DNA of 64,000 nucleotides from an uncultured Spirochaetota bacterium (GTDB lineage Bacteria > Spirochaetota > Spirochaetia > SZUA-6 > CAVTHK01), in NCBI GenBank assembly GCA_963734495.1, contig CAVTHK010000003.1:401318-465317 (forward strand), in the 5' to 3' direction. Made by a program: the position numbers and the translations under genes. Shown here in pieces: positions 1 through 64,000 of the stretch (its first letter is position 1; each line of letters begins with the position of its first letter). A model generated the notes under the pieces. That model had not been told where the DNA came from. It did not search any database and saw only the letters and a program-made list of their open reading frames with translations.

Positions 1-233
1 AAGATGAAGCCTGCGCATGAGCGGAGAAGGTAGGGACGACGCTCAAACGCGCGTAGTGCATCGGTACAGGTCATCAAATCCCGTTCCCGGAGCGTTCGAT
101 TCTGGGCGAGCTGGCTCTCCACGGCTAACATCGCGGCGAGCCAGCTTCGTCTCCCTCCTGGCTGCCCGTGGATGGGATCGGTGGGTTATGCTCCCGGCGC
201 AAGGAACAGGGAGGGTGGCCCCCCCCTTACGCC

Positions 234-536
234 TCACACCTGGACGACGCTGTTCACACCGCCGTACTCGTTCAGGGCCTGCGCCGCTGCGGCCGGGTCG
301 CTATGCCAGTCTCCGTCGACGACAAACTTGTATTGGTATTCGCCTGGAGCCAGGTCGAGCTTGATGCGGAAGACCCCGTCCTTCTTCAACATTCGATTCG
401 CCTTCGGGTCCCAACCGTTGAAGCTGCCGGCCAAGTGCACCTCTTTGGCCAGCGGATGCAGGTTCCATGCAAAGGCTACCTCTCGCGTCCTGGTCTCCGT
501 GGCCGCCGCCGCCCTGATCCTCGTCGTCTTCGCCAT
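234..536 (-). CDS. Small glycogen-binding (CBM48/AMPK1-CBM, isoamylase early-set) protein, 100 aa
   Basis: C-terminal part of ORF 234..917. It has 'VHLAGSFNGW', 'LDLAPGEYQYKFVVDGDW' and 'NEYGGVNSV', typical of CBM48. GGAGAGG SD precedes ATG at 536. Confidence 0.85.
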   Translation of the reverse strand: MAKTTRIRAAAATETRTREVAFAWNLHPLAKEVHLAGSFNGWDPKANRMLKKDGVFRIKLDLAPGEYQYKFVVDGDWHSDPAAAAQALNEYGGVNSVVQV

Positions 537-694
537 AATCACATTCCTCTCCTTGTGGATTGCCTCCCCGAGCGTATAGGCGGCACAGGGAGGATGTAGT
601 TGTTCGCAAGAGATGAGCCGGAAGTCCCGAGGCGCAATCCCCGGGTGACTTTGTCGGCACGGAGTTGGCTCCGCTCCATACCGCCATGACAAGT

Positions 695-722
695 ACGGAC
701 GGCCCCGCGCGGGGCCGTCCGT
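695..722. terminator. Perfect 12-bp GC-rich hairpin, probable terminator of 740..1246
   Basis: ACGGACGGCCCC-GCGC-GGGGCCGTCCGT lies 17 nt past the stop codon. The U-tract is weak. Confidence 0.55.
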
Positions 723-739
723 CGATTGCCCGGGGGTTG

Positions 740-1246
740 CTACCCCTGCTTCTCCCATTCCTGCCTGACCTGGGCCTTCATCTTTTCCCATTCCTTGCCC
801 AAGGTGTCGTTCAGGCCCGTTTCCATCTCGAGCCGGGCCTTCTCCGACTGCCCCCGCAGCTGCGCGGTCATGTCCTTCGCCCAGCGCTCCCTGATGCCTA
901 CCACCGCGGCTTCCCACTTCGCATTGTCCTTGGAGATCGCGGCGTCGGCGTCGGCGTAGAGCTTCTTCCCCTCGGTCGTCTCATTCGCGCCGGGGCGCTT
1001 CTCGAAGAGAACGGTGAGTGTCTGCTTGACCTTGTCGAACTCGCGGTTCGCGAATTGCGCCTTGGCGTCGGCCAGCAGCCGGCCCGGCTCGTACTGCGAA
1101 GCGTCAAGCTCTTTCACGAGCTGCGCGTTCTCCCCCTTGACCTTGGAGACCACCGTCACGCTCATGACGACGAGGACCAGCAGCCCTCCGATCACGAACG
1201 ACATGATTCTGTTGACTGCTATCCGCAGTTTCTCGTTCTGGATCAT
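740..1246 (-). CDS. Hypothetical N-terminally membrane-anchored helical protein, 168 aa
   Basis: AGGAG SD precedes ATG 1246 (MIQNEK). One hydrophobic segment (FVIGGLLVLVVMSVTVV) is followed by an amphipathic/coiled-coil body. Confidence 0.7.
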   Translation of the reverse strand: MIQNEKLRIAVNRIMSFVIGGLLVLVVMSVTVVSKVKGENAQLVKELDASQYEPGRLLADAKAQFANREFDKVKQTLTVLFEKRPGANETTEGKKLYADADAAISKDNAKWEAAVVGIRERWAKDMTAQLRGQSEKARLEMETGLNDTLGKEWEKMKAQVRQEWEKQG

Positions 1247-1474
1247 CTTTCTTCTCCTGTGCTTCGCACCTTCCCCGCTCATGCGGGGAGCCGAGTTTCC
1301 CACCCCCTGTCCCGTGAGCCCGAGGGGCCTCACCCGTTCCTTGGGCTCGGGAGTTCCGCCTGCCGGTCGCGGGGCCCCCCCAGCGTGGCCATCGCCATGG
1401 CGTTCATGCCACCCGGCTCGCAGGCGTGGCTGCCTGCTGTCGGCGCGCCTGCCCGGGCGCCGACAGCCGTCCCC

Positions 1475-1681
1475 CTAAGGCAAGCGCCCGCGACGAGCGG
1501 CGGTTTCGGCTTCGCCCGCGGCGGTCAGGTAGTACTCCATGCCGCGCAAGGGGCCGCGGACCCAGACCGCCCGCAGGTATCCAGCCTTTGCCAGCCGCCT
1601 GACCGCCCGCCAGCTCTCCATGCCGCATATTCGGCGCCCGGTCAGATCCAGGCGTTCGCCGTCGAGTGTCACCCGTCTCAT
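1475..1681 (-). CDS. Small basic hypothetical protein (68 aa), possibly winged-helix-like
   Basis: GGGAGG SD precedes ATG 1681 and a good sigma70 promoter lies upstream. 'RAVRRLAKAGYL...YYLTAAGE' resembles a wHTH recognition helix plus wing. Confidence 0.5.
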   Translation of the reverse strand: MRRVTLDGERLDLTGRRICGMESWRAVRRLAKAGYLRAVWVRGPLRGMEYYLTAAGEAETAARRGRLP

Positions 1682-1736
1682 CGCTTTCCTCCCGCCTGCG
1701 CCGCCGGCAAACGCCCTCGGCTCACTGCTCTTATAG

Positions 1737-1766
1737 ATTATACTGTAAGAGCAGCAAGAAAAGCAA
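1737..1766 (-). promoter_or_regulatory. Leftward sigma70-type promoter TTGCTT-N18-TATAAT
   Basis: Minus-strand TATAAT at 1742-1737 and TTGCTT at 1766-1761, in an AT-rich intergenic patch. Confidence 0.55.
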
Positions 1767-1783
1767 GAGCACAAAGAATAAAG

Positions 1784-1812
1784 TTGACAATAAGAATTGC
1801 AAAGACTATACT
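1784..1812 (+). promoter_or_regulatory. Rightward sigma70 promoter TTGACA-N17-TATACT
   Basis: Consensus -35 at 1784-1789, exact 17-nt spacer, TATACT at 1807-1812, 23 nt before ATG 1836. Confidence 0.75.
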
Positions 1813-1835
1813 TGAAGAATCGAAGGACGGAGAAT

Positions 1836-2039
1836 ATGCCAAAGATCACAAACACTAAAGTGACGGCGTTCACGATCAAAGCTGTGGACCGCGATCTCGC
1901 CAACCGCTTCCGGGCCGCCTGCCACATCAGGGGCAAGCTGTATCACGATGTGCTGCTGGAGCTCATGGAGCAGTACGCGCGTGAGAACCTGCCCTTCACA
2001 GGAAGCTTGAGCGGCGGCGCGTCGGCCACGACGAACTGA
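1836..2039 (+). CDS. Ribbon-helix-helix (Arc/CopG/ParG-like) DNA-binding protein, 67 aa
   Basis: A beta-strand 'AFTIKAVD' is followed by two helices, 'RDLANRFRAACHIRG' and 'YHDVLLELMEQYA'. GGAG SD precedes ATG 1836. Confidence 0.7.
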   Translation: MPKITNTKVTAFTIKAVDRDLANRFRAACHIRGKLYHDVLLELMEQYARENLPFTGSLSGGASATTN

Positions 2040-2190
2040 AGGACCGCCGGCTGTCCTTGCGCCGCGGGAACGCGGCGGGAGCACAGCCGGAAGGAGTTGA
2101 CCGCGAGCCGTCCGGCAACCCGACGGGAAGGCGCGCTCCTGGCGGATCTAGGGGTGCGTTGGCGCGGACGGCGGCGGAGAGGAGACCAGC

Positions 2191-4095
2191 ATGTCAGATC
2201 CAAACCAGAAGCAATTCTCGCCGATGGGATTTTTCCGGAAGGGGCAACCGCGTGTGGCCTGGTGGTACGCGGCGGGTGCGATTCTCCTGATTATCGCCTT
2301 GAATTCCTTTCTGGCGCCCAAGTCGAATGAGATCGCTGTCGACTTCAGCACGTTCAAAGGGATGATCCAGAGCGGCGAGATCAAGCGGGTCGAAATGACC
2401 GCCGGCTTCTATCTCGGCTACACGGTCACTCAGGTCAAGTCCCTCGAGAAAGGCGCGGGCGCGGCGCAGGTCTACAGAACGACCCCCGTGAACGACCCCA
2501 GCTTTGTCAGTCTGCTCGATGCCAAGGGTGTCCAGTACTACGCGGTGCTTCCGGTCGAGCGCCCGGTCCTGGCGATGATCCTGAGCTGGGGCGTCCCCTT
2601 GGCTCTGATGTTTCTCGTGTGGCGGGTGCTCTCGAAGCGCATGCGCTCCATGGGGCAGAACGTGATGAGCTTCGGGCAGAACAAGTCGCGGATCGTTGCC
2701 GAAGGGGACACGAAAGTCCACTTCGGCGACGTCGCCGGAGCGGACGAGGCCAAGGCCGAGCTCGAGGAGGTCGTTGACTTCCTGAAGAACCCCGATCGCT
2801 ATAGTGCCATCGGAGGCAGGATCCCCAAGGGGGTTCTCCTGATCGGGGCCCCGGGGACGGGAAAGACCCTGCTGGCTCGCGCGGTCGCGGGGGAGGCAGG
2901 GGTGACCTTCTTCAGGATCAGCGGCTCGGAGTTCGTGGAGATGTTCGTCGGCGTCGGCGCGGCCCGAGTCAGAGACCTTTTCCAGCAGGCCCGCGCCAAG
3001 GCGCCTTGCATCGTCTTCGTCGACGAGCTGGATGCGATCGGCAAGAGCCGCAGTCAGATGCTGTCGAGCAACGATGAGCGGGAGCAGACTCTGAACCAGC
3101 TGCTGGTAGAGATGGACGGATTCGACTCCAAAAAGGGTGTCATCCTGCTGGCGGCTACAAACCGGCCCGAGATCCTCGACCCTGCGCTGCTGCGGCCGGG
3201 TCGATTCGACCGCCAGATCCTGGTGGACAAACCGGACCTCGCAGGGCGCGAAGCGATCCTCCGCCTGCACGGCAAGAATGTGAAGATCGAAGATACAGTG
3301 AACCTCAACGACGTCGCACGCAGGACCGCTGGTTTTGTCGGCGCGGATCTGGCCAACCTCGTGAACGAAGCAGCCATCTGCGCCGTGCGCGGCGGCCGGC
3401 TGACGGTCACGCAGGGCGACTTTGAAACGGCCTTCGAGAGACTGGTCGCGGGACTGGAGAAGAAAAGCCGGCTCATCAGCCCCGGTGAGCGGAAGATAGT
3501 GGCCTATCACGAGAGCGGGCACGCCGTCGTTGCGCAGTTCACCCCGGGTGCCGACCCCGTCGAGAAGATCTCGATCGTACCCAGGGGCATGAGCGCCCTG
3601 GGCTTTACGCTGCAGCTTCCGACCGAGGAGCGCTTCCTCATGACACAGGAAGAGCTGACCGGCAAGATTGACGTCCTTCTCGGCGGGAGAGCAGCCGAGA
3701 AGATCGTCTTCGACGAGATCTCCACGGGTGCATCGAACGACTTGAACAAGGCCACCGACATCGCCCGCCGGATGATCACCGACTACGGCATGAGCGAAAA
3801 GTTCGAGAATGTGTACCTGCCCTCCAGGAGGCAGAGCCAGTTCCTGGGCGAGGGCAACTACACCGTCGTGCGCGAATACGCCGAGACCACCCAGCAGTAC
3901 GTCGACGAGGAAACCGCCCACATCATCGCAGCGCGCTACAAGAAGGTATTGGATCTCCTCAAGAGCAAGCTGAAGCTTCTCGACGAAGTGGCGCAGAAGT
4001 TGTTGGCAGAAGAAGTCATGGACGGGAAGGAGTTCGTGAGAATCGCGGGGCTGCACTCGGGAGTGCCGTCCTCGCCCGTTCCGATGAACAACTGA
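2191..4095 (+). CDS. ftsH: ATP-dependent zinc metalloprotease FtsH
   Basis: Two TM segments, Walker A GAPGTGKT, Walker [12 protein letters not shown] '[10 protein letters not shown]', zinc motif HESGH and 'ISTGASNDL'. SD GGAGAGGAG. Confidence 0.97.
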
Positions 4096-4223
4096 GCGCC
4101 GACGGCCGGCTTTCGCCGCGAGCAGCCCCAACGCAGACACCTCATCTGCCGCGAAGTCGTCGCAACTGCGCGTCCGTTACACTGTCATTGTACCGTAGAA
4201 CCCTCAGAAAGGAAGGTGAGCGG

Positions 4224-4613
4224 ATGAGACTCGCTGGACTGAGAACCGCCTTGTTGCTCTGTGCGCTCTCGATCACCGCGACCGGATGCGCTCTGCTCCT
4301 GGGTGCAGGCGCCGGCGCCGGCGCCTACGCCTACGTCGAAGGCAACCTGAAGACGACCTACGACGCTGCGCTGCCGCAAGCGTGGGAGGCGACGCGCCAA
4401 GCCCTGCAGCAGCTGGGGATGAAGCCAGACGTCGAGCAACACGACGCATTCAGCGGAGCCCTGAAAGGCAAGATGTCTGACGGCAGGGAGTTCAACATCG
4501 CCGTCACCAAGGTCACCGACACAAGAACTGAAGTCGCCATCCGGATCGGTCTGGGAGACAGGAAGGTTTCCGAGACCATCCACGCGAAGATCGCGGCAAA
4601 TCTCAAGTCATAG
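4224..4613 (+). CDS. DUF3568-family lipoprotein
   Basis: Signal peptide with lipobox 'ATGC', Gly/Ala run 'GAGAGAGAYAY', and 'T+V.IRIG.GD..S..I' pattern. GGAAGGTG SD precedes ATG 4224. Confidence 0.8.
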   Translation: MRLAGLRTALLLCALSITATGCALLLGAGAGAGAYAYVEGNLKTTYDAALPQAWEATRQALQQLGMKPDVEQHDAFSGALKGKMSDGREFNIAVTKVTDTRTEVAIRIGLGDRKVSETIHAKIAANLKS

Positions 4614-4733
4614 CCCTCGAGAGGGAACCCATAGAACGGGACTATGCCATCAGCGTTCTATCCCGTGACTCCTCGCCGTGCACTGATCACTTGGGAGTGA
4701 CGCGACGGTCCGAAGTGAGCCTTTTGAAACGGA

Positions 4734-5471
4734 TCACATCGCGACTACGTCGGGGAGCAGGCGACGGAACTCTTTTCTGACAACTTCGTAGCACTCGCAA
4801 ACCCGCGCCTCGAGGCCCGGTCGATCCAGCACGGTGATGCGGCCCCGGCTGTAGTGGATCAATCCGGCACGCTGCAATTGCCCGGCTGCCTCGGTCACGC
4901 CCTCGCGCCGTACTCCCAGCATGTTGGCGATCAGTTCCTGAGTCATGCTCAGCTCGTTCGAGGGCAACCGGTCAAGACTGAACAGCAGCCAGCGACAGAG
5001 CTGCTGGTCCACAGAATGGTGCCGATTGCAGACCGCGGTCTGCGCCATCTGGGCCAGCAGGGCCAGGATATAGCGCAACAACAGATGCTGCAGACTCCCT
5101 GGGCGGTTGAATTCCTGCCTAAGCAACTGTCCGTTCAGCCGATAGGCGTGGCCCGCGCTCTGCACCACGGCCCGATTCGGCATGGTTTCGCCGCCCATGA
5201 ACACGGCGACGCCTACGATACCCTCGTTGCCGACCACAGCGATTTCGGCGGACGCGCCATTCTCCATCACGAACAGCAGGGACACGATGGCGGTGGTAGG
5301 GAAGTAGACGTGACTCATCCGGTCCCCGGACTCGTAGAGGGCCTTACCGAGCGGCAGCGGGACCAGTTCCAGGTGACGAGAAAGGCGCTCGTATTCGGAC
5401 TCGGGCAGGACGGCGAGCAGATGGTTTTGTCGTGGGTCGGCGGGTTTTGGTGGGCTGGGCACAATAGCCAT
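4734..5471 (-). CDS. Crp/Fnr-family transcriptional regulator
   Basis: cNMP-binding domain (HVYFPTTAIVSL...AEIAVVGNEG) and Crp HTH 'MTQELIANMLGVRREGVTEAAG'. GGAGG SD precedes ATG 5471. Confidence 0.95.
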   Translation of the reverse strand: MAIVPSPPKPADPRQNHLLAVLPESEYERLSRHLELVPLPLGKALYESGDRMSHVYFPTTAIVSLLFVMENGASAEIAVVGNEGIVGVAVFMGGETMPNRAVVQSAGHAYRLNGQLLRQEFNRPGSLQHLLLRYILALLAQMAQTAVCNRHHSVDQQLCRWLLFSLDRLPSNELSMTQELIANMLGVRREGVTEAAGQLQRAGLIHYSRGRITVLDRPGLEARVCECYEVVRKEFRRLLPDVVAM

Positions 5472-5555
5472 GAGCAACCTCCCAAAATCGTCTGTCGAAA
5501 TCGTGTGGCCAGAGTTTTGTGGCCGCAAATGATCCTGTCAAGACCCCCGTTTCAT

Positions 5556-5569
5556 GTGCGATGGCGTAC
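5556..5569. promoter_or_regulatory. Candidate Crp-family box (GTGCG-N4-CGTAC) upstream of the crp gene
   Basis: Imperfect inverted repeat with the same core as the box at 5739-5758. Confidence 0.4.
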
Positions 5570-5738
5570 CGACCGAACGCGGCGTCCAGTGCAATTCCTC
5601 GATTCTTGCTATGGCGCGCGGCAGCCACGTGCGCTGCTCTGTCAAGCTGGGTGCGATCGGCTGGGCTTCACCCTGAGAAAATCCAGGTCAGGTCCGCTGC
5701 CAATATCACAGACGGTCCCTTTCAGTGACTTCAATTGA

Positions 5739-5783
5739 TCTGTACGCTACCGAACAGACGCCTGCCACGGCATGCAGTAGGGT
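5739..5783 (+). promoter_or_regulatory. Candidate class II Crp-activated promoter: TCTGTACG-N4-CGAACAGA box plus -10 TAGGGT
   Basis: 7/8 inverted repeat centred at 5748.5. The -10 at 5778-5783 implies a TSS near 5790, which puts the box at -41.5. Confidence 0.55.
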
Positions 5784-5816
5784 TCTGTCAACATAGGGGT
5801 AAAGAGGAGAATCATC

Positions 5817-6008
5817 ATGCCGTTGACTCAGTTCGTGATTGTCCTGGTCGTTTTGGGGGTACTGCTGTGGGCGATCAATAGGTATATACCCATGGACGCT
5901 ACCATCAAGAAAATCCTGAATGTGGTTGTCGTTCTTGTCGCGGTTTTTTTCGTATTGCGTGCCTTCGGAGTCCTGGATTCCCTGTCAGGAATTCGTGTTC
6001 GTCTGTGA
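5817..6008 (+). CDS. Small two-TM membrane protein (Thivi_2564-like family)
   Basis: 63 aa: 'LVVLGVLLWAINRYIPMDATIKKILNVVVV'. GAGGAG SD. Confidence 0.8.
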   Translation: MPLTQFVIVLVVLGVLLWAINRYIPMDATIKKILNVVVVLVAVFFVLRAFGVLDSLSGIRVRL

Positions 6009-6103
6009 CGGTGATCCGGTACAGAGCCGTTGCTCATGCCTGACCGGGCAATTTGACTCCGGCAGCTTGCCGGATCACGAATCCGGAACTGGAGCAAGCC
6101 CAA

Positions 6104-6391
6104 ATGCTTACCAGAGACCAGTATGTGGCAAGACTGAAGAAACAGCTTGATGAGTGGAACGCAGAGATTGACACCTTGGAGGTGATGGCGCACAAAACCA
6201 GGGAGGACGCTAAGGCGAAAGTTCAGGAGCAACTCAGGGCACTGCACAGCAAGCGTCTGGAAGGCCAGAAGAAACTGGAGGCTATCAAGGCCGCGACTGG
6301 AGACTCCTGGGAGCAACTCAAAGCAGAAACCGAGAATGTCTGGGAAGCACTCAAGGATTCCGTGCATGCGTTCAAAGCGCATTTCCAATGA
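6104..6391 (+). CDS. Small coiled-coil stress-response protein (sll1863-like)
   Basis: 'RDQYVARLKKQLDEWNAEIDTLE...SWEQLKAETENVWEALK' pattern. GGAG SD precedes ATG 6104. Confidence 0.8.
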   Translation: MLTRDQYVARLKKQLDEWNAEIDTLEVMAHKTREDAKAKVQEQLRALHSKRLEGQKKLEAIKAATGDSWEQLKAETENVWEALKDSVHAFKAHFQ

Positions 6392-6465
6392 TTCGCCCAA
6401 TCATAGAGGTACCTTTCGCTGGTGGCATGTAGTCTGAACCGAAACAACAGTCAAGGGGGACAAAC

Positions 6466-6918
6466 ATGAAGCGTCTGGGAGTTGCTGTGGCCGTCCTGGT
6501 TCTGATTGCCGTTGCGGCGCCGCTGTTCGCCGAAAGCGCGACGACCAGGTGGGAGAATCGTCTCAAGGAATACTTCAATGACCTGTTGCTCAAAGTGGAG
6601 CAGACCAAGGACCCTGCGGAGAAGCGGGCCTTGCTCAACGAGAGCCTCGAGCGGTTCCTGACGGCGATGGACCGGATCCAGGGACTTCCTCTCCTTAATC
6701 AGGAGCAGCGGGAGGCGACGGCCCGTTTCACCGCCACGGTGCAGGAAAAGCGCGATGAGCTCAACGGCGCCGCCGGCTTCGCGATGGTGGCCAACGCGGA
6801 TCTGAACGACTTCGCCGCGTACATGGTGCAGGACCTGGAGCAGGCCGCGCAAACCTATGTCGTGCTCTCCGGTGTCACGATCATCATCATCCTGTTGATC
6901 CTGATCCTCCTCCTGTAA
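6466..6918 (+). CDS. Hypothetical exported protein with C-terminal hydrophobic anchor
   Basis: Signal peptide (MKRLGVAVAVLVLIAVAAPLFA), helical body and C-terminal 'VTIIIILLILILLL'. GGGGA SD. Confidence 0.8.
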   Translation: MKRLGVAVAVLVLIAVAAPLFAESATTRWENRLKEYFNDLLLKVEQTKDPAEKRALLNESLERFLTAMDRIQGLPLLNQEQREATARFTATVQEKRDELNGAAGFAMVANADLNDFAAYMVQDLEQAAQTYVVLSGVTIIIILLILILLL

Positions 6919-6922
6919 CGGC

Positions 6923-7954
6923 TTGGTGTTTCCTAAGTGCCGGGGTGTGCGGCTTGCCGCGGCCCCGGCGTTGCTGCTGCTCGTCCTCTCCTGTCGGACC
7001 GTGTACCCCGCGCTCGAGCTGCCCACCGGCCCGCTTCGCTATGCCCTGGTGTTTGTCATTCATGGAGATGGCAGTTACCTCTTCCACGACGAAGACGGAA
7101 AGCCCCATCAGGCCGATGAGGTGGCTCTGGAGCGGGCCCGCGCCAGCGCCCAAGCGAACCCGGAGGCGGAGGTGTTCGTGTTCCATCAGCACGACCGCCG
7201 TGGTCTGGCTCGGAAGAACGGGACGCTGGAGCTTTATCGCAACGGAACCCATGTCTTGCAGAAAGACTACCGGAGAGCCTCCGGTGGAATGGAAGCCGAG
7301 ATCGCGCTCTACCAGGACCTCAGCCGGCTCGAGCACAGCGCCGAGGTGCGGCGCATCTTCTTGTACTTCGGCCACCAGATACCCGAGCTGCCGCAGCCCG
7401 GGTATCACAGCTCCATCCCGAAAGCCTCGTTCGGCCTGGAGCAGGTCGCCGACGGTATGGCGGGGTTCCTTCCTCAGGGCAAGCGCTTCGACCTGGCCGT
7501 GCTGTCCACCTGCAACAACGGCACGCCCACCGCCGTTGCGGCCCTCGCGCCGTGGGCGCGTTACCTGGTGGCCTCTCCGGCGGACCTCCATCTCTCTCAT
7601 CTGGCCACCAGGACGCTGCATCACCTGGAAGGCCGCGAGCCCATGGACCCGGGACTCCTTGCCAACGAGCTCGCGCTCACCGCTTTTCGGGACCTGACGG
7701 AGCGGGTCTCCACCATCGTCACCGTTTCGGTCTACGACATCGACACGCTGGCACCCCGGGTCTCGGAGGCGGCGACGGAGCTTCGGGCACGCCTTGCCGG
7801 CGCCAACGGTCCGCTGGACCTCTACGACTGTGGGGAAGATCCGCGGTTGTCCTGGCTGGCGGGTTTACCCGGGGTCACCATACACTACCGGCCGCCACGC
7901 TTCGGACGCGAGCGAAGCAAGGCGACTCACTCGGGTCTTCAGTGCTTCCGCTAG
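6923..7954 (+). CDS. Putative lipoprotein with clostripain/caspase-like (clan CD) His-Cys motifs
   Basis: Lipobox-like 'VLSC'. Hydrophobic strand + 'FGH', then 'FDLAVLSTCNNG' and 'YLVASP', match the C11 clostripain layout. The start is uncertain. Confidence 0.6.
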   Translation: MVFPKCRGVRLAAAPALLLLVLSCRTVYPALELPTGPLRYALVFVIHGDGSYLFHDEDGKPHQADEVALERARASAQANPEAEVFVFHQHDRRGLARKNGTLELYRNGTHVLQKDYRRASGGMEAEIALYQDLSRLEHSAEVRRIFLYFGHQIPELPQPGYHSSIPKASFGLEQVADGMAGFLPQGKRFDLAVLSTCNNGTPTAVAALAPWARYLVASPADLHLSHLATRTLHHLEGREPMDPGLLANELALTAFRDLTERVSTIVTVSVYDIDTLAPRVSEAATELRARLAGANGPLDLYDCGEDPRLSWLAGLPGVTIHYRPPRFGRERSKATHSGLQCFR

Positions 7955-8142
7955 GAGATAGAGCGAGAGGCATACCGGCATCCCTCTGCCGTCCGACCCG
8001 CTTGACGGGGTTGCTTTCGCATGGAGCATTGGCCTTTGGTATCCAGGGCACCCCCCTCGCAGACGCGAACTCCATCCGCGGTCGATCGGAAAAGCAGTTG
8101 CGCTGACGAGCGTTTCGATTCGACGCCGGCCGGGCTGTCTGC

Positions 8143-9075
8143 GTGAGTGTTGAAGGGATGGAAGCGCATCATCTGTCAATCGCTGTCGCATTCGTTGCCT
8201 ACTCCCTCATGGATCTCGGCAAGGCAGTCCAGAAGCAAGGGCTCGCGACCGCGGGCAAGAGTCGGAGGAGGGGATTCCTCATCTGGGCAGCCGGCACCGT
8301 TTCCACCACTGTGTCCTCGTTCCTGCTCCTGTACGCGGTGAGCCTGGCAAGCATCGTGGTCGTCGGTGCCATGGCCGGCACCGGGCTCGCGTCGTTGACG
8401 CTGTTCTCGGCGCTGGTGCTGAAAGAAAAGGTGGGGCCAAGAGAGCTTGTCGGCGTAGCGGCGATCCTGGCCGGGCCGTTCTTGCTTGCAAGTGTGCCCC
8501 CAGGGGCAGCGGCTACAAGGCCCGTGGTCGAGCACCTGTTCCTTATGATGGCAGGGGTCGTTGGCGGTTACGGCCTGCTGGTGCTCGTTCTGACAACACG
8601 CGGGCGGCGAACAGGTGCCGTTGTCGCCAGTGCCGCCGGCTCTTTGGGGGGATTCACCCTGATATTCCAGAAGGTCTCCACATCGGAGCTGGGAAGGGCG
8701 AGCTCATTCGTTGCAGGACGAGACCTTTCTGCTGCAAATGATGGGTTGGCCAGCCGGATCCTGGTCGTGCTGGCCAATCCATACACTCTCCTGTGGATTG
8801 CCCTGTCGATACTTGCCACCTTGGTCCTCCAGCTGTCCTATCGCCACGAAGCAGCCATTCGTATGGTTCCGGCCTTCGGCGTGCACTACATCCTGATTCC
8901 GGTCGTTGGCGGCCTGTTGTTCTTCCGCGAACCTTCCCATCCCCTGCAGTGGCTGGGTATCGGACTCATCCTGCTCGGAGCCGTTGTCCTGCTCTCTTCC
9001 ACTGCCCGGGATCCAAAGCCACCGCGCGATACCTCAGACGACGGACCGTCGAAGGCCGCGGCCGCAGCCAGGTGA
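8143..9075 (+). CDS. DMT-superfamily (NIPA/EamA-like) multi-pass membrane protein
   Basis: About 9 hydrophobic segments. 'GKAVQKQG' and 'LVLKEKVGPRELVGV' resemble NIPA/DMT repeats. The start may be ATG 8158. Confidence 0.7.
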   Translation: MSVEGMEAHHLSIAVAFVAYSLMDLGKAVQKQGLATAGKSRRRGFLIWAAGTVSTTVSSFLLLYAVSLASIVVVGAMAGTGLASLTLFSALVLKEKVGPRELVGVAAILAGPFLLASVPPGAAATRPVVEHLFLMMAGVVGGYGLLVLVLTTRGRRTGAVVASAAGSLGGFTLIFQKVSTSELGRASSFVAGRDLSAANDGLASRILVVLANPYTLLWIALSILATLVLQLSYRHEAAIRMVPAFGVHYILIPVVGGLLFFREPSHPLQWLGIGLILLGAVVLLSSTARDPKPPRDTSDDGPSKAAAAAR

Positions 9076-9178
9076 TTCGGCTCGCCGTTTGCTTCGTCGG
9101 GGGTCGGGTGTCGAATACCTCGTGCTGCAGAAGCAGTATATTCAATCCATGCTGCCCATACGGGCAACGGAGGCCATC

Positions 9179-10054
9179 ATGTATTGGATCTATGGACTTG
9201 CCGTCCTTGTTGTCGTGCTTTTCCTTATCGGAATCAGGATCGTGCGGCCCACCAGCAGGGGCCTGGTGGAGCGACTTGGGAAATACAGGCGTTTCGCGTC
9301 ACCCGGTTTCAACTGGATCATCCCTATCGTGGACCGGATGTTCCGGGTCAACATCACCGAGGTCATGGTGAACGCGGAACCGCAGGAGATCATCACCAAC
9401 GACAAGCTCAACGCGAGTGTCGACGCACAGGTGTACTTCAAGGTCAAGAACGACGAAGAAAGCGTGAAGAACTCGCAGTACAGCGTGTTCGACTACAAGT
9501 ACCAGATCGTCAACCTCGCGCGAACGACGCTGCGCAATATCATCGGCACCATGACGCTCAAGTCCGCGAACAGCGAACGCGGCAAGATCAACAGCGAGCT
9601 GCAGAAGACGATGCGCGACGAAACGTCGCACTGGGGAATCGAGATCGTCAGAACAGAGTTGAAGGAGATCGATCCTCCCAAGGATGTCCAGGAGACGATG
9701 AACAAGGTCGTGAAGGCCGAAAACGAGAAGGTGGCTGCAGTGGACTTCGCGACTGCCACCGAAACCATGGCGGACGGCGCGCGAAGGGCAGAGATCAAGA
9801 AGGCCGAGGGGGTCAGGCAGGCCAAGATACTCGAAGCCGAGGGCGAGGCGCAGGCCATCAAGCTCGTCAATGAGGCGGCGGACAGGTACTTCGTCGGCAA
9901 CGCCCAATTGATGAGGAGACTGGAAACCGTGGAGAAATCCCTCGCGAACAACGCCAAGATCGTGATTCCAGCGGATTCCGAGCTCGTGAATGTGATCGGG
10001 GAGTTGGCCGGCGTGCTGCCGCTGGCACAGAGAGCTGCCAAGGGGACAACGTAG
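9179..10054 (+). CDS. SPFH/band-7 (stomatin/QmcA-like) membrane protein
   Basis: N-terminal TM, 'GLVERLGKY...PGFNWIIP', 'QEIITNDK', 'TTLRNIIG' and 'WGIEIVRTELKEIDPP'. GGAGG SD precedes ATG 9179. Confidence 0.93.
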   Translation: MYWIYGLAVLVVVLFLIGIRIVRPTSRGLVERLGKYRRFASPGFNWIIPIVDRMFRVNITEVMVNAEPQEIITNDKLNASVDAQVYFKVKNDEESVKNSQYSVFDYKYQIVNLARTTLRNIIGTMTLKSANSERGKINSELQKTMRDETSHWGIEIVRTELKEIDPPKDVQETMNKVVKAENEKVAAVDFATATETMADGARRAEIKKAEGVRQAKILEAEGEAQAIKLVNEAADRYFVGNAQLMRRLETVEKSLANNAKIVIPADSELVNVIGELAGVLPLAQRAAKGTT

Positions 10055-10088
10055 CGCGCATCGTCGCGGTCCTCTGCTTCCGGCACGA

Positions 10089-12635
10089 TCACCGCTGCCA
10101 GAGGATGTGAGCGGCCTCCAGCGGCACCGCGACGCCGTGGTGGTGCGGTATCACTCGTGCCGTGTAGTCCGTCGCCGGGCGTGTCGCAGGCACGGTCGCG
10201 TAGTAGATGTACCCGTCGGCAGAATCTCCACGTTGCCGGTGGCGTCTCATCTCCTGGCGCGCCCGGCTGTGGCCGCCGAGCTCGTCGGCGTAGAGCTCGA
10301 CGCGCACCGCATCAGGGTCGAGATCACCGAGATAGACCCGCACTTCGAATGTGTGGTCCTGAGCGTCAGTCCTGACTTTTGCGTCGCCGAATCTCAGCGT
10401 AGCCCATTTCCGCTCCAGAGTGTGCCGCCAATCGACCACCCGCCTGGCCGCTGCGCCCTTATCGGCGGCGCGCTCACGGTAGGCTGCGGCAGCGGGGAGG
10501 TAGTGCTGCTCTGTGTATTCGCGCACCGTGCGGTCGGCGCAAAAGCGCGGCGTCAGCCGTGCCATGCTCTCACGCACGCGCCTCACCCAGGCGGCAGGAA
10601 TGCCCCTCTTGTCGCGGGCATAGAACTCGGGGATCACCTCGTTCTCGAGGAGCCGGTAGAGCTCTTCGGCTTCCGCGGCATCCCAGGCGGGATCATCGCC
10701 ATGCTCCTGTCCGTCACCCAACGCCCACCCCACCTCAGGCGAGTAGGCTTCCGCCCACCAGCCATCCAGCTCCGACAGATTGATGCCGCCGTTGACGAGC
10801 ACCTTCATGCCGCTCGTTCCGCTGGCCTCCCAGGGCCTCCGCGGCGTGTTGATCCAGACATCCACTCCTTGCACGAGGTGCTCGGTCAGAAGCATGTCGT
10901 AGTCACTGAGGAAGATCGCATGGGGACGCGTCTCGGGCCGCCGGATGAAGCGCGTCCATTCCTGGATCAAGGCCTGCCCCGCCTGGTCCGCCGGATGGGC
11001 TTTGCCGGCAATGATGAGCTGTACCGGGCGCTGAGGATCGGTCAGCAGGCGAAGCAGCCTCTGCGGATCGTGCAGCAGCAGGTTTGGCCGCTTGTATGTG
11101 GCGAAGCGGCGCGCAAAGCCCAACGTCAACGCGTTGGGATCGAACAGGCGCTTCGCCTCTTCTACCGATTCCCCGGTCGCACCGGACATGGTCAATTGAC
11201 GGGCCAGGCGTTCGCGCGCGTACTCAACGAGGGACGTCCGGGCGGTCGTCCGCATCCGCCACAGCCTGGCGTCAGAGACGCTGCGGATGTCTCGCTCCAG
11301 GGTTGTTTTCGTTCCCAGCCAGCGATCCTTTCCACAAGCCTCCATCCAGAGATCGTCGGCCGCAGCCGAATCCCAGCTCGGCATGTGGACTCCGTTGGTG
11401 ATGTGTCCGACCGGCACTTCGTCTTGCGGCCAGTTCGGAAAGAGGGGCTGCAGGATGCGGCGGCTCACCTTTGCGTGCAGGCGACTCACGCCGTTGACCG
11501 CCCCGCTCCCGCGGATCGCCAGATAGGCCATGTTGAAGCTTTCCGTCGGGTCGTTCGGGTCCCGGCGGCCAAGAGCCAGGAGATCCCGGAGTGTGATGCC
11601 GAGCTTTTTCTCGGCATAACCACCGAGGTATTGCTCGATGAGTGCTGGAGCGAACCGGTCGAAGCCTGCGGCCACCGCCGTGTGGGTGGTGAACAGGTTG
11701 CCCACCCGCGTGACGGCCAGCGCGACTTCAAAGGGCTGGCCGGTCGCCTGCATGAAGTCGCGGGCGCGCTCCAGCACGGCGAAAGCCGCGTGTCCCTCGT
11801 TCAGGTGACAGACCTCGGGTTGGATGCCCAGCGCCGAAAGCAGCCGCCATCCGCCGATCCCCAGTACGATCTCCTGCGTAAGCCGGAGCTCCGAGGTGCC
11901 GCCATATAGCTCACTGGTGATTCCCCGATGAACGGGCAAGCTCGCCGTGTCGTTACTGTCCAGGAGGTAGAGCCTTGCCCTCCCGACCTGAACCTGCCAG
12001 ACGCGCAGCCAGACCGAGTAGCCCGGCAACGGGATCTCCAACCGCAACCACTCTCCGTTCGGGCGGCGCAGGGGCGCGATCGGCAACTGGCCCGGATCGT
12101 TGTACGGGAAAAGACACTGTTGTGCACCTTCCTGGTCGATCCACTGGCGAAAATAGCCTTGCTGGTAGAGCAGACCCACGCCGATCACCGGCACGCCCAG
12201 ATCGCTGCAGGCCTTCAACTGATCGCCGGCCACGTTGCCGAGTCCTCCCGAGTAGATGGGGAGAGCTTCGCTCAGCATGAACTCCATGCTGAAATAGGCG
12301 ACGCAGGTCAGGGCTGATTGCGGGCAGGTTCGCTGAAACCACGCCGGTGCCTCGGCAGCCTGCCGCTTTTCCTGCAGCAGATCGTCGACGCTCTTTCGGA
12401 AACCGGGCTCGGCTGACACGCGCTCGATCTGGTCCCGGGAAACCGTCTGCAGAACGCCCCAGGGGTTATGCGTGAGCTCCCAGAGATCGGGATCCAGACG
12501 CCGCCAGACTTCGTCCGCCGCGTGATTCCACGACCAGCGCATGTCCAGGGCCAGCTCGGCCAGCGAGTCGAATCCCTCGACCTCCGCAGGCAGGAGACCG
12601 TATATCGGGTGGCTGACACGCCCGCGCTTGCTCAT
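10089..12635 (-). CDS. glgP: Alpha-glucan (glycogen/starch) phosphorylase
   Basis: 'YFSMEF...YSGGLGNVAGD', 'HLNEGHAAF', 'GFARRFATYKRP' and the PLP motif 'EASGTSGMK'. AAGGAG SD precedes ATG 12635. Confidence 0.96.
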   Translation of the reverse strand: MSKRGRVSHPIYGLLPAEVEGFDSLAELALDMRWSWNHAADEVWRRLDPDLWELTHNPWGVLQTVSRDQIERVSAEPGFRKSVDDLLQEKRQAAEAPAWFQRTCPQSALTCVAYFSMEFMLSEALPIYSGGLGNVAGDQLKACSDLGVPVIGVGLLYQQGYFRQWIDQEGAQQCLFPYNDPGQLPIAPLRRPNGEWLRLEIPLPGYSVWLRVWQVQVGRARLYLLDSNDTASLPVHRGITSELYGGTSELRLTQEIVLGIGGWRLLSALGIQPEVCHLNEGHAAFAVLERARDFMQATGQPFEVALAVTRVGNLFTTHTAVAAGFDRFAPALIEQYLGGYAEKKLGITLRDLLALGRRDPNDPTESFNMAYLAIRGSGAVNGVSRLHAKVSRRILQPLFPNWPQDEVPVGHITNGVHMPSWDSAAADDLWMEACGKDRWLGTKTTLERDIRSVSDARLWRMRTTARTSLVEYARERLARQLTMSGATGESVEEAKRLFDPNALTLGFARRFATYKRPNLLLHDPQRLLRLLTDPQRPVQLIIAGKAHPADQAGQALIQEWTRFIRRPETRPHAIFLSDYDMLLTEHLVQGVDVWINTPRRPWEASGTSGMKVLVNGGINLSELDGWWAEAYSPEVGWALGDGQEHGDDPAWDAAEAEELYRLLENEVIPEFYARDKRGIPAAWVRRVRESMARLTPRFCADRTVREYTEQHYLPAAAAYRERAADKGAAARRVVDWRHTLERKWATLRFGDAKVRTDAQDHTFEVRVYLGDLDPDAVRVELYADELGGHSRARQEMRRHRQRGDSADGYIYYATVPATRPATDYTARVIPHHHGVAVPLEAAHILWQR

Positions 12636-12943
12636 GGCCGCTCCTTGAAATGCCCGCAACGCTCGCCAGGCATCCTGGCCTGCCCTGACGAACAGTATAG
12701 CGAGCGATCGCCACCGTGGTCACCTCGAGTACCGAGCGGGACTTCCGGACGTGAGACGGCGTGCTGCCTCTCTGTTAACACTATCAGGGTGACTCCTTGC
12801 ACTCCTTACTGCCCTTGCTGGATACTGGAAGAGGTCGGGAGCCGTCCAGACGGTCGGGCGTACGGACTGAGACCAATCCTCAAAAGGCCCCGGCGTTGAC
12901 GCCTTGATGGCGGCGGTTCATGTTGCGGGCGGCGGAGGGACCG

Positions 12944-13426
12944 ATGGAAACAAGAGTTGGCGTGTGGATTGACCACAGAAAGGCCGTTGTCGTCGCCGTT
13001 ACGGATCAGGGCGAAACGACAACACTGAGACTGGTGGTGTCTAAAGTCGAAAAGCAGCCCGGACGTTCCGCGGGTGTCCGTTCCACGAGTCGCTATGAGT
13101 CACTGCAGGTGCCGGCGGATGATCGGCGTCAGAGGAGGTTCACGGGACAACTCAACCTCTACTATGATGCCGTAATCGCATGCGTTCGCGGTGCGCAGGC
13201 CATCCTGCTTTTTGGTCCCGGCGAGGCCAAAGGCGAACTGAAGACACGTCTCGAGAGGGACAAGTTGGGTGCGCACATCGTCGGAATCGAAACAATCGAC
13301 AGGATGACCGATCGCCAGATCGCAGCGAAGGTTCAACAGCACTTTGGACCACACGGTGGCGCGCAGGCGCAACGGACGAGGAAGCGTGCCGGGGACCAGC
13401 AGCCGCCGCGCCGGCGGGTGGGGTGA
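12944..13426 (+). CDS. baeRF/eRF1-domain-2 (host-attachment-like) protein
   Basis: 'VGVWIDHRKAVVV', 'ILLFGPGEAKGEL' and 'ETIDRMTDRQIAAKV'. GGAGG SD precedes ATG 12944. Confidence 0.7.
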   Translation: METRVGVWIDHRKAVVVAVTDQGETTTLRLVVSKVEKQPGRSAGVRSTSRYESLQVPADDRRQRRFTGQLNLYYDAVIACVRGAQAILLFGPGEAKGELKTRLERDKLGAHIVGIETIDRMTDRQIAAKVQQHFGPHGGAQAQRTRKRAGDQQPPRRRVG

Positions 13427-13511
13427 GAAGGCCGACGTCGTCCCCCGATTCGACGCCGGTCGGGCGGCGCAGAGGCGCGCCTCGAGAGTCGCGCATGAGG
13501 AGGCAGCAGGA

Positions 13512-13748
13512 ATGGAATTCTCCGAGAAGGTCTTGAGAGAAGCGTTCAGTCGATCCGGCGGACGATGCGAGTGCAGGCGTGCATCGCACCGCCATGGAGA
13601 TCAGCGATGCCCCAAGAACCTATCCTGGGCGCTGCACGGCAAGGACCCTGAAGGTTGGGCAGCGCACCACATCTCAGCCGAAGCCTCCGACACGGCCAGC
13701 AACTGCGAAATTCTGTGTTTTTCCTGCCTCAGGGCCACGTCCGATTGA
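13512..13748 (+). CDS. Small HNH-endonuclease-like zinc-binding protein, 78 aa
   Basis: 'AFSRSGGRCEC', 'WAAHHI', 'SNCEILCFSC'. CAGG/GAGG SD precedes ATG 13512. Confidence 0.65.
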   Translation: MEFSEKVLREAFSRSGGRCECRRASHRHGDQRCPKNLSWALHGKDPEGWAAHHISAEASDTASNCEILCFSCLRATSD

Positions 13749-13937
13749 TGCGCGGCTCCATTCATCGACGCCGCGCGGGGTGAGCCGCTCGCCTCGCTAC
13801 TACTTCTTCTTCATTCAGGACAGCCCGACTATCATCGCCAGGCCTTTCGGCAAGCGGGGCGGCCGGGTCGGCGGGCCGGGCGACACCCGATGACGCTCGA
13901 GGCTTGACTTCGCGCCGGGGGCTGGCGACCTTTGCGC

Positions 13938-14312
13938 ATGGCTCGAAAGCTCAACCCGCTCACCCGCGAAGAGGAGCGGGTCATCGTTCACAAGGGCACC
14001 GAAAGGCCGTTCACGGGCGAGTATGTCTCCTCCAAGGGGAAGGGCACCTACGTGTGCCGCAGGTGCGAAGCGCCCCTCTACCGCTCCGAGGACAAGTTCG
14101 ATTCGCACTGCGGCTGGCCGAGCTTCGACGACGAGATCGCCGGCGCCGTCAAGCGTACCGTCGACGCGGACGGGGAGCGGACCGAGATCACCTGCGCGAG
14201 CTGCGGGGGTCATCTGGGTCACGTGTTCCTGGGCGAGGGCCTCACCGCAAAGAACACCCGGCACTGCGTGAACTCGCTGTCGATGAAGTTCGTGCCCGAC
14301 GCGAAGGCGTGA
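13938..14312 (+). CDS. msrB: Peptide-methionine (R)-S-oxide reductase MsrB
   Basis: '[11 protein letters not shown]', CxxC pairs, 'GWPSF', 'HLGHVF' and 'RHCVNS'. Confidence 0.96.
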
Positions 14313-14385
14313 GCCGCCGCGCCTCCGGCGCGCGCGCTTCACCTTGCCCCGCCTCCGTGCTACCGTCCGGGCGGTGGAGGCTGCG

Positions 14386-15141
14386 ATGTTCGACGTGACA
14401 GGAAAGATCGCCCTGGTGACCGGCTCGAGCCGCGGGCTGGGCCTCGTCCTCGCCCGCGGGCTGGCCCGCGCCGGCGCGCGCGTCGTCCTGAACGCGCGCG
14501 ACCGCGAGCGCCTGGAAGGGGCGCGGCGCGCTCTGGAGGCAGAGGGCTTCGCGGCCGCCGCGAGCGTCTTCGACATCACCGACGAGGCCGCCGTGAGCAG
14601 GGCGGTGAGCGCCGTCGAGGAGGACGTCGGCCCCATCGACATCCTGGTGAACAACGCCGGCATCCAGCACCGCGCGCCGCTCGAGGAGTTCCCCGAGGAG
14701 CAGTGGCGGAAGATCCTGGACGTCAACCTGACCGGTGCGTTCATCGTGAGCAAGCACGTGGCCCGGCGCATGATCGCGAGGCGCCGCGGCAAGATCGTCA
14801 ACATCTGCTCGCTCCAGAGCGAGCTCGGGCGGAAGACCATTGCGCCCTACGCGGCCTCCAAGGGCGGGCTCAAGATGCTGACGCGGGGCATGGCGGTGGA
14901 CTGGGCGCAGCACAACATCCAGGTCAACGCGATCGGTCCCGGCTACTTCATCACGGAGATGACGAAGCCGCTGGCCGAGAACCCCGAGTTCGACAAGTGG
15001 TACCGCGCGCGAACGCCTTCGGGCCGCTGGGGGGATCCCGAAGAGCTCCTGGGCGCGCTGCTGCTGTTCTGCTCGCCGGCGTCGGATTTCATCAACGGAC
15101 AGCTTCTGTTCGTCGACGGGGGCCTCAGCGCCGCGATCTGA
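14386..15141 (+). CDS. idnO: SDR oxidoreductase, gluconate 5-dehydrogenase (IdnO/KduD-like)
   Basis: TGSSRGLG, NNAGIQHR, YAASKGG, 'NAIGPGYF' and 'RTPSGRWG'. GGAGG SD precedes ATG 14386. Confidence 0.85.
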   Translation: MFDVTGKIALVTGSSRGLGLVLARGLARAGARVVLNARDRERLEGARRALEAEGFAAAASVFDITDEAAVSRAVSAVEEDVGPIDILVNNAGIQHRAPLEEFPEEQWRKILDVNLTGAFIVSKHVARRMIARRRGKIVNICSLQSELGRKTIAPYAASKGGLKMLTRGMAVDWAQHNIQVNAIGPGYFITEMTKPLAENPEFDKWYRARTPSGRWGDPEELLGALLLFCSPASDFINGQLLFVDGGLSAAI

Positions 15142-17783
15142 GCCGGACCGGCTCCTCCGCTCCTCGCGTGATCAGCTTCCGGACCTCCATCCAGAAAGTG
15201 CCGGCGACCGGCGCCGCGAGCGCCAGGGCCCATTGGGTGCCGCTCAAGCCCGCGGTCCTGAGCACGGCGTGCAGCGGGGGCGCGAGCACCGCGAGCAGCG
15301 CGAACAGCCGACGCGGCGGCGCCCCAGGCCAGCAGCATCCGGTTGGAAAAGACCCCTATGCGCGCGAGCGGCGTGCGGACCGAGCGCATGTTGCAGGCGA
15401 GCAGCACGTGGCCCACGAGCCAGCTCACGAAAGCGACCGTGTGCGCCTGCGGCCGGAGTGCCGCCGCCGTACCACGTGGCGAGGTACGCGGCCGTGACGG
15501 CGGCAAACAGCCCGGCCGCCGAGGCGAAGATGCTCGAGACCATCCGGCCGTCCATGAAAGGGCGCCTCGGGTCGCGCGGCGGCCGTTTCATCACGTCGCC
15601 CTCGCCCGGCTCGGACACGAACGTCGCCGAGGCGGCCAGGTCCATGAACAGCTCCATCACGATGATCTGGATCGGGGCGAACGGGACCGGGACTCTCAGC
15701 AGGATCGGCACGAGCGTCGCCGACACGAGCGCCACCTTGCAGGCGAGGTAGTAGCGGATCGCCTTGGAGAGGTTCTCGAAGAGGACGCGGCCTTCCGAGA
15801 CCGCGTTCGCGATGGTCGCGAAGTTGTCGTCGGCGAGCACCATGTCGGCGGCCTCGCGCGCGACGTCGCTCCCCGATTCGCCCATCGCGACGCCGATGTC
15901 CGCGGCCGCGAGCGCGGGGGCGTCGTTGACGCCGTCCCCGGTCACGGCGACCCGCTCGCCCCGCGCGTGCAGGGCGTCGACGATGCGCAGCTTGTGCTCG
16001 GCTGTGGCGCGCGCGTAGATGGAGACCTCGGCCGACAACGCGACCAGCTCGCCGTCGCTCACCTTGTCCAGCTCGGCGCCCGAAAGCACCCGTCCTTCGC
16101 CGTCGAGCCCGCACTCGCGCGCCACCGCCCGGGCGGTCGCGGGATGGTCGCCCGTGATCATCAGGGTGCGGATGCCCGCGGTCCTGCAGCTTTCGATGGC
16201 GCCCTTGACTTCCTCGCGGGGCGGATCCGCGAAGCCGATGAGGCCCGCGAAAGAGAGGTCCGCCTCCGCCGCCTCCGCGGAGGCGGAGCGCGCGGGCGCT
16301 TCCGGGCCGGCAAGCCTTCGCGAAGCGAGAGCGATGACACGCAGCCCGCGCGAGCCCATCCGCGCCGCCTCCGCGAGAAAGCGCCGCCTTGTCGTCGGGC
16401 GAGAGAGGGATCTCGCCGGCAGCGTCGACCTTCAATTTTGACTTCTCCAGGATGGCCTCGGGCGCGCCTTTCGCGGCGATCAGGACGCCGTCGGGCGCCG
16501 CTCGCACCACGGACATGCGCTTGCGGCCGGCATCAAAGGAGTGCTCGCGGAGCAGGGGACGGGAGGCGTGCAGCGCCCCGGCATCGATGCCGCCGGCGCG
16601 GGCCCGGGCAAGGACCGCCGCCGCCATCGGGTCGGAAGACGGCCTGTTCCCCTCGCCGGCGATCCCCATGGTGAGCACGGCGAGCTCCAGGAGTCGCGTC
16701 GCGTCCGCGCCCGGAGAAAGCGCCCCGACAGCCATCCGGTTCTCGGTGAGGGTCCCGGTCTTGTCGGTCGCGATCACGGTCACGGCGCCGAGCGACTCGA
16801 CCGCGGAAAGACGCTTGACGATCGCGCGCTTCTTCGAGAGACGCCAGCCTCCCAGCGCGAGGACCATGGTGATGATGATGGGGAGCTCCTCGGGGATGGT
16901 GGCGAACGCCATGGACAGTCCCGTGAGGAGCATGTCCTTCGGAGGCTCGCCGCCGACCACGATGCCCAGGAGGGGTATCAGCACGCTCAGCCCGAGCGCG
17001 AGCGCCACCATCGACCGGCTCAGCTCCGCCATCGCCTTCTGCAGAGGGGTGCGCGGCTCCCTCACGCGCTGCGCCAGCTCCGCCACGCGGCCCAGCTCCG
17101 TCGACATCCCGGTGCTCACGATCGCGGCGGTCCCGCCTCCCCGCAGCACGAGGCTTCCGGAGAACACCATGTTGCGCCGCTCCGCCAGGGGCGTGTCCGC
17201 ATCCAGGACGGCGGCGGCCATCCTTGTCGACGGGCATCGATTCGCCGGTGAGCGATGATTCGTCGACCGCCAGACCGCGGGCCGCGAGGAGCCGGGCGTC
17301 CGCCGGGACGCGGCGGCCCGCCTCGAGGGCGACCACGTCGCCCCGAACGAGCCGCTCCACCGGCAGCTCCCGCCACTCGCCGCCGCGAAGGACGGGCGCG
17401 CTCGGCTCCGAGAGCTTGCGCAGCGAGCGGATCGCCTGTTTGGCCCGCTGCTCGTTCCAGACCTCCACGGTGTTGAGCAGAAGGATGACCGCGAAGATGA
17501 CGATGGCGTCGCTCAGCTCGCCCCAGACCGCGTACAGGACCCCCGTTGCCAGGAGCAGCAGGATGAGGGGCTCCTTGAGCTCCTCGAGGAATTCCTTCCA
17601 GAACGGCTCGTGCTTCTCGATCCGCAGGGTGTTCGCGCCCTCGGTCTCCAGGCGCGCCGCGGCCGCCTCCTCGGCGAGGCCGCGCTCCGCGTCCGTCGCG
17701 ACGCGGCCGATCGCATCAGCGGCCGAAAGCGCGTGCCAGCACGCGCCGGCGTCGCGGTCGCGGGACGTCCGTTCCGGTTTCAC
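15125..17783 (-). CDS. Cation-transporting P-type ATPase (type II, Ca2+-like), interrupted by about 4 frameshifts (~17218, ~16378, ~15453, ~15315)
   Basis: Pieces lie in successive frames: 'DESSLTGES', 'IPEELP', DKTGTLT, 'KGAPE', 'DPPR', 'MITGD' and 'TGDGVNDAPAL'. The inferred stop TGA is at 15127-15125. Confidence 0.9.
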
Positions 17784-18571
17784 GGCGCGGCCCCTCTTTC
17801 ACGGATCAGGCGCAACACGTGATCGACGACGGGCCGGTCGGCGGACGAGATCGCCGGTCCCAGCAGCGTCGCCGTCTCTTCGTACAGGCTCAACCCCGCC
17901 TCGACCTGCCGCGCGAGCGGCGCACACGCACCGGCGGCTCCCGCATCGCCCGTGTCCATGGCGAACGCTTGCCGCGCAAGCGTCGACCAGCGCGAGTCGC
18001 GCCCCAGGGCCTCGATCACATCGAGGACGCAGGTGTTGTCGCCGCGGACGAGGATGCCGCGCTGCACCCGCATCGCCTTGCAGAGGAGCCACGAAAGCCC
18101 GAAGGCGGAGTTGAGCAGCCGCCCCGGGTCCCCAGACCGCAGGCCCTGCAGCCCCTTCAGGACCTCCTCGGCCAGCCCCGCGAGCATCCGCGACGCGTAC
18201 GAATCGGCCGCCCGCTGCAGGCGATCGTCCCAGGCGAACGCCAGCGCGCGGGCGCGAACGCTCTCGAAGTCGCCCCACGGGTCCCACAGCGACACCGCGG
18301 TCCGGACGCCCGCGATGCACTCGGTCGCCTTTGCCGGCGCGGTGAACCACTGCTCGACGTTGTCCGCTCCGACTTCGCTCACGACCAGCAGGCGCCCGTC
18401 GTGCACCTCGAGGGCAGGCTCGCGGGGGACTCGATCGACGAAGCAGACGAGGTCAATGTCGCTGCAGGGCGTGGCATCGCCGCGCGCGTAGCTTCCCATC
18501 AGCGCGATCGCCCGCACGCCGTCGCGGCCGGAGAAGCGCAGCACCAGCGGCGCGGTATCCATCCGCATCAT
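17780..18571 (-). CDS. Nucleotidyltransferase-domain protein (KNTase/ANT(4')-like two-domain layout)
   Basis: Pol-beta NTase motif 'GSYARGD...SDIDL' plus a helical C-terminal domain. It overlaps both neighbours by 4 nt. Confidence 0.8.
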   Translation of the reverse strand: MMRMDTAPLVLRFSGRDGVRAIALMGSYARGDATPCSDIDLVCFVDRVPREPALEVHDGRLLVVSEVGADNVEQWFTAPAKATECIAGVRTAVSLWDPWGDFESVRARALAFAWDDRLQRAADSYASRMLAGLAEEVLKGLQGLRSGDPGRLLNSAFGLSWLLCKAMRVQRGILVRGDNTCVLDVIEALGRDSRWSTLARQAFAMDTGDAGAAGACAPLARQVEAGLSLYEETATLLGPAISSADRPVVDHVLRLIRERGAAP

Positions 18572-19260
18572 GCCTCACCCCGGCTCGTTGCCTCGCCGTC
18601 CAGGCGAACCGACCGCCCGAGAGACCACAGAGCGACCGACCCGCCGCGGCGAAGGAGCGCGACCGAGTCCAGGTAAGCCGGAACGCCCACGTCCTCGTGG
18701 CGGAGGCCGAGATAGCGCTCGCGCAGCAGCATCAGGTTCCAGTCGTGCGTCACGGCGACCGTCACCGGGGATGGCGAATCCTCGAGCCGGCGCAGCGCTT
18801 CCTTGATCTCGAAGGCGGCAGCCTCGGCCAGCGGCGCGATCAGGCCCGAAGAGTACCTGCCGTCGAACCACGCGCGCAGGAACGCGTCCGGCCCGCGGGC
18901 GGCGATCTCTTCGTTGACCCACTGCGCCTCGCCGCCGATGAAATCGCCGCCCAGCCAGCCCAGCGGCCCCTCCATGCTCGCGGCGCCTCCGGATTCCGCG
19001 GCGCCTCCCGCGAGCAACTCCGCCGTCTCGCGGCAGCGCGGGATCGGGCTGTGCCACACGGCGGCGCGTCCGAAGCGCGCGCCGATGAGCCTGCCGAGGG
19101 CGCGGGCGTCGAGACGGCCCTGCTCCGTCAGCATCACCGAAGCATGCGTGCGGATGTCGGTCACCTCCGCGCGCTCGGCATGCCGCATCAACAGCACCAT
19201 CCGGTCGAAGGGCGGGATCGCGGCGATCGACGAGCAGCGAAGAGCGGCCGGCGAGCTCAT
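18568..19260 (-). CDS. Histidine phosphatase superfamily protein
   Basis: 'LLMRHAER', 'HSPIPRCRETA' and 'VTHD'. Start taken at ATG 19260. Confidence 0.85.
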   Translation of the reverse strand: MSSPAALRCSSIAAIPPFDRMVLLMRHAERAEVTDIRTHASVMLTEQGRLDARALGRLIGARFGRAAVWHSPIPRCRETAELLAGGAAESGGAASMEGPLGWLGGDFIGGEAQWVNEEIAARGPDAFLRAWFDGRYSSGLIAPLAEAAAFEIKEALRRLEDSPSPVTVAVTHDWNLMLLRERYLGLRHEDVGVPAYLDSVALLRRGGSVALWSLGRSVRLDGEATSRGEA

Positions 19261-19265
19261 CGCGC

Positions 19266-20090
19266 CTACTCGTCCGCCATCACGACGCGGAAGCCCGCCC
19301 AGTCCTCCGGCTCCTCCGGCCCGAGGCGCACCCTCGCGGCCGAGCGGCACACGTCCGGCGGGTCGTGCCAGCAGCCTCCGCGCAGCACGCGCGAGTCCTT
19401 CTCCTTGCTCTTTCCGGCCGCCCGCGCGGTCCAGGCGCTGCCGTCGGCCGGCGCGCCGTCGTAGCTCTCGTGCCACCGGTCCTCGCACCACTCCCAGACG
19501 TTGCCGTGCATCTCGCACAGGCCGAAGGCGTTAGGCGGCAGCGAGCCGACTTCGACGGTCGCGTGCCGGTACTCGCCCGTCGGCTCGAGGGCGTAGGTGT
19601 GGAGCCCGACGTAGTTGGCCAGCTCCGTCGTGAGCGTCGGCCCGTACGCGAACGGCGTCGTCGTCCCCGCGCGGCAGGCGTACTCCCACTGCGCCTCGGA
19701 CGGAAGCGAAACCGCCCTTCCGATCTTCGCCGTAAGCGCCTTGCAGAACTCGTTCGCGGCAATCCACGACGTCCTGTCCGCCGGGAGCCGAGCGCCCTTG
19801 CAGCGATACGGCGGCGACCAGCTCATCACGGAGCCCCACTGCTCCTGCGTCACCGCGTACCTGCCGATCCGGAACGCGGCGACAGCGACCCTGTGCTGCG
19901 GCCGCTCGTCGTCGTACCCCGTGCGGCCCGGCGATCCCATCGCGAGCTCGCCCGCGGGGACGCGCACCATCTCCAGCTCCGCCCGCCCGAGGTCGAAGAC
20001 CATCCGCTCGGCGGACAGGACCGACCGCCGGACCACCTTCCCATGGTCGTCCAGGAAAGGAACTTCAAAGGTGAAGGTCTCCGCCGTCAT
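19266..20090 (-). CDS. Formylglycine-generating enzyme family (SUMF1/FGE-sulfatase) domain protein
   Basis: 'AMGSP...DERPQHRV', 'YAVTQEQW', 'LPSEAQWEYACRAG', 'PNAFGLCEMHGNVWEWC', 'RGGCW' and 'GFRVV'. Confidence 0.9.
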   Translation of the reverse strand: MTAETFTFEVPFLDDHGKVVRRSVLSAERMVFDLGRAELEMVRVPAGELAMGSPGRTGYDDERPQHRVAVAAFRIGRYAVTQEQWGSVMSWSPPYRCKGARLPADRTSWIAANEFCKALTAKIGRAVSLPSEAQWEYACRAGTTTPFAYGPTLTTELANYVGLHTYALEPTGEYRHATVEVGSLPPNAFGLCEMHGNVWEWCEDRWHESYDGAPADGSAWTARAAGKSKEKDSRVLRGGCWHDPPDVCRSAARVRLGPEEPEDWAGFRVVMADE

Positions 20091-20168
20091 CCGCGCCTCC
20101 CGGCCGATCGTGCAGCGCGATCGGGGGCAAGGTCAACTCGCGCCCGCGCGCGGAAAGGGCCGCAGCGC

Positions 20169-20813
20169 TCAGGCGAGGCCGTCGAGGAGAGGCCCGTAGC
20201 GGCGGGCCACGGCCAGGATCTCGGCGAACGCGTCGAGGTCGACGGCGGCCGCGATGGCGTCGAGGGCCGCGGCGAAGTCGCAGCTCTCGTCGCGGTAGAT
20301 GCGCCGCATCCGCGCGAAGTCCGGCCGCAGGCGGTCGTTGGCCTCGCGCCATCGGTCGAACCAGCGGCCCGCGCTCTCCGGTCCGTGCTCGAGCAGCGCG
20401 AGGAGGAAGAGCGCGCTCAAGGCGCTCTCGGTCTCGCCTCCGCATCCGTGGACGGTCGCGTGGGTGCGCGTGGCCCACTCCCGCGCGACGGCGTCCGTGC
20501 CCTGGTAGCAGGCGAGCAGGTACAGATCCACGCCCGCCGCGAGCCTCAGGTCCCGCGGGTGCAGGGCCGCGCCGCCCGGACCGAGGCCGTCGCTGATGCG
20601 CGCGCCGCCGGGCGCGCCGTGGCCCGAGACCGCCACCCAGCGCAGGGCTCGCCTGCGGCCGAGGGCGAGCGGCCCGTCGCCTCGCCAGGCGATGTGATGC
20701 GCTGCTCCGCATCCGGCCAGCAGGCGGCACGCCCGCTCGACGCCGCGGAACTGGCGGTCCGCTGCCGCGGCGCAGGTGATGAGCAGGTACCGCGTCCCCC
20801 GAGGGATCTCCAT
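20169..20813 (-). CDS. Hypothetical protein with CHAT/caspase-like motifs
   Basis: 'WVAVSGHG' and 'LYLLACYQG' resemble the CHAT His-Gly / Ala-Cys dyad. Start at ATG 20813 (MEIPRG). Confidence 0.55.
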   Translation of the reverse strand: MEIPRGTRYLLITCAAAADRQFRGVERACRLLAGCGAAHHIAWRGDGPLALGRRRALRWVAVSGHGAPGGARISDGLGPGGAALHPRDLRLAAGVDLYLLACYQGTDAVAREWATRTHATVHGCGGETESALSALFLLALLEHGPESAGRWFDRWREANDRLRPDFARMRRIYRDESCDFAAALDAIAAAVDLDAFAEILAVARRYGPLLDGLA

Positions 20814-20824
20814 GGCGCGGGGGG

Positions 20825-21532
20825 CTACCTGTTCGGGTCCCAGGTGAGGGTCACGCCGAACTCGTTCGTGAGGCTCGTGCTCTCCGTGCTGGCCGACCCC
20901 AGCGGCGTGTAGAGCGTGCCGCGGTAGCTGGCTCCTACCGTCACGGCGTCGAGCCTGGACAGCACGCGCAGCCCCGCGGCCCACGTCTGCTGCGATCTCG
21001 CGTCGTTCTCGTAGAGGTCGAAGCCGCTCTTCACCAGGCCGGTGATGTGCGTGCCGCGGACCGGCTCGTAGGTCGTCGAGACTCCGCCGGTGAGCTCCAG
21101 GTAGTCGCTGGAGTCGGTCGCCGGCGCGGGCTCGTCGTAGCTCACCCACTTGGACCGCAGCTCCGTCTCCAGGGTCAGCCTGTCGGTCAGGTCCACGGAC
21201 ATCTCGGGCTTGAGGTAGAAGTACCTGTAGTCGGCGGTTCCATCCTTGTAGTCCTTGGTCGAGTAGTACAGGGTCAGGTTCCCGACCAGGTCGCGCGACA
21301 GCTCCTCCTTGATGCGGAGGCTCACCGAGTTGCGCACGGAAGACGGCTCCAGCGCCGCCGCATCCTCGTAGTCGGGCTCTTCCATGCCGATTCCTCCCGT
21401 GTACCGCAGGTAGAAGACCGGAAGCTTCGGCGCCTGTTTCGTCGGCTGCGCTTGCTGCGCCTGTTGCGCCTGTTGCGCCGCTCCCAGCGCTGCCGCGAGC
21501 AGAAACAGCCCGGCGACCATTACTTTCTGCAT
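20825..21532 (-). CDS. Putative outer-membrane beta-barrel protein
   Basis: Signal peptide, Gln-rich linker, many alternating amphipathic Tyr/Thr-rich strands, C-terminal 'FGVTLTWDPNR'. GGAG SD. Confidence 0.65.
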   Translation of the reverse strand: MQKVMVAGLFLLAAALGAAQQAQQAQQAQPTKQAPKLPVFYLRYTGGIGMEEPDYEDAAALEPSSVRNSVSLRIKEELSRDLVGNLTLYYSTKDYKDGTADYRYFYLKPEMSVDLTDRLTLETELRSKWVSYDEPAPATDSSDYLELTGGVSTTYEPVRGTHITGLVKSGFDLYENDARSQQTWAAGLRVLSRLDAVTVGASYRGTLYTPLGSASTESTSLTNEFGVTLTWDPNR

Positions 21533-21612
21533 TCTCCGCCTCCGCCGCGAGTCTATGGGCGGCCGCCCGAATGTCAAATTCGCACTTCGCGGCGGGTCGC
21601 GCCTCGCGGCGC

Positions 21613-21687
21613 TGAACGGATCAGGTTCACAGCGCCTCTAGTGAACCTTAAAGGTTCATTTGACAAGAAGTGAACCGAAAGAGTACA
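21613..21687. promoter_or_regulatory. Three tandem inverted-repeat operators TGAAC-N7-GTTCA at a 29-bp period
   Basis: TGAAC-GGATCAG-GTTCA (21613), TGAAC-CTTAAAG-GTTCA (21642) and TGAAC-CGAAAGA-GTACA (21671). Confidence 0.7.
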
Positions 21688-21689
21688 GT
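21660..21689 (+). promoter_or_regulatory. sigma70 promoter TTGACA-N18-TACAGT, probably giving a leaderless satD mRNA
   Basis: -35 at 21660-21665 and -10 at 21684-21689. GTG start 5 nt later at 21695 with no SD. Confidence 0.6.
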
Positions 21690-21694
21690 GAATC

Positions 21695-22336
21695 GTGCCC
21701 TACCTCGTCGTGATTGGAGATGTGGTAGCGTCGCGTGCCGCCGACAGCAGGGGCGAGCTGCAACGCTCCCTGACGGACGTCATCGGCCGCCTGAACGGGA
21801 CCGCGCGGCGAAGGCTCGCGTCGCCCTACACGATCACCCTCGGCGACGAGTTCCAGGCCGTCTACAGCTCGCCCCGTGCCCTGCTCTCCGACTTCTGGCT
21901 GCTGCTCGAAGCGCTCCACCCCGTAAAGCTTCGCCTCGCCGTCGGAATCGGTGAGATCGTGACGCCCATCAATGAGCGTCAGGCCCTCGGGATGGACGGC
22001 CCCTCTTTCTACAGCGCTCGCGAGGCGATGGACGACCTGAAGAAGGAGCGCGAAAGCATCATCCGGATCGAGGCCGGCGCCGGCACCCTCGAGCTGTCGA
22101 ATGCCGCCTTGCGCCTGGTCTGCCGCGTGATCGCGGGGTGGAAGCGCGACACGCTCTCGACTCTCGTCAGGCTCGCGGGGGGCCACTCGGTGGAAGAGAT
22201 CGCGCGGCAGGCGAAGGTGACGCAGCGTGCCATCTTCAAGCGGCTGCGCACGAACTCCCTGCGCGAAGTGCTCGCCGTAGCGGCGGCGGTGGAATCGGAC
22301 TTGGAGAAGGTCATGGTGAAGGCAGATGCGCGCTGA
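21695..22336 (+). CDS. satD: SatD family protein with C-terminal HTH
   Basis: 'VIGDVVASR', 'TLGDEFQ', 'LRLAVGIG' and 'MDGPSFYSAR'. The C-terminal 'SVEEIARQAKVTQRAIFKRL' is an HTH. Confidence 0.88.
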   Translation: MPYLVVIGDVVASRAADSRGELQRSLTDVIGRLNGTARRRLASPYTITLGDEFQAVYSSPRALLSDFWLLLEALHPVKLRLAVGIGEIVTPINERQALGMDGPSFYSAREAMDDLKKERESIIRIEAGAGTLELSNAALRLVCRVIAGWKRDTLSTLVRLAGGHSVEEIARQAKVTQRAIFKRLRTNSLREVLAVAAAVESDLEKVMVKADAR

Positions 22337-23099
22337 GTATCTCTACCTCGCCTTTGTCGTGCTGCTCACGCGGGCCCTGCTGAGCTCCCGGGAGCGGCCC
22401 ATGAGCCTGGGGCGCCTCGTTCTCCTGGTCCTCCTGCAGCTCGCCTCGCTCGCCGGGATGGAGAAGACCGCTGCGGTCGCCCTCGTGGCCGCGGCGATGA
22501 CCGCGGTCAGCGTGGGCGCATTCGTGCTCGAGCCCCGCGAAACGCCGGACAGGGCACGCGACGCGTCGCGGAACCTGGTGCGTTTTGGCGCCGCGGTCCT
22601 GCTGCTCGTGGGCCTGAGCTTCATCGGCTCCCCCGGCCGGTCCACCGTGCGCTTCGCCGAATGGGCGCTCCGCGCGATCCGCGCGCTTGCCGGCGCGAGC
22701 GTCCTCCTCGGCAGAGTCGATGCCCGCGGCCTCGAGGCTGCCCTTGCGATCCTCTCGGGCGCCCTCTTCGTCTCGGTCGAGATCAACAACCTCACCCGCT
22801 ACGTCCTTCTCAGCCTGAAGGTGGCGCCGGCTGCCGCGGAGGGCGGGCAGGACAGGGGAGAGACTCAGCTTCGCCGCGGGAAGATGATCGGGATCGTGGA
22901 GCGCCTCCTCATCTTCTACTTCGTGCTCACTTCGAACCTCTCCGCGATCGGCTTCGTGCTCGCTGCCAAGGGCTTTACCCGCTTCCGAGAGCTCGACGAC
23001 CGCGACTTCGCCGAATACGTGCTCATCGGGACCCTGCTTTCCGCGGCGGGCGCCGTGCTGGTGGGTATCGTCACGAGCCTGGTGCTCGCGACGCTGTAG
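22326..23099 (+). CDS. DUF3307-type membrane protein (usual satD partner)
   Basis: Multi-TM with C-terminal 'GKMIGIVER...AIGFVLAAKGFTRF..L....FAEYVLIGTLLS'. It overlaps the satD stop. Confidence 0.8.
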   Translation: MRAEYLYLAFVVLLTRALLSSRERPMSLGRLVLLVLLQLASLAGMEKTAAVALVAAAMTAVSVGAFVLEPRETPDRARDASRNLVRFGAAVLLLVGLSFIGSPGRSTVRFAEWALRAIRALAGASVLLGRVDARGLEAALAILSGALFVSVEINNLTRYVLLSLKVAPAAAEGGQDRGETQLRRGKMIGIVERLLIFYFVLTSNLSAIGFVLAAKGFTRFRELDDRDFAEYVLIGTLLSAAGAVLVGIVTSLVLATL

Positions 23100-23120
23100 C
23101 CGGGCGGCCGGAGGCGGGCC

Positions 23121-23801
23121 CTACGGCTCGTAGCGATAGCCGGCGGTGTGCACGGTGCGGATGATCACGGGGTTTTTCGGGTCGCGCTCGATGCGCTTGC
23201 GGAGCTGCGAGATGTGCTGGTCGAGGGTGCGGCTGTTGGGCAGGTGCGCGATGCCCCAGCCCGCGTCGAAGAGCGCGTCGCGGTCGAGCACGCGGCCGGG
23301 GGCCGCGGCGAACGCGCGCAGCAGCCGCACGTCCCGCACCGTGAGCCGCAGCGGCCGCCCCTCGCGGTAGGCGCGCAGCTCCGCGGGCACGACGCGCAGG
23401 TCGCCGATCTCGAACGGCTCGTTGCCGGTCACCGGCGCACGCGAGGCGCGCCGCGTGACCGCGCGGATGCGCGCCAGCACCTCCTGCACGCCGAACGGCT
23501 TGACGACAAAGTCGTCGGCGCCGAGCTCCAGGCCGAGCACCTTGTCGATCTCCTCGCCCTTGGCGCTGACAAAGATCACAGGCACCGCGGGGCTCTGCCT
23601 GCGGATCCGCCGGCAGACGTCGTAGCCGCTCTCGCCCGGCATCATCACGTCGAGCAGCACGAGCGCGGGACGCTCCGCGGCAAAGAGCTGCCACGCGCGC
23701 GTGCCGTCCTCCGCGGCGACGACCTCGTAGCCTTCGGCCGTGAGGATCTCGACGAGCGCTTCGCGCGTGTTGCGGTCGTCTTCGGCGACGAGGACCTTCA
23801 C
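23121..23801 (-). CDS. OmpR/PhoB-family response regulator
   Basis: Receiver domain (VAEDD, LLDVMMP, VSAK, 'GADDFVVKPF') and wHTH 'SRTLDQHISQLRKRIE...TVHTAGY'. GTG 23801 overlaps the kinase stop. Confidence 0.93.
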   Translation of the reverse strand: MKVLVAEDDRNTREALVEILTAEGYEVVAAEDGTRAWQLFAAERPALVLLDVMMPGESGYDVCRRIRRQSPAVPVIFVSAKGEEIDKVLGLELGADDFVVKPFGVQEVLARIRAVTRRASRAPVTGNEPFEIGDLRVVPAELRAYREGRPLRLTVRDVRLLRAFAAAPGRVLDRDALFDAGWGIAHLPNSRTLDQHISQLRKRIERDPKNPVIIRTVHTAGYRYEP

Positions 23802-25339
23802 CTGGAAGCCTCCTCGGGAGCGGCGGCCGGCGTCCGCAGCGTGACCACGAAACGCGCGCCCCGCTCGGAAGGGGCGGCCGACAGGTCGCCGCCGTGCTGT
23901 CGCGCCAGCTCCCGCGCGATCGTGAGGCCGATGCCCGTGCCCGCCACCCCGTCCGTGAGCCGGTCGGACAGGCGCACGAACGGCTGGAACACCCGCTCGC
24001 GGGCTTCGCGCGGGATGCCCGGTCCGCGGTCGCTCACCTCGACGACCGTGACGTCGCCCCCGCGCGAAGTGCGGATGCCGACATAGCGGCCGGCGGCCGC
24101 GTACTTTTCCGCGTTCGAGAGCAGGTTGCCCACGATCTGCTCGAGGGCGTCGGGATCGACGAGGACGCGGTCCGGGGCCCCGGGCTCGAGCTCGACGACG
24201 AATCCCGCGGCCTCGAAGGCGGGCCGGAAGGCAGCTACCACGGCCGCCACAGTCTCGTCGACGACGCCCGGCCGCGGCGCGAGGGGACGGGCCGCCGCGC
24301 CCCGCCGGGTGAACGTCAGCACGTTGGCGATCAGCCGGCCGAGGCGCCTGCTTTCGTCGACGACGACCGCGAGCTGCTCCTTCGCCTTCGCGTCGGACTC
24401 GGGCAGCCTCCGCTCCAGCAGCTCGGCGTACAGCCGGATGTTGGTGAGGGGGGTCTTGAGCTCGTGCGACACCTGGCTCACGAAGCTCATCCTCTGCGCC
24501 GCCTCGCGCAGCTCGCGCGAGCTCTCGCGATGGAGATAGAACGCGAGGCCCGCCAGGGCGATGACCGCGGCAGCCATGGACGCGATCGGCGCCAGGGCCG
24601 TGCCGGCGGCGGCGGGCGCCGCCGGCGCGAAGACCTCGATCGTCCAGGACTCGAGGGGCGGGGAGAGGGCACGGCGGACGCGCGGGGCTTCTCCCGCGGC
24701 CGGAGCGGTGCCGCCCCACTGGAAGAGGACGCGGCCCGCTTCGGCGAGCACGAAGCGGCCCTCGCCCGTCTCGTCGGGCTCGGAGTCGGGCAGGGCCGCG
24801 AGGAGATCGGCGAGGAGCGCGGAGCGGCCGACCTCGGCGCCGATCACCGTGCCGTCCGCCTCTCTGCGCCAGAACAGCCAGTGCACCCCGTCGCCCCAGA
24901 ACCAGGGGCGCCAGCCGAAGCCCGCGTCGCGCGATTCCGGGTCGGGCCGCCGCGCCACGCCGCCTCCCGCGAACAGCTCTCGCGTGCGCGCGACAAAGTC
25001 GCGCTCGCGCTCGCCGCCGTCCGCCGTCGGCCATGCGAGGGAGCCGTCGGCCGCAAGCACGAAGATCTGCCGCAGGAGCCTGCTCTCGCGCATCCGCTGC
25101 CGCAGCGTCCCCTCGCCGCGGTCCGGGAGCTGCAGCGCGGCGAGAAGCTCCGCCTCCCGCTCGCGCAGCCGCCGCGCCAGGCGCGCGTCGGCTTCGGCCG
25201 CGCGGAGCGCGAGCAGCTCGTCGAAGCGGCGCCTGCCCGCCTCCGCCTCCGCCGCGCGGATCCGTAACCCCAGCACCGCGAGCAGGGTCACGGGGATCAG
25301 CACGAGCAGGAGCAGGATGACGGTCAGGCGCTTCTTCAC
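23798..25339 (-). CDS. Membrane sensor histidine kinase (HisKA + HATPase_c)
   Basis: Two TMs, H-box 'VSHELKTPL', N-box 'NLLSNAEKY', 'DRGPGI', and G2 'GTGIGL'. GTG start at 25339. Confidence 0.92.
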   Translation of the reverse strand: MKKRLTVILLLLVLIPVTLLAVLGLRIRAAEAEAGRRRFDELLALRAAEADARLARRLREREAELLAALQLPDRGEGTLRQRMRESRLLRQIFVLAADGSLAWPTADGGERERDFVARTRELFAGGGVARRPDPESRDAGFGWRPWFWGDGVHWLFWRREADGTVIGAEVGRSALLADLLAALPDSEPDETGEGRFVLAEAGRVLFQWGGTAPAAGEAPRVRRALSPPLESWTIEVFAPAAPAAAGTALAPIASMAAAVIALAGLAFYLHRESSRELREAAQRMSFVSQVSHELKTPLTNIRLYAELLERRLPESDAKAKEQLAVVVDESRRLGRLIANVLTFTRRGAAARPLAPRPGVVDETVAAVVAAFRPAFEAAGFVVELEPGAPDRVLVDPDALEQIVGNLLSNAEKYAAAGRYVGIRTSRGGDVTVVEVSDRGPGIPREARERVFQPFVRLSDRLTDGVAGTGIGLTIARELARQHGGDLSAAPSERGARFVVTLRTPAAAPEEASR

Positions 25340-25358
25340 GCCGCGGTGCCCTTCTTCA

Positions 25359-26670
25359 CTAATAGCTCTGCTGCGTCTGGTTCGCGTGCTGGAGGCTGCG
25401 CATCTTCTTGCGCTGCGCGTCCCAGTCCGCCTTGTCCAGCGCCTTCGCGTCGGCCTCGTTCGCCGCGCCGTACGCCTCGAGCTCCGGAGCGGCCAGCGCC
25501 GAAGCGCTCTCGCGCAGCTGTCTTCGCGTTGTCCATCAGGAGCTGCCGGGCCTCGTCGACGCGGCCTTCGTCGCGGAGCTGGACCGCCCGGTCGTTGGCC
25601 TCGGTGGCCTGCTGGATCACCACCGAGCTCAGCACCTTGCGGTCCGCGTTCTGGTCGGCGACCTCCCGCGAAGCCGTGTAGCGCACGCTCGCGCCGCCGC
25701 GCACCCGGTCCACCGACTTCGAAGCGGTGTCCGCGTACGCGACGTCGACCGTGGCGACGTCCCTCTCCTCGCCGGCGCGGCCGGCGGGGACCTCGAGCTC
25801 GAGCAGCAGGTACTTCTCCTGGCTGCCGTACAGCTCGTTCAGCGACGCGTACGCGCGCTGGCCCACGATGTCCGCTTCGCGTCCGACGATGCGGAGCGGC
25901 CGCACGCCGTCCGCGCACCGGATCTCGATGCGCACCTCGCGGGCGACGACCGAGAGGATGTCGCCGAGCTCGCGCTCGAAGATGCGCACCAGGTCCCGCG
26001 AGCTCTCGACGAACGCGTGATTGCCGTCGCTTTCGGCGGCGAGGCGCACCATCAGGTCCTCGTTGTACCCGAGCCCGAGGCCGATGGTGGTCACGGAGAT
26101 CCCTTCCTTCTTGAGCGAAGCGCCGAGGTCCGCGAGCGCGCCGGGCGTGTCGGGGCCCACGTTGGCCAGGCCGTCCGACAGAAGGATGACCCGGTTGACC
26201 CGGTTGCGGTCGAGGAACTTGCGCACCTCGTCCGCGCCGCGGCTGACGCCGGCGAACAGCGCCGTGCTTCCTCCCGCGTGCAGCCGGTCGATCATCGAGC
26301 GGATCCGTTCCTTGTCCGAGGCCCGGGTGGCGGGAACGAGAACGTGCACGGTGTCGGAGTAGGTGACGACCGAGACGATGTCGCGCGCGTCGAGCATGTC
26401 GACGGCGAGAAGGGCGGCTTCCTTGGCCCGCTCGATCTTCTCGCCCTCCATCGAGCCCGAGCGGTCGAGCACGATGGCGACGTTGCCCGCGGTCCGGGTC
26501 CCCCGGTCCGCCGCGGCGCCGGTGAGCGAGATCCTCAGGTAGACCTTCGCGCCCTGCCCCGCGACCACATACGGGTTGGAGAGCGACACGTCGAGGGCCA
26601 CGGGCCGGGCGTGCGCCGCGGCCGCGAGCAGGCCCGTGAGGAGCCCGGCAAGGACGGCTGTTCGTTTCAT
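25359..26670 (-). CDS. Exported vWA-domain protein (YfbK-like), frameshift near 25523
   Basis: Signal peptide, MIDAS 'VLDRSGSMEG', 'LLSDGLANVG' and 'GLGLGYNEDLM'. After one indel the C-terminus reads '...SLQHANQTQQSY*' (TAG 25361-25359). Confidence 0.88.
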
Positions 26671-26857
26671 GTCTTACCTCCCAAAGTGAGCGTTCACCCC
26701 AAGAGGTACCTCACGCCTCCCGCCGCATGGTGAGAGGGGCGTAAGAGGAGTGTAAAACAATTGTGAAGAAGGCCGCCGCCCGGCGGCCCGAGCGCTGCCG
26801 CGTCAGTCGCCCCCTCCGGGGGAGAGCATACCCGACGCGGGGGCCTGTGTCACGAAA

Positions 26858-28045
26858 TCAGAGCGAAGCCCACTCCGACAGATCGACGTCGGCCTCGTAG
26901 TCCACCCCGGGCACATCGAAGCCGTTGACGAGGAAGAACTCGTCGCGGTAGCCGCGCGCGTCCGTGATCTGGTACAGGTTCTCCGTGACGACCTGATTCC
27001 AGAGGCCGGCGATCTTGTCCTGGACCTCCGGATCCATCTCGAGATCGTCCATGCGGATGCGATCCTCATCGTCCAGCTCCAGGGGCCGGCCCGAGTGGAG
27101 CTTGTCGTAGAAGAGCCGCATCATCTGCTCCAGGCACCCCTCGTGGGTGCCCTTCTGCTTCATGACTTTGTAGAGCAGGGAAATGTAGAGCGGCACGGCG
27201 GGGATGACCGCGCTCGCGCGCGTCACCAGGGCCTTGTTGACGGAGATGAGGCAGCGCCCGCCGACGGAGGCCTGCAGGCGCGCGTCGAGCCGCCGCGTGG
27301 TCTGCTCGAGGTGCTTTTTCGCGCGCCCGATCGTCCCGTCGCGGTAGATGCTGTGCGTGACTTCCGGGCCGATGTAGGAGAAGGCGAGCGCGCGCACGCC
27401 GCGCGCGAGCAGGCCTGCCTGCTCCAGGGAGTCGATCCACAGCTCCCAGTCCTCGCCGCCCATCACCTTGACGGTGCCCTCGATTTCGTCGGGCGTCGCC
27501 GGCTCCATCGTGGTCTCGATCACCTGCTTGTTCTTCCAGTCGATGTTGCGCGTCGTGTAGGGGCTGCCGACGGGCTTGATCGCCGACGAGTACAGGACCC
27601 CCGTGGCGGGATCCGTGCGCCGCGGCGCGGCCACGCTGTACACGACCAGGTCCACGGGACCCATGTGGTCGCGCAGCTCCGCCACAGCCTTCGTGCGCAC
27701 CTCGGTCGTGAAGGCGTCGCCGTTGATGTTCCACGCCCCGACCCCGGTCTTCCGTGCTTCGCGCATCAAGGCCGCCGTGTTGTACCAGCCCGCGGTCCCG
27801 GGGTTCCCGGCGGAGGCGGGTTTCTCGTAGAACACGCCCAGCGTCTGCGTCCCCGCCCCGAAGGCGAGCACGAGGCGCGTCGCCAGCCCGTAGCCGTTGG
27901 ACGAGCCCACGATCAGGGCGCGGCGCGGCCCTGCGAACGGGCCGCGGGAGCGGATGCGCGCGATCTGCTGCTCGACGAGGCGGGCGCACCCGATGGGGTG
28001 CGACGTGATGCAGACGTTGTTGCGGACCTTGGGCTCGATCTTCAC
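26858..28045 (-). CDS. fabV: Enoyl-[ACP] reductase FabV / trans-2-enoyl-CoA reductase
   Basis: 'SHPIGC', 'GSSNGYGLA', 'GTAGWYN', 'YSVAAP', 'KVMGGEDW', 'YIGP' and 'VIPAVPLY...YKVMK..GTHEGC'. Confidence 0.95.
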   Translation of the reverse strand: MKIEPKVRNNVCITSHPIGCARLVEQQIARIRSRGPFAGPRRALIVGSSNGYGLATRLVLAFGAGTQTLGVFYEKPASAGNPGTAGWYNTAALMREARKTGVGAWNINGDAFTTEVRTKAVAELRDHMGPVDLVVYSVAAPRRTDPATGVLYSSAIKPVGSPYTTRNIDWKNKQVIETTMEPATPDEIEGTVKVMGGEDWELWIDSLEQAGLLARGVRALAFSYIGPEVTHSIYRDGTIGRAKKHLEQTTRRLDARLQASVGGRCLISVNKALVTRASAVIPAVPLYISLLYKVMKQKGTHEGCLEQMMRLFYDKLHSGRPLELDDEDRIRMDDLEMDPEVQDKIAGLWNQVVTENLYQITDARGYRDEFFLVNGFDVPGVDYEADVDLSEWASL

Positions 28046-28232
28046 CTGCGGGAATATAGTGGCGGGGCCCCGTCCACCGTCAATGCGTTTCCGCCCCCGA
28101 CAATCGCGAATTGCGGAACGAAACGCGGCGTCGTGGCGGGGGCCGGTGGGGCGCTTGGGGAGTGCACCCGCAGTTGACCGAAGATCCGGTCAACGCCATG
28201 ATACGCCACGTCACGGTCGACGAGGAGACAAC

Positions 28233-29537
28233 ATGGCACTCAATGAGATCGCAGCGAGCCTGTACGCGTGGGACCTGGCGGACGAGGGCATCGACCGCTG
28301 CCTCGACAACCTCCAGGAGCGGGCTTTGGTCAACTCGGCCTACCTGGTCGCGCTGATGCACCGCGAGAAGCGGCCTCTGCACGCCCGCTTCTACCCGCAC
28401 AATCCCAAGCGCAAGTACTACTGCCCCGAGGACAGCCGGGCCTACTGGAAGCCGGACCTCTCCTGCTACGGGCAGACGCCGATCAAGCCCATCACCTCGG
28501 AGCGCGACTTCCTCAAGGGGGTCGACTGGCTCGACGTTCTCATCAAGGCGGCGCGCAAGCGCGGGATGAAGACCGGCGCCGAGGTCTCGCACACGATCCT
28601 CGACGCCGAGGTGGCGAAGGCGAAGTTCTCCGACGTGCTGCAGCGTGACGTCTGGGGCGAGCCGATGGGCATCCCCAAGCGCCGCGTGCTCCCGTGCCCG
28701 AACGCCCCGGCGATCCGCGGCTACCTGGTGGGTCTCTTTACCGACCTGGCGAAGAACCACGACGTCGACTTCGTGCAGACCTGCCTGCTCCTGTTCGCCC
28801 AGGGCCGCTCGGAGTGGGGCGGGGGCGCCGAGTGGCAGCGCCTGCTCGACCTGGCGGCCGGCGGCTGCTTCTGCCCCTCCTGCGAGAAGGCGGCGAAGGC
28901 CGCGGGCCACGACTGGGACCGCATGGTGGCGGAGACCCGCAGGCTCGCGAACGTCGTGCGCCGCGTCAGCCTCGAGGAGCAGCACGAGGCGGAGCTCCTC
29001 GACGAGAGCAACATGACGGCCACAGCCCTGATGCTTGAGAACCCCGGCTTCACCGAGTGGCTGCGCTTCCGGGTCGAGTCGGTGACCGGGCTCTTCAAGC
29101 TGATCCACGAGGAGACCCACAAGGTCAACTCGAAGATCGACTTCCGCTACAACACGCACACCGCGTACCCTGAGCTCTCGGGCATCGACTTCAAGAGCGC
29201 GTACCAGTGGGTCGACTCGGTGCGCGAAAGCGACTACTCCGACCAGCTGGGCACCATCGAGGGGCTGGAGATCAAGCGGCGCAAGCTCCACAAGATCCGG
29301 CGCGTGCTCGGCGACAAGCCGATGCTCTGCGCGCTGGGCGTGCGGCCGAAGGCGACGCCGGAAGTGCTGCGGGCCGCCGTGAAGATCGCCCACGACTGCG
29401 GAAGCGACGGCCTGTCGCTCGGCCACTACGACGGCGCCACGATGGAGCGCCTGGTCGCGGTCGCGCAGGGCGTGCGCGAGGCGGAGGGGCAGGAGGTCGA
29501 CTGGGTGCCGCCGTCGCAGCGCAAGCCGGGGCGATGA
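28233..29537 (+). CDS. Glycoside-hydrolase-like TIM-barrel protein (GHL6/GHL10-type) of unknown specificity
   Basis: 'QRDVWG', 'CPNAPAIRGY', CxCxxC 'GCFCPSC' and 'EWLRFRVESVT' resemble GHL families. GAGGAG SD precedes ATG 28233. Confidence 0.6.
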   Translation: MALNEIAASLYAWDLADEGIDRCLDNLQERALVNSAYLVALMHREKRPLHARFYPHNPKRKYYCPEDSRAYWKPDLSCYGQTPIKPITSERDFLKGVDWLDVLIKAARKRGMKTGAEVSHTILDAEVAKAKFSDVLQRDVWGEPMGIPKRRVLPCPNAPAIRGYLVGLFTDLAKNHDVDFVQTCLLLFAQGRSEWGGGAEWQRLLDLAAGGCFCPSCEKAAKAAGHDWDRMVAETRRLANVVRRVSLEEQHEAELLDESNMTATALMLENPGFTEWLRFRVESVTGLFKLIHEETHKVNSKIDFRYNTHTAYPELSGIDFKSAYQWVDSVRESDYSDQLGTIEGLEIKRRKLHKIRRVLGDKPMLCALGVRPKATPEVLRAAVKIAHDCGSDGLSLGHYDGATMERLVAVAQGVREAEGQEVDWVPPSQRKPGR

Positions 29538-30260
29538 GCCGGCGGGTGCTGATCACGGGCGCGAGCCGCGGGATCGGGCTGGAGCTCGCGCGCTCCTACG
29601 CCGCGGCCGGCGCGCTGGTGTTTGCCGCGTGCCGCAGGCCCGGGGAGGCGCAGGCCCTGCGCGAGCTCGCGGCCGCGCACCCGGGCAGGGTCGAGTCTGG
29701 TGGCGCTCGACGTGACGGACACCGCCTCGATCGCCTCCGCGGTCGAGGCGGTCGCGTCGAAGGCCGACGGCCTCGAGCTGCTCGTCAACAACGCAGGCGT
29801 CTACCCGGGGAGCGTCTCGGCGCAGCTGCCCGAGACCACTCTCTTCGGCTCGCTGGACGGGGCGGCGATGATGGAGGTGTTCCGCGTGAACACCGTGGCG
29901 CCGGTGCTGGTGACGCAGGCCTTTGCGGAACTCCTGCGTCGCGGGACCGCCGCACGCGTGGTCAACGTGTCGTCGGACGCGGGCTCGCTCGCGCGGCGCG
30001 ACAAGGGGTGCAACTACACCTATCCCGCGAGCAAGGCGGCGCTGAACATGATGACGCGCTGCCTCGCCGGAGACTTCCGGCCGCACGGCGTCATCGTGGT
30101 CTCGGTGCACCCGGGATTCGTGCGTACGGACATGGGCGGTCCGACAGCGCCGCGCGAACCGGGCGATACGGTGCCTTCGCTCGTCCGCGTCATCGATGGG
30201 CTCACCCTTGCTTCGAGCGGCCTCTTCTTCAACTGGGACGGGAGTCCCGTGCCCTGGTGA
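29534..30260 (+). CDS. SDR oxidoreductase (CsgA/C-factor-like), frameshift near 29696
   Basis: 'LITGASRGIGLE' is in one frame. 'LDVTD', 'NNAG', 'YPASKAALNM' and 'HPGFVRTDMGG' are in the next frame. Confidence 0.88.
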
Positions 30261-30307
30261 GCGCGTCGCCCTGGCGGCGCCGCGCGCCCGGTGGCTGACC
30301 GTTTCGC

Positions 30308-30336
30308 TTGTATTTGCGGTCAGTCGTTAGTACCGT
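30308..30336 (+). promoter_or_regulatory. Possible sigma70 promoter TTGTAT-N17-TACCGT for glcD
   Basis: Hexamers with 17-nt spacing, 20 nt upstream of ATG 30357. Confidence 0.35.
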
Positions 30337-30356
30337 TGGCGCAGAGGGTTGCGCCG

Positions 30357-31839
30357 ATGGCAGAGCCGATGACCGAGCGCGTGGCGGACGAGCCGGCGCC
30401 GGCGGCAGCGCCGGCTGCCACGCCGGGGAACGATCCCTTTGTCCGAGCGCTCGCCGGCATCTTCCCGCCTGAGCGCCTGCTGGCGGACCCGGCCAAGCTC
30501 AAGCCCTACGAGCGCGACCTCACCATGCCGATGGCCGTGCGGCCGCGGGCCGTGGTCTTCGCCACCGAGCGGCAGCAGGTGATCGACGCCGTGCGCGCCT
30601 GCTACCGGCACAAGGTGCCCTACGTGGCCCGCGGCGCGGGCTCGAGCCTGAGCGGCGGCTCGCTTCCGGTCGAAGGCGGCATCGTCATCGCGCTGAAGCA
30701 GATGAACCGCGTCCTTCGCGTCGACCCGCGGAGCCGCGTCGCCGTGGTCGAGCCGGGCGTGGTCAACCTCGACGTGAGCCGCGCGGCGGCATCCTTCAAC
30801 CTCCATTACGCCCCCGACCCTTCGAGCCAGGCCTTCTGCACGATCGGAGGCAACGTCGCCTTCAACTCCGGAGGCGCGCACTGCCTGAAGTACGGGATGA
30901 CGGCCAACCACGTGCTGGGCCTGGAGGCGGTGCTCGCCGACGGCGAGGTCGTGCGCCTCGGCGGCGAGAGCCTCGAGCCCGCGGGCCCGGACCTCACGCC
31001 GTTCTTTGTCGGGAGCGAGGGCCTCTTCGGGATCGCGCTGGAGGTCACGCTGCGCCTGCTGCCGCGCGTGGAGGCCTACCGCACTGTGCTCGCCACCTAC
31101 CCGGGCCTGGAGGCCGCGGGCAACGCCGTGGCGATGGTCGTGGCCTCGGGCCTGCTCCCCGGAGCGCTGGAGATCATGGACCCGCTGGCGATCAAGGCCA
31201 CGGAGGCTGCCTCGCACGCGGGCTACCCGCTCGACTGCGGCGGCCTCGTCATCGTGGAGCTCGAAGGCGAGCGCGTCCAGGTCGAGGCGGAGTTCGAGCG
31301 CCTGATGGACCTCATCCGCCGCTCGGGGGCGCAAGCGGTGAGGGTCGCGCAGAGCGACGCGGAGCGGGCCGCGCTGTGGAAGGGCCGCAAGGCGGCCTTT
31401 ACCGCCGTGCGCAGCTTGAGCAAGAGCTACATCGTGCAGGACGGCGTCGTGCCGCGGGGAAAGCTCGGGGCCGCCCTCGCCGAGATCGAGCGCCTGTCGC
31501 GCCGTTATGCGGTCCCGGTGGCCAACGTCTTTCACGCGGGCGACGGCAACCTCCACCCCCTGATCCTCTACGCGATGGAGGGCGTCGACTGCAGCTTCGA
31601 GAAGGCGGAGCGCCTCTCGGGCGAGATCCTGCGGATGTGCATCTCCATGGGCGGCTCCATCACCGGAGAGCACGGCGTGGGCCTCGAGAAGCGCGCCTAT
31701 CTGCCCGAGATGTACGGGCCGGCCGAGATGGCGCTGATGACGGAGATGCGCGCGGTCATGGACCCCGCGACCATCGCCAATCCCGGCAAGATGCTCCTCC
31801 TCGACAAGGGACACGGAAGAGAAGTCAAGGTCAAGGTGA
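30357..31839 (+). CDS. glcD: FAD-linked oxidase, glycolate oxidase subunit GlcD-like (reads in frame into glcE in this sequence)
   Basis: '[10 protein letters not shown]', 'YAPDPSS...TIGGNVA.NSGG.HCLKYG.T', 'HAGDGNLHP', 'SITGEHGVG' and 'NPGK'. Confidence 0.88.
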
Positions 31840-32949
31840 AGGCCGCGGCCGCCCATGGCCGGGCGGGGACCGTCGCGCCCCGCGACGCGGCCGAGGTCGC
31901 CGAGGCCGTCGCCGCGGCGGAACGCGTGCACGTGCGCGGCGCCGGCACCAAGCCGGGCCTCGCGCCCGCGGCCGACGAGCACGCGACCGTGATCGACACC
32001 TCCGCGCTGCGCGGGGTGCTCGAGTACGAGCCGAACGAGTTTACCTTTACCGCGCTCGCGGGCACGCCCGTCGCCCGGATCGAGGCGTTGCTCGCGGAGC
32101 ACGGCCAGTACCTTCCCTTCGATCCGCCGTTCGCCGCGGCGGGCGCGACCCTCGGCGGCGCTGTGGCGTCGGGTTTGTCCGGCCCGGGCCGCCTGCGCTT
32201 CGGCGGCGTGCGCGACTTCATCCTTGGAGGCCGGTTCGTCGACGGAAGCGGAAGGCTGATCCGCGCCGGGGCGAAAGTCGTCAAGAACGCCGCGGGCTTC
32301 GACCTGCCCAAGCTCCTCGTCGGCAGCCTCGGCCGGCTCGGAGTCCTCGCCGAGCTCACGTTCAAGGTCTTCCCGAAGCCCGAATCATGCGCCTCGCTCG
32401 AGGCGCGCTTCCCTTCGCTGGCAGAGGCGGTTGCGGGCGCGGAGAAGCTGCTGACGGCGCCCCTCGAGATCGCGGCTCTGGACATCGAGCCCCGCGACGG
32501 GCGGGGCGGCGATGCTCGTGCGCATCGCGGGGCTGGAGGGGCAGCTCGCGCCGCGCCTCGAGCGGCTTGCGCGCCTCGCCGCCGGCGGGACCGCGCTGCG
32601 CGGCGAGCCGGAGGCGGCGCTGTGGCGGGCCGCTTCGGAGTGCGCCTGGGCGCGCGGCGGGCTGCTCGTGCGGGTGGCAGCCGCGCTGGGCCGGCTGGAG
32701 GAGCTGGACGCGGCCGCCTCGGCGCTGGGCCTCGCGCGCCGTTACTCCGGCGGCGGCAGCGCGGCCTGGCTCGCCGCCGAGAGCGACCGGCTGCCGGATG
32801 TGGACGCGATGCTGCGGCGGCTCGGGCTGCGGGGCCTGCTGGTGCGCGGTCCCGCCGGCACGCCGCTGCTCGGCGCCGCGGTCGACGAGCCGTTCCGCCG
32901 CCGCGTCGCCTCCGTGCTCGACCCCGCCGGCCGCTTCGCCAGCTGGTGA
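31836..32949 (+). CDS. glcE: FAD-binding glycolate oxidase subunit GlcE-like, frameshift near 32490
   Basis: 'VRGAGTK', '[15 protein letters not shown]', 'LPFDPP', '[13 protein letters not shown]' and '[13 protein letters not shown]'. The C-terminus lies in ORF 32512..32949 ('[11 protein letters not shown]'). Confidence 0.82.
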
Positions 32950-32985
32950 CCGGCGGCGCGTCCGCGCGCCGCGGGTGACTTCACC

Positions 32986-33943
32986 TTAGCTCAGTTCCTC
33001 CGCTCTCCAGCAGGCGACCCAGCGCCTCGGCTCGAGCTCGCGAAGGTCGGGGTCGGCGACGGCGCAGCGGTCCTGCGCGTGCGGGCAGCGCGGCGCGAAG
33101 CGGCACCCCGGCGCGGGGTCGACGGGCGAGCCGATCTCGCCTTTGAGGATGATCTGCTCCCTGCGGGCGCGGGAGTCGAAGGCGGGGATGGCGGAGATCA
33201 GCGCGCGCGTGTAGGGGTGGAGCTGCTTCGCGAAGAGCTCGCGGCTCGGCGCCTTTTCCACGAGCTGTCCGAGGTACATGACGGCGATCTCGTCGGAGAT
33301 GTGCTTGACCACGGACATGTCGTGCGTCACGAACAGGTACGTGAGACCGAGGCGGTCCTGCAGGTCCTGCATGAGGTTGAGGATCTGCGCCTGCACCGAG
33401 ACGTCGAGCGCGGAGACGGGCTCGTCGCAGACGACGAACTTCGGCTCGAGCGCGAGGGCGCGCGCGATGCCGATGCGCTGCCGCCTCCCGCCGTCGAGCT
33501 CGTGGGGGAAGGCGCCGTAGAGCCGCTCGGCGAGCTCGACCACCTCCATGAGCTCGCGGACCTTGCTCTCCAGCTCCCTCCTGCCGCGCACCCGCCGGTG
33601 GATGACGAGCGGCTCGCCGATGATCGAGGCCACGCTCATCCGCGGATCGAGGGACGCGTAGGGGTCCTGGAAGATGATCTGCATGCGGCTGCGCAGGCCC
33701 CGCAGAGCGGCGGCCTTCGCGGTGAACACGTCGATCCCGTCAAAGGTGACGCGGCCCGCCGTCGGCTCGAGCAGCCGCAGGATCACGCGGCCGATCGTGG
33801 TCTTGCCGCACCCGCTTTCGCCCACCAGGCCGAGGGTGCGGCCGGAGTCGATGTCGAACGAGACGCCGTCGACCGCGTGGACCATGCCGCGGGCGGTCGC
33901 GAAGTGCTTGCGGACCTCTCTGACCTGCAGGATGGGTGCGGGC

Positions 33944-33951
<8 letters not shown>
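32986..33951 (-). CDS. oppF: Oligopeptide/dipeptide ABC transporter ATP-binding subunit (OppF/DppF)
   Basis: GESGCGKT, 'ELDGGRRQRIG', 'CDEPVSALD', and oligo_HPY 'HPYT...CRFAPRC'. Confidence 0.92.
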
Positions 33952-34988
<1,037 letters not shown>

Positions 34989-35004
34989 GGCTCCCCTCCC
35001 GCCT

Positions 35005-35991
35005 CTACCTCTTCAGCCGCGGGTCCAGCGCGTCGCGCAGGCCGTCGCCGATCAGGTTGAAGGCCAGGATGACGGTCATGATCGCCAGCCCCGGAAAGAT
35101 CAGCGTGTGGGGCGCGGTGATGATGTAGGGCCTGCCCTCCGAGAGCATGTTCCCCCACTCGGGCGAGGGCGGCTGGATCCCGAGCCCCAGGAACGACAGG
35201 GAGGTCGCGGACAGGATCGACTGGGCCATGCCGAGGGTCGCCTGCACGATGACCGGCGCCATGCAGTTGGGCAGCACGTGCATGAGGATGGTCCGGGGGC
35301 TCCTCGCTCCGAGCGCGCGGGCGCTCTCGATGAACTCCTGGTCCTTGACGGTGAGCACCGAAGCCCGCACCAGGCGCACGTAGATCGGGACCGAGGTGAT
35401 CCCGATCGCCAGCAGCAGGTTGCGGAAGTTGGGCCCCAGGGCCGCGACGATCGCGAGCGCGAACAGGATGTTGGGGATCGCGAGGAGGATGTCGGCCCCG
35501 CGCATGATCGTGGTCTCGAGCGCCCCGCCGTAGTAGCCGGCCACCGCGCCGAGCCCGCCCCCGATGACGACCGCGAACACGATCGTCACGAAGCCGATGA
35601 TCATCGACACGCGCGCGCCGTGCATGATGCGGCCGAGGACGTCGCGGCCAAAGTTGTCCGCCCCGAGAAGATAGACGTGGCTCGTCTCGCCGCCCGGTAC
35701 GCTCACCCGGGCCGCGGCGCCCGGCGGTGCAAAGGCGTTCGGGATCTGGTTGGCGGTGATGAAGTCGTAGGAATACAGCAGGTCCGCGCTCAGGGCCACG
35801 GCCGCGTACAGCGCGACCACGACGAGGCCGGCCACGGCGAGGCGGTTCTTGCGGAAGCGCCTCCAGAACTCCTCGAAGGGACCGCGCGTGCGGGCGCGCC
35901 CGCGTTCCGCGGGCCGCCGGCTGGGGCGGGCGGACGGCGTGCCCCGCGCGGACAGCCTACGCGGCGCGGCTTCGCGCGGCTCTCGCGGCAT
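35005..35991 (-). CDS. oppC: Peptide ABC transporter permease (OppC/DppC)
   Basis: 'FWRRFRKNRLAV', 'LGADNFGRD', EAA loop 'FIESARALGA' and 'FNLIGDGLRDALDP'. Confidence 0.93.
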   Translation of the reverse strand: MPREPREAAPRRLSARGTPSARPSRRPAERGRARTRGPFEEFWRRFRKNRLAVAGLVVVALYAAVALSADLLYSYDFITANQIPNAFAPPGAAARVSVPGGETSHVYLLGADNFGRDVLGRIMHGARVSMIIGFVTIVFAVVIGGGLGAVAGYYGGALETTIMRGADILLAIPNILFALAIVAALGPNFRNLLLAIGITSVPIYVRLVRASVLTVKDQEFIESARALGARSPRTILMHVLPNCMAPVIVQATLGMAQSILSATSLSFLGLGIQPPSPEWGNMLSEGRPYIITAPHTLIFPGLAIMTVILAFNLIGDGLRDALDPRLKR

Positions 35992-36988
35992 GGCCCGCCC
36001 CCCTCTTCTTCCGTTTCGCGCTGCCGACGTACTGCGCCTTGATCCTGGGGTCGATGAACGCGTACAGGATGTCGACGAGCAGGTTCACCATGGCGAAGAC
36101 CATGGCCATGAAGACGACCGACGCGAGGATCTGAGGCGTGTCCTTGCGCTGGATCGCGTCCACCATGATGGTGCCGATGCCGGGGTAGGAGAAGACCGTC
36201 TCCGTGAGCACGGCGCCGACCAGGAGCTGGCCGACCTGCAGGCCGATCACGGTGACCACCGGGATCAGCGCGTTGCGCAGCGCGTGCTTGCGGATGACCG
36301 TCTTCTCGTCGAGGCCCTTGGCGCGGGCCGTGCGGACGTAGTCCTGGCGCACGACCTCCAGCATCGACGAGCGGGTCATGCGGGTCTGGACCGCCGTGCT
36401 CATGGCCGCCAGCGTGATGGCCGGCAGAACGATGGACATCGGGTTGGAGGGCACGGCGAGCGACGGGAAGATGTGCAGCTGCACGGAGAAGATCCAGATC
36501 AGCATCATCCCGAGCCAGAACGCCGGCATCGAGATGCCCATCAGGGCCAGCACCGTGACGAGCATGTCGGTCTTCGAATACTGGCGGGTGGCCGAGATGA
36601 TGCCGAAGGGGATCGCGATGACCACTGAGAGGAAGAGCGCGACCGTCGAGAGGAGAACCGTGTTCGGGAACCGCTCGAGGATCGTGCCGAAGACCGGCCG
36701 GTTGGAGACGTAGGAGCGGCCGAGGTCGAGCGCCACCAGGCCCCTGTAGTCGAACGAGTCTCCCGGCCCGTCGTAGCCGAAGAGGAAGTGCAGGTACTGC
36801 ACCACGAACGAACGGTCCAGTCCCATGGCCGCGCGCAGGGTGGCCACGTCTTCGGTGGTGGCGTCCTGGGGCAGCAGCATCCGGGCGGGGTCACCCGGCG
36901 AGATGTAGGTCAGCGTGAAGACGATGAACGTCACTCCCAGGACGACGGGTATGAGCTGGAAAAGCCTGCGGATGATGTAGCGGATCAT
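35957..36988 (-). CDS. oppB: Peptide ABC transporter permease (OppB/DppB)
   Basis: 'MIRYIIRRL', 'PGDPA', 'DLGRSY', 'DYVRTARAKGL' and 'NLLVDILYAFIDPRI'. Confidence 0.95.
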   Translation of the reverse strand: MIRYIIRRLFQLIPVVLGVTFIVFTLTYISPGDPARMLLPQDATTEDVATLRAAMGLDRSFVVQYLHFLFGYDGPGDSFDYRGLVALDLGRSYVSNRPVFGTILERFPNTVLLSTVALFLSVVIAIPFGIISATRQYSKTDMLVTVLALMGISMPAFWLGMMLIWIFSVQLHIFPSLAVPSNPMSIVLPAITLAAMSTAVQTRMTRSSMLEVVRQDYVRTARAKGLDEKTVIRKHALRNALIPVVTVIGLQVGQLLVGAVLTETVFSYPGIGTIMVDAIQRKDTPQILASVVFMAMVFAMVNLLVDILYAFIDPRIKAQYVGSAKRKKRGAGHAARAARSRAA

Positions 36989-37051
36989 CGAGGGCTCGCG
37001 ATGACGGCGGCGGGGGAGGGAATCCCCCGCCGCCGGGATTCGCGGAACGCG

Positions 37052-38789
37052 CTACTTCTTGGCCGCGACGTTCTTCGCGGCATTGCGCAGCTTGAAGGAG
37101 CCCGAGGGGAAGATCTCGACGCCGTCGATGTTGGTCTGGGCGGCCGAGAGGCCCATGATGGCCACCAGCGGCACGCGCGGGAGGTCCTTGAGGACCTGCC
37201 TGGCCGCGCTCTGGTAGGCGGCGTTGCGCTCCGGGCCGTTCGGCAGCGAGTTGCCCTTGTCGATCCCCTGCTGCGCTTCCTTCGTGTAGTACTTGGTGTC
37301 GTGCAGCAGAGAGGTGTTGAAACCGTCGAAGGCGACAAAGATATAGTAGGAGTCGTCCGTCTGCGTCCAGTTCACCAGAAGGTCCCAGACCTTCGGGTCG
37401 GTCTTGCTGCGCCGCGTCGCGAGCTCCGACAGGGCGACCTGCTCGATCTCGACGAGGTCGACGCCGAGCGCCTTCTTCACCTGGTCCTTGACCACGAGGG
37501 CTTCCTTGACGTAGGTGCTGCCCGAAAGCGCCGTCAGCCTGAGCGAGCTGGGCGCCTTGAGCGCCGCCGGCAGCGTGTCGAAGATCTCCTTGGCCTTCTT
37601 CGGGTTGTAGTACCCGGTCTGGTCGTTGCCTTCCTCCATGCGGGTGCCCTTGGCATCCGTGATGCGGCCGAACGGCAGGGTCTCGACGTACTGCAGCGTC
37701 ACCTTGCCGCGCTTGTCCATGATGTCGGGCGAGTTGACGATGTCCGACGGGTTGATCGAGTACAGGATCGCGTTGCGGAGCTTCGCGCTGCTCGCATTGA
37801 GGTCGTACTCGCCGTCGTTGTCGGGTGAGCCGTCGGGCCTGACCTGGCCGACCCTGGGCGAGTTCATGTTGAAGGCGAGGTAGTGGTAGCCGAAGTAGCC
37901 GTTGGTCGTAAGGATCCGCGCTCCCTGCTTCTCGATCTCGCGGGCGTCGAGAGGCACCACGTTCATGATCAGGTCGACTTCCTTGTTCATGAACGCGGTC
38001 TTGAGCGCCGACGGGTCCTTGATCGTCTTGAACACGATCTTCTCAGCGTTCGTCTTGAGCGTCTTGTCCCAGCAGTCGGGGTTGCGCTTGAGCGTGACGT
38101 TGTCGCCCTGGGTCCAGGACTCGAATTTGAAGGGGCCTGTCCCGACCGCGAAGGTGATGCCGTAGTCCTTGAGCGTGCCGTCGGCCTGGGCCTTCTCCAT
38201 CGTCTCCTTGTCCACGATCGAAGCCCCGAGCCACGTGAGCTGGTTGAGCTGCGACCCGAACGAAACCGGCGCGTAGTACCTGGCGCGGTCCGCCGCGCTC
38301 TTGAGATCGGAGTCCTTGGTGCCCGCGGGCGCCTTGGCCGCGTCGAGCTTGCCGGTGCGGAAGCTGAAGGTCATGTCGTCGATCTTCTGGATGTCGTACA
38401 TCATGGCGAAGATCGACTTCATCTGGCTCTTCTCGTGGAAGCCGCCGCGCTGGAACGAGTAGATCACGTCGTCGATGGTGAGCTTGTTCCCGTTGTGGAA
38501 CTTGACGCCGTCCTTGATCCTGATCGTGTACCGGGTGCCGTTCTCGTCGATCTTCGGCATGTCGGCGGCGAGGCCCGGGCTCGATCGTGCCGTCCTTGGT
38601 GAGCTCGTACAGCCGGTCGTAGATCAGCAGGTTGACGTTGTGCGTCGGCGTGTCGCTGTACATCGGCGGGTCCAGGATCACCGGGTCAGTGCCCTGGCCG
38701 ACGACGATCGTCAGTGGCTGTTTCGTGCCGCCGGCGCATCCCAGCAGGACTGCAGCCGCGACGATCGAGACGACCATCAATCTTTTCAT
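37052..38789 (-). CDS. oppA: Peptide ABC transporter substrate-binding lipoprotein (family 5), frameshift near 38576
   Basis: Lipobox 'LLGC', 'LDP' and 'IYDRLYEL' are in one frame. 'IKDGVKFHNG', 'VGTGPFKF' and 'YLAFNM' are in the next. GGAGG SD precedes ATG 38789. Confidence 0.9.
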
Positions 38790-38842
38790 TTCCTGACCTC
38801 CTCTTGCGTGCGAAGAAACCATCTTAGACCACCTGCGGTAAG

Positions 38843-38851
38843 TGGTACAAT
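38843..38851 (+). promoter_or_regulatory. Extended -10 element TGGTACAAT, possible promoter of the 39048 operon
   Basis: TGn-TACAAT in the oppA/39048 divergent intergenic region. Confidence 0.35.
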
Positions 38852-39047
38852 CCGATGGAGGCGGCTCCAGGCGGCTCCACCTGCGACGCAGCCGAGGCCA
38901 GAGTCGGTCTGTCGACATCCGAAATGGCGGTGCAAGCTTGATCTTTTGGAGATTATGTGCATTGCTCGATGTACAGAGGCGAGGTGTTCCCAGACGTGGG
39001 ACGTTGGTCTTGCGGTGGGGTTATTGAACGTGAGGGACGGGGCCCGC

Positions 39048-39986
39048 ATGGAGCAACTGGATCTGCTGCAGGCCGCAGGGACGGACCTGAGGCCTGCATC
39101 GCTGGATTCCCTCGAGTTGACCATGGACCTCGGGGACCTGGCGATCGCCGGCAAGACCGAAGAGACCTTTGACGATCTGATCGCCGGAGAACAATACCGA
39201 AAGGGTAATCTACCTCCGCTGCAGGCCTGCCGTCGGGCCCTGCGTCCGGGCGGCGTCCTCACCCTCACGAATCCCCATCACCCAGCAGACCTCGAGCCCT
39301 ACCTGGATCTGCAGCAGATGCTGCTGAACGCGGCGGGCTTTGTCGGCGTGACCGTCAAGAGCAGACAACCGATCGTCGTGCAGGCGACAGTGCGGCCGCC
39401 GGTGGCCGAGGAGTACGAGCACGGGATGGTTCTGCGGGAGATCATTGACCCCGTCGAGATCCTCGCCTGTCACGAGTTCGCGCGCGAGCTCTACTACTAC
39501 AAGGACTTCAACTATGACCTGGACGTGGTCAGGCAGTTCGACGCGCACGCGGCCATGGGAGCGGTCTACGACCACGCCGGGCGGACCATCGCGGTCGGCC
39601 GCGTGGTCCTGAGGGTCCCCGGGCACAACTGCCCGTTCATGTACGCGATCGAGGACGATGGAGCGCACTACGAAGTCCCCGCCCGCTTCCGCCGCATCTG
39701 CGAGGTCATGGGGTTGTTCAAGGAAGGCCACAGCGGCGTGATCGCGTTCAAGCGGCTGCTGGAGTACCTGACGCAATACGCCTACTACATCGCCGGCGTC
39801 GACAGCATCTGGACGACCTACGACGCGAACGACCCCTTTACGGGCAGCTACTACAAGAGCAAGCTGCTGATGCGGGAGGCCGGGGTCAGGCTGACCTACC
39901 GGGACTTCGGAGGCAAATGGAACCTGATATGGACCGACAGAATCCAGGAGCTGCGCGATCTGCATCGGGATATGTTCAGAAGGTAA
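39048..39986 (+). CDS. Two-domain protein: degenerate SAM-methyltransferase-like N-part plus LuxI/FeeM-like (GNAT-fold) acyltransferase C-part
   Basis: N-part has 'RALRPGGVL' and 'LLNAAGF'. C-part has 'ARELY..', 'QFD', 'AVGRVV', 'CPF', 'ICE' and 'YYKSKLLM..AG'. Start at ATG 39048 after GAGGGA. Confidence 0.55.
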   Translation: MEQLDLLQAAGTDLRPASLDSLELTMDLGDLAIAGKTEETFDDLIAGEQYRKGNLPPLQACRRALRPGGVLTLTNPHHPADLEPYLDLQQMLLNAAGFVGVTVKSRQPIVVQATVRPPVAEEYEHGMVLREIIDPVEILACHEFARELYYYKDFNYDLDVVRQFDAHAAMGAVYDHAGRTIAVGRVVLRVPGHNCPFMYAIEDDGAHYEVPARFRRICEVMGLFKEGHSGVIAFKRLLEYLTQYAYYIAGVDSIWTTYDANDPFTGSYYKSKLLMREAGVRLTYRDFGGKWNLIWTDRIQELRDLHRDMFRR

Positions 39987-41941
39987 GGGCCTTTCTGAAC
40001 GAGGGCCTCCCGCAGTCCGGCGATCTGCGCGAGCAGTACCTCCGCCAGCAGACCGACTCGCTCACGCGGGTCAACCGCGTCGGGGCGTGGCTCGCGACGC
40101 TCCTCGTGGCCTACCTCACCTGGTTCTCCGATCCTGTCGCGTTCCCCGAGTACGCCCCCCAGATGTTCGTGGGACGCATGTACGTGATCGTCCCGGGGGT
40201 GATCGTCATCGTCCTCACGTTCATCCCGGCGCTCCGCCGCTACGGCGTGCTTCTGTCGTTCTTTGTCTATCTCGGCCCCGCGCTGATGATGGCTCACCTC
40301 ACGGCGGTGATGGACAACCACTTCTCGGATGTCGTCGCCTGGACCTTCGTGAACATCATCTTCTGCGGCATCTACCCGCTCCCGCTGCTGTACTCGGCCG
40401 TGGTCGTCCTCATCTCGACAGCCTACTACATCGCGACCTACCTGATGTCCGGCTTCCTGCCGGACCTGGACTTCCGCATGGTGCTCGTCAACGAGCTGAG
40501 CGCCGCCCTGATCACGCTGTTCTTCAAGATCGGAATGGAGCGGGTGCGCAGGCGCGAGTTCGTGTTCCGCATCGGCCTGGAGCGGGCCAACAAGGAGATC
40601 GCCGAGCTCAACGACAAGCTCAAGGACGAGAACCTCCGCCTCAGCCACGAGATCGAGATCGCCCATCACATCCAGAGCATCGTGCTGCCCCAGGAGCGGG
40701 ACTACCAGGCGTTCCGCGACCTGGAGATCTCCTGCCAGATGCTCCCCGCGGCGGAGGTGGGGGGCGACTACTTCGACACGATCCACTTCGGCCCGGACGG
40801 GTTCATCGCGATCGGGGACGTGACCGATCACGGCCTGCACTCCGGGCTCATCATGATGATGGTGCACACCGCGCTGCGCGCCCTGAGCAATGTCGAGCGC
40901 AACGACATCCAGCGGGTCTTCCGCGTCATCAACAAGCTCCTGTACGATTTCCGGCTCAAGACGCAGGACCACCGGATCATGTCGCTGATCATCCTCAAGT
41001 ATCTCGGCGACGGCGAGTTCGTCATGACGGGCCAGCACGAGTCGCTGCTGATCCTCCGCAAGGACGGCACCGTGCAGGACATCGAGTCGCTCGAGTACGG
41101 CATGTACGCGGGGCTGGACGCCAACATCTCGCCCTACCTCAGGCTCCTGAGCTTCCGGCTCGACGTCGACGACGCCCTCGTGCTCTACACGGACGGGGTC
41201 ACCGAGGCCGTCGACGAGCACCAGAGGGCCTTTGGCAGGGAGGGCATCATCGAGGCCGCGCTCGCGGTCAGGACCTCGTCGGCGGACACGATCCGCACGG
41301 CGATCCTGGACGCCTGCCAGAGGCACATCGGGACCGGCCGCCGCTTCGACGACATCTCCATCCTCGTCGTGCGGAGGCAGCAGGACCGCGGCTGGGACGG
41401 CGTGCTCAGCGGCACGATCCATGTCGGCGACAAGATCGATCTGGAGGAGAGCGTCGAGACATCGTTCACCGTGCGCTTCCTGCCCCTCGACATGTTCGAC
41501 AACTGGCAGCGGGGCAGCGTGCTCTCCAACTTCACCGCCGAGTACTTCAGGCACAATTTCCCCGCCGAAGCCGACAGCGGGCTGATCTCGACGGTGGTGA
41601 ACGAGCTGGTCGAGAACGGCGCGAAGTTCTCGGCGAACAACTCGCTCCCGGTCGAGCTCACGCTGAAGAAAGCGAGCACCCGGCTTCTGGTGCGCGCCAC
41701 CAACTCGGTGCCGCACCACCGGTGCGAGCCTTTCATGAACGTCTGCCGCCAGCTCTTCGAACGGAACCTGGACGAGCTCTACGTGGAGCGGATCGCCGAG
41801 GACACGGAGCATCGCGAAGCCTCGGGTCTCGGCCTGCTGCTGGTCAAGAAGGACTATTGTTCCCGGCTCAGCTTTGATTTTCGTTTTGACGAAGATGATA
41901 CAGTACAGGTCTCGGTCACCGCGGAGCTCGCGTTCCGGTGA
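39917..41941 (+). CDS. Membrane (about 6 TM) PP2C/SpoIIE phosphatase fused to a C-terminal slr1658/DUF6272-like HATPase domain
   Basis: TM block, coiled coil 'ANKEIAELNDKLKDENLRL', PP2C motifs 'EVGGDYFD', 'GDVTDHG', 'YTDGVTEA', 'DDI', then 'STVVNELVENGAKFS'. The start codon is uncertain because it overlaps the upstream gene. Confidence 0.88.
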   Translation: MEPDMDRQNPGAARSASGYVQKVRAFLNEGLPQSGDLREQYLRQQTDSLTRVNRVGAWLATLLVAYLTWFSDPVAFPEYAPQMFVGRMYVIVPGVIVIVLTFIPALRRYGVLLSFFVYLGPALMMAHLTAVMDNHFSDVVAWTFVNIIFCGIYPLPLLYSAVVVLISTAYYIATYLMSGFLPDLDFRMVLVNELSAALITLFFKIGMERVRRREFVFRIGLERANKEIAELNDKLKDENLRLSHEIEIAHHIQSIVLPQERDYQAFRDLEISCQMLPAAEVGGDYFDTIHFGPDGFIAIGDVTDHGLHSGLIMMMVHTALRALSNVERNDIQRVFRVINKLLYDFRLKTQDHRIMSLIILKYLGDGEFVMTGQHESLLILRKDGTVQDIESLEYGMYAGLDANISPYLRLLSFRLDVDDALVLYTDGVTEAVDEHQRAFGREGIIEAALAVRTSSADTIRTAILDACQRHIGTGRRFDDISILVVRRQQDRGWDGVLSGTIHVGDKIDLEESVETSFTVRFLPLDMFDNWQRGSVLSNFTAEYFRHNFPAEADSGLISTVVNELVENGAKFSANNSLPVELTLKKASTRLLVRATNSVPHHRCEPFMNVCRQLFERNLDELYVERIAEDTEHREASGLGLLLVKKDYCSRLSFDFRFDEDDTVQVSVTAELAFR

Positions 41942-41953
41942 GGCAATAGGGGA

Positions 41954-42295
41954 ATGGAAGACACATCAGCGGCCTACGCGGTCCGGGTGACGCGGGATTT
42001 CTCGAGGATCTCGTTCAGCGGCACCCTGCGCCTGCAGGGCAGGCAGGAGTACGAAAAGATCTACCGGATGCTCCGGTACGCCGCGAACAAGTCGGGCGAG
42101 AGCCTCGAGATCGACCTGAGGCAGCTGCAGTTCCTCAACAGCTCGGGCGTCTCCACCTTCAGCCTCTTTATCATCGAGATGCGCGAGGTCGGCAAGAAGC
42201 TGTTCATCACCGGGAACAAGCTCGTCGCCTGGCAGAGCAAGTCGCTCGCCAATTTCAGGCGGCTCTACGACAAGGTCGTGGTGAACCTGGTGTGA
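41954..42295 (+). CDS. slr1659-like STAS (anti-anti-sigma-type) protein
   Basis: 'FSGTLRL', 'IDLRQLQFLNSSG' (phospho-acceptor Ser) and 'WQSKSLANFRRL'. Confidence 0.85.
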   Translation: MEDTSAAYAVRVTRDFSRISFSGTLRLQGRQEYEKIYRMLRYAANKSGESLEIDLRQLQFLNSSGVSTFSLFIIEMREVGKKLFITGNKLVAWQSKSLANFRRLYDKVVVNLV

Positions 42296-42364
42296 AAGGG
42301 ACGCCGGCCGGAGGCGATCCGGTTGCGGTCCGGTTGCGCCCCGCCGCGCAGCCGGAGCCCGCCC

Positions 42365-43339
42365 TCACCGGCTCTCGATGAACTTGATCGCCTTGCGCAG
42401 GTCTTCCAGGATGCGCCCCTTCTCGACCGCGCCGACCGAATCCGGCTCGTAGTAGAGCTGCCGCAGCAGGAAGCCGTTGCCGAACTCCTCGTAGTGCGGC
42501 TCGCGCGTCTCTCCGCCCGCCCGCAGGCCGATGATCTTGTAGACCTTGACCGGGAAGTGGATGCCCTTGACTTCGGTAATCTGGGGCCCTTCGACCTCCA
42601 CCATGTCCTTGACCAGGGCGTAGGTCGACTCGCTGATGAAGATCGAGTCGCGGTCCGCGATCTTCTCCAGGCGCGCCGCTATGTTGACCTGGCCCCCGAT
42701 GATCGTGTAGCCCATGCGCTGCTCGGAGCCGAAGTTGCCCACCGTGCAGTAGCCCGTGTTGATGCCGATCCTCAGCGCCAGGCCGTTGGCCGCGCCGGCC
42801 GCCCGCCACTTCCCGCTGAGCTGCTTGACCTTTTCGAGCATCTCGACGGCCATGCGGATGCAGCGCCTGGCGTGGGTCTCGTCGTCGATGAACTGCGGAT
42901 CGCCGAAGAAGATCACGATGGCATCGCCGATGAACTTGTCCACCGTGCCGCCGTAGACGCCCGCGATCGCCGACATCTCCGTGAGGTACTCGTTGAGGAG
43001 CGACGAAAGGGTCTCGGCCTCGAGGGTGTCCGTGACCTCAGTGAACCCCACGATGTCGGAGAAGAACATCGTCAGCTTCACGCGCTTGTGGGTGAGCTTG
43101 GGGCTGAGCTCGCCCCGCATGATCGAGTCGTAGACCTGCGACGGGAGGTACATCTTCATCAGCGTGAGCAGATGGTTGATGTGCTGGTTCTTGCCCTCGA
43201 GCTCGTTCTCGACCACCGTGCCGTGCTCGACCATGTTCTCGTACATGATCTGGAGATCGTTCAGGCGCGCCCTGAGCTTCGCCGCCTCCCCGCCTGTGAT
43301 CGGCGCCCCCGATCCGTTTCCGCTCTTCGACTCGGACAT
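42365..43339 (-). CDS. Soluble class III adenylate/guanylate cyclase with short N-terminal coiled coil
   Basis: 'FFSDIVGFT', 'DKFIGDAI', 'RIGINTG', 'YTIIGGQVNIAARLE'. The N-terminus reads 'DLQIMYENMVEHGTVVENEL'. GGAG SD precedes ATG 43339. Confidence 0.92.
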   Translation of the reverse strand: MSESKSGNGSGAPITGGEAAKLRARLNDLQIMYENMVEHGTVVENELEGKNQHINHLLTLMKMYLPSQVYDSIMRGELSPKLTHKRVKLTMFFSDIVGFTEVTDTLEAETLSSLLNEYLTEMSAIAGVYGGTVDKFIGDAIVIFFGDPQFIDDETHARRCIRMAVEMLEKVKQLSGKWRAAGAANGLALRIGINTGYCTVGNFGSEQRMGYTIIGGQVNIAARLEKIADRDSIFISESTYALVKDMVEVEGPQITEVKGIHFPVKVYKIIGLRAGGETREPHYEEFGNGFLLRQLYYEPDSVGAVEKGRILEDLRKAIKFIESR

Positions 43340-43523
43340 GCGATGGCTCCCTCTCGGTCCCGATGCCGAACGCCAGTGTAGCAGAGCCGCGGCCCGGGAG
43401 GAAGAACAGGGCCCGGAGGAAAATTGAAGGCGGAGGCCCGCCGGCGCCGAGGGGCGCGGGGGACGCCGCCGCCGCGGTTGCCGGGACCGCGCCCATGCCG
43501 CATACTCCGCGCGGGGAGGCGGC

Positions 43524-44933
43524 ATGGACAACGGCGGGGACCGGGTGCAGGGCGCCATCGAGGGGTCGCGCGAGCGGTTCCTTCGGCTGGCCGAGGAGCT
43601 GTGGAATCATCCCGAGGTCTCGTTCCAGGAGGAGCGATCCTCGGCTCTCCAGCGTCAGGCGGCGCGCGAGCTCGGCTTCCGGGTGACGGAGCTCGACCGG
43701 GTGCAGCGGCACGCCTTTGTCGCCGAGTTCGGCGCGGGGTCTCCTGTGATCGCGCTGCTGGGCGAATACGACGCCCTGCCGGGGCTCTCGCAAAGAGTCT
43801 CGGCCGTGCCCGACCCGGTCGTGCCGGGAGGGCCGGGGCACGGGTGCGGCCACAACCTTCTGGGCACCGCCTGTCTTGCGGCGGCGGCCGGGGTCAAGGC
43901 CGCGCTGGAGAGCGGCGCGGTCAGGGGGACGGTCCGCTACATCGGCTGCCCGGCGGAGGAGCAGGTCGCCAAGCCCGTGCTCGCGGCCGCGGGCGTGTTC
44001 GCGGGGCTCGACGCCGTGCTCTGCTGGCATCCCGCCGGCATCAACACGGTGGCGGCCTACGGGACGAACGCCACGGCGGAGCTCGCCTTCACTTTTACCG
44101 GCTCTCCGGCCCACGCGGCCCAGGCGCCTCACCTCGGCCGGTCCGCGCTGGACGCGCTCACGCTCATGAGCGTCGGGGTGGAGTTCCTGCGGGAGCACAT
44201 GAGCCCGTCGGCGCGCATCCACTACATCGTCACGTCGGGCGGCCTGCGGCCGAACATCGTGCCCGCCGCCGCGGCGGGGCTGTTCCAGGTCCGGGCGCCG
44301 CGCGTGCGGGAGGTCCTGGGCCTCATCAAGCGGGTGACGGACGTCGCGCGCGGAGCCGCGCTGATGACGGGCGTGGCCGTGACGTGGGAGCTCGTGCGCG
44401 GCTGCTACGACGTGCTGCCGAACGCGGCGATGTCGGCCGTGCTGCACGAGAGCATGACTCGGATTCCGCTGCCTGCTTACGGCAGCGACGAGCGCGCGCT
44501 CGCCGAGGGTCTGTCGGCGACCTCCAGCCTCGAGCAGAAGCGCACGTCCATGGCGATGCTGGGCCTGGATCCGGCCTCCGCGGAGCGGGTGATCGCCGCG
44601 CCGCTCCACGAAGAGGTGGGAAATTGGGGCGCCGGTTGGACGATTCCCGCCTCGACCGACGTCGGCGACGTGTCGCACCTTGCGCCCACGGCGCAGATCA
44701 ACACGGCGACGTGGCCGGTCGGCGTCGACTCGCACACGTGGCAGGCGACCGCGGCGTCGGGGTCGGGCATCGGCGCCAAGGGGATGCTCTACGCGGCCAA
44801 AGTGCTGGGCTGCGCGGCGTGCGACCTGATGGGCCGGCCCGGCGTGCTCGAGAAAGCTCAGGCGGAGTTCCGGACCGCAACCGCGGGGGAGCCGTACGCA
44901 CCGCTCGCCGATCTGGTCAAGGGGCTCGTATAG
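43524..44933 (+). CDS. M20 family amidohydrolase (AbgB-like)
   Basis: 'HPEVSFQE', 'EYDALPG', 'HGCGHN', 'PAEE', 'GSPAHAA', 'STDVGDVS' and 'HTW'. Confidence 0.92.
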   Translation: MDNGGDRVQGAIEGSRERFLRLAEELWNHPEVSFQEERSSALQRQAARELGFRVTELDRVQRHAFVAEFGAGSPVIALLGEYDALPGLSQRVSAVPDPVVPGGPGHGCGHNLLGTACLAAAAGVKAALESGAVRGTVRYIGCPAEEQVAKPVLAAAGVFAGLDAVLCWHPAGINTVAAYGTNATAELAFTFTGSPAHAAQAPHLGRSALDALTLMSVGVEFLREHMSPSARIHYIVTSGGLRPNIVPAAAAGLFQVRAPRVREVLGLIKRVTDVARGAALMTGVAVTWELVRGCYDVLPNAAMSAVLHESMTRIPLPAYGSDERALAEGLSATSSLEQKRTSMAMLGLDPASAERVIAAPLHEEVGNWGAGWTIPASTDVGDVSHLAPTAQINTATWPVGVDSHTWQATAASGSGIGAKGMLYAAKVLGCAACDLMGRPGVLEKAQAEFRTATAGEPYAPLADLVKGLV

Positions 44934-44959
44934 ATCGGGCGCGGTCCGCCGCCGGGCGA

Positions 44960-45622
44960 TCAGCTCCGCCGCAGGCGGTGCCAGAGGCGAGAGAACAGCA
45001 TCAGGCGCGGGAAGCGGTTTTCCGTGCCCGCGGCGAGCCTCCTGATGTTCGACCGGTGGGTGAAGAAGATCAGAGCGACCAGGGGCAGAGAGAACCAGAA
45101 CAGGATCGGGGACACTTCCATGATCCCCGCGGCATCCAGCGCGAGCAGCACGAACGGGAACGCCGCAGCCGCGACGAGCGAAGCGACCGAAACGATGCCG
45201 GTCGAAAGCAGCACCAGCCCGAAGATGCCCGCGCAGACAACCAGCGGAAGCGGGTAGAGGCTCGCCGCCATGCCGGCCGCGGTCCCGACGCCCTTGCCGC
45301 CGCGGAAACCGGCAAAGATCGTCCAGATGTGTCCGGCTACGGCCGCGCATCCGGCGGCGATCTGCACGAGCTCGCGGGGCGCCGCTTCGGGCGGGGCCAG
45401 ACGCGCGATCAACAGGGTCGCGAGCACGCCCTTGCCGACGTCGACGACGACGGTCGGGACGCCGCCCTTCCACCCGAAGACCCGGAACGCGTTCGTCCCG
45501 CCCGCATTGCCCGACCCCTGCTCCCGCGGGTCCCTGCCGAAAAGCAGCTTGCCGATGATAATGCTCGTCGGGATCGATCCGGCGAGATAGGAAAGCAGGA
45601 CGACGAGGCCCACCTGCAGCAC
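44960..45622 (-). CDS. plsY: Glycerol-3-phosphate 1-O-acyltransferase PlsY
   Basis: 'YLAGSIP', 'GSGNAGGTNAFR', 'DVGKG', 'GHIWTIF.GFRGGKGVGT' and 'HRSNIRRL..GTE'. GTG at 45622 sits 2 nt after the upstream stop. Confidence 0.93.
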   Translation of the reverse strand: MLQVGLVVLLSYLAGSIPTSIIIGKLLFGRDPREQGSGNAGGTNAFRVFGWKGGVPTVVVDVGKGVLATLLIARLAPPEAAPRELVQIAAGCAAVAGHIWTIFAGFRGGKGVGTAAGMAASLYPLPLVVCAGIFGLVLLSTGIVSVASLVAAAAFPFVLLALDAAGIMEVSPILFWFSLPLVALIFFTHRSNIRRLAAGTENRFPRLMLFSRLWHRLRRS

Positions 45623-45624
45623 GG

Positions 45625-47433
45625 TCAGCTCCCGGCGAGGTAGGCGAGCCCCACGGCGCCCTCGCCGATGTGGTTGGCGAGGACCGTGGTGGCTTCGACG
45701 ACGAACGTCGGACGGCTCAACGTGAAGGTCTCCGCGATCCGGTCCCGGAACCACTCCGCGTCCTCGAGCGCGTCCGCGTGGGCGACGGCGAATTCGACCG
45801 GAGCCTGCCGGGGGATCTCGCGCCGCAGCGTCTCGAGGATGCGCCGGCGCCCGCCTTTCACGCCAAAGACCGTCGCGCCTTGCACGGCCCTGCCGCCCGA
45901 CTCGGCGCTGAGGCGGATCAGGGGCTTGAGGTCGAGCAGGCCGGCGACGAACCCTTTGACCCGGCCGACCCTGCCGCTGCGGACGAGGTTCTCCAGCGAG
46001 CGGACCGCGAGGTGGATCCGGACGCGCGGGATCAGCGCGTTGACGAGAGCGATCACCTCGTCCTTCTCGGCGCCCCGCTCGATCGCCTCGGCGGCGCGGC
46101 GGACGATGAGCCCCATCCCGATGGAGGTGGTCATCGAGTCGACGACGGTCACGTCGCCTCCGGCGAGCCGCGCCCCCGTGCGGGCGGAGTCGTAGGTGCC
46201 GCTCAGAGCGGCGGGGAGCGTGAGCACCAGGGTCGAGGCGTAGTAGCGCCGCAGGAACTCGAGCTTGCCGCGGAAGTCCGCGGGCGCCGGCTGTGAGGTC
46301 GTGGCGCAGCTCCGCCGGCTCCTGCGCATCATCTCGAAAAGCGTCCGCGGATCGATCGTGAGCTTGTCGAGGTAGGCGCGGCCTTCGAAGAGGAGGACGC
46401 AGGGGACGACGTGGATGGTGTGCCTTTGCCACGCCTCGTCCGGCAGGTCGCACGAGGAGTCCACGACGAGCGCGAGCTGCCCGTGAGGCGTGTGCGCCGC
46501 GCTGTACTGCGCCACCATGTCCTCGACGCGCTGGCCGGTGACCGCCCCGTGCCGTTCGACGCGCCGCAGCGCCTCGGCCGGCGCGTCGCAGTGCAGGTGC
46601 ACCTTGAGCCTTGACGTCGAGCCCGCTACGATCAGCGAATCGCCGAGATCGTTCAGCTCGCCGCGGACCGCCTTCGCGTCCATCTCCCGCCCGTCGACGA
46701 CGAGCTGCGTGCAGTAGCGGTGCGCGGGCCGCTCGCACACCTCGACGGGGAGCGCCGCGTCCTCCTCCGGCGCCTGCTCCTCGCGATCAGCCTCGCGGAT
46801 GCGGCCGTGGGCGATAAAGGCCGTGATGCCCGAAAGGAGATGCACGAGGCCCTGAGCGCCCGCGTCCACGACGCCCGCTCGGGCCAGGACCGCGAGCTTC
46901 TCTTTCGTCTGTTCCAGTGAGCGGACAGCGGCCTGGTACGAATGCGGGAGGACCACCGCAAAGTCATCGGAGCGCGAGCCCCACTCGGCGAGGGCGTCGC
47001 CCCACTCGCGGAGCACGGTGAGGATGGTGCCCTCCCGCGGCTCGGAGATCGCATCGTAGGGGTAGGCGACCGCGCGGGCGACGCCGAGGCCGAAGATCCG
47101 CGTCGTCACCTGCACCGCGTCGACCAGCTCCTGGGCAAGCCCGTGGAGGAATTGCGCGAGGATGGTGCCGCTCGAGCCGCGCGCCCCCGAGAGCGCCAGG
47201 TCCGCGACGATGCGCAGCATCCTGTGCATCGTGCGCTCGCGGCTCGGGAGGATCCCGTCGACCACGGTGCGGAGCGTGCCGGCCATGTTCGTGCCGGTGT
47301 CTCCGTCGGCTACGGGAAACACGTTGATCGCGTTGAGGTGTTCCTTGTGTGCGATGAGATGCCGGGTGGCAGCGATCAGCGCCCGGCGCAGCCGGAGACC
47401 GTTCAAGTAGCGGATCCGTGGTCGCTGCGTCAA
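45625..47433 (-). CDS. DAK2 (FakA-like) - DegV (FakB-like) fusion: fatty-acid kinase
   Basis: DAK2 'INVFPVADGDTGTNM', 'ARGSSGTIL', 'EGTILTV', 'VVDAG'; then DegV 'VDSSCDL', 'TTSQP', 'LSGTY', 'VRSGRV' and 'NHIGEG'. Confidence 0.92.
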   Translation of the reverse strand: MTQRPRIRYLNGLRLRRALIAATRHLIAHKEHLNAINVFPVADGDTGTNMAGTLRTVVDGILPSRERTMHRMLRIVADLALSGARGSSGTILAQFLHGLAQELVDAVQVTTRIFGLGVARAVAYPYDAISEPREGTILTVLREWGDALAEWGSRSDDFAVVLPHSYQAAVRSLEQTKEKLAVLARAGVVDAGAQGLVHLLSGITAFIAHGRIREADREEQAPEEDAALPVEVCERPAHRYCTQLVVDGREMDAKAVRGELNDLGDSLIVAGSTSRLKVHLHCDAPAEALRRVERHGAVTGQRVEDMVAQYSAAHTPHGQLALVVDSSCDLPDEAWQRHTIHVVPCVLLFEGRAYLDKLTIDPRTLFEMMRRSRRSCATTSQPAPADFRGKLEFLRRYYASTLVLTLPAALSGTYDSARTGARLAGGDVTVVDSMTTSIGMGLIVRRAAEAIERGAEKDEVIALVNALIPRVRIHLAVRSLENLVRSGRVGRVKGFVAGLLDLKPLIRLSAESGGRAVQGATVFGVKGGRRRILETLRREIPRQAPVEFAVAHADALEDAEWFRDRIAETFTLSRPTFVVEATTVLANHIGEGAVGLAYLAGS

Positions 47434-47442
47434 CTGAGGGAA

Positions 47443-47471
47443 ACCCTACGGTCGCCCCGCCGAAAAGTCAA
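47443..47471 (-). promoter_or_regulatory. sigma70 promoter TTGACT-N17-TAGGGT for the fakAB-plsY operon
   Basis: Minus-strand hexamers at 47471-47466 and 47448-47443. The TTG start is 9 nt downstream with no clear SD. Confidence 0.55.
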
Positions 47472-47495
47472 GCCCAGCGGACTGCGGATGATGCG

Positions 47496-47690
47496 GCGCC
47501 GGGCAAGCGCCATGGAGGGCGCGGGGGTAGCGCCGCCATGGATGTCTCAGGCGCTACCCAAGGGACAGGATGTCCCGGGCCCGGCGCAGCCATGGATGGC
47601 GTGAGCGCCGGGCAAGCCCGGGGATGTCCCGGGCCCGGCGCAGCCATGGATGGCGTGAGCGCCGGGCAAGCCCGGGGATGTCCCGGGCCC
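47496..47690. repeat. REP-like cluster: GTAG-type hairpin plus 54-bp tandem repeat (2 full copies + partial)
   Basis: GGGTAGCGCC (47525-34)/GGCGCTACCC (47550-59) inverted repeat. The unit starting GATGTCCCGGGCCC recurs at 47569, 47623 and 47677 and contains GCCATGGATGGC. Confidence 0.8.
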
Positions 47691-47832
47691 CCGAAGGCCC
47701 GGCGCGCCCTGGTCCGGCGTACTCGCCGGATACCCGCCGGGGTGCGCAGCGACGCCAGATCGGGCGCGGTCCGCCGCGCCCAGACCGGCGGGAGCCGCGC
47801 GAACGACGGCCTGTCGTAAGTCCGACGGACCG

Positions 47833-48777
47833 CTAGATCAGCAGCTTGCCGCCTTGCACGACGACCCGGCCGTCGACTGAGAGCGCGGCGTCCAGCATGA
47901 CGCCGTCGATGTGCACGCCCGCGCTCACCGTGCCGCCGAACGTGGCGTTGCTGCCGAACGCGACGTGCACCGTGCCGTAGATCTTTTCGTCCTCGAGGAG
48001 GTTGCCCGAGAGGACGGCTTTGTCGTTGGTCCCGATGCCGAGCTCGCCTATGTTCCTCGCATCCGGCTTCGTCCCGAGCCGACGCTCGAGCCAGGCCGCG
48101 TCCGGACCGTCGAACCGCACGGCCCTTCCTTCCTCCACCCAGACCTCCAGCGGACCGGCGAGCCGCCCGAGCTCCGCGAGCGAGCCGTCGATCACGAAGC
48201 GCCCCTTCGCCGTGCCTTCCACCGGGGCCACGTATGCCTCGCCGGTCGGCAGGTTGCCCGAAGCCCCGCGGCGGTGATAGAGGCCATTGCTCGAGATTCC
48301 CGCGCGGCCGCCGATGGACAGCTCGAGGACGCGGCCGTCCTTCTCGACGCGGACGGACTCGCCGCGCGTGAGGATCTCCGCCAGCCGGTCGCTGCGCGCG
48401 GCGACCTCCCGGTAGTCGGCGGTGATGGCGCCGCGCACGAACATCTCTTCGGTGACTCCAGGCATCGTGGCGATGCGCGCTCCCGCTTCGCTCGCGGCCT
48501 TCCGCGCGGCTGTGTGCGTGAGCGAGTGAGTGGTCGGGCAAACGACGACGTCGCTCGCCTTCATGGCGGCCGCGACCGCGGCGACGGGCTCGGCGCCGCT
48601 GGTGCCCGTCGGCTGCGTCACGATCAGAGCGGCCTCGAGGCCGAGCGCGCGCCCCTCGTCGAACAGAGCCTCGCCGATGGCTCGCGTTTCCGTGTCCGCG
48701 ACGACGAGCAGACGCTCGCCGGCCCTCGAGCCGAGGCAGTCCACGAGGACGATGCGGGCGCCTTTGCGGATATCCAT
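47833..48777 (-). CDS. Thermophilic metalloprotease (M29) family aminopeptidase
   Basis: 'SLTHT.AR', 'NLPTGEAY', 'NIGELGIGTN', 'LEDEK..GTVHVAFG' and 'HIDG'. Confidence 0.9.
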   Translation of the reverse strand: MDIRKGARIVLVDCLGSRAGERLLVVADTETRAIGEALFDEGRALGLEAALIVTQPTGTSGAEPVAAVAAAMKASDVVVCPTTHSLTHTAARKAASEAGARIATMPGVTEEMFVRGAITADYREVAARSDRLAEILTRGESVRVEKDGRVLELSIGGRAGISSNGLYHRRGASGNLPTGEAYVAPVEGTAKGRFVIDGSLAELGRLAGPLEVWVEEGRAVRFDGPDAAWLERRLGTKPDARNIGELGIGTNDKAVLSGNLLEDEKIYGTVHVAFGSNATFGGTVSAGVHIDGVMLDAALSVDGRVVVQGGKLLI

Positions 48778-48794
48778 GCGTTTCTCCTCCTGCC

Positions 48795-49499
48795 TCAGGC
48801 GATCAGCTCTCCCGCCACCCGGCCGAGGAGCGAGCGCGGAAGGATGACCGGTTTGCCGGTCGCCCGGCGAAAGATGCCGCGAACGCTTTCGGTGTACCCG
48901 ACGCAGTCGAGGACCACCAGGCCGGGATCGCGCGCCGAGACCCGCGCAGCCGCGGCCTCGTAATCCGGCTCCCCGGCGGTGTAGGGGGAGACCGCCTCGA
49001 GGATGATCCCCGCGCCGCCTCCGCATACCCGCGCCCAGCGCCTGCCGATTGCGGGGATCTGCTCGGCGGACGGCACGATCGCAGCCAGCAGCGGGGCCGG
49101 GGCAGCCCCCGGGGCGGCGTCCGGAAGCAGGCCGCGGATCACGCTTTCCAGCAGCCGGTCCAGCGGGATCAGGAGCCTGCGCGAGGCAAGCGCCGGGAAC
49201 TCACCCGTGCACAAGAGGACCGAGAAGTCTACGCCCCTGCTCTCCAGGTCGTCGACGCAGCGCTGGAGCCGGCCGATGACGTGCCTCTCGGCAATCCTCA
49301 CCTCGGTTCCGTCGCGCATGCGGGTGACGAGAACGTAGTCGTCTTCGGAGGGCGAGAGGGCACACACCTGGTCCAGGGCAAGGTCGTCCAGCGCGCCCCT
49401 TTCGATGATCACGGCTTCGAGGCCGAGGGCCGCGCGGAACTCGGGCACGAGGTCGTCCCGTGGCGCCTGTCCGATCGTGATCGCCCCGATCCTGTGCAC
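48795..49499 (-). CDS. AroM family protein
   Basis: 'TIGQAPRDD', 'LVTRMRDG', 'LLCTGEF', 'SPY' and 'LDCVGY'. GTG start at 49499. Confidence 0.88.
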   Translation of the reverse strand: MHRIGAITIGQAPRDDLVPEFRAALGLEAVIIERGALDDLALDQVCALSPSEDDYVLVTRMRDGTEVRIAERHVIGRLQRCVDDLESRGVDFSVLLCTGEFPALASRRLLIPLDRLLESVIRGLLPDAAPGAAPAPLLAAIVPSAEQIPAIGRRWARVCGGGAGIILEAVSPYTAGEPDYEAAAARVSARDPGLVVLDCVGYTESVRGIFRRATGKPVILPRSLLGRVAGELIA

Positions 49500-49530
49500 G
49501 AGACCTCCCGCCGCGGGTTGCCGGCGTCCG

Positions 49531-50469
49531 CTATGCGGTCGCGCGGCCCGGCGTCTGCAGATGCCGCATCGGCCCGTACAGGGCGACCAGCCTGGCGAGC
49601 TCTTCGGTGTCGTAGAGGCGGCACGCATCCGAGGTGAACGCCTTGGCCACCTCGATCGCGAAGCGGGCGGCTTCCTCGATGTCCGTTTCGCGGCTGGCGC
49701 CGGTGGCGCAGCCCGGCACGGGGCGCACCGCCGTGATGGCCACCCCGACGACCGGGGCGCGCGTGGCGACGGCCGGCTGCAGGATGCTGTTGACGTGGAA
49801 GAGCCCGTTCCCGTAAGGGGTGATGTCCTGCGTCGTGACCGGCAGCACCCGGGGCTCCAGCCCCGTGCTCCACTCCATGAGATCGAGAAGGTCCTCGCTG
49901 ACGCGCAGGATCCAGCCTTCCTTGATCGTCGGCGAGATGGCGAAACCGCGGTGGTTGATGATCCGGTTGCCCCGCGTCGTGTCGATCGACAGGATCGCGT
50001 CCATGGCCTCATCGACCTCGTGCTCGTTCATCTCGGCCATGTCCACGGGGGAGCCCATGAAGGGCACCGGCTCGTGCGGCTGAGTGGGGGCGCGCGGGCA
50101 GATGTGCGTGGCCAGGATGACGTCGCCCTTGAGCCGGTCGCCCTTTGCCGCCATGTCAGCCAGCTTGTAGGCGCAGGAGAGGGCTGCTACGGCGCCGTCC
50201 GCGTCCGAGACGATGCCGGTCCGCTCCGGCCGGGCGCCGATGCCTCCCAGCCTGCCGATGATCCCGAGGGTGGGGGCGCGCCCGCCCGCCGCTTTTCCCG
50301 CGGTGCCGGGCACGACGGCCTTCACGAAGTCCGTGGAACCGCGGGTCCCGCCGATCGTCGCAACAGCCAGCTCGAGTCCGCAGCGCTGCTCGAAGAACGA
50401 GGCGACTGCCGCGCCGTCGATGCCTCCGTCGTCGAGCAGCTCGAAGACCTCGATCACGTGCTTCAGCAT
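49531..50469 (-). CDS. DUF1177 domain-containing protein
   Basis: 'GSTDFVK', 'APTLGIIGRLGGIGARP', 'VSDADGA', 'THICP' and 'SIDTTRGNR'. Confidence 0.88.
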   Translation of the reverse strand: MLKHVIEVFELLDDGGIDGAAVASFFEQRCGLELAVATIGGTRGSTDFVKAVVPGTAGKAAGGRAPTLGIIGRLGGIGARPERTGIVSDADGAVAALSCAYKLADMAAKGDRLKGDVILATHICPRAPTQPHEPVPFMGSPVDMAEMNEHEVDEAMDAILSIDTTRGNRIINHRGFAISPTIKEGWILRVSEDLLDLMEWSTGLEPRVLPVTTQDITPYGNGLFHVNSILQPAVATRAPVVGVAITAVRPVPGCATGASRETDIEEAARFAIEVAKAFTSDACRLYDTEELARLVALYGPMRHLQTPGRATA

Positions 50470-50606
50470 GGCTTTGCTCCGTCAGGCGTCGCGTCGGGAG
50501 GGTTCGGAGTCGGGTCCATCCTACGAAAGGCGGCGCGTGCCGTCAATGGTCGGGCCCGCGCGCTGCCGGGCCACGCGCGGCCGCCCGTGCTCCGGCGCCG
50601 CAAGCC

Positions 50607-51581
50607 TCAAAGGCCCGGGTACCAGTGCCGCGCGTTCTCCGCGTAGAAGTTGCTCAGCGCGGGCTCAGGGAGAGCGAGCCCTTCGACTTCGCTGTCGAAG
50701 AGCCGGACCGTGCCCCGGCCTGCGTAAAACGCGCGCTCCATCGCGTAACGCGTCTCGATCGCCGCGAGGATGTCGCGCCTCGCGGCGGCGTCGAGTTGCG
50801 AGAGGTCCGTCCGATGGACCTGGTCGGTGCCGAACAGGATCCGGTCCGGGTAGCGCTCGAAGAACGCGCGCACCTTGTCCGGCTCCTGGCGCGCCAGGTC
50901 CCGGACGCGGGCCGAGGTGTCCACTGCGAAGTTCGGATAGCGGTCCAACCGCCGGGCCACCTCCGCGACGTCGTGCTCGAGGCTCCCGAGGTGGGCGCCC
51001 ACGATGCGGAGGCGCGGGTGGCGCTCGACGAGCCTGTCGCGCGCGGCGATGATGGCCTCGTGCGAAGGGAACCCGACGCGGCCGTGCATGTGCCATTCCG
51101 GGTGGGCGCTGTAGTAGCCGTAGTGCGGGCTCGCAGGGTCCAGGGGCTGCCAGCACGCCAGCGGCTCACCGATGTGGGCCAGCAGCGTGAGCCCCTGCTT
51201 CTCGAGAAAGGCGAGGATCGGGTCGAAGACCGGATCGTCGACCATCAGGTACGCTCCATCGGGCCGCCGGACCTCCATCCCGACGTTCTTCCAGATCTTG
51301 CAGGCGACGGCGCCGTCCGCGATGTCCGAGCGCAGCCCCTCGATCACGCGATCGGCGTAGTGAGGGTCGCCGAAGCGCGGCAGGTCGAAGGCGGTGCACC
51401 ATGCGAAGCGCCGCGGCGAGGCGGCATGGAGGCTGCGGTACAGCTCGGCCTGCGCGCGCCATCTTCCCTCCGAATCATGAGGCACGCAGACGTTCAGGGC
51501 CGCGACGTCGAGGCGCTCGAGCAGGCTGTCGCACTCCGGATGTCCGGCGGTCAGGTGGATGTGGGCGTCGATCATGGTCAT
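50607..51581 (-). CDS. Amidohydrolase_2 family metal-dependent hydrolase
   Basis: 'IDAHIH', 'ACKIWK', 'LAHIGEP', 'GAHLG', 'VDTSAR' and 'ILFGTD'. Confidence 0.88.
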   Translation of the reverse strand: MTMIDAHIHLTAGHPECDSLLERLDVAALNVCVPHDSEGRWRAQAELYRSLHAASPRRFAWCTAFDLPRFGDPHYADRVIEGLRSDIADGAVACKIWKNVGMEVRRPDGAYLMVDDPVFDPILAFLEKQGLTLLAHIGEPLACWQPLDPASPHYGYYSAHPEWHMHGRVGFPSHEAIIAARDRLVERHPRLRIVGAHLGSLEHDVAEVARRLDRYPNFAVDTSARVRDLARQEPDKVRAFFERYPDRILFGTDQVHRTDLSQLDAAARRDILAAIETRYAMERAFYAGRGTVRLFDSEVEGLALPEPALSNFYAENARHWYPGL

Positions 51582-51736
51582 GGAGTGAGCATGGATCGGG
51601 CCGGCCCGCAGCGCAAGGGCTTGCCGGCCGCCTTGCGCCGCCTTCATTAAGAGTTCCTTGCGGGCGGGGGGGTGCCTGCCAAGCCTGACCTTTCTAGTGT
51701 ATGATCGACCTGCAGAAAAGGAGTTCCCGCATCACG

Positions 51737-52987
51737 ATGAAGAAGTGGGTCCTCATCCTCGTTATTGCGGCAGTCGTCGGCGGCGCCCTGATCGCGTGGC
51801 TGCGCTTCGGCGCGAGCCAGGCGGGCCGAGCGGCGCAGGGCGCGCGGGCCGCTGTGCCTGCGGCCGGCAGCCGGCAGGCGGTCGCGGTCGAAGCCGTCCC
51901 GGTGACCAGGGTCACGCTCCGCGACCTCGGGACCTTCAGCGGGTCCCTGCTGGCGCGCTCGAACGTCCAGGTCTCGGCCCGGATCGCCGGCAGGCTCGAA
52001 CGGCTTCTCGTCGACGTGGGTGACCGCGTCGAGAAGGGCCGGCTGCTCGCCGTGCTCGACAGCGAAGAATACGCGCAGGCGCTCGAGCAGGCGCGCGCGG
52101 AGCTCGCTGTCGCCGAAGCCAACCGGAAGGCGGCCGCGATCACTCTCGACATGGCGGGCCGCGACCTCGAGAGGGCCAAGACCCTCAGGGAAAAGAAGAT
52201 CTCCTCCGAGTCGGAGCTCGATCAAGCCGATGCGCAGCGCCGCAAGGCCGAGGCGCAGGACGACGTCGCGGTCGCGCAGGTCCGCCAGAAGGAGGCGGCG
52301 CTCAAGGCCGCTGAGCTGCGTGTGTCGCAGACGCAGATCCGCGCCGACTGGCAGGACGGCTCGGCCACGAGGGTGGTCGGCGAGCGCTACGCGGAGGCCG
52401 GCTCGCTGCTGCGCGCCAACGACGCGATCTGCAGCCTCCTCGACATCGGCACGCTCGTCGCGGTGGTGCAGGTCACCGACCAGAGCTACGCCAGGGTCCA
52501 CCTCGGCCAGCGCGCCGACGTGGCTTCGGACGCCCTGCCGGGCAGGGTGTTCCCAGGCAGCGTCAGCCGCGTTGCTCCCTTCCTCCGCGAGTCGACCCGT
52601 CAGGCCGAGGTCAGGGTCGAGATCCCCAACGCCGACGCGGCCCTGAAGCCCGGAATGCCGGTGCAGATCACGCTCGAGTTCGGCCGCAGGGAGGCGGTCC
52701 CGGCCGTGCCTTCCGGCTCCGTGACGACGCGCGAGGGCGTGAAAGGGGTGTTCCTCGTGGACGAGACGGCCAAGGTCGCCCGCTTCGTCGCCGTCACGAC
52801 GGGCGTCACCGAGGGGGCGCTGATCGAGGTGACGAACCGCTCGCTCGAAGGGCTCGTCGTCACCCTCGGGCAGCACCTGCTGGAAGACGGGGCCGCGGTG
52901 ACGGTGTCCCGGGGCGCCAACGCCACTTTGGGCAACGGAGGGCAGCCGGCGGCGCCCGCGGTGCCGGCCCAGGGGAGGAAATCATGA
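51737..52987 (+). CDS. RND efflux periplasmic adaptor subunit
   Basis: N-terminal TM, 'RLLVDVGDRVEKG.LLA', coiled-coil hairpin and 'LKPGM'. AAAGGAG SD precedes ATG 51737. Confidence 0.93.
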   Translation: MKKWVLILVIAAVVGGALIAWLRFGASQAGRAAQGARAAVPAAGSRQAVAVEAVPVTRVTLRDLGTFSGSLLARSNVQVSARIAGRLERLLVDVGDRVEKGRLLAVLDSEEYAQALEQARAELAVAEANRKAAAITLDMAGRDLERAKTLREKKISSESELDQADAQRRKAEAQDDVAVAQVRQKEAALKAAELRVSQTQIRADWQDGSATRVVGERYAEAGSLLRANDAICSLLDIGTLVAVVQVTDQSYARVHLGQRADVASDALPGRVFPGSVSRVAPFLRESTRQAEVRVEIPNADAALKPGMPVQITLEFGRREAVPAVPSGSVTTREGVKGVFLVDETAKVARFVAVTTGVTEGALIEVTNRSLEGLVVTLGQHLLEDGAAVTVSRGANATLGNGGQPAAPAVPAQGRKS

Positions 52988-55900
52988 ACCTGGCAGCCCA
53001 GTCGGTGAGGCGGCCCGTCCTCACCACGATGGTCGCCCTGATCGTCCTCATCGTGGGCATGGTCGCGCTGCGGCGTCTTCCCATCGACCTCATGCCCGAC
53101 ATCAGCTACCCGTCACTCTCCATCAACGTGACGTATTCCAACGCGGACCCGGCCGTCGTCGAACAGCTCATTACGAGGCCCATCGAAGAGGCGATGGCCG
53201 CGGTGCCGGGGGTCGAGGAGATCAACTCGACCTCCTCCGAAGGCCAGAGCCAGGTGCGTCTCGCGTTCGCCTGGGGCACGAACATCGACGCGGTGGCCAC
53301 CGACGTGCGCGACCGGCTCGACCGCGTGACGGGGCGCCTTCCGGAGGACATCGAGAGGCCGCGGCTTTTCAAGTTCGATGCCGCGAGCTTCCCCATCATG
53401 TCCCTCGGGATCGTGAGCGACATGGACCCGGTCCAGCTCCGCGAGATCGTGGACGACCAGATAGGCTACCGACTGGAGCGCGTGCCCGGCGTCGCGTCGG
53501 CCGACGTCTGGGGAGGCCTCGGGCGTCAGGTGCAGGTCAACCTGATCCCCGAGCGGCTGAAAGCCCTGGACATCCCTGTCGACCAGATTCTCGCGCGCGT
53601 CAAGGCGGCCAACGTCCAGCTCCCCGTCGGGACGCTCTACGAAGGCCGGTCGCAGCGCACGCTCCGCACCTCGGGTCTGCTCGCGAGCATGCCGCAGATC
53701 GGCGAAACCGTGGTGGCGGTCAAGCAGGGAGTGCCCATCAGGCTCAAGCAGGTCGCGGACGTGAGCGACGCCTTCGAGCGGCCCACGCGGATCGCCCGCA
53801 TCAACGGAAAGCCGGGCATACGCCTCTCGATCAGCAAGCAGTCGGGCAAGAACACGGTGGAGGTGGCCAGGGCGGTGCGGGCGGAAATGGACCGCATCAA
53901 GACGGATTTCCCGCAGCTGCAGATCGCCCTCATCAACGACACCTCGACCTACATCCAGAGCTCCATCGGCAGCGTCGGGAGCGCCGCGATCAACGGCGGG
54001 ATCATCGCGCTGCTCGTCCTGCTGTTCTTCCTCCGCAACCTGCGGAGCACGCTGATCATCGGGACATCGATCCCGCTCTCGATCATAGCGACGTTCGCGC
54101 TGATGTACTTTAACGGCTTCACGCTGAACATCATGAGCCTGGGAGCGCTCGCTCTCGGCGTCGGCATGCTCGTCGACAACTCGATCGTCGTGCTCGAGAA
54201 CATCTACCGGCTGCGCGACGAAGAGGGCAAGGGCGCGATCGAAGGCTCCATCCAGGGAAGCAACGAGGTCGGCGCCGCGGTCGTGGCGAGCACGCTCACG
54301 ACCGTGGTCGTCTTCCTTCCCCTCGTCTTCATCAGGGGGATCTCGGGAGTCATGTACAAGCAGCTCGCGATCGTCGTGAGCTTCGCGCTGTTGTGCTCCC
54401 TGGTGTCCGCGCTCACCCTCGTTCCCATGATGTCGTCCCGGCTGCTCAAGGGCGTCTTCGCCGACGCGAGCGGCAACGGGCGGAGCCGGCTTCATCACTG
54501 GACGGGCGTCTTCCATCATGCCATGGACGGCGTCTACGGCAGGGCGCTCGCGGCCGCGCTGCGACGTCCGGCGGTCACGCTGACCATCGTGGCGGTCGTC
54601 TTCACGGGCTGCATCTTCCTTGCGACACGGGTGGGGATCGAGCTGATGCCCGTCACCGACGAAGGCCAGGTCCGGGTCGACGCGACCATGGAGGTGGGAA
54701 CGCGCCTGGAGGTCACGGACCTCGCGATGAAGAACATCGAACGGATCGTGCAGCAGGCGGTCCCTGAAGCCCAGGTCATGCTCTCCAGCGTCGGCGGCGG
54801 AGGGCACGGCTCCGGATCGGCGTCGGGCCAGATCAGCCTGACGCTCAAGCCGAGGCGGGAGCGCAGGCGCTCCGACTCGCAGATCGCCGCCGACCTGCGG
54901 CGGAAGCTGGCCGGCATCCCCGGGATCACCTTGCGCACGCGAACCGGGCAGGGCTTTTTCATGTTCCACATGGCCAGCGGCGGAACGGAGCGCGTGCAGG
55001 CCGAAGTCAGGGGCTACGACATGAACGCCGCGTACCTCGTAGCGGCGCAGATCCAGAAGATGGCGGAGAAGGTGCCCGGCGTCACGGACGCGCAGCTCAG
55101 CCGCGAGAGCGGAGCGCCCGAGGACTGGGTCACGATCGACCGCCTGCGCGCCGCCGAGCTCAACCTCACCGTCCAGCAGGTCTCGACGCTCCTGCAGACC
55201 CTGGTCTCCGGCACCAGCGCCGGCACGTTCCGCGAGGGCGAGAACGAGATCGACCTCGTGGTGCGGCTCAAGGACGCGGAGCAGGTGGGCCTCGAGCCGC
55301 TCCTCGACCTGCCGGTCACGTACATCGACGGGAGGCCGGTGGCTCTGCGCAACGTCATCGAACTGCACCGCGGCAGCGGCCCCGTGGCGATCGAGCGCAA
55401 CAACCAGGAGCGGCGGATCTCCATCTACGCGAACACCGCGGGCCGTGACCCCAACGCCGTGGTGGAAGACATGCAGCAACGCCTGCGGAGCCTTCCGATG
55501 CCCGAAGGGCTCGCGGTCCGCTTTACCGGCGACTACCAGGAGCAGAAGGATACCGCCCGCGAGCTCGCTCTTGCGATCGCGCTGTCTCTCGTGCTCGTGT
55601 ACATGGTCATGGCCTGCCTCTACGAGTCGCTGTGGGATCCCTTCATCGTCATGTTCTCCGTGCCCCTGTCGCTGATCGGCCTGGTGCTCATCCTGTTCCT
55701 CACCCGCACTTCGTTCAACATCCAGTCCGGCATCGGCGCCCTCATGCTGGGAGGCATCGTCGTCAACAACGCGATCCTCCTCGTGGACACGACGAACCTG
55801 CTTCGCCGGAGGGACGGGATGCCCCTGAGGAAAGCGGTGGAGGAGGCGGGCCGCAGGAGAATGCGCCCGATCCTGATGACGTCCCTCACGACGATCCTTG

Positions 55901-56130
55901 GCCTTCTCCCGATGGCCATCGGAATCGGCGAGGGCGGCGAGGTGCAGGCGCCGCTCGCCCGGGCCGTGATCGGGGGGCTCTCGAGCGCGACGTTCATCAC
56001 GCTCCTGGTCATCCCGACGGTCTACCTCGTGATCGAAGGTTGGAGGGCCAAAAGGAAGGCAGCCGCGCCGGGGGCGCCGGCCGGCGCCGGAGCCAATGCC
56101 TCCGCGGAAACAAGGACGGTCGTCGGGTGA
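52984..56130 (+). CDS. RND transporter permease (AcrB/AcrD/AcrF family)
   Basis: 1048 aa, 'RRPV', 'GMLVDNSIVVLEN', 'GIVVNNAILLVD' and 'RMRPILMT'. Confidence 0.96.
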   Translation: MNLAAQSVRRPVLTTMVALIVLIVGMVALRRLPIDLMPDISYPSLSINVTYSNADPAVVEQLITRPIEEAMAAVPGVEEINSTSSEGQSQVRLAFAWGTNIDAVATDVRDRLDRVTGRLPEDIERPRLFKFDAASFPIMSLGIVSDMDPVQLREIVDDQIGYRLERVPGVASADVWGGLGRQVQVNLIPERLKALDIPVDQILARVKAANVQLPVGTLYEGRSQRTLRTSGLLASMPQIGETVVAVKQGVPIRLKQVADVSDAFERPTRIARINGKPGIRLSISKQSGKNTVEVARAVRAEMDRIKTDFPQLQIALINDTSTYIQSSIGSVGSAAINGGIIALLVLLFFLRNLRSTLIIGTSIPLSIIATFALMYFNGFTLNIMSLGALALGVGMLVDNSIVVLENIYRLRDEEGKGAIEGSIQGSNEVGAAVVASTLTTVVVFLPLVFIRGISGVMYKQLAIVVSFALLCSLVSALTLVPMMSSRLLKGVFADASGNGRSRLHHWTGVFHHAMDGVYGRALAAALRRPAVTLTIVAVVFTGCIFLATRVGIELMPVTDEGQVRVDATMEVGTRLEVTDLAMKNIERIVQQAVPEAQVMLSSVGGGGHGSGSASGQISLTLKPRRERRRSDSQIAADLRRKLAGIPGITLRTRTGQGFFMFHMASGGTERVQAEVRGYDMNAAYLVAAQIQKMAEKVPGVTDAQLSRESGAPEDWVTIDRLRAAELNLTVQQVSTLLQTLVSGTSAGTFREGENEIDLVVRLKDAEQVGLEPLLDLPVTYIDGRPVALRNVIELHRGSGPVAIERNNQERRISIYANTAGRDPNAVVEDMQQRLRSLPMPEGLAVRFTGDYQEQKDTARELALAIALSLVLVYMVMACLYESLWDPFIVMFSVPLSLIGLVLILFLTRTSFNIQSGIGALMLGGIVVNNAILLVDTTNLLRRRDGMPLRKAVEEAGRRRMRPILMTSLTTILGLLPMAIGIGEGGEVQAPLARAVIGGLSSATFITLLVIPTVYLVIEGWRAKRKAAAPGAPAGAGANASAETRTVVG

Positions 56131-57539
56131 AACGCGCTCTGTTGCTCGCGTCGCTGCTTGCGGCGTCCTTGTCGGGGCGGGCTCAGGCCCAGGCTGCGGC
56201 CCCGCAGCCGCTCGCGCTTTCGCTGCGCGAAGCGCTGCTGCTGTCGCTGGAGAACAGCCCGGCGCTCAAGGTGCAGGCGCTCTCCGTGTCGGTGACCCGG
56301 ACCGCGGAAAAGGAGCAGGCCGGTGCGTTCGACCCGACGGTCTCCGCCGACGTCTCGCGGACGTGGAACCCGACGAGCTCCGGCGGCGTCGTCGGCCCCG
56401 ACCAGACCGACGCCGACGTGGGCGTGTCGGCGCTGCTTGCGCCCGGGACGTCCGTCAGCGCGGACGTCGGCGCGACGTGGGCAGACGACACCGCGAGCAG
56501 CGTCAGCGTCGGCGTGACCCAGCCGCTGCTCAGGGGGGCCTTCCCTCCCGTGAACCTCGCGCGCGTGAAGCAGGCGCGGATCGACACGTTCTCGTCGCGC
56601 TACCAGCTCCTGGGATTCACCTCCGGGCTGATGGGCGACGTCGAGACCGCGTACTGGGACTTCTACCTGGCCGGCGAGCAGCTGAAGATCAACCGTGAGT
56701 CGCTCAGGCTCGCGGAACAGCAGCTCGAGGAGACCCGGGCGCGGGTCCAGGTCGGCCGCCTCGCCGAGATCGAGATCGCGGCGGCGGAGGCCGAGGTCGC
56801 CTCCCGCCGGCAGGGCGTCCTCTCGGCCGAGGGCCGCGTGGAGACCGCGCGCGTGGGCCTGATCATGCTGCTCAATCCTCCCGGAGAGTCGCGGTGGGAG
56901 AGCGAGGTGCGCGTGACCGACACGCCCGCGATCCCTCCCGACGACCTCGGCGAAGCCGGGCAGGCTGTGACCGCGGGCCTCCGCTCGCGTCCGGACCTGG
57001 CGCAGGCCCGGCTCGCGATCGAGCGCGGCGACCTGGAGCTGGTGAGGACGCGCAACGGCATCCTGCCGAAGCTCGATCTCTTTTTCACCGGATCGGCGCC
57101 CGCCGATACGCTCAAGCAGCCGGATGTGACGGCGGGCCTGCGCTTCGAGGTCCCGCTCGGCAACCAGGCAGCCTCCGCCCGCAACGAGCGGGCGGCATTC
57201 TCGCGGCGGCAGGCCGAAGAGGCGCTGCGCAACCTCCAGCTCGTGGCCGAGGCCGATATCCGCACGGCGCATGGCGAGGCGCGGCTTGCCTTGAGCCAGA
57301 TCGAGGCCACGGCCGTCGTGCAGCGGCTGCAGGAGCAGAAGCTCGCGGCCGAAACGGAAAAGTTCCGCGTCGGGACCTCCACGACGTTCCTCGTAGCGCA
57401 GGCGCAGCGGGACCTCCTCAACGCCCAGCTCGCGGCGGTGCAGGCCTCGGCGGGCTACCTGCAGGCGCTGGTGCGCTTCTACCTCTCCGAAGGGACGCTC
57501 CTGCAGAAGCGGGGCGTCGAGGTCCCCGCGGCTCCCTGA
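56127..57539 (+). CDS. TolC-family outer-membrane efflux protein
   Basis: Signal peptide, 'SLREALLLSLENSP', 'DVETAYW' and 'VAQAQRDL'. GTG overlaps the RND stop (GTGA). Confidence 0.9.
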   Translation: MKRALLLASLLAASLSGRAQAQAAAPQPLALSLREALLLSLENSPALKVQALSVSVTRTAEKEQAGAFDPTVSADVSRTWNPTSSGGVVGPDQTDADVGVSALLAPGTSVSADVGATWADDTASSVSVGVTQPLLRGAFPPVNLARVKQARIDTFSSRYQLLGFTSGLMGDVETAYWDFYLAGEQLKINRESLRLAEQQLEETRARVQVGRLAEIEIAAAEAEVASRRQGVLSAEGRVETARVGLIMLLNPPGESRWESEVRVTDTPAIPPDDLGEAGQAVTAGLRSRPDLAQARLAIERGDLELVRTRNGILPKLDLFFTGSAPADTLKQPDVTAGLRFEVPLGNQAASARNERAAFSRRQAEEALRNLQLVAEADIRTAHGEARLALSQIEATAVVQRLQEQKLAAETEKFRVGTSTTFLVAQAQRDLLNAQLAAVQASAGYLQALVRFYLSEGTLLQKRGVEVPAAP

Positions 57540-57624
57540 GGCCCCGGCACCTGTTTCCGCGCCCCGTGGCGCCCCCGTTCCGCCCCCGTGGACGCGGCCG
57601 CGGCGGGCAGGGCATACTCGCTCC

Positions 57625-58215
57625 ATGGCTGTCGGTCTCAAAGAGCGCTTCGCGCGACTGGCGCGCTACAACGAGCGCGCGAACGCGGAGATGTACGACG
57701 CCCTGACGCGCGTCACCGATCGCGTGCGCAGGAGGGACGCGGGCTCCTGGTTCGGCTCGATCCACGGCATTCTCAACCACCTGATCGTCACCGACATCCA
57801 CTGGCTGCGCCGCTACCGGGCGCTCGCGCCGGGCTCGAAGGCGCTGAGCGACGCGACGCTCGACCCGCCGAACCTCTCGTGGGACGACGACCTGCACGAT
57901 GACTTTGCTTCTCTCGCCGCGCACCGCGTCGCCGTCGACGCGGCGATCACGGCCTGGTTCGGCGAGTTCCCCGAATCGCGCTACGGCGAGGCGTTCGAGT
58001 ACCGGGATTCTTCAGGCTCCCCGCAGAGCGCCGTGGCGTGCGACGCGTTCGACTTTCTGTTCGTTCACCAGGCCCACCATCGCGGGCAGGTCTCCCACAT
58101 CCTGGACACGCTGGGCGCTGCGAACAACTGGGCGGACAACATGCGGTTTCTATCCCGGGAGGCGGGCTCGCGGCCCGGCTCCCGCGGACATCGCAAGGAG
58201 GATCGCGAGACATGA
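57625..58215 (+). CDS. DinB family protein
   Basis: 'LARYNERAN', 'FGSIHGILNHL' and 'HQAHHRGQ'. Confidence 0.9.
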   Translation: MAVGLKERFARLARYNERANAEMYDALTRVTDRVRRRDAGSWFGSIHGILNHLIVTDIHWLRRYRALAPGSKALSDATLDPPNLSWDDDLHDDFASLAAHRVAVDAAITAWFGEFPESRYGEAFEYRDSSGSPQSAVACDAFDFLFVHQAHHRGQVSHILDTLGAANNWADNMRFLSREAGSRPGSRGHRKEDRET

Positions 58216-59678
58216 CGAGCAGGATCAAGGTGGACGCGGATCGGGTCGTCGGCCGGGTGGACCCGATGATCTACGGGCACTTCATCGAGCACCTCGGCCG
58301 CTGCATCTACGGCGGGATCGTCGACGAGCGCGGGGTCCGCGGCGACGTGGTCGAGGCGATGCGCAAGATCCGGCCGTCGATCCTCCGCTGGCCCGGCGGC
58401 TGCTTCGCCGACGGCTATCACTGGCAGGACGGCGTGGGGCCCCTGGCCGGCCGCCCGGTGCGCACGAACCTCGCCTGGGGAGGCGAGGAGAGCAACCGCT
58501 TCGGGACCGACGAGTTCATCGACTACTGCCGCAGGGTCGGCGCCGAGCCGTACCTGTGCGCCAACGTCGGCAGCGGGACCCCGGAGGAGGCCGCGGCCTG
58601 GGTCGACTACTGCAACGGGACCGGGTCGACGGCGTACGCGCGCATGCGGCGGGCCAACGGCAGCGAGCGGCCCTTCGGCGTGCGGTACTGGGGCATCGGC
58701 AACGAGATCGACGAGACGGAGCACAAGAACGAAATCGGCTGCCTCTCGGCCGAGGACTACGCCCGCGCGGTTCGCGAGTGGACCAAGCTCATGAGGCGCG
58801 TGTCGCCGGACCTCAAGTTCACCGCGGTGGGCTCCAACCGGAGCGAGGTCGACTGGAACCTGAAGGTCCTGGAGAAGGCGGGCGAATACATCGACTACAT
58901 CGCGATCCACGGCTACTACGGCACCGACGACTACTACTCGACGGTGGCCGCGCCGGTGTTCGTCGAGAAGCGGCTGCGGATGCTGCAGTCGGCCGTCGAG
59001 CTGGCGAGCTTTGCCGCCGGCATCGCCAGGCCGATCCGCATCGCCTTCGACGAGTGGAACGTGTGGTACCGCACGCGGGGCGACCGCGCCCACCTGTTCG
59101 AGGAGGCCTACGAGCTCAAGGACGCGCTGTTCGCCGCGGGGACCTTCAACGTGCTTCATCGCATGAGCGCCGTCGTCGGGATGGCCAACCTCGCCCAGAT
59201 GGTCAACGCGCTCGGGATGATCCAGGTCCGGCCCGAGGGGATGGTGCTCACGCCGCTCTACCACGCGTTCGACCTGTACGCGAACCACGCGGGAAGCACG
59301 GCCCTCGACACCTTCGTGCTCTCGGACACCTTCGAGACGCATGACAAGGGCGGCTCCCGCGGGCTGGGGCCCGTGTCCGGCGTCCCCTACGTCGATGCTT
59401 CGGCCACGGTGCGCGAGGACGGCCGCACGCTCTGCCTTGCCGTCGTCAATCGTCACAGGGACGAGCCGGTGGAGTGCTCGATCGCCCTGCAGGGGCTCTC
59501 CGTCGCCGGCGAGGCCGCGGTCTACGAGCTCTCCGCCGCGTCGGTGGGCGCGGTCAACACCGTCGACGACCCGACGGCGGTAGCGGTGGCCGCGCGCAAG
59601 CCGGTGCGAGCGGGGGCGACGTTCGTCCACAGCTTCGCGCCGCACTCGGCGACGGTCCTCGAGGTGCCGCTGAGATAG
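58212..59678 (+). CDS. abfA: Alpha-L-arabinofuranosidase (GH51)
   Basis: 'YGHFIEHLGRCIYGG', 'RWPGGCFAD', 'FGTDEF', 'WGIGNE', 'FDEWNVW' and 'NLAQMVN'. ATG 58212 overlaps the dinB stop. Confidence 0.93.
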   Translation: MTSRIKVDADRVVGRVDPMIYGHFIEHLGRCIYGGIVDERGVRGDVVEAMRKIRPSILRWPGGCFADGYHWQDGVGPLAGRPVRTNLAWGGEESNRFGTDEFIDYCRRVGAEPYLCANVGSGTPEEAAAWVDYCNGTGSTAYARMRRANGSERPFGVRYWGIGNEIDETEHKNEIGCLSAEDYARAVREWTKLMRRVSPDLKFTAVGSNRSEVDWNLKVLEKAGEYIDYIAIHGYYGTDDYYSTVAAPVFVEKRLRMLQSAVELASFAAGIARPIRIAFDEWNVWYRTRGDRAHLFEEAYELKDALFAAGTFNVLHRMSAVVGMANLAQMVNALGMIQVRPEGMVLTPLYHAFDLYANHAGSTALDTFVLSDTFETHDKGGSRGLGPVSGVPYVDASATVREDGRTLCLAVVNRHRDEPVECSIALQGLSVAGEAAVYELSAASVGAVNTVDDPTAVAVAARKPVRAGATFVHSFAPHSATVLEVPLR

Positions 59679-59702
59679 ACTGCCGGGCTGCTGCGGCGCG
59701 GG

Positions 59703-60962
59703 TCACCCGCGCGCGTTGAACGCCCGGACCGCCTCGAACATCGCGATCACGTTGTCCGCCGGCACGTCGGCGAGCACGTTGTGGACCTGCTGAAACACGA
59801 ACCCGCCGCCGGGGCTGAGGATGCGCAGCTGCTCCGTGACGTGCCGGGCCACGTCGGCCGGCGTGCCGGCGGCGAGGACGCGGTGGGTGTCGCAGCCGCC
59901 TCCCCACAAGGTCAGGCGGCCGCCGTACTTCGCCTTGAGAGCGGCGGCGTCCATCCCCCGCGCGGAGATCTGGACGGGGTTGATCATGTCGACGCCCGCG
60001 TCGATCAGGTCGTCGAGCAGCGGCTCGATGCCCCCGCAGCTGTGGAGCTGGACTTTGACGTCCGCGAGCTCGCGCGCCCGCTTCCACATCCGCGCATGCC
60101 AGGGCTTGTACGTGCGGCGGTACATCCCCGGCGAGATCAGCGGGCCGTTCTGTCCCCCGAGGTCGTCGCCGAAGAGCACGATGTCGATAAAGGGCCCCAC
60201 GGCCCCGAGCCACTTCTCCAGCCTCTCGAGGTGGCGCTCGCACAGCCGCTCGGAGAGCCGCGCGCAGGCGTCCGGCTCCAGCGCCAGGGAGGCCAGGTAG
60301 TTGTCGTTGCGGTAGAGGAACTGCGGGATCTCGAAGAGGTTCCCGCCGAACAGCCCGATGATGGCGCGATCGGTGGACTCGCGGAGCGCCCTTGCGCCCC
60401 GCGCCAGCTCGGCAAGCCCGGCGCCGTCGAGCGCGACGTGCGCGCCGGGGCAGCCGATACCCGTCCACATGGTGCGGCCGAGCGCCTCCTCGAGGCCGTC
60501 GGGGCCGTCGAAGTCGTCGTCTGCCGGCGTCTTCGCCGCGAGCGGGTAGTGGACCTGCTCGAAGTAGAGGCAGCCTTCCTTCTGGACAGCCAGGTCCACT
60601 CCGTCGCCGGAGATCAGCCAGGAATCGCGGCCGCGCCGCTCGACGTTCAGGGTGCGGGGAATGCGGCAGGGGGTTCCGTCCGGGAGCTCCCACGACTTCC
60701 AGTCCGCGTCGGAGGTCAGGAACCCCCTTCCCATCTCGACCACGTCGACGCCGAGCGCGTCCAGGACCGGGGGCTCCACGATGGCGAGCTGCTGCACGAT
60801 GTCGTAGACGTACACGCCGCCGCCGGAGATGCCGAGAGCCTTCTTGAGCCTCGCGTACGCGATCGCCGCGATTCCCGATGACCTGTGGCCGCCGAAGTCC
60901 ACGGGCACGCGGTCGGGTTCCCGGTGCTGGACGGCGGCCATCACCCTCTCCCTCGAAGTCAT
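59703..60962 (-). CDS. Uroporphyrinogen decarboxylase / MtaA-CmuA methyltransferase family protein
   Basis: 'MTSRERV...HREPDRVP', 'FGDDLG.Q', 'HSCG', 'INPVQ', 'WGGGCDT' and 'GGFVFQQVHN'. Confidence 0.88.
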   Translation of the reverse strand: MTSRERVMAAVQHREPDRVPVDFGGHRSSGIAAIAYARLKKALGISGGGVYVYDIVQQLAIVEPPVLDALGVDVVEMGRGFLTSDADWKSWELPDGTPCRIPRTLNVERRGRDSWLISGDGVDLAVQKEGCLYFEQVHYPLAAKTPADDDFDGPDGLEEALGRTMWTGIGCPGAHVALDGAGLAELARGARALRESTDRAIIGLFGGNLFEIPQFLYRNDNYLASLALEPDACARLSERLCERHLERLEKWLGAVGPFIDIVLFGDDLGGQNGPLISPGMYRRTYKPWHARMWKRARELADVKVQLHSCGGIEPLLDDLIDAGVDMINPVQISARGMDAAALKAKYGGRLTLWGGGCDTHRVLAAGTPADVARHVTEQLRILSPGGGFVFQQVHNVLADVPADNVIAMFEAVRAFNARG

Positions 60963-61064
60963 GGCCAGGGGCAGTCTCTCACGCCTTGAAATTCAAGGCA
61001 ACAGCGCGGCCGGGGCTTGCACTCTGCGGCGGCTGGTCTACACTCGGTGTGAGGGAGCGCGGCG

Positions 61065-62585
61065 GTGGAGAAGGTGTCGGTGTTCGGAAACCCGCTGCCC
61101 GAGAAGGCCGTACGGCGGGCCGTCCGCCTCAGGCGGCGCCTCGAGCGGAAGTACCCCGGCGATCGACTCCCGCAGCGGATCGGATGCCGCGCGGAAGAGC
61201 CGGCCACGAGCTGTCTCGGCATCCGCACCCTCGGCGAGGGCGGCGACCCCGTCGATCCCGCGAAGGCGGTAGTGATCGGGACCATCCGCATGGGGTACGG
61301 CCACTATCGGATCTCGCTGGCCGTCGCCTCAGCGATCCGGAGCATGGGCTACACGCCGTGCTGGCTGGACTTCCTCTCACTGCCGGAGAGCCGGGCCGCC
61401 CGGGTGATCACTTGGCTGGAGGACCTGTACAACTTCGGGTCCCGCCTTTCGCAGCGCTCGCGCCTCTTCAACCGCTACGTCTGGGAGAGGTTCACGGGCG
61501 AGTCGGGGATGAAGCTGTCCGCCATCGCGCGGGACGACGAGATCTGCAGGCTCTTCGCGTCGGTTTGCGGCGGCCTGCCGCGCGATGTGGGCTTCATCTC
61601 CACCCACCCCTGGGCCGCCCGCGCCGCGCTGCACGCGGGCATGAGGTGCGTGGTGACCGCGATCCCGGACAATCTCCCCATGGCGTTTCACCTGGTCCCC
61701 GGGTCCGTCCACGCCGTGCAGACGCCGTCGGCCTACTTCGGCTATCGCAGCCTGCGCAACATGGGCGACGGCGGCCGGATGCTCATGCCCATGCCGGAGT
61801 CGGCGATCCGCTACGCGGGCCACTTTGTCGACCACGAGCTGGTCAGCAACATCGAGGAGGACTGCGACTCCCGGCTGCGGCGCGTGCGCGATCGCAGGCC
61901 CCGGCACGTGCTGCTCACTCTCGGCGGCGCGGGCGCGCAGATTTCGATGTTCGAGACCATCATCCGGTTCCTCCGTTTCCCCGTCGAGAGCGGGAAGGTC
62001 GTGCTCTTCGTCAACATGGGGGACCACGCGGATCGCTGGCGCGAGCTGCAGCCCGCCCTCGATGCGGCAGGCATCCGCTACACGCTGAGGCGGGAGTGGG
62101 GCGAGTCGCGCTCCTTTGCCGACGAGGCGCGCGCCGGCGAGGCGCGGGGCATCAACGTCTTTCTCTTCGACAGCATCTTCCCCGCGGTCTATCTCACGAA
62201 CCTGCTCATGCGGGCGAGCGACCTCATGATCACCAAGCCGTCGGAGCTCTCCTTCTACCCGGTGCCCAAGCTGTTCATCCACCGCGTGGGGCGGCACGAG
62301 GCCTGGGGCGCGATCCGCGGCGCGGAGATCGGCGACGGGACGCTGGAGACCGAAAGCGAGCTCGGCGCCATGCTCGCCCTCAAGCTCGCGGTGGAGGAGG
62401 ACGACCTGATCCCGTTCTACTGCCGCAACATCGTCAAGAACCACGGGGCCGGAGTCTACGACGGCGCCTACGGCCTGGTCCGCCTGGCGCTCGACCACCC
62501 GCGGCGGCGGCTGCCGGGCGAGCCACCCGGGAGCGCGTCGCCCGGCCCCGGCGCGGAGGCGGCGGCGTTCGGAGAGAACCGGTGA
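61065..62585 (+). CDS. Hypothetical GT-B-fold (glycosyltransferase-like) protein
   Basis: 'MGYGH', 'STHPW', 'LLTLGGAG' and 'DLMITKPSEL' resemble MGDG-synthase-type GT-B motifs. Upstream TTGCAC-N16-TACACT promoter. Confidence 0.6.
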   Translation: MEKVSVFGNPLPEKAVRRAVRLRRRLERKYPGDRLPQRIGCRAEEPATSCLGIRTLGEGGDPVDPAKAVVIGTIRMGYGHYRISLAVASAIRSMGYTPCWLDFLSLPESRAARVITWLEDLYNFGSRLSQRSRLFNRYVWERFTGESGMKLSAIARDDEICRLFASVCGGLPRDVGFISTHPWAARAALHAGMRCVVTAIPDNLPMAFHLVPGSVHAVQTPSAYFGYRSLRNMGDGGRMLMPMPESAIRYAGHFVDHELVSNIEEDCDSRLRRVRDRRPRHVLLTLGGAGAQISMFETIIRFLRFPVESGKVVLFVNMGDHADRWRELQPALDAAGIRYTLRREWGESRSFADEARAGEARGINVFLFDSIFPAVYLTNLLMRASDLMITKPSELSFYPVPKLFIHRVGRHEAWGAIRGAEIGDGTLETESELGAMLALKLAVEEDDLIPFYCRNIVKNHGAGVYDGAYGLVRLALDHPRRRLPGEPPGSASPGPGAEAAAFGENR

Positions 62586-62628
62586 GCCCGCTCGGGCGGG
62601 CAGGTCAGCCCAGGATGGCAGGCGAGTC

Positions 62629-63909
62629 ATGCGCGGACACACGAACGCTCTTCCGGGTCTGATCCTGACGTCTCACGAGTTCTCGCTGCCGCTCGACCAT
62701 GCGCGGCCCGGCGGCGAGCGGATCGCCGTCTTCGCGCGCGAAGTCGTCGCGCCCGGAAAACGGGAGGCCGATCTGCCCTGGCTGCTCTTCTTCCAGGGAG
62801 GGCCGGGCTTCGCGGCTCCGCGCCCCGAAGGGGGCGGCGGCTGGCTCAAGCGGGCGCTCGAGGACTACAGGGTGCTGCTGCTCGACCAGAGGGGCACGGG
62901 AAACAGCACCCCCGTCTCCCTGGAGAGCCTCGTCCGCCTGGCGTCGCCGCGAGAGCAGGCCGAGTACCTGATGCATTTCCGCCAGGACAGCATCGTCGCC
63001 GACGCCGAAGCCATCCGGCGCGAGCTGCTCGGCGAGAAGCGCTGGACGGTCCTCGGGCAGAGCTTTGGCGGGTTCTGCGTGACGCGCTACCTGTCGGCGG
63101 CGCCCGAAGGGCTGGAGGCTGCGGTCATCACGGGGGGCCTGCCGCCTCTCGACCGCGGCGCCGACGACGTCTACCGTGCGACGTACCGGAGGGTGCTCGA
63201 GAAGAACAGGCGGTACTTCGCCCGCTACCCCGAGGACGCGGCCCGGGCGCGGGCGATCGCCGATCACCTGGCCGACCGAGATGTGCGCCTGCCGGCGGGG
63301 GGCCGCCTGTCGGTGCGGCGCTTCCAGCAGCTGGGGATCGCATTCGGCGCGAGCGACGGGTTCGAGAAGGTTCACTACCTGCTCGAATGCGCCTTCGGCC
63401 CGCCCGGGCAGCTGAGCTACGCGTTCCTGCGCGGGTTCGAAAGCGCGTTCTCCTTCGAAACCAACCCGATCTACGCGCTGCTCCACGAGGCCGAGTACTG
63501 CCAGGAGGAGGCGTCCGGGTGGTCCGCGGAGCGCGTCCGCGGCGAGTATGCCGAGCTCGACGCCTCGCGCGCGGGGCCCGTGCTCTTCACCGGAGAGATG
63601 GTCTACCCCTGGATGTTCGAGGAGTACGAGCGGCTCGCCCCTCTCGGGAAAGCCGCGGACATCCTCGCTCGCCACCAGGGCTGGCCCCGGCTCTACGAGG
63701 CGGACAGGCTGCGGGCGAACACGGTCCCCGCGGCGGCGGCCGTCTACTACGACGACATGTACGTGGAGCGGGCGTTTTCCGAAGAGACCGCGAGGGTCAT
63801 CGGCGGGATGCGGACCTGGGTGACCAGCGAGCTCGAGCACAATGCCCTGCGGGCCGAAGGCGAGCGCGTCCTGGACCGGCTGCTTGCCATGCTCGCCGGC
63901 CGCGTGTGA
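62629..63909 (+). CDS. pip: Proline iminopeptidase (S33 alpha/beta hydrolase)
   Basis: 'FQGGPG', 'LDQRGTG', nucleophile 'GQSFGG', 'DDMYV' and 'EHNAL'. Confidence 0.9.
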   Translation: MRGHTNALPGLILTSHEFSLPLDHARPGGERIAVFAREVVAPGKREADLPWLLFFQGGPGFAAPRPEGGGGWLKRALEDYRVLLLDQRGTGNSTPVSLESLVRLASPREQAEYLMHFRQDSIVADAEAIRRELLGEKRWTVLGQSFGGFCVTRYLSAAPEGLEAAVITGGLPPLDRGADDVYRATYRRVLEKNRRYFARYPEDAARARAIADHLADRDVRLPAGGRLSVRRFQQLGIAFGASDGFEKVHYLLECAFGPPGQLSYAFLRGFESAFSFETNPIYALLHEAEYCQEEASGWSAERVRGEYAELDASRAGPVLFTGEMVYPWMFEEYERLAPLGKAADILARHQGWPRLYEADRLRANTVPAAAAVYYDDMYVERAFSEETARVIGGMRTWVTSELEHNALRAEGERVLDRLLAMLAGRV

Positions 63910-63959
63910 TCGGCCGTGGGCGCGCCGCCGGGTGCGCGCCGCCGGGCGGGCCGTCGCCC

Positions 63960-64000
63960 CTACTCCTTGATCGCCCCGATCATCACGCCCTGAACGAAGT
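63960..64000 (-). CDS. 3' end of a carbohydrate ABC transporter permease (runs off window)
   Basis: Minus strand reads '(Y)FVQGVMIGAIKE*', the typical C-terminus of sugar ABC permeases. Confidence 0.7.
   Translation of the reverse strand, partial: FVQGVMIGAIKE

Follow-up and report, generated by a model that had tools for sequence, protein, structure and literature searches.

Partner switches that act on nucleotide cyclases have been published, with SiaABCD, HsbR/HsbA/HsbD and BgrSTUWV/BgrR as the described cases (PMC8457831, PMC7647112). BgrU and BgrW form a phosphatase/kinase couple that acts on BgrV (PMC7647112), and SiaC binds the stalk of SiaD, a binding that is blocked by phosphorylation (PMC8457831). 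The targets of the Sia and Bgr switches are diguanylate cyclases, whereas the cassette that we describe here, found in a window of 64,000 nucleotides from the genome of an uncultured Spirochaetota bacterium, has a class III adenylate cyclase as its proposed target. The backbone of this cassette shares homology with rhizobial operons of the bgrRSTUWV type, and by analogy it may be described as working like SiaABCD, which controls a diguanylate cyclase. A locus carried by an Ensifer plasmid shows the order GGDEF gene, gap, STAS::methyltransferase fusion, dCache-HAMP-PP2C, slr1658-like and slr1659-like genes; identity to this locus is 37.5% for the STAS protein (g3), and 38.6% and 29% for the PP2C and GHKL domains of the membrane protein (g2). 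The first-pass annotation had known of no description of the whole combination. This has to be narrowed, as cyclase-controlling partner switches are in print; it is the adenylate cyclase output, the enzyme encoded by g1 and the six-helix membrane sensor that look new.

The three tightly packed genes and the convergent cyclase gene noticed in that annotation are all four present where it had placed them. On the plus strand lie g1 (39048-39986, 312 aa), g2 (39917-41941, 674 aa) and g3 (41954-42295, 113 aa), to which g4, the cyclase gene (42365-43339, minus strand, 324 aa), is convergent. The start codon of g1 is confirmed by 95 full-length homologues, about 310 aa long, which share this initial methionine, and the gene overlaps g2 by 70 nt, or by 58 nt if g2 begins at its second ATG, at 39929. 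The GC-richer surroundings (68-73%) that had been reported for the locus hold for the downstream flank and for the DNA before 36000 only, as the block of lower GC content (approximately 61-66%, from about 36000 to 43500) also spans the upstream peptide ABC-transporter genes.

A neighbourhood search from g1 found g1, the transmembrane domain, PP2C, slr1658 and slr1659 in one order in 25 of 25 loci, belonging to Spirochaetota, Myxococcota and KSB1, every carrier being an uncultured metagenome-assembled genome. These loci are independent and their flanks unrelated, so that an arrangement kept in all 25 lies far outside what chance would give. The cyclase gene adjoins the cassette in 20 of the 23 loci that have enough downstream DNA to be informative; in Spirochaetota and KSB1 it is convergent, in Myxococcota it has the direction of the cassette. 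Three Leptospirales-type loci show no cyclase within 10 kb of flanking DNA. When the search is reversed and started from the cyclase, three of four homologues (47-51% identity) are found within SpoIIE/slr1658/slr1659 cassettes of other lineages, so that the co-occurrence first supposed from a single sequence recurs from both ends and is established. The cyclase also adjoins cassettes of three further architectures, whose lineages differ and include Bacteroidota, in varying orientation, and across loci its identity to the window's copy tracks that of PP2C and STAS (r 0.96-0.97), which we count as co-inheritance. The four genes are one conserved signalling module, and the cassette was probably acquired horizontally.

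There is good reason to think that the phosphatase, the slr1658-type domain and the slr1659-type protein make up a partner switch, a reading that we hold with high confidence. The first part of g2 (residues 1-235, 39917..40621, plus strand) comprises, on its hydropathy, about six transmembrane helices, five segments being strong and one weaker, with very short loops of 1-10 aa, and then a coiled-coil linker; it keeps conserved polar residues inside the membrane segments (N53, R54, D72, R87, W142, P154, N192) and matches no Pfam family. The PP2C/SpoIIE phosphatase comes next (residues 236-500, 40622..41416, plus strand; PF07228 at E 4.5e-27 over residues 297-487), with its motifs GGDxxD, GDVTxHG and YTDG conserved in 28 orthologues and its metal motifs intact. 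Fused to it is an slr1658-type GHKL domain, anti-sigma-kinase-like (residues 505-674, 41429..41941, plus strand; NF047703, 111.2 bits for a cut-off of 100), a fusion seen in close relatives only, the domain being encoded elsewhere by a separate gene. The N-box NELxENAVKF and the G2 box SG(I/L)GL of this domain are invariant across orthologues. In place of the G1 box, DxGxG, the domain has a conserved xNS(V/I)P, and its similarity to solved GHKL domains reaches no more than E of about 0.3, so that its kinase activity has to be argued from homology to the Bgr type, and we take it as a putative kinase. The product of g3 (41954..42295, plus strand) is an slr1659-type STAS phospho-acceptor (NF047705, 106.2 bits for a cut-off of 100), with S63 as the predicted phospho-serine within an FLNSSG(I/V)S motif that is invariant in 26 orthologues; we take FLNSSG to be the counterpart of the DSSG motif around Ser58 of SpoIIAA. 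These domain identities, which agree with what had been read at first sight in g2 and g3, are established, and the intact phosphatase metal motifs, together with the invariant N-box, G2 box and STAS serine, are in keeping with the phospho-switch triad proposed at that stage. The other slr1658/slr1659 pair of the genome lies directly behind a GGDEF gene.

The product of g1 appears to be a two-domain enzyme of a new family. Every one of its 95 homologues is annotated as hypothetical, the protein itself has no sequence match in Pfam, NCBIfam or the PDB, none of 40 family members searched against Pfam has a match, and an exhaustive HMM search of 1.84 billion representative proteins recovers 48 clusters only. 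In the AlphaFold model (pLDDT 90.6, pTM 0.88), residues 1-120 (39048..39407, plus strand) form the C-terminal half of a class I SAM-methyltransferase fold, without SAM-binding motif I. The 50 Foldseek matches listed for this domain are almost only class I methyltransferases or methyltransferase-like folds, Kmr, Bud23 and the N-domain of anamorsin among them, with TMq of 0.42-0.50; TMt is only 0.2-0.3, which indicates partial coverage of the fold, and hhalign gives a weak alignment (Prob 10-25%) of the domain with the methyltransferases associated with the module, at the place expected. Residues 121-312 (39408..39986, plus strand) have a GNAT fold, as shown by the model and Foldseek. The Foldseek search against the PDB gives 200 matches at E<=1e-3, where the top E-values, 1e-6, are those of SpeG-type GNATs, and where FeeM (2g0b) leads the 50 matches listed in query-normalised TM-score (TMq 0.43, TMt 0.69-0.70). 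The earlier description of g1 as LuxI/FeeM-like thus stands at the level of the fold and fails at that of sequence, with an hhalign probability of at most 3.9% for LuxI and with no Pfam family, FeeM included, significantly linked. Five polar residues (E131, R185, E219, T257, Y284) are invariant in relatives down to 20% identity; the pyrophosphate loop canonical for GNATs, Q/RxxGxG/A, cannot be clearly recognised, and GxxG is found in the close clade only.

That g1 makes the ligand of the membrane sensor is a proposal that we take over tentatively from the first-pass annotation, at somewhat below even chances, with evidence counted on both sides. In its favour, g1 and the six-helix domain, which is found only where g1 occurs, are adjacent in exactly the same three of 41 related genomes of the same order, against 21 of 41 for slr1658; the two genes overlap; g1 and the transmembrane domain are the fastest-evolving parts of the cassette (mean identities of 50% and 48.5%, with PP2C at 65%); HisKA_7TM sensor kinases directly follow distant g1 relatives in five loci; and FeeM ranks first in query-normalised TM-score among the matches listed. 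We count in the same direction a Chitinophagales cassette whose gene in the same first position encodes a fusion of a FeeM-like GNAT with a methyltransferase (PF21926, E 1.6e-5). FadL/TodX channels, for hydrophobic compounds, precede distant g1 relatives in three of the four loci with upstream DNA. Against the proposal stand the missing sequence link to LuxI and FeeM, the lack of detectable homology between the six-helix domain and the seven-helix HisKA_7TM domain, and the absence of FadL or an exporter near the main-clade cassette loci.

Other points that speak against a ligand maker are those that would place g1 on the output side of the switch or among its partners, an unlikely reading: the slr1658 domain would bind and hold g1, in the manner of anti-sigma-type kinases with their targets, dephosphorylated STAS would displace it, acyltransferase activity and cAMP would be two outputs, and the six-helix domain would sense an unrelated membrane cue. 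Distant g1 relatives of about 500 aa carry N-terminal PilZ domains, so that the enzyme there looks regulated, under a second messenger; a PilZ-GNAT effector, PixB of M. xanthus, has been published (PMC8316039). Locus L031 has a second copy of g1 followed by a second copy of slr1658, without a second sensor, PP2C or STAS. Sister cassettes of the Bgr type (L049, L050, L051) have an extra slr1658-like gene beside a fusion of the slr1659 STAS domain with a methyltransferase, an enzyme there wired directly into the switch, and the modelled half methyltransferase domain of g1, without canonical SAM binding, could be a docking domain. However, this reading leaves unexplained both the strict pairing of g1 with the six-helix domain, instead of with slr1658 at large, and the seven-helix kinases and FadL channels beside distant relatives; g1 itself has no STAS domain, and loci L023 and L034 each have two sensor/kinase/STAS sets for a single g1.

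It is still less probable that g1 is a pseudo-enzyme, sensing the metabolic state by binding acyl-CoA or acyl-ACP and signalling to the sensor-phosphatase by protein contact, without a released product. The unclear pyrophosphate loop, the restriction of GxxG to the close clade and the degenerate half methyltransferase would fit, as would the overlap of the genes, from which translational coupling may be suspected, perhaps with a constant ratio of the two proteins; yet the five invariant residues are typical of a working active site, and the FadL channels near distant relatives argue for a small hydrophobic molecule able to pass the outer membrane.

The cyclase g4 is probably the output of the partner switch. 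Its catalytic domain (residues 86-270, 42530..43084, minus strand) is of class IIIb adenylate cyclase type (Guanylate_cyc, E 4.3e-28; E 4.1e-58 to the P. aeruginosa CyaB catalytic domain, 3r5g), and its catalytic motifs are established as intact in all orthologues: the metal-binding Asp of FSDI and IGDA, the Lys of DKF, the Thr of YTIIG and the Asn and Arg of VNIAARLE. A coiled-coil stalk precedes it (residues 1-85, 43085..43339, minus strand; H39, E44, L47 and N51 invariant in alignments) and a conserved C-terminal tail follows (residues 271-324, 42365..42529, minus strand), with a GF-x-L...Y/F-D...E pattern kept across phyla. Domain search and alignment reveal no sensor domain in g4. With catalytic residues intact and a sensor domain absent, regulation in trans is plausible, which fits the output role proposed for g4 in the first-pass annotation. 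As SiaC binds SiaD at the stalk (PMC8457831), the stalk of g4 is, by analogy, a candidate site at which the STAS protein could dock. The conserved motif of this stalk also occurs in L048, a cyclase without a cassette nearby, so that it is no specific sign of docking. The genome that contains the window encodes about 14 further class III cyclases. That g4 is a conserved neighbour working in parallel, with the switch controlling a sigma factor, g1 or something else, would agree with the three loci without a cyclase, with the stalk motif of L048 and with the number of other cyclases, but is improbable given the adjacency in main-clade loci and in three other architectures, the absence of a sigma factor or other candidate target conserved beside the cassette in the loci inspected, the lack of a sensor domain in g4, and the action of homologous or analogous switches on nucleotide cyclases (PMC8457831, PMC7647112).

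From these elements we infer as follows which partners interact, which way the signal runs and what g1 does chemically. The six-helix domain, having no extracytoplasmic part, would sense a signal within the membrane and determine how far the PP2C phosphatase or the slr1658-type kinase, both parts of the one polypeptide g2, prevails. These two activities would fix the phosphorylation of g3 on the FLNSSG serine, predicted as S63. One form of g3, most likely the unphosphorylated one, would bind the coiled-coil stalk of g4 and alter the activity of the dimer, hence cAMP synthesis, as SiaC and BgrV do with diguanylate cyclases. The g1 enzyme would most likely produce or process a small, acylated and hydrophobic molecule sensed by the six-helix domain, either as an intracellular cue, in the way proposed for RsbQ and RsbP, or as a shared autoinducer.

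Taken as a whole, this account of an slr1658/slr1659 partner-switch cassette, Bgr-type and Sia-like, with cAMP as output and g1 as possible ligand maker, has in our judgement an even chance of being right. The cassette appears to be a cAMP-linked variant, apparently undescribed, of switches that were so far known to control c-di-GMP only.

The cassette combines a backbone that belongs to the slr1658/slr1659 (Bgr-type) partner switches, and that would work in the manner of SiaABCD, with parts that have no counterpart there. The first-pass annotation knew of no description of this combination; this stands for the adenylate cyclase output, for the g1 family and for the strict pairing of g1 with a six-helix transmembrane (6-TM) domain, which appear new, but not for the backbone, which is that of a published Bgr-type switch. 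The window lies on contig 3 of a metagenome-assembled genome (MAG) of 5.38 Mb (about 70% GC, estimated to be 83% complete), the nearest relatives of which among public collections are Spirochaetota MAGs, and what is said here of function is inferred from the sequences, predicted structures and gene neighbourhoods of organisms that are all uncultured. The gene layout is as first drawn, with three closely packed plus-strand genes, g1 (39048-39986, 312 aa), g2 (39917-41941, 674 aa; some six TM helices, a SpoIIE/PP2C domain and a C-terminal slr1658 domain) and g3 (41954-42295, 113 aa; a STAS protein of the slr1659 superfamily), facing a convergent class III cyclase gene on the minus strand, g4 (42365-43339, 324 aa). 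Homologues of g1 (n=95, about 310 aa, all annotated 'hypothetical') share the same start methionine, and g2 overlaps g1 by 58-70 nt, because its sole in-frame starts are the ATGs at 39917 and 39929. The cassette had been placed among GC-richer genes: the surroundings are indeed richer (68-73% on both sides), but the block of 61-66% GC runs from about 36000 to 43500, and thus exceeds the four genes and takes in the upstream peptide-transporter genes. Searches of the region for riboswitches or other known RNAs and for sigma-70-like promoters found none, and terminator-like matches, which fall within genes, are not informative. Divergent from g1, the gene of a family-5 solute-binding protein (37052-38918, minus strand) is split across two frames, its lipoprotein N-terminus lying in the ORF 38043-38918 and the remainder in 37052-38560, with the break at about 38560-38575; either the gene has become a pseudogene by frameshift, or the assembly is wrong here.

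As adjacent PP2C, GHKL and STAS genes found in the same order at 25 loci, g2 and g3 would make up a partner switch, and the phospho-switch triad proposed earlier finds support in conserved motifs. The PP2C domain of g2 (PF07228, E 4.5e-27, 95.7 bits against a cut-off of 25) keeps GGDxxD, GDVTxHG and YTDG across 28 orthologues, as members of the PP2C/SpoIIE family do. Residues 511-670 of g2 belong to the slr1658 superfamily (NF047703, 111.2 bits against a cut-off of 100) and g3 to the slr1659 superfamily (NF047705, 106.2 bits, same cut-off). Serine kinases of the GHKL type, such as RsbW and SpoIIAB, are recognized by an N-box (ExxxN) and by the G1 (DxGxG) and G2 (GxGxG/L) boxes for ATP binding; in the slr1658 domain the N-box NELxENAVKF and the G2 box SG(I/L)GL are invariant (26-28 orthologues), a conserved xNS(V/I)P stands where the G1 box is expected, and the domain profile matches solved GHKL domains weakly (E about 0.3). 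Invariant in 26 orthologues of g3, the motif FLNSSG(I/V)S is presumably the counterpart of the phospho-serine motif DSSG of SpoIIAA, and it predicts S63 as the phospho-acceptor. With motifs so conserved in 26-28 orthologues, the parts of the cassette look functional. The some six hydrophobic helices of g2 are connected by loops of 1-10 residues, and a Pfam search of this TM domain returned nothing. No mechanistic work was found in the literature on slr1658/slr1659 and DUF6272.

Judged by sequence comparison, the backbone is homologous to the U/W/V triad of the Bgr type. BgrRSTUWV is a partner switch of Sinorhizobium meliloti (Baena et al. 2019, Environ Microbiol 21:3379, as cited in PMC7647112 and PMC8457831) and, in the summary that PMC7647112 gives of it, the phosphatase/kinase couple BgrU/BgrW sets the phosphorylation of BgrV and thereby the diguanylate cyclase BgrR. 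That this couple acts on BgrV supports real kinase activity in slr1658-type proteins, despite their odd G1 box. Compared by tblastn with an Ensifer adhaerens plasmid locus of R-S-T-U-W-V gene order (GGDEF, a gap, STAS::methyltransferase, dCache-HAMP-PP2C, slr1658-like and slr1659-like), the window gives identities of 38.6% for the PP2C (E 3e-53), 29% for the GHKL domain (E 8e-8) and 37.5% for the STAS protein (E 2e-17); the bgr gene names on that locus are inferred, as the record is without annotation. The window thus shares with Bgr a PP2C of the BgrU type, a putative slr1658 kinase of the BgrW type, an slr1659 STAS protein of the BgrV type and a clustered nucleotide cyclase as probable output. 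It differs in that this output is a class III adenylate cyclase where Bgr has a GGDEF diguanylate cyclase, that the putative sensor is a 6-TM intramembrane domain instead of dCache-HAMP, that phosphatase and kinase are fused, and that g1 stands in place of the S/T pair (a kinase-like protein and a STAS::methyltransferase). A limited literature search found no partner switch controlling a class III adenylate cyclase.

The closest analogy for the mechanism is SiaABCD of Pseudomonas aeruginosa, in which the membrane PP2C SiaA and the kinase SiaB set the phospho-state of SiaC (PMC8457831, PMC7647112); unphosphorylated SiaC binds motifs in the coiled-coil stalk of SiaD and stabilizes the active dimer, and phosphorylation of T68 blocks this binding (PMC8457831). 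The cassette would likewise comprise a membrane PP2C, a kinase, a small STAS-like protein and a cyclase. It is not, however, a member of that family: the SiaA equivalog model reaches 17.5 bits where 700 are required, its output would be a class III cyclase and not a GGDEF protein, hence cAMP rather than c-di-GMP, and SiaABCD has no accessory enzyme; g3 has no match to the SiaC/DUF1987 Pfam model at E<=0.01. Another relative by architecture may be seen in HsbR, which carries a PP2C and an anti-sigma-type kinase on one polypeptide, as the window does, and which receives its input through a receiver domain via a phosphorelay. In the HsbR-HsbA-HsbD system of P. aeruginosa, as outlined in PMC8457831 and PMC7647112, a STAS protein acts on a nucleotide (diguanylate) cyclase. 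Unlike Hsb, the window has a membrane domain as input, an adenylate cyclase as output and g1 as accessory enzyme.

A homologue of g1 was found at 25 loci from public genomes and metagenomes (Spirochaetales, Leptospirales, Leptonemataceae, Sediminispirochaeta, KSB1 and Myxococcota MAGs), with unrelated flanking genes, and at every one of them it is followed by the homologous 6-TM domain, PP2C, slr1658 and slr1659 in the same order. The fusion of PP2C and slr1658 is confined to the closest relatives, the two being separate genes elsewhere. A close homologue of g4 is adjacent at 20 of the 23 loci that have enough downstream DNA, the three exceptions being Leptospirales-type loci; in Spirochaetota and KSB1 it converges on the other genes, in the two Myxococcota loci it runs with them, and its identity to g4 rises and falls with the identities of PP2C and STAS to their counterparts in the window (r 0.96-0.97). 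The fastest-diverging parts are g1 (mean identity 50%) and the TM domain (48.5%), against 65% for the PP2C. The module is rare and patchy: of 301 genomes sampled phylum-wide one has g1, and of 41 from the same order three have it. The 6-TM domain occurs in exactly the same three, directly downstream, while slr1658-type proteins occur in 21 of the 41; g1 and the 6-TM domain thus go specifically together, on a switch backbone that is itself more common. As would be looked for in a synthase/receptor pair, the two strictly co-occur and lie side by side, both in those three genomes and at the 25 loci. The three loci without an adjacent cyclase depart from the common plan in other ways too. At two of them (L023 and L034, about 10900-19500) the TM-PP2C/slr1658/slr1659 set is duplicated behind a single g1, without a cyclase, and is followed by a protein of about 860 aa without Pfam domain. 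In a Leptonemataceae MAG (L031, 13373-14907) a second, diverged g1 (33% identity) precedes a second slr1658, these copies being without a second phosphatase, STAS protein or sensor. At yet another locus (L012, 3746-5700) a tandem pair of cNMP_binding-GGDEF genes, situated 2-4 kb upstream of g1 and its neighbours, could provide a route from cAMP to c-di-GMP.

The cyclase proposed as the output of the system has intact catalytic motifs and no sensor domain, which makes regulation in trans plausible. g4 matches PF00211 (98.6 bits) and its catalytic domain matches P. aeruginosa CyaB (3r5g, E 4.1e-58); the class IIIb features FSDI, DKFIGDA, YTIIG and VNIAARLE are conserved in all orthologues, and both metal-binding Asp residues, the substrate Lys, the class IIIb Thr that marks adenylate cyclases, and the Asn and Arg are kept. 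The rest of the protein consists of a coiled coil at the N-terminus and of some 50 residues that form a conserved tail. In the coiled coil, H39, E44, L47 and N51 (window 43185-43225, residues 39-51) are invariant across phyla, a strictness unusual for a purely structural coiled coil. By analogy, the stalk of g4 would be the obvious counterpart of the SiaC-binding stalk of SiaD; as the motif is also present in a cyclase without cassette (L048, Methylacidiphilales), the likeness stays an analogy. For the same reason the motif was rejected as a marker of cassette-linked cyclases. The genome at large encodes some 14 class III cyclases and some 15 proteins that bind cNMPs, one of the latter (Crp family, 5106-5357) being encoded 34 kb upstream of the module, and cAMP signalling is therefore extensive in this organism.

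Compact cyclases of the g4 type (about 325 aa, without sensor domain) have more than 7,400 homologues, and the contexts of four of these, at 47-51% identity (L047-L050), were inspected: three of the four sit in switch cassettes, and in the fourth, L048, no cassette was found within 7 kb of the cyclase. The genes first proposed to form one system thus keep company whether one starts from g1 (25 loci) or from the cyclase (three of four sampled homologues). In a Chitinophagales MAG (L047, 2939-7975) a co-directional operon opens with the gene of a 478-aa protein and goes on with a TM-SpoIIE, slr1658, slr1659, the compact cyclase and MazG; the 478-aa protein has a FeeM-like N-domain (PF21926, E 1.6e-5, 25.1 bits, just below the cut-off of 27) followed by a complete SAM methyltransferase, a domain order opposite to that of g1. 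The other two, on a metagenome contig (L049, 7001-13065) and in a Spirochaetales MAG (L050, 7001-13035), are six-gene operons of the Bgr type (cyclase, slr1658-like, slr1659-STAS::methyltransferase, dCache-HAMP-SpoIIE, slr1658, slr1659), which keep the S/T pair and dCache-HAMP of Bgr and yet have a class III adenylate cyclase where Bgr has a diguanylate cyclase; L049 has its kinase and phosphatase fused. Full-length homologues of the STAS::methyltransferase of L050, at 34-35% identity, are found on 123 plasmids, of which nearly all come from rhizobia and 80 from Sinorhizobium. Cyclase and switch are therefore linked in different lineages and in cassettes of different architecture, and such cassettes repeatedly include a GNAT or methyltransferase enzyme as well. 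Elsewhere in the genome of the window (L036, contig 11, 558000-577000), a second slr1658/slr1659 pair (9558-10166 and 9205-9561, minus strand) lies directly downstream of a GGDEF gene (10170-10832, minus strand), so that the same genome links such switches to a c-di-GMP cyclase too; a divergent HATPase_c_2 and SiaC-like pair is found nearby at 12686-13556 on the plus strand.

There remains g1, which belongs to what appears to be a new family of two-domain proteins without Pfam model. Searches with g1 and all 40 relatives against Pfam and NCBIfam, even at E<=10, gave no match, PDB sequence searches with two g1 profiles gave chance matches only, and among 1.84 billion representative proteins, searched exhaustively by HMM, no more than 48 clusters were matched. 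A confident AlphaFold model (pLDDT 90.6, pTM 0.88) gives residues of about 120-312 a predicted GNAT fold, with 200 PDB matches at E<=1e-3 and a Foldseek probability of 1.00 to many GNATs. The best E-values are those of SpeG-type GNATs; FeeM (2g0b) has the highest TMq among the 50 matches listed for this domain (0.42-0.43, TMt 0.70), by a small margin, other listed GNATs reaching 0.36-0.42. Rv0998, a cAMP-regulated GNAT of Mycobacterium tuberculosis, is also among the fold matches, with a poor rmsd (8.8-10 A). At the position of the GNAT pyrophosphate loop (Q/RxxGxG/A, after strand 4), g1 has KEGHSG, in which G227 and G230 are conserved in the close clade only, and not in distant relatives. Nearly all of the 50 matches listed for residues of about 19-115, modelled alone, are class I SAM methyltransferases or methyltransferase-like folds; the residues cover strands 4-7 only (TMt 0.2-0.3), short of a full Rossmann-like methyltransferase fold, and as only the C-terminal half is represented the SAM-binding motif I (GxGxG) is missing. 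A specific origin of this half domain from Bgr-type methyltransferases had weak support (hhalign Prob 10-25%).

The description of g1 as 'LuxI/FeeM-like' survives for the fold and not for the sequence. None of 40 family members matches the GNAT, FeeM or LuxI Pfam models, which disposes of g1 as a FeeM or N-acyl amino acid synthase (PF21926) by sequence, and a comparison with the FeeM-like domain encoded at L047 showed no homology (hhalign Prob 0.08%). As an acyl-homoserine lactone (AHL) synthase of the LuxI type (PF00765; no Pfam match at E<=10) it fares no better, with hhalign Prob 0.6-3.9% against a profile of LasI (matched to PDB 1ro5), TofI, BjaI and RpaI; the alignment, although not significant, is co-linear, placing R185, P196-F-M and E219 against R-ILDTTGPYM and WELS of LasI. 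A fold match joined to non-significant sequence tests makes g1 a GNAT-fold protein that resembles FeeM and LuxI and is a demonstrable member of neither, and its extra half methyltransferase domain sets it apart from both.

The more distant relatives of g1 (20-26% identity) have no PP2C, STAS or cyclase gene nearby. In five metagenome loci the g1-like gene is directly followed by that of a HisKA_7TM histidine kinase (about 690 aa), and a receiver gene is found alongside. Four of these loci include upstream DNA, and in three the gene before the g1-like one encodes a FadL/TodX outer-membrane channel, of a kind that takes hydrophobic compounds. Such cassettes (L037-L044, for example L039, 1510-6937), made up of a receiver, a FadL/TodX channel, a g1-like enzyme and a HisKA_7TM-(GAF)-histidine kinase, look like an undescribed system of their own, in which enzyme and sensor would deal with some hydrophobic compound. 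A common origin of the 6-TM domain and HisKA_7TM was rejected (Prob 0.6%), and the enzyme family is thus paired with polytopic sensors of two not detectably related transmitter types. The g1-like enzymes of these cassettes often have an N-terminal PilZ domain and a fuller methyltransferase-like domain; in the PilZ domain they resemble PixB of Myxococcus xanthus, a PilZ-containing, c-di-GMP-regulated GNAT (PMC8316039). PixB, with a Pfam GNAT and two PilZ domains where the relatives have one PilZ domain and no Pfam GNAT, was not supported as their homologue; g1 itself, unlike PixB and Rv0998, which are conventional, Pfam-detected GNATs, has neither a cNMP-binding nor a PilZ domain.

What would g1 do in the cassette? 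We tentatively favour a role as maker of the ligand of the 6-TM sensor, at somewhat less than an even chance. Strict co-occurrence with the 6-TM domain and overlapping genes speak for it, as do the fast evolution of both partners, the predicted FeeM-like fold, and the HisKA_7TM kinases and FadL/TodX channels beside distant relatives. CqsA/CqsS, LuxM/LuxN, RpfF/RpfC and PhcB/PhcS are synthase/membrane-receptor pairs for hydrophobic signals, among which PhcB, a SAM methyltransferase, produces a fatty-acid methyl ester as its signal. Like those pairs, the window has a cytoplasmic enzyme gene adjoining that of a polytopic sensor without large periplasmic domain; unlike them, its transmitter is a PP2C/kinase partner switch and not a histidine kinase. 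A precedent on the phosphatase side is RsbQ-RsbP of Bacillus subtilis, where an enzyme-fold protein encoded beside a PP2C phosphatase is needed for its activation, and probably supplies or processes a small-molecule ligand for the sensor domain of RsbP. The systems are not homologous, RsbQ being an alpha/beta hydrolase, RsbP having a cytoplasmic PAS domain and the output being sigma-B.

It is rather unlikely, though worth keeping in mind, that g1 is instead a regulated output or a partner of the switch. In favour of this are the relatives of about 500 aa with an N-terminal PilZ domain, the second g1 of L031 paired with an slr1658 protein without sensor, and the Bgr-type cassettes, which wire a methyltransferase into the switch by a fused STAS domain. 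The main-clade loci also point this way, as exporter and FadL genes are absent near them; 7-TM kinase and receiver genes, likewise sought there, were not found either. That g1 could be a non-catalytic metabolic sensor is improbable; the polar residues E131, R185, E219, T257 and Y284 are invariant down to 20% identity, which argues for a working active site.

To return to g1 as the maker of the sensor's ligand, the bolder proposal, close to that of the first-pass annotation, would make g1 and the 6-TM PP2C a new synthase/receptor pair for a membrane-partitioning acylated autoinducer, acting through a Ser-phosphorylation switch on cAMP; this we consider unlikely. If true, it would represent a new architecture of cell-cell signalling, without histidine kinase or LuxR-type receptor, and in other phyla enzymes of this superfamily would make the signals for 7-TM histidine kinases, with FadL as the route through the outer membrane.

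Sigma factors and diguanylate cyclases are among the known targets of partner switches. With a class III adenylate cyclase as target, Ser/Thr phospho-switching would be joined to cAMP and, as three of the four cyclases sampled among more than 7,400 sensor-less homologues lie in cassettes, this may explain how widespread 'input-less' cyclases are regulated. The cassette comprises just four genes, and could be reconstituted in Escherichia coli. With g1, the FeeM-methyltransferase and the STAS-methyltransferase, small-molecule-modifying enzymes appear as regular parts of such switches.
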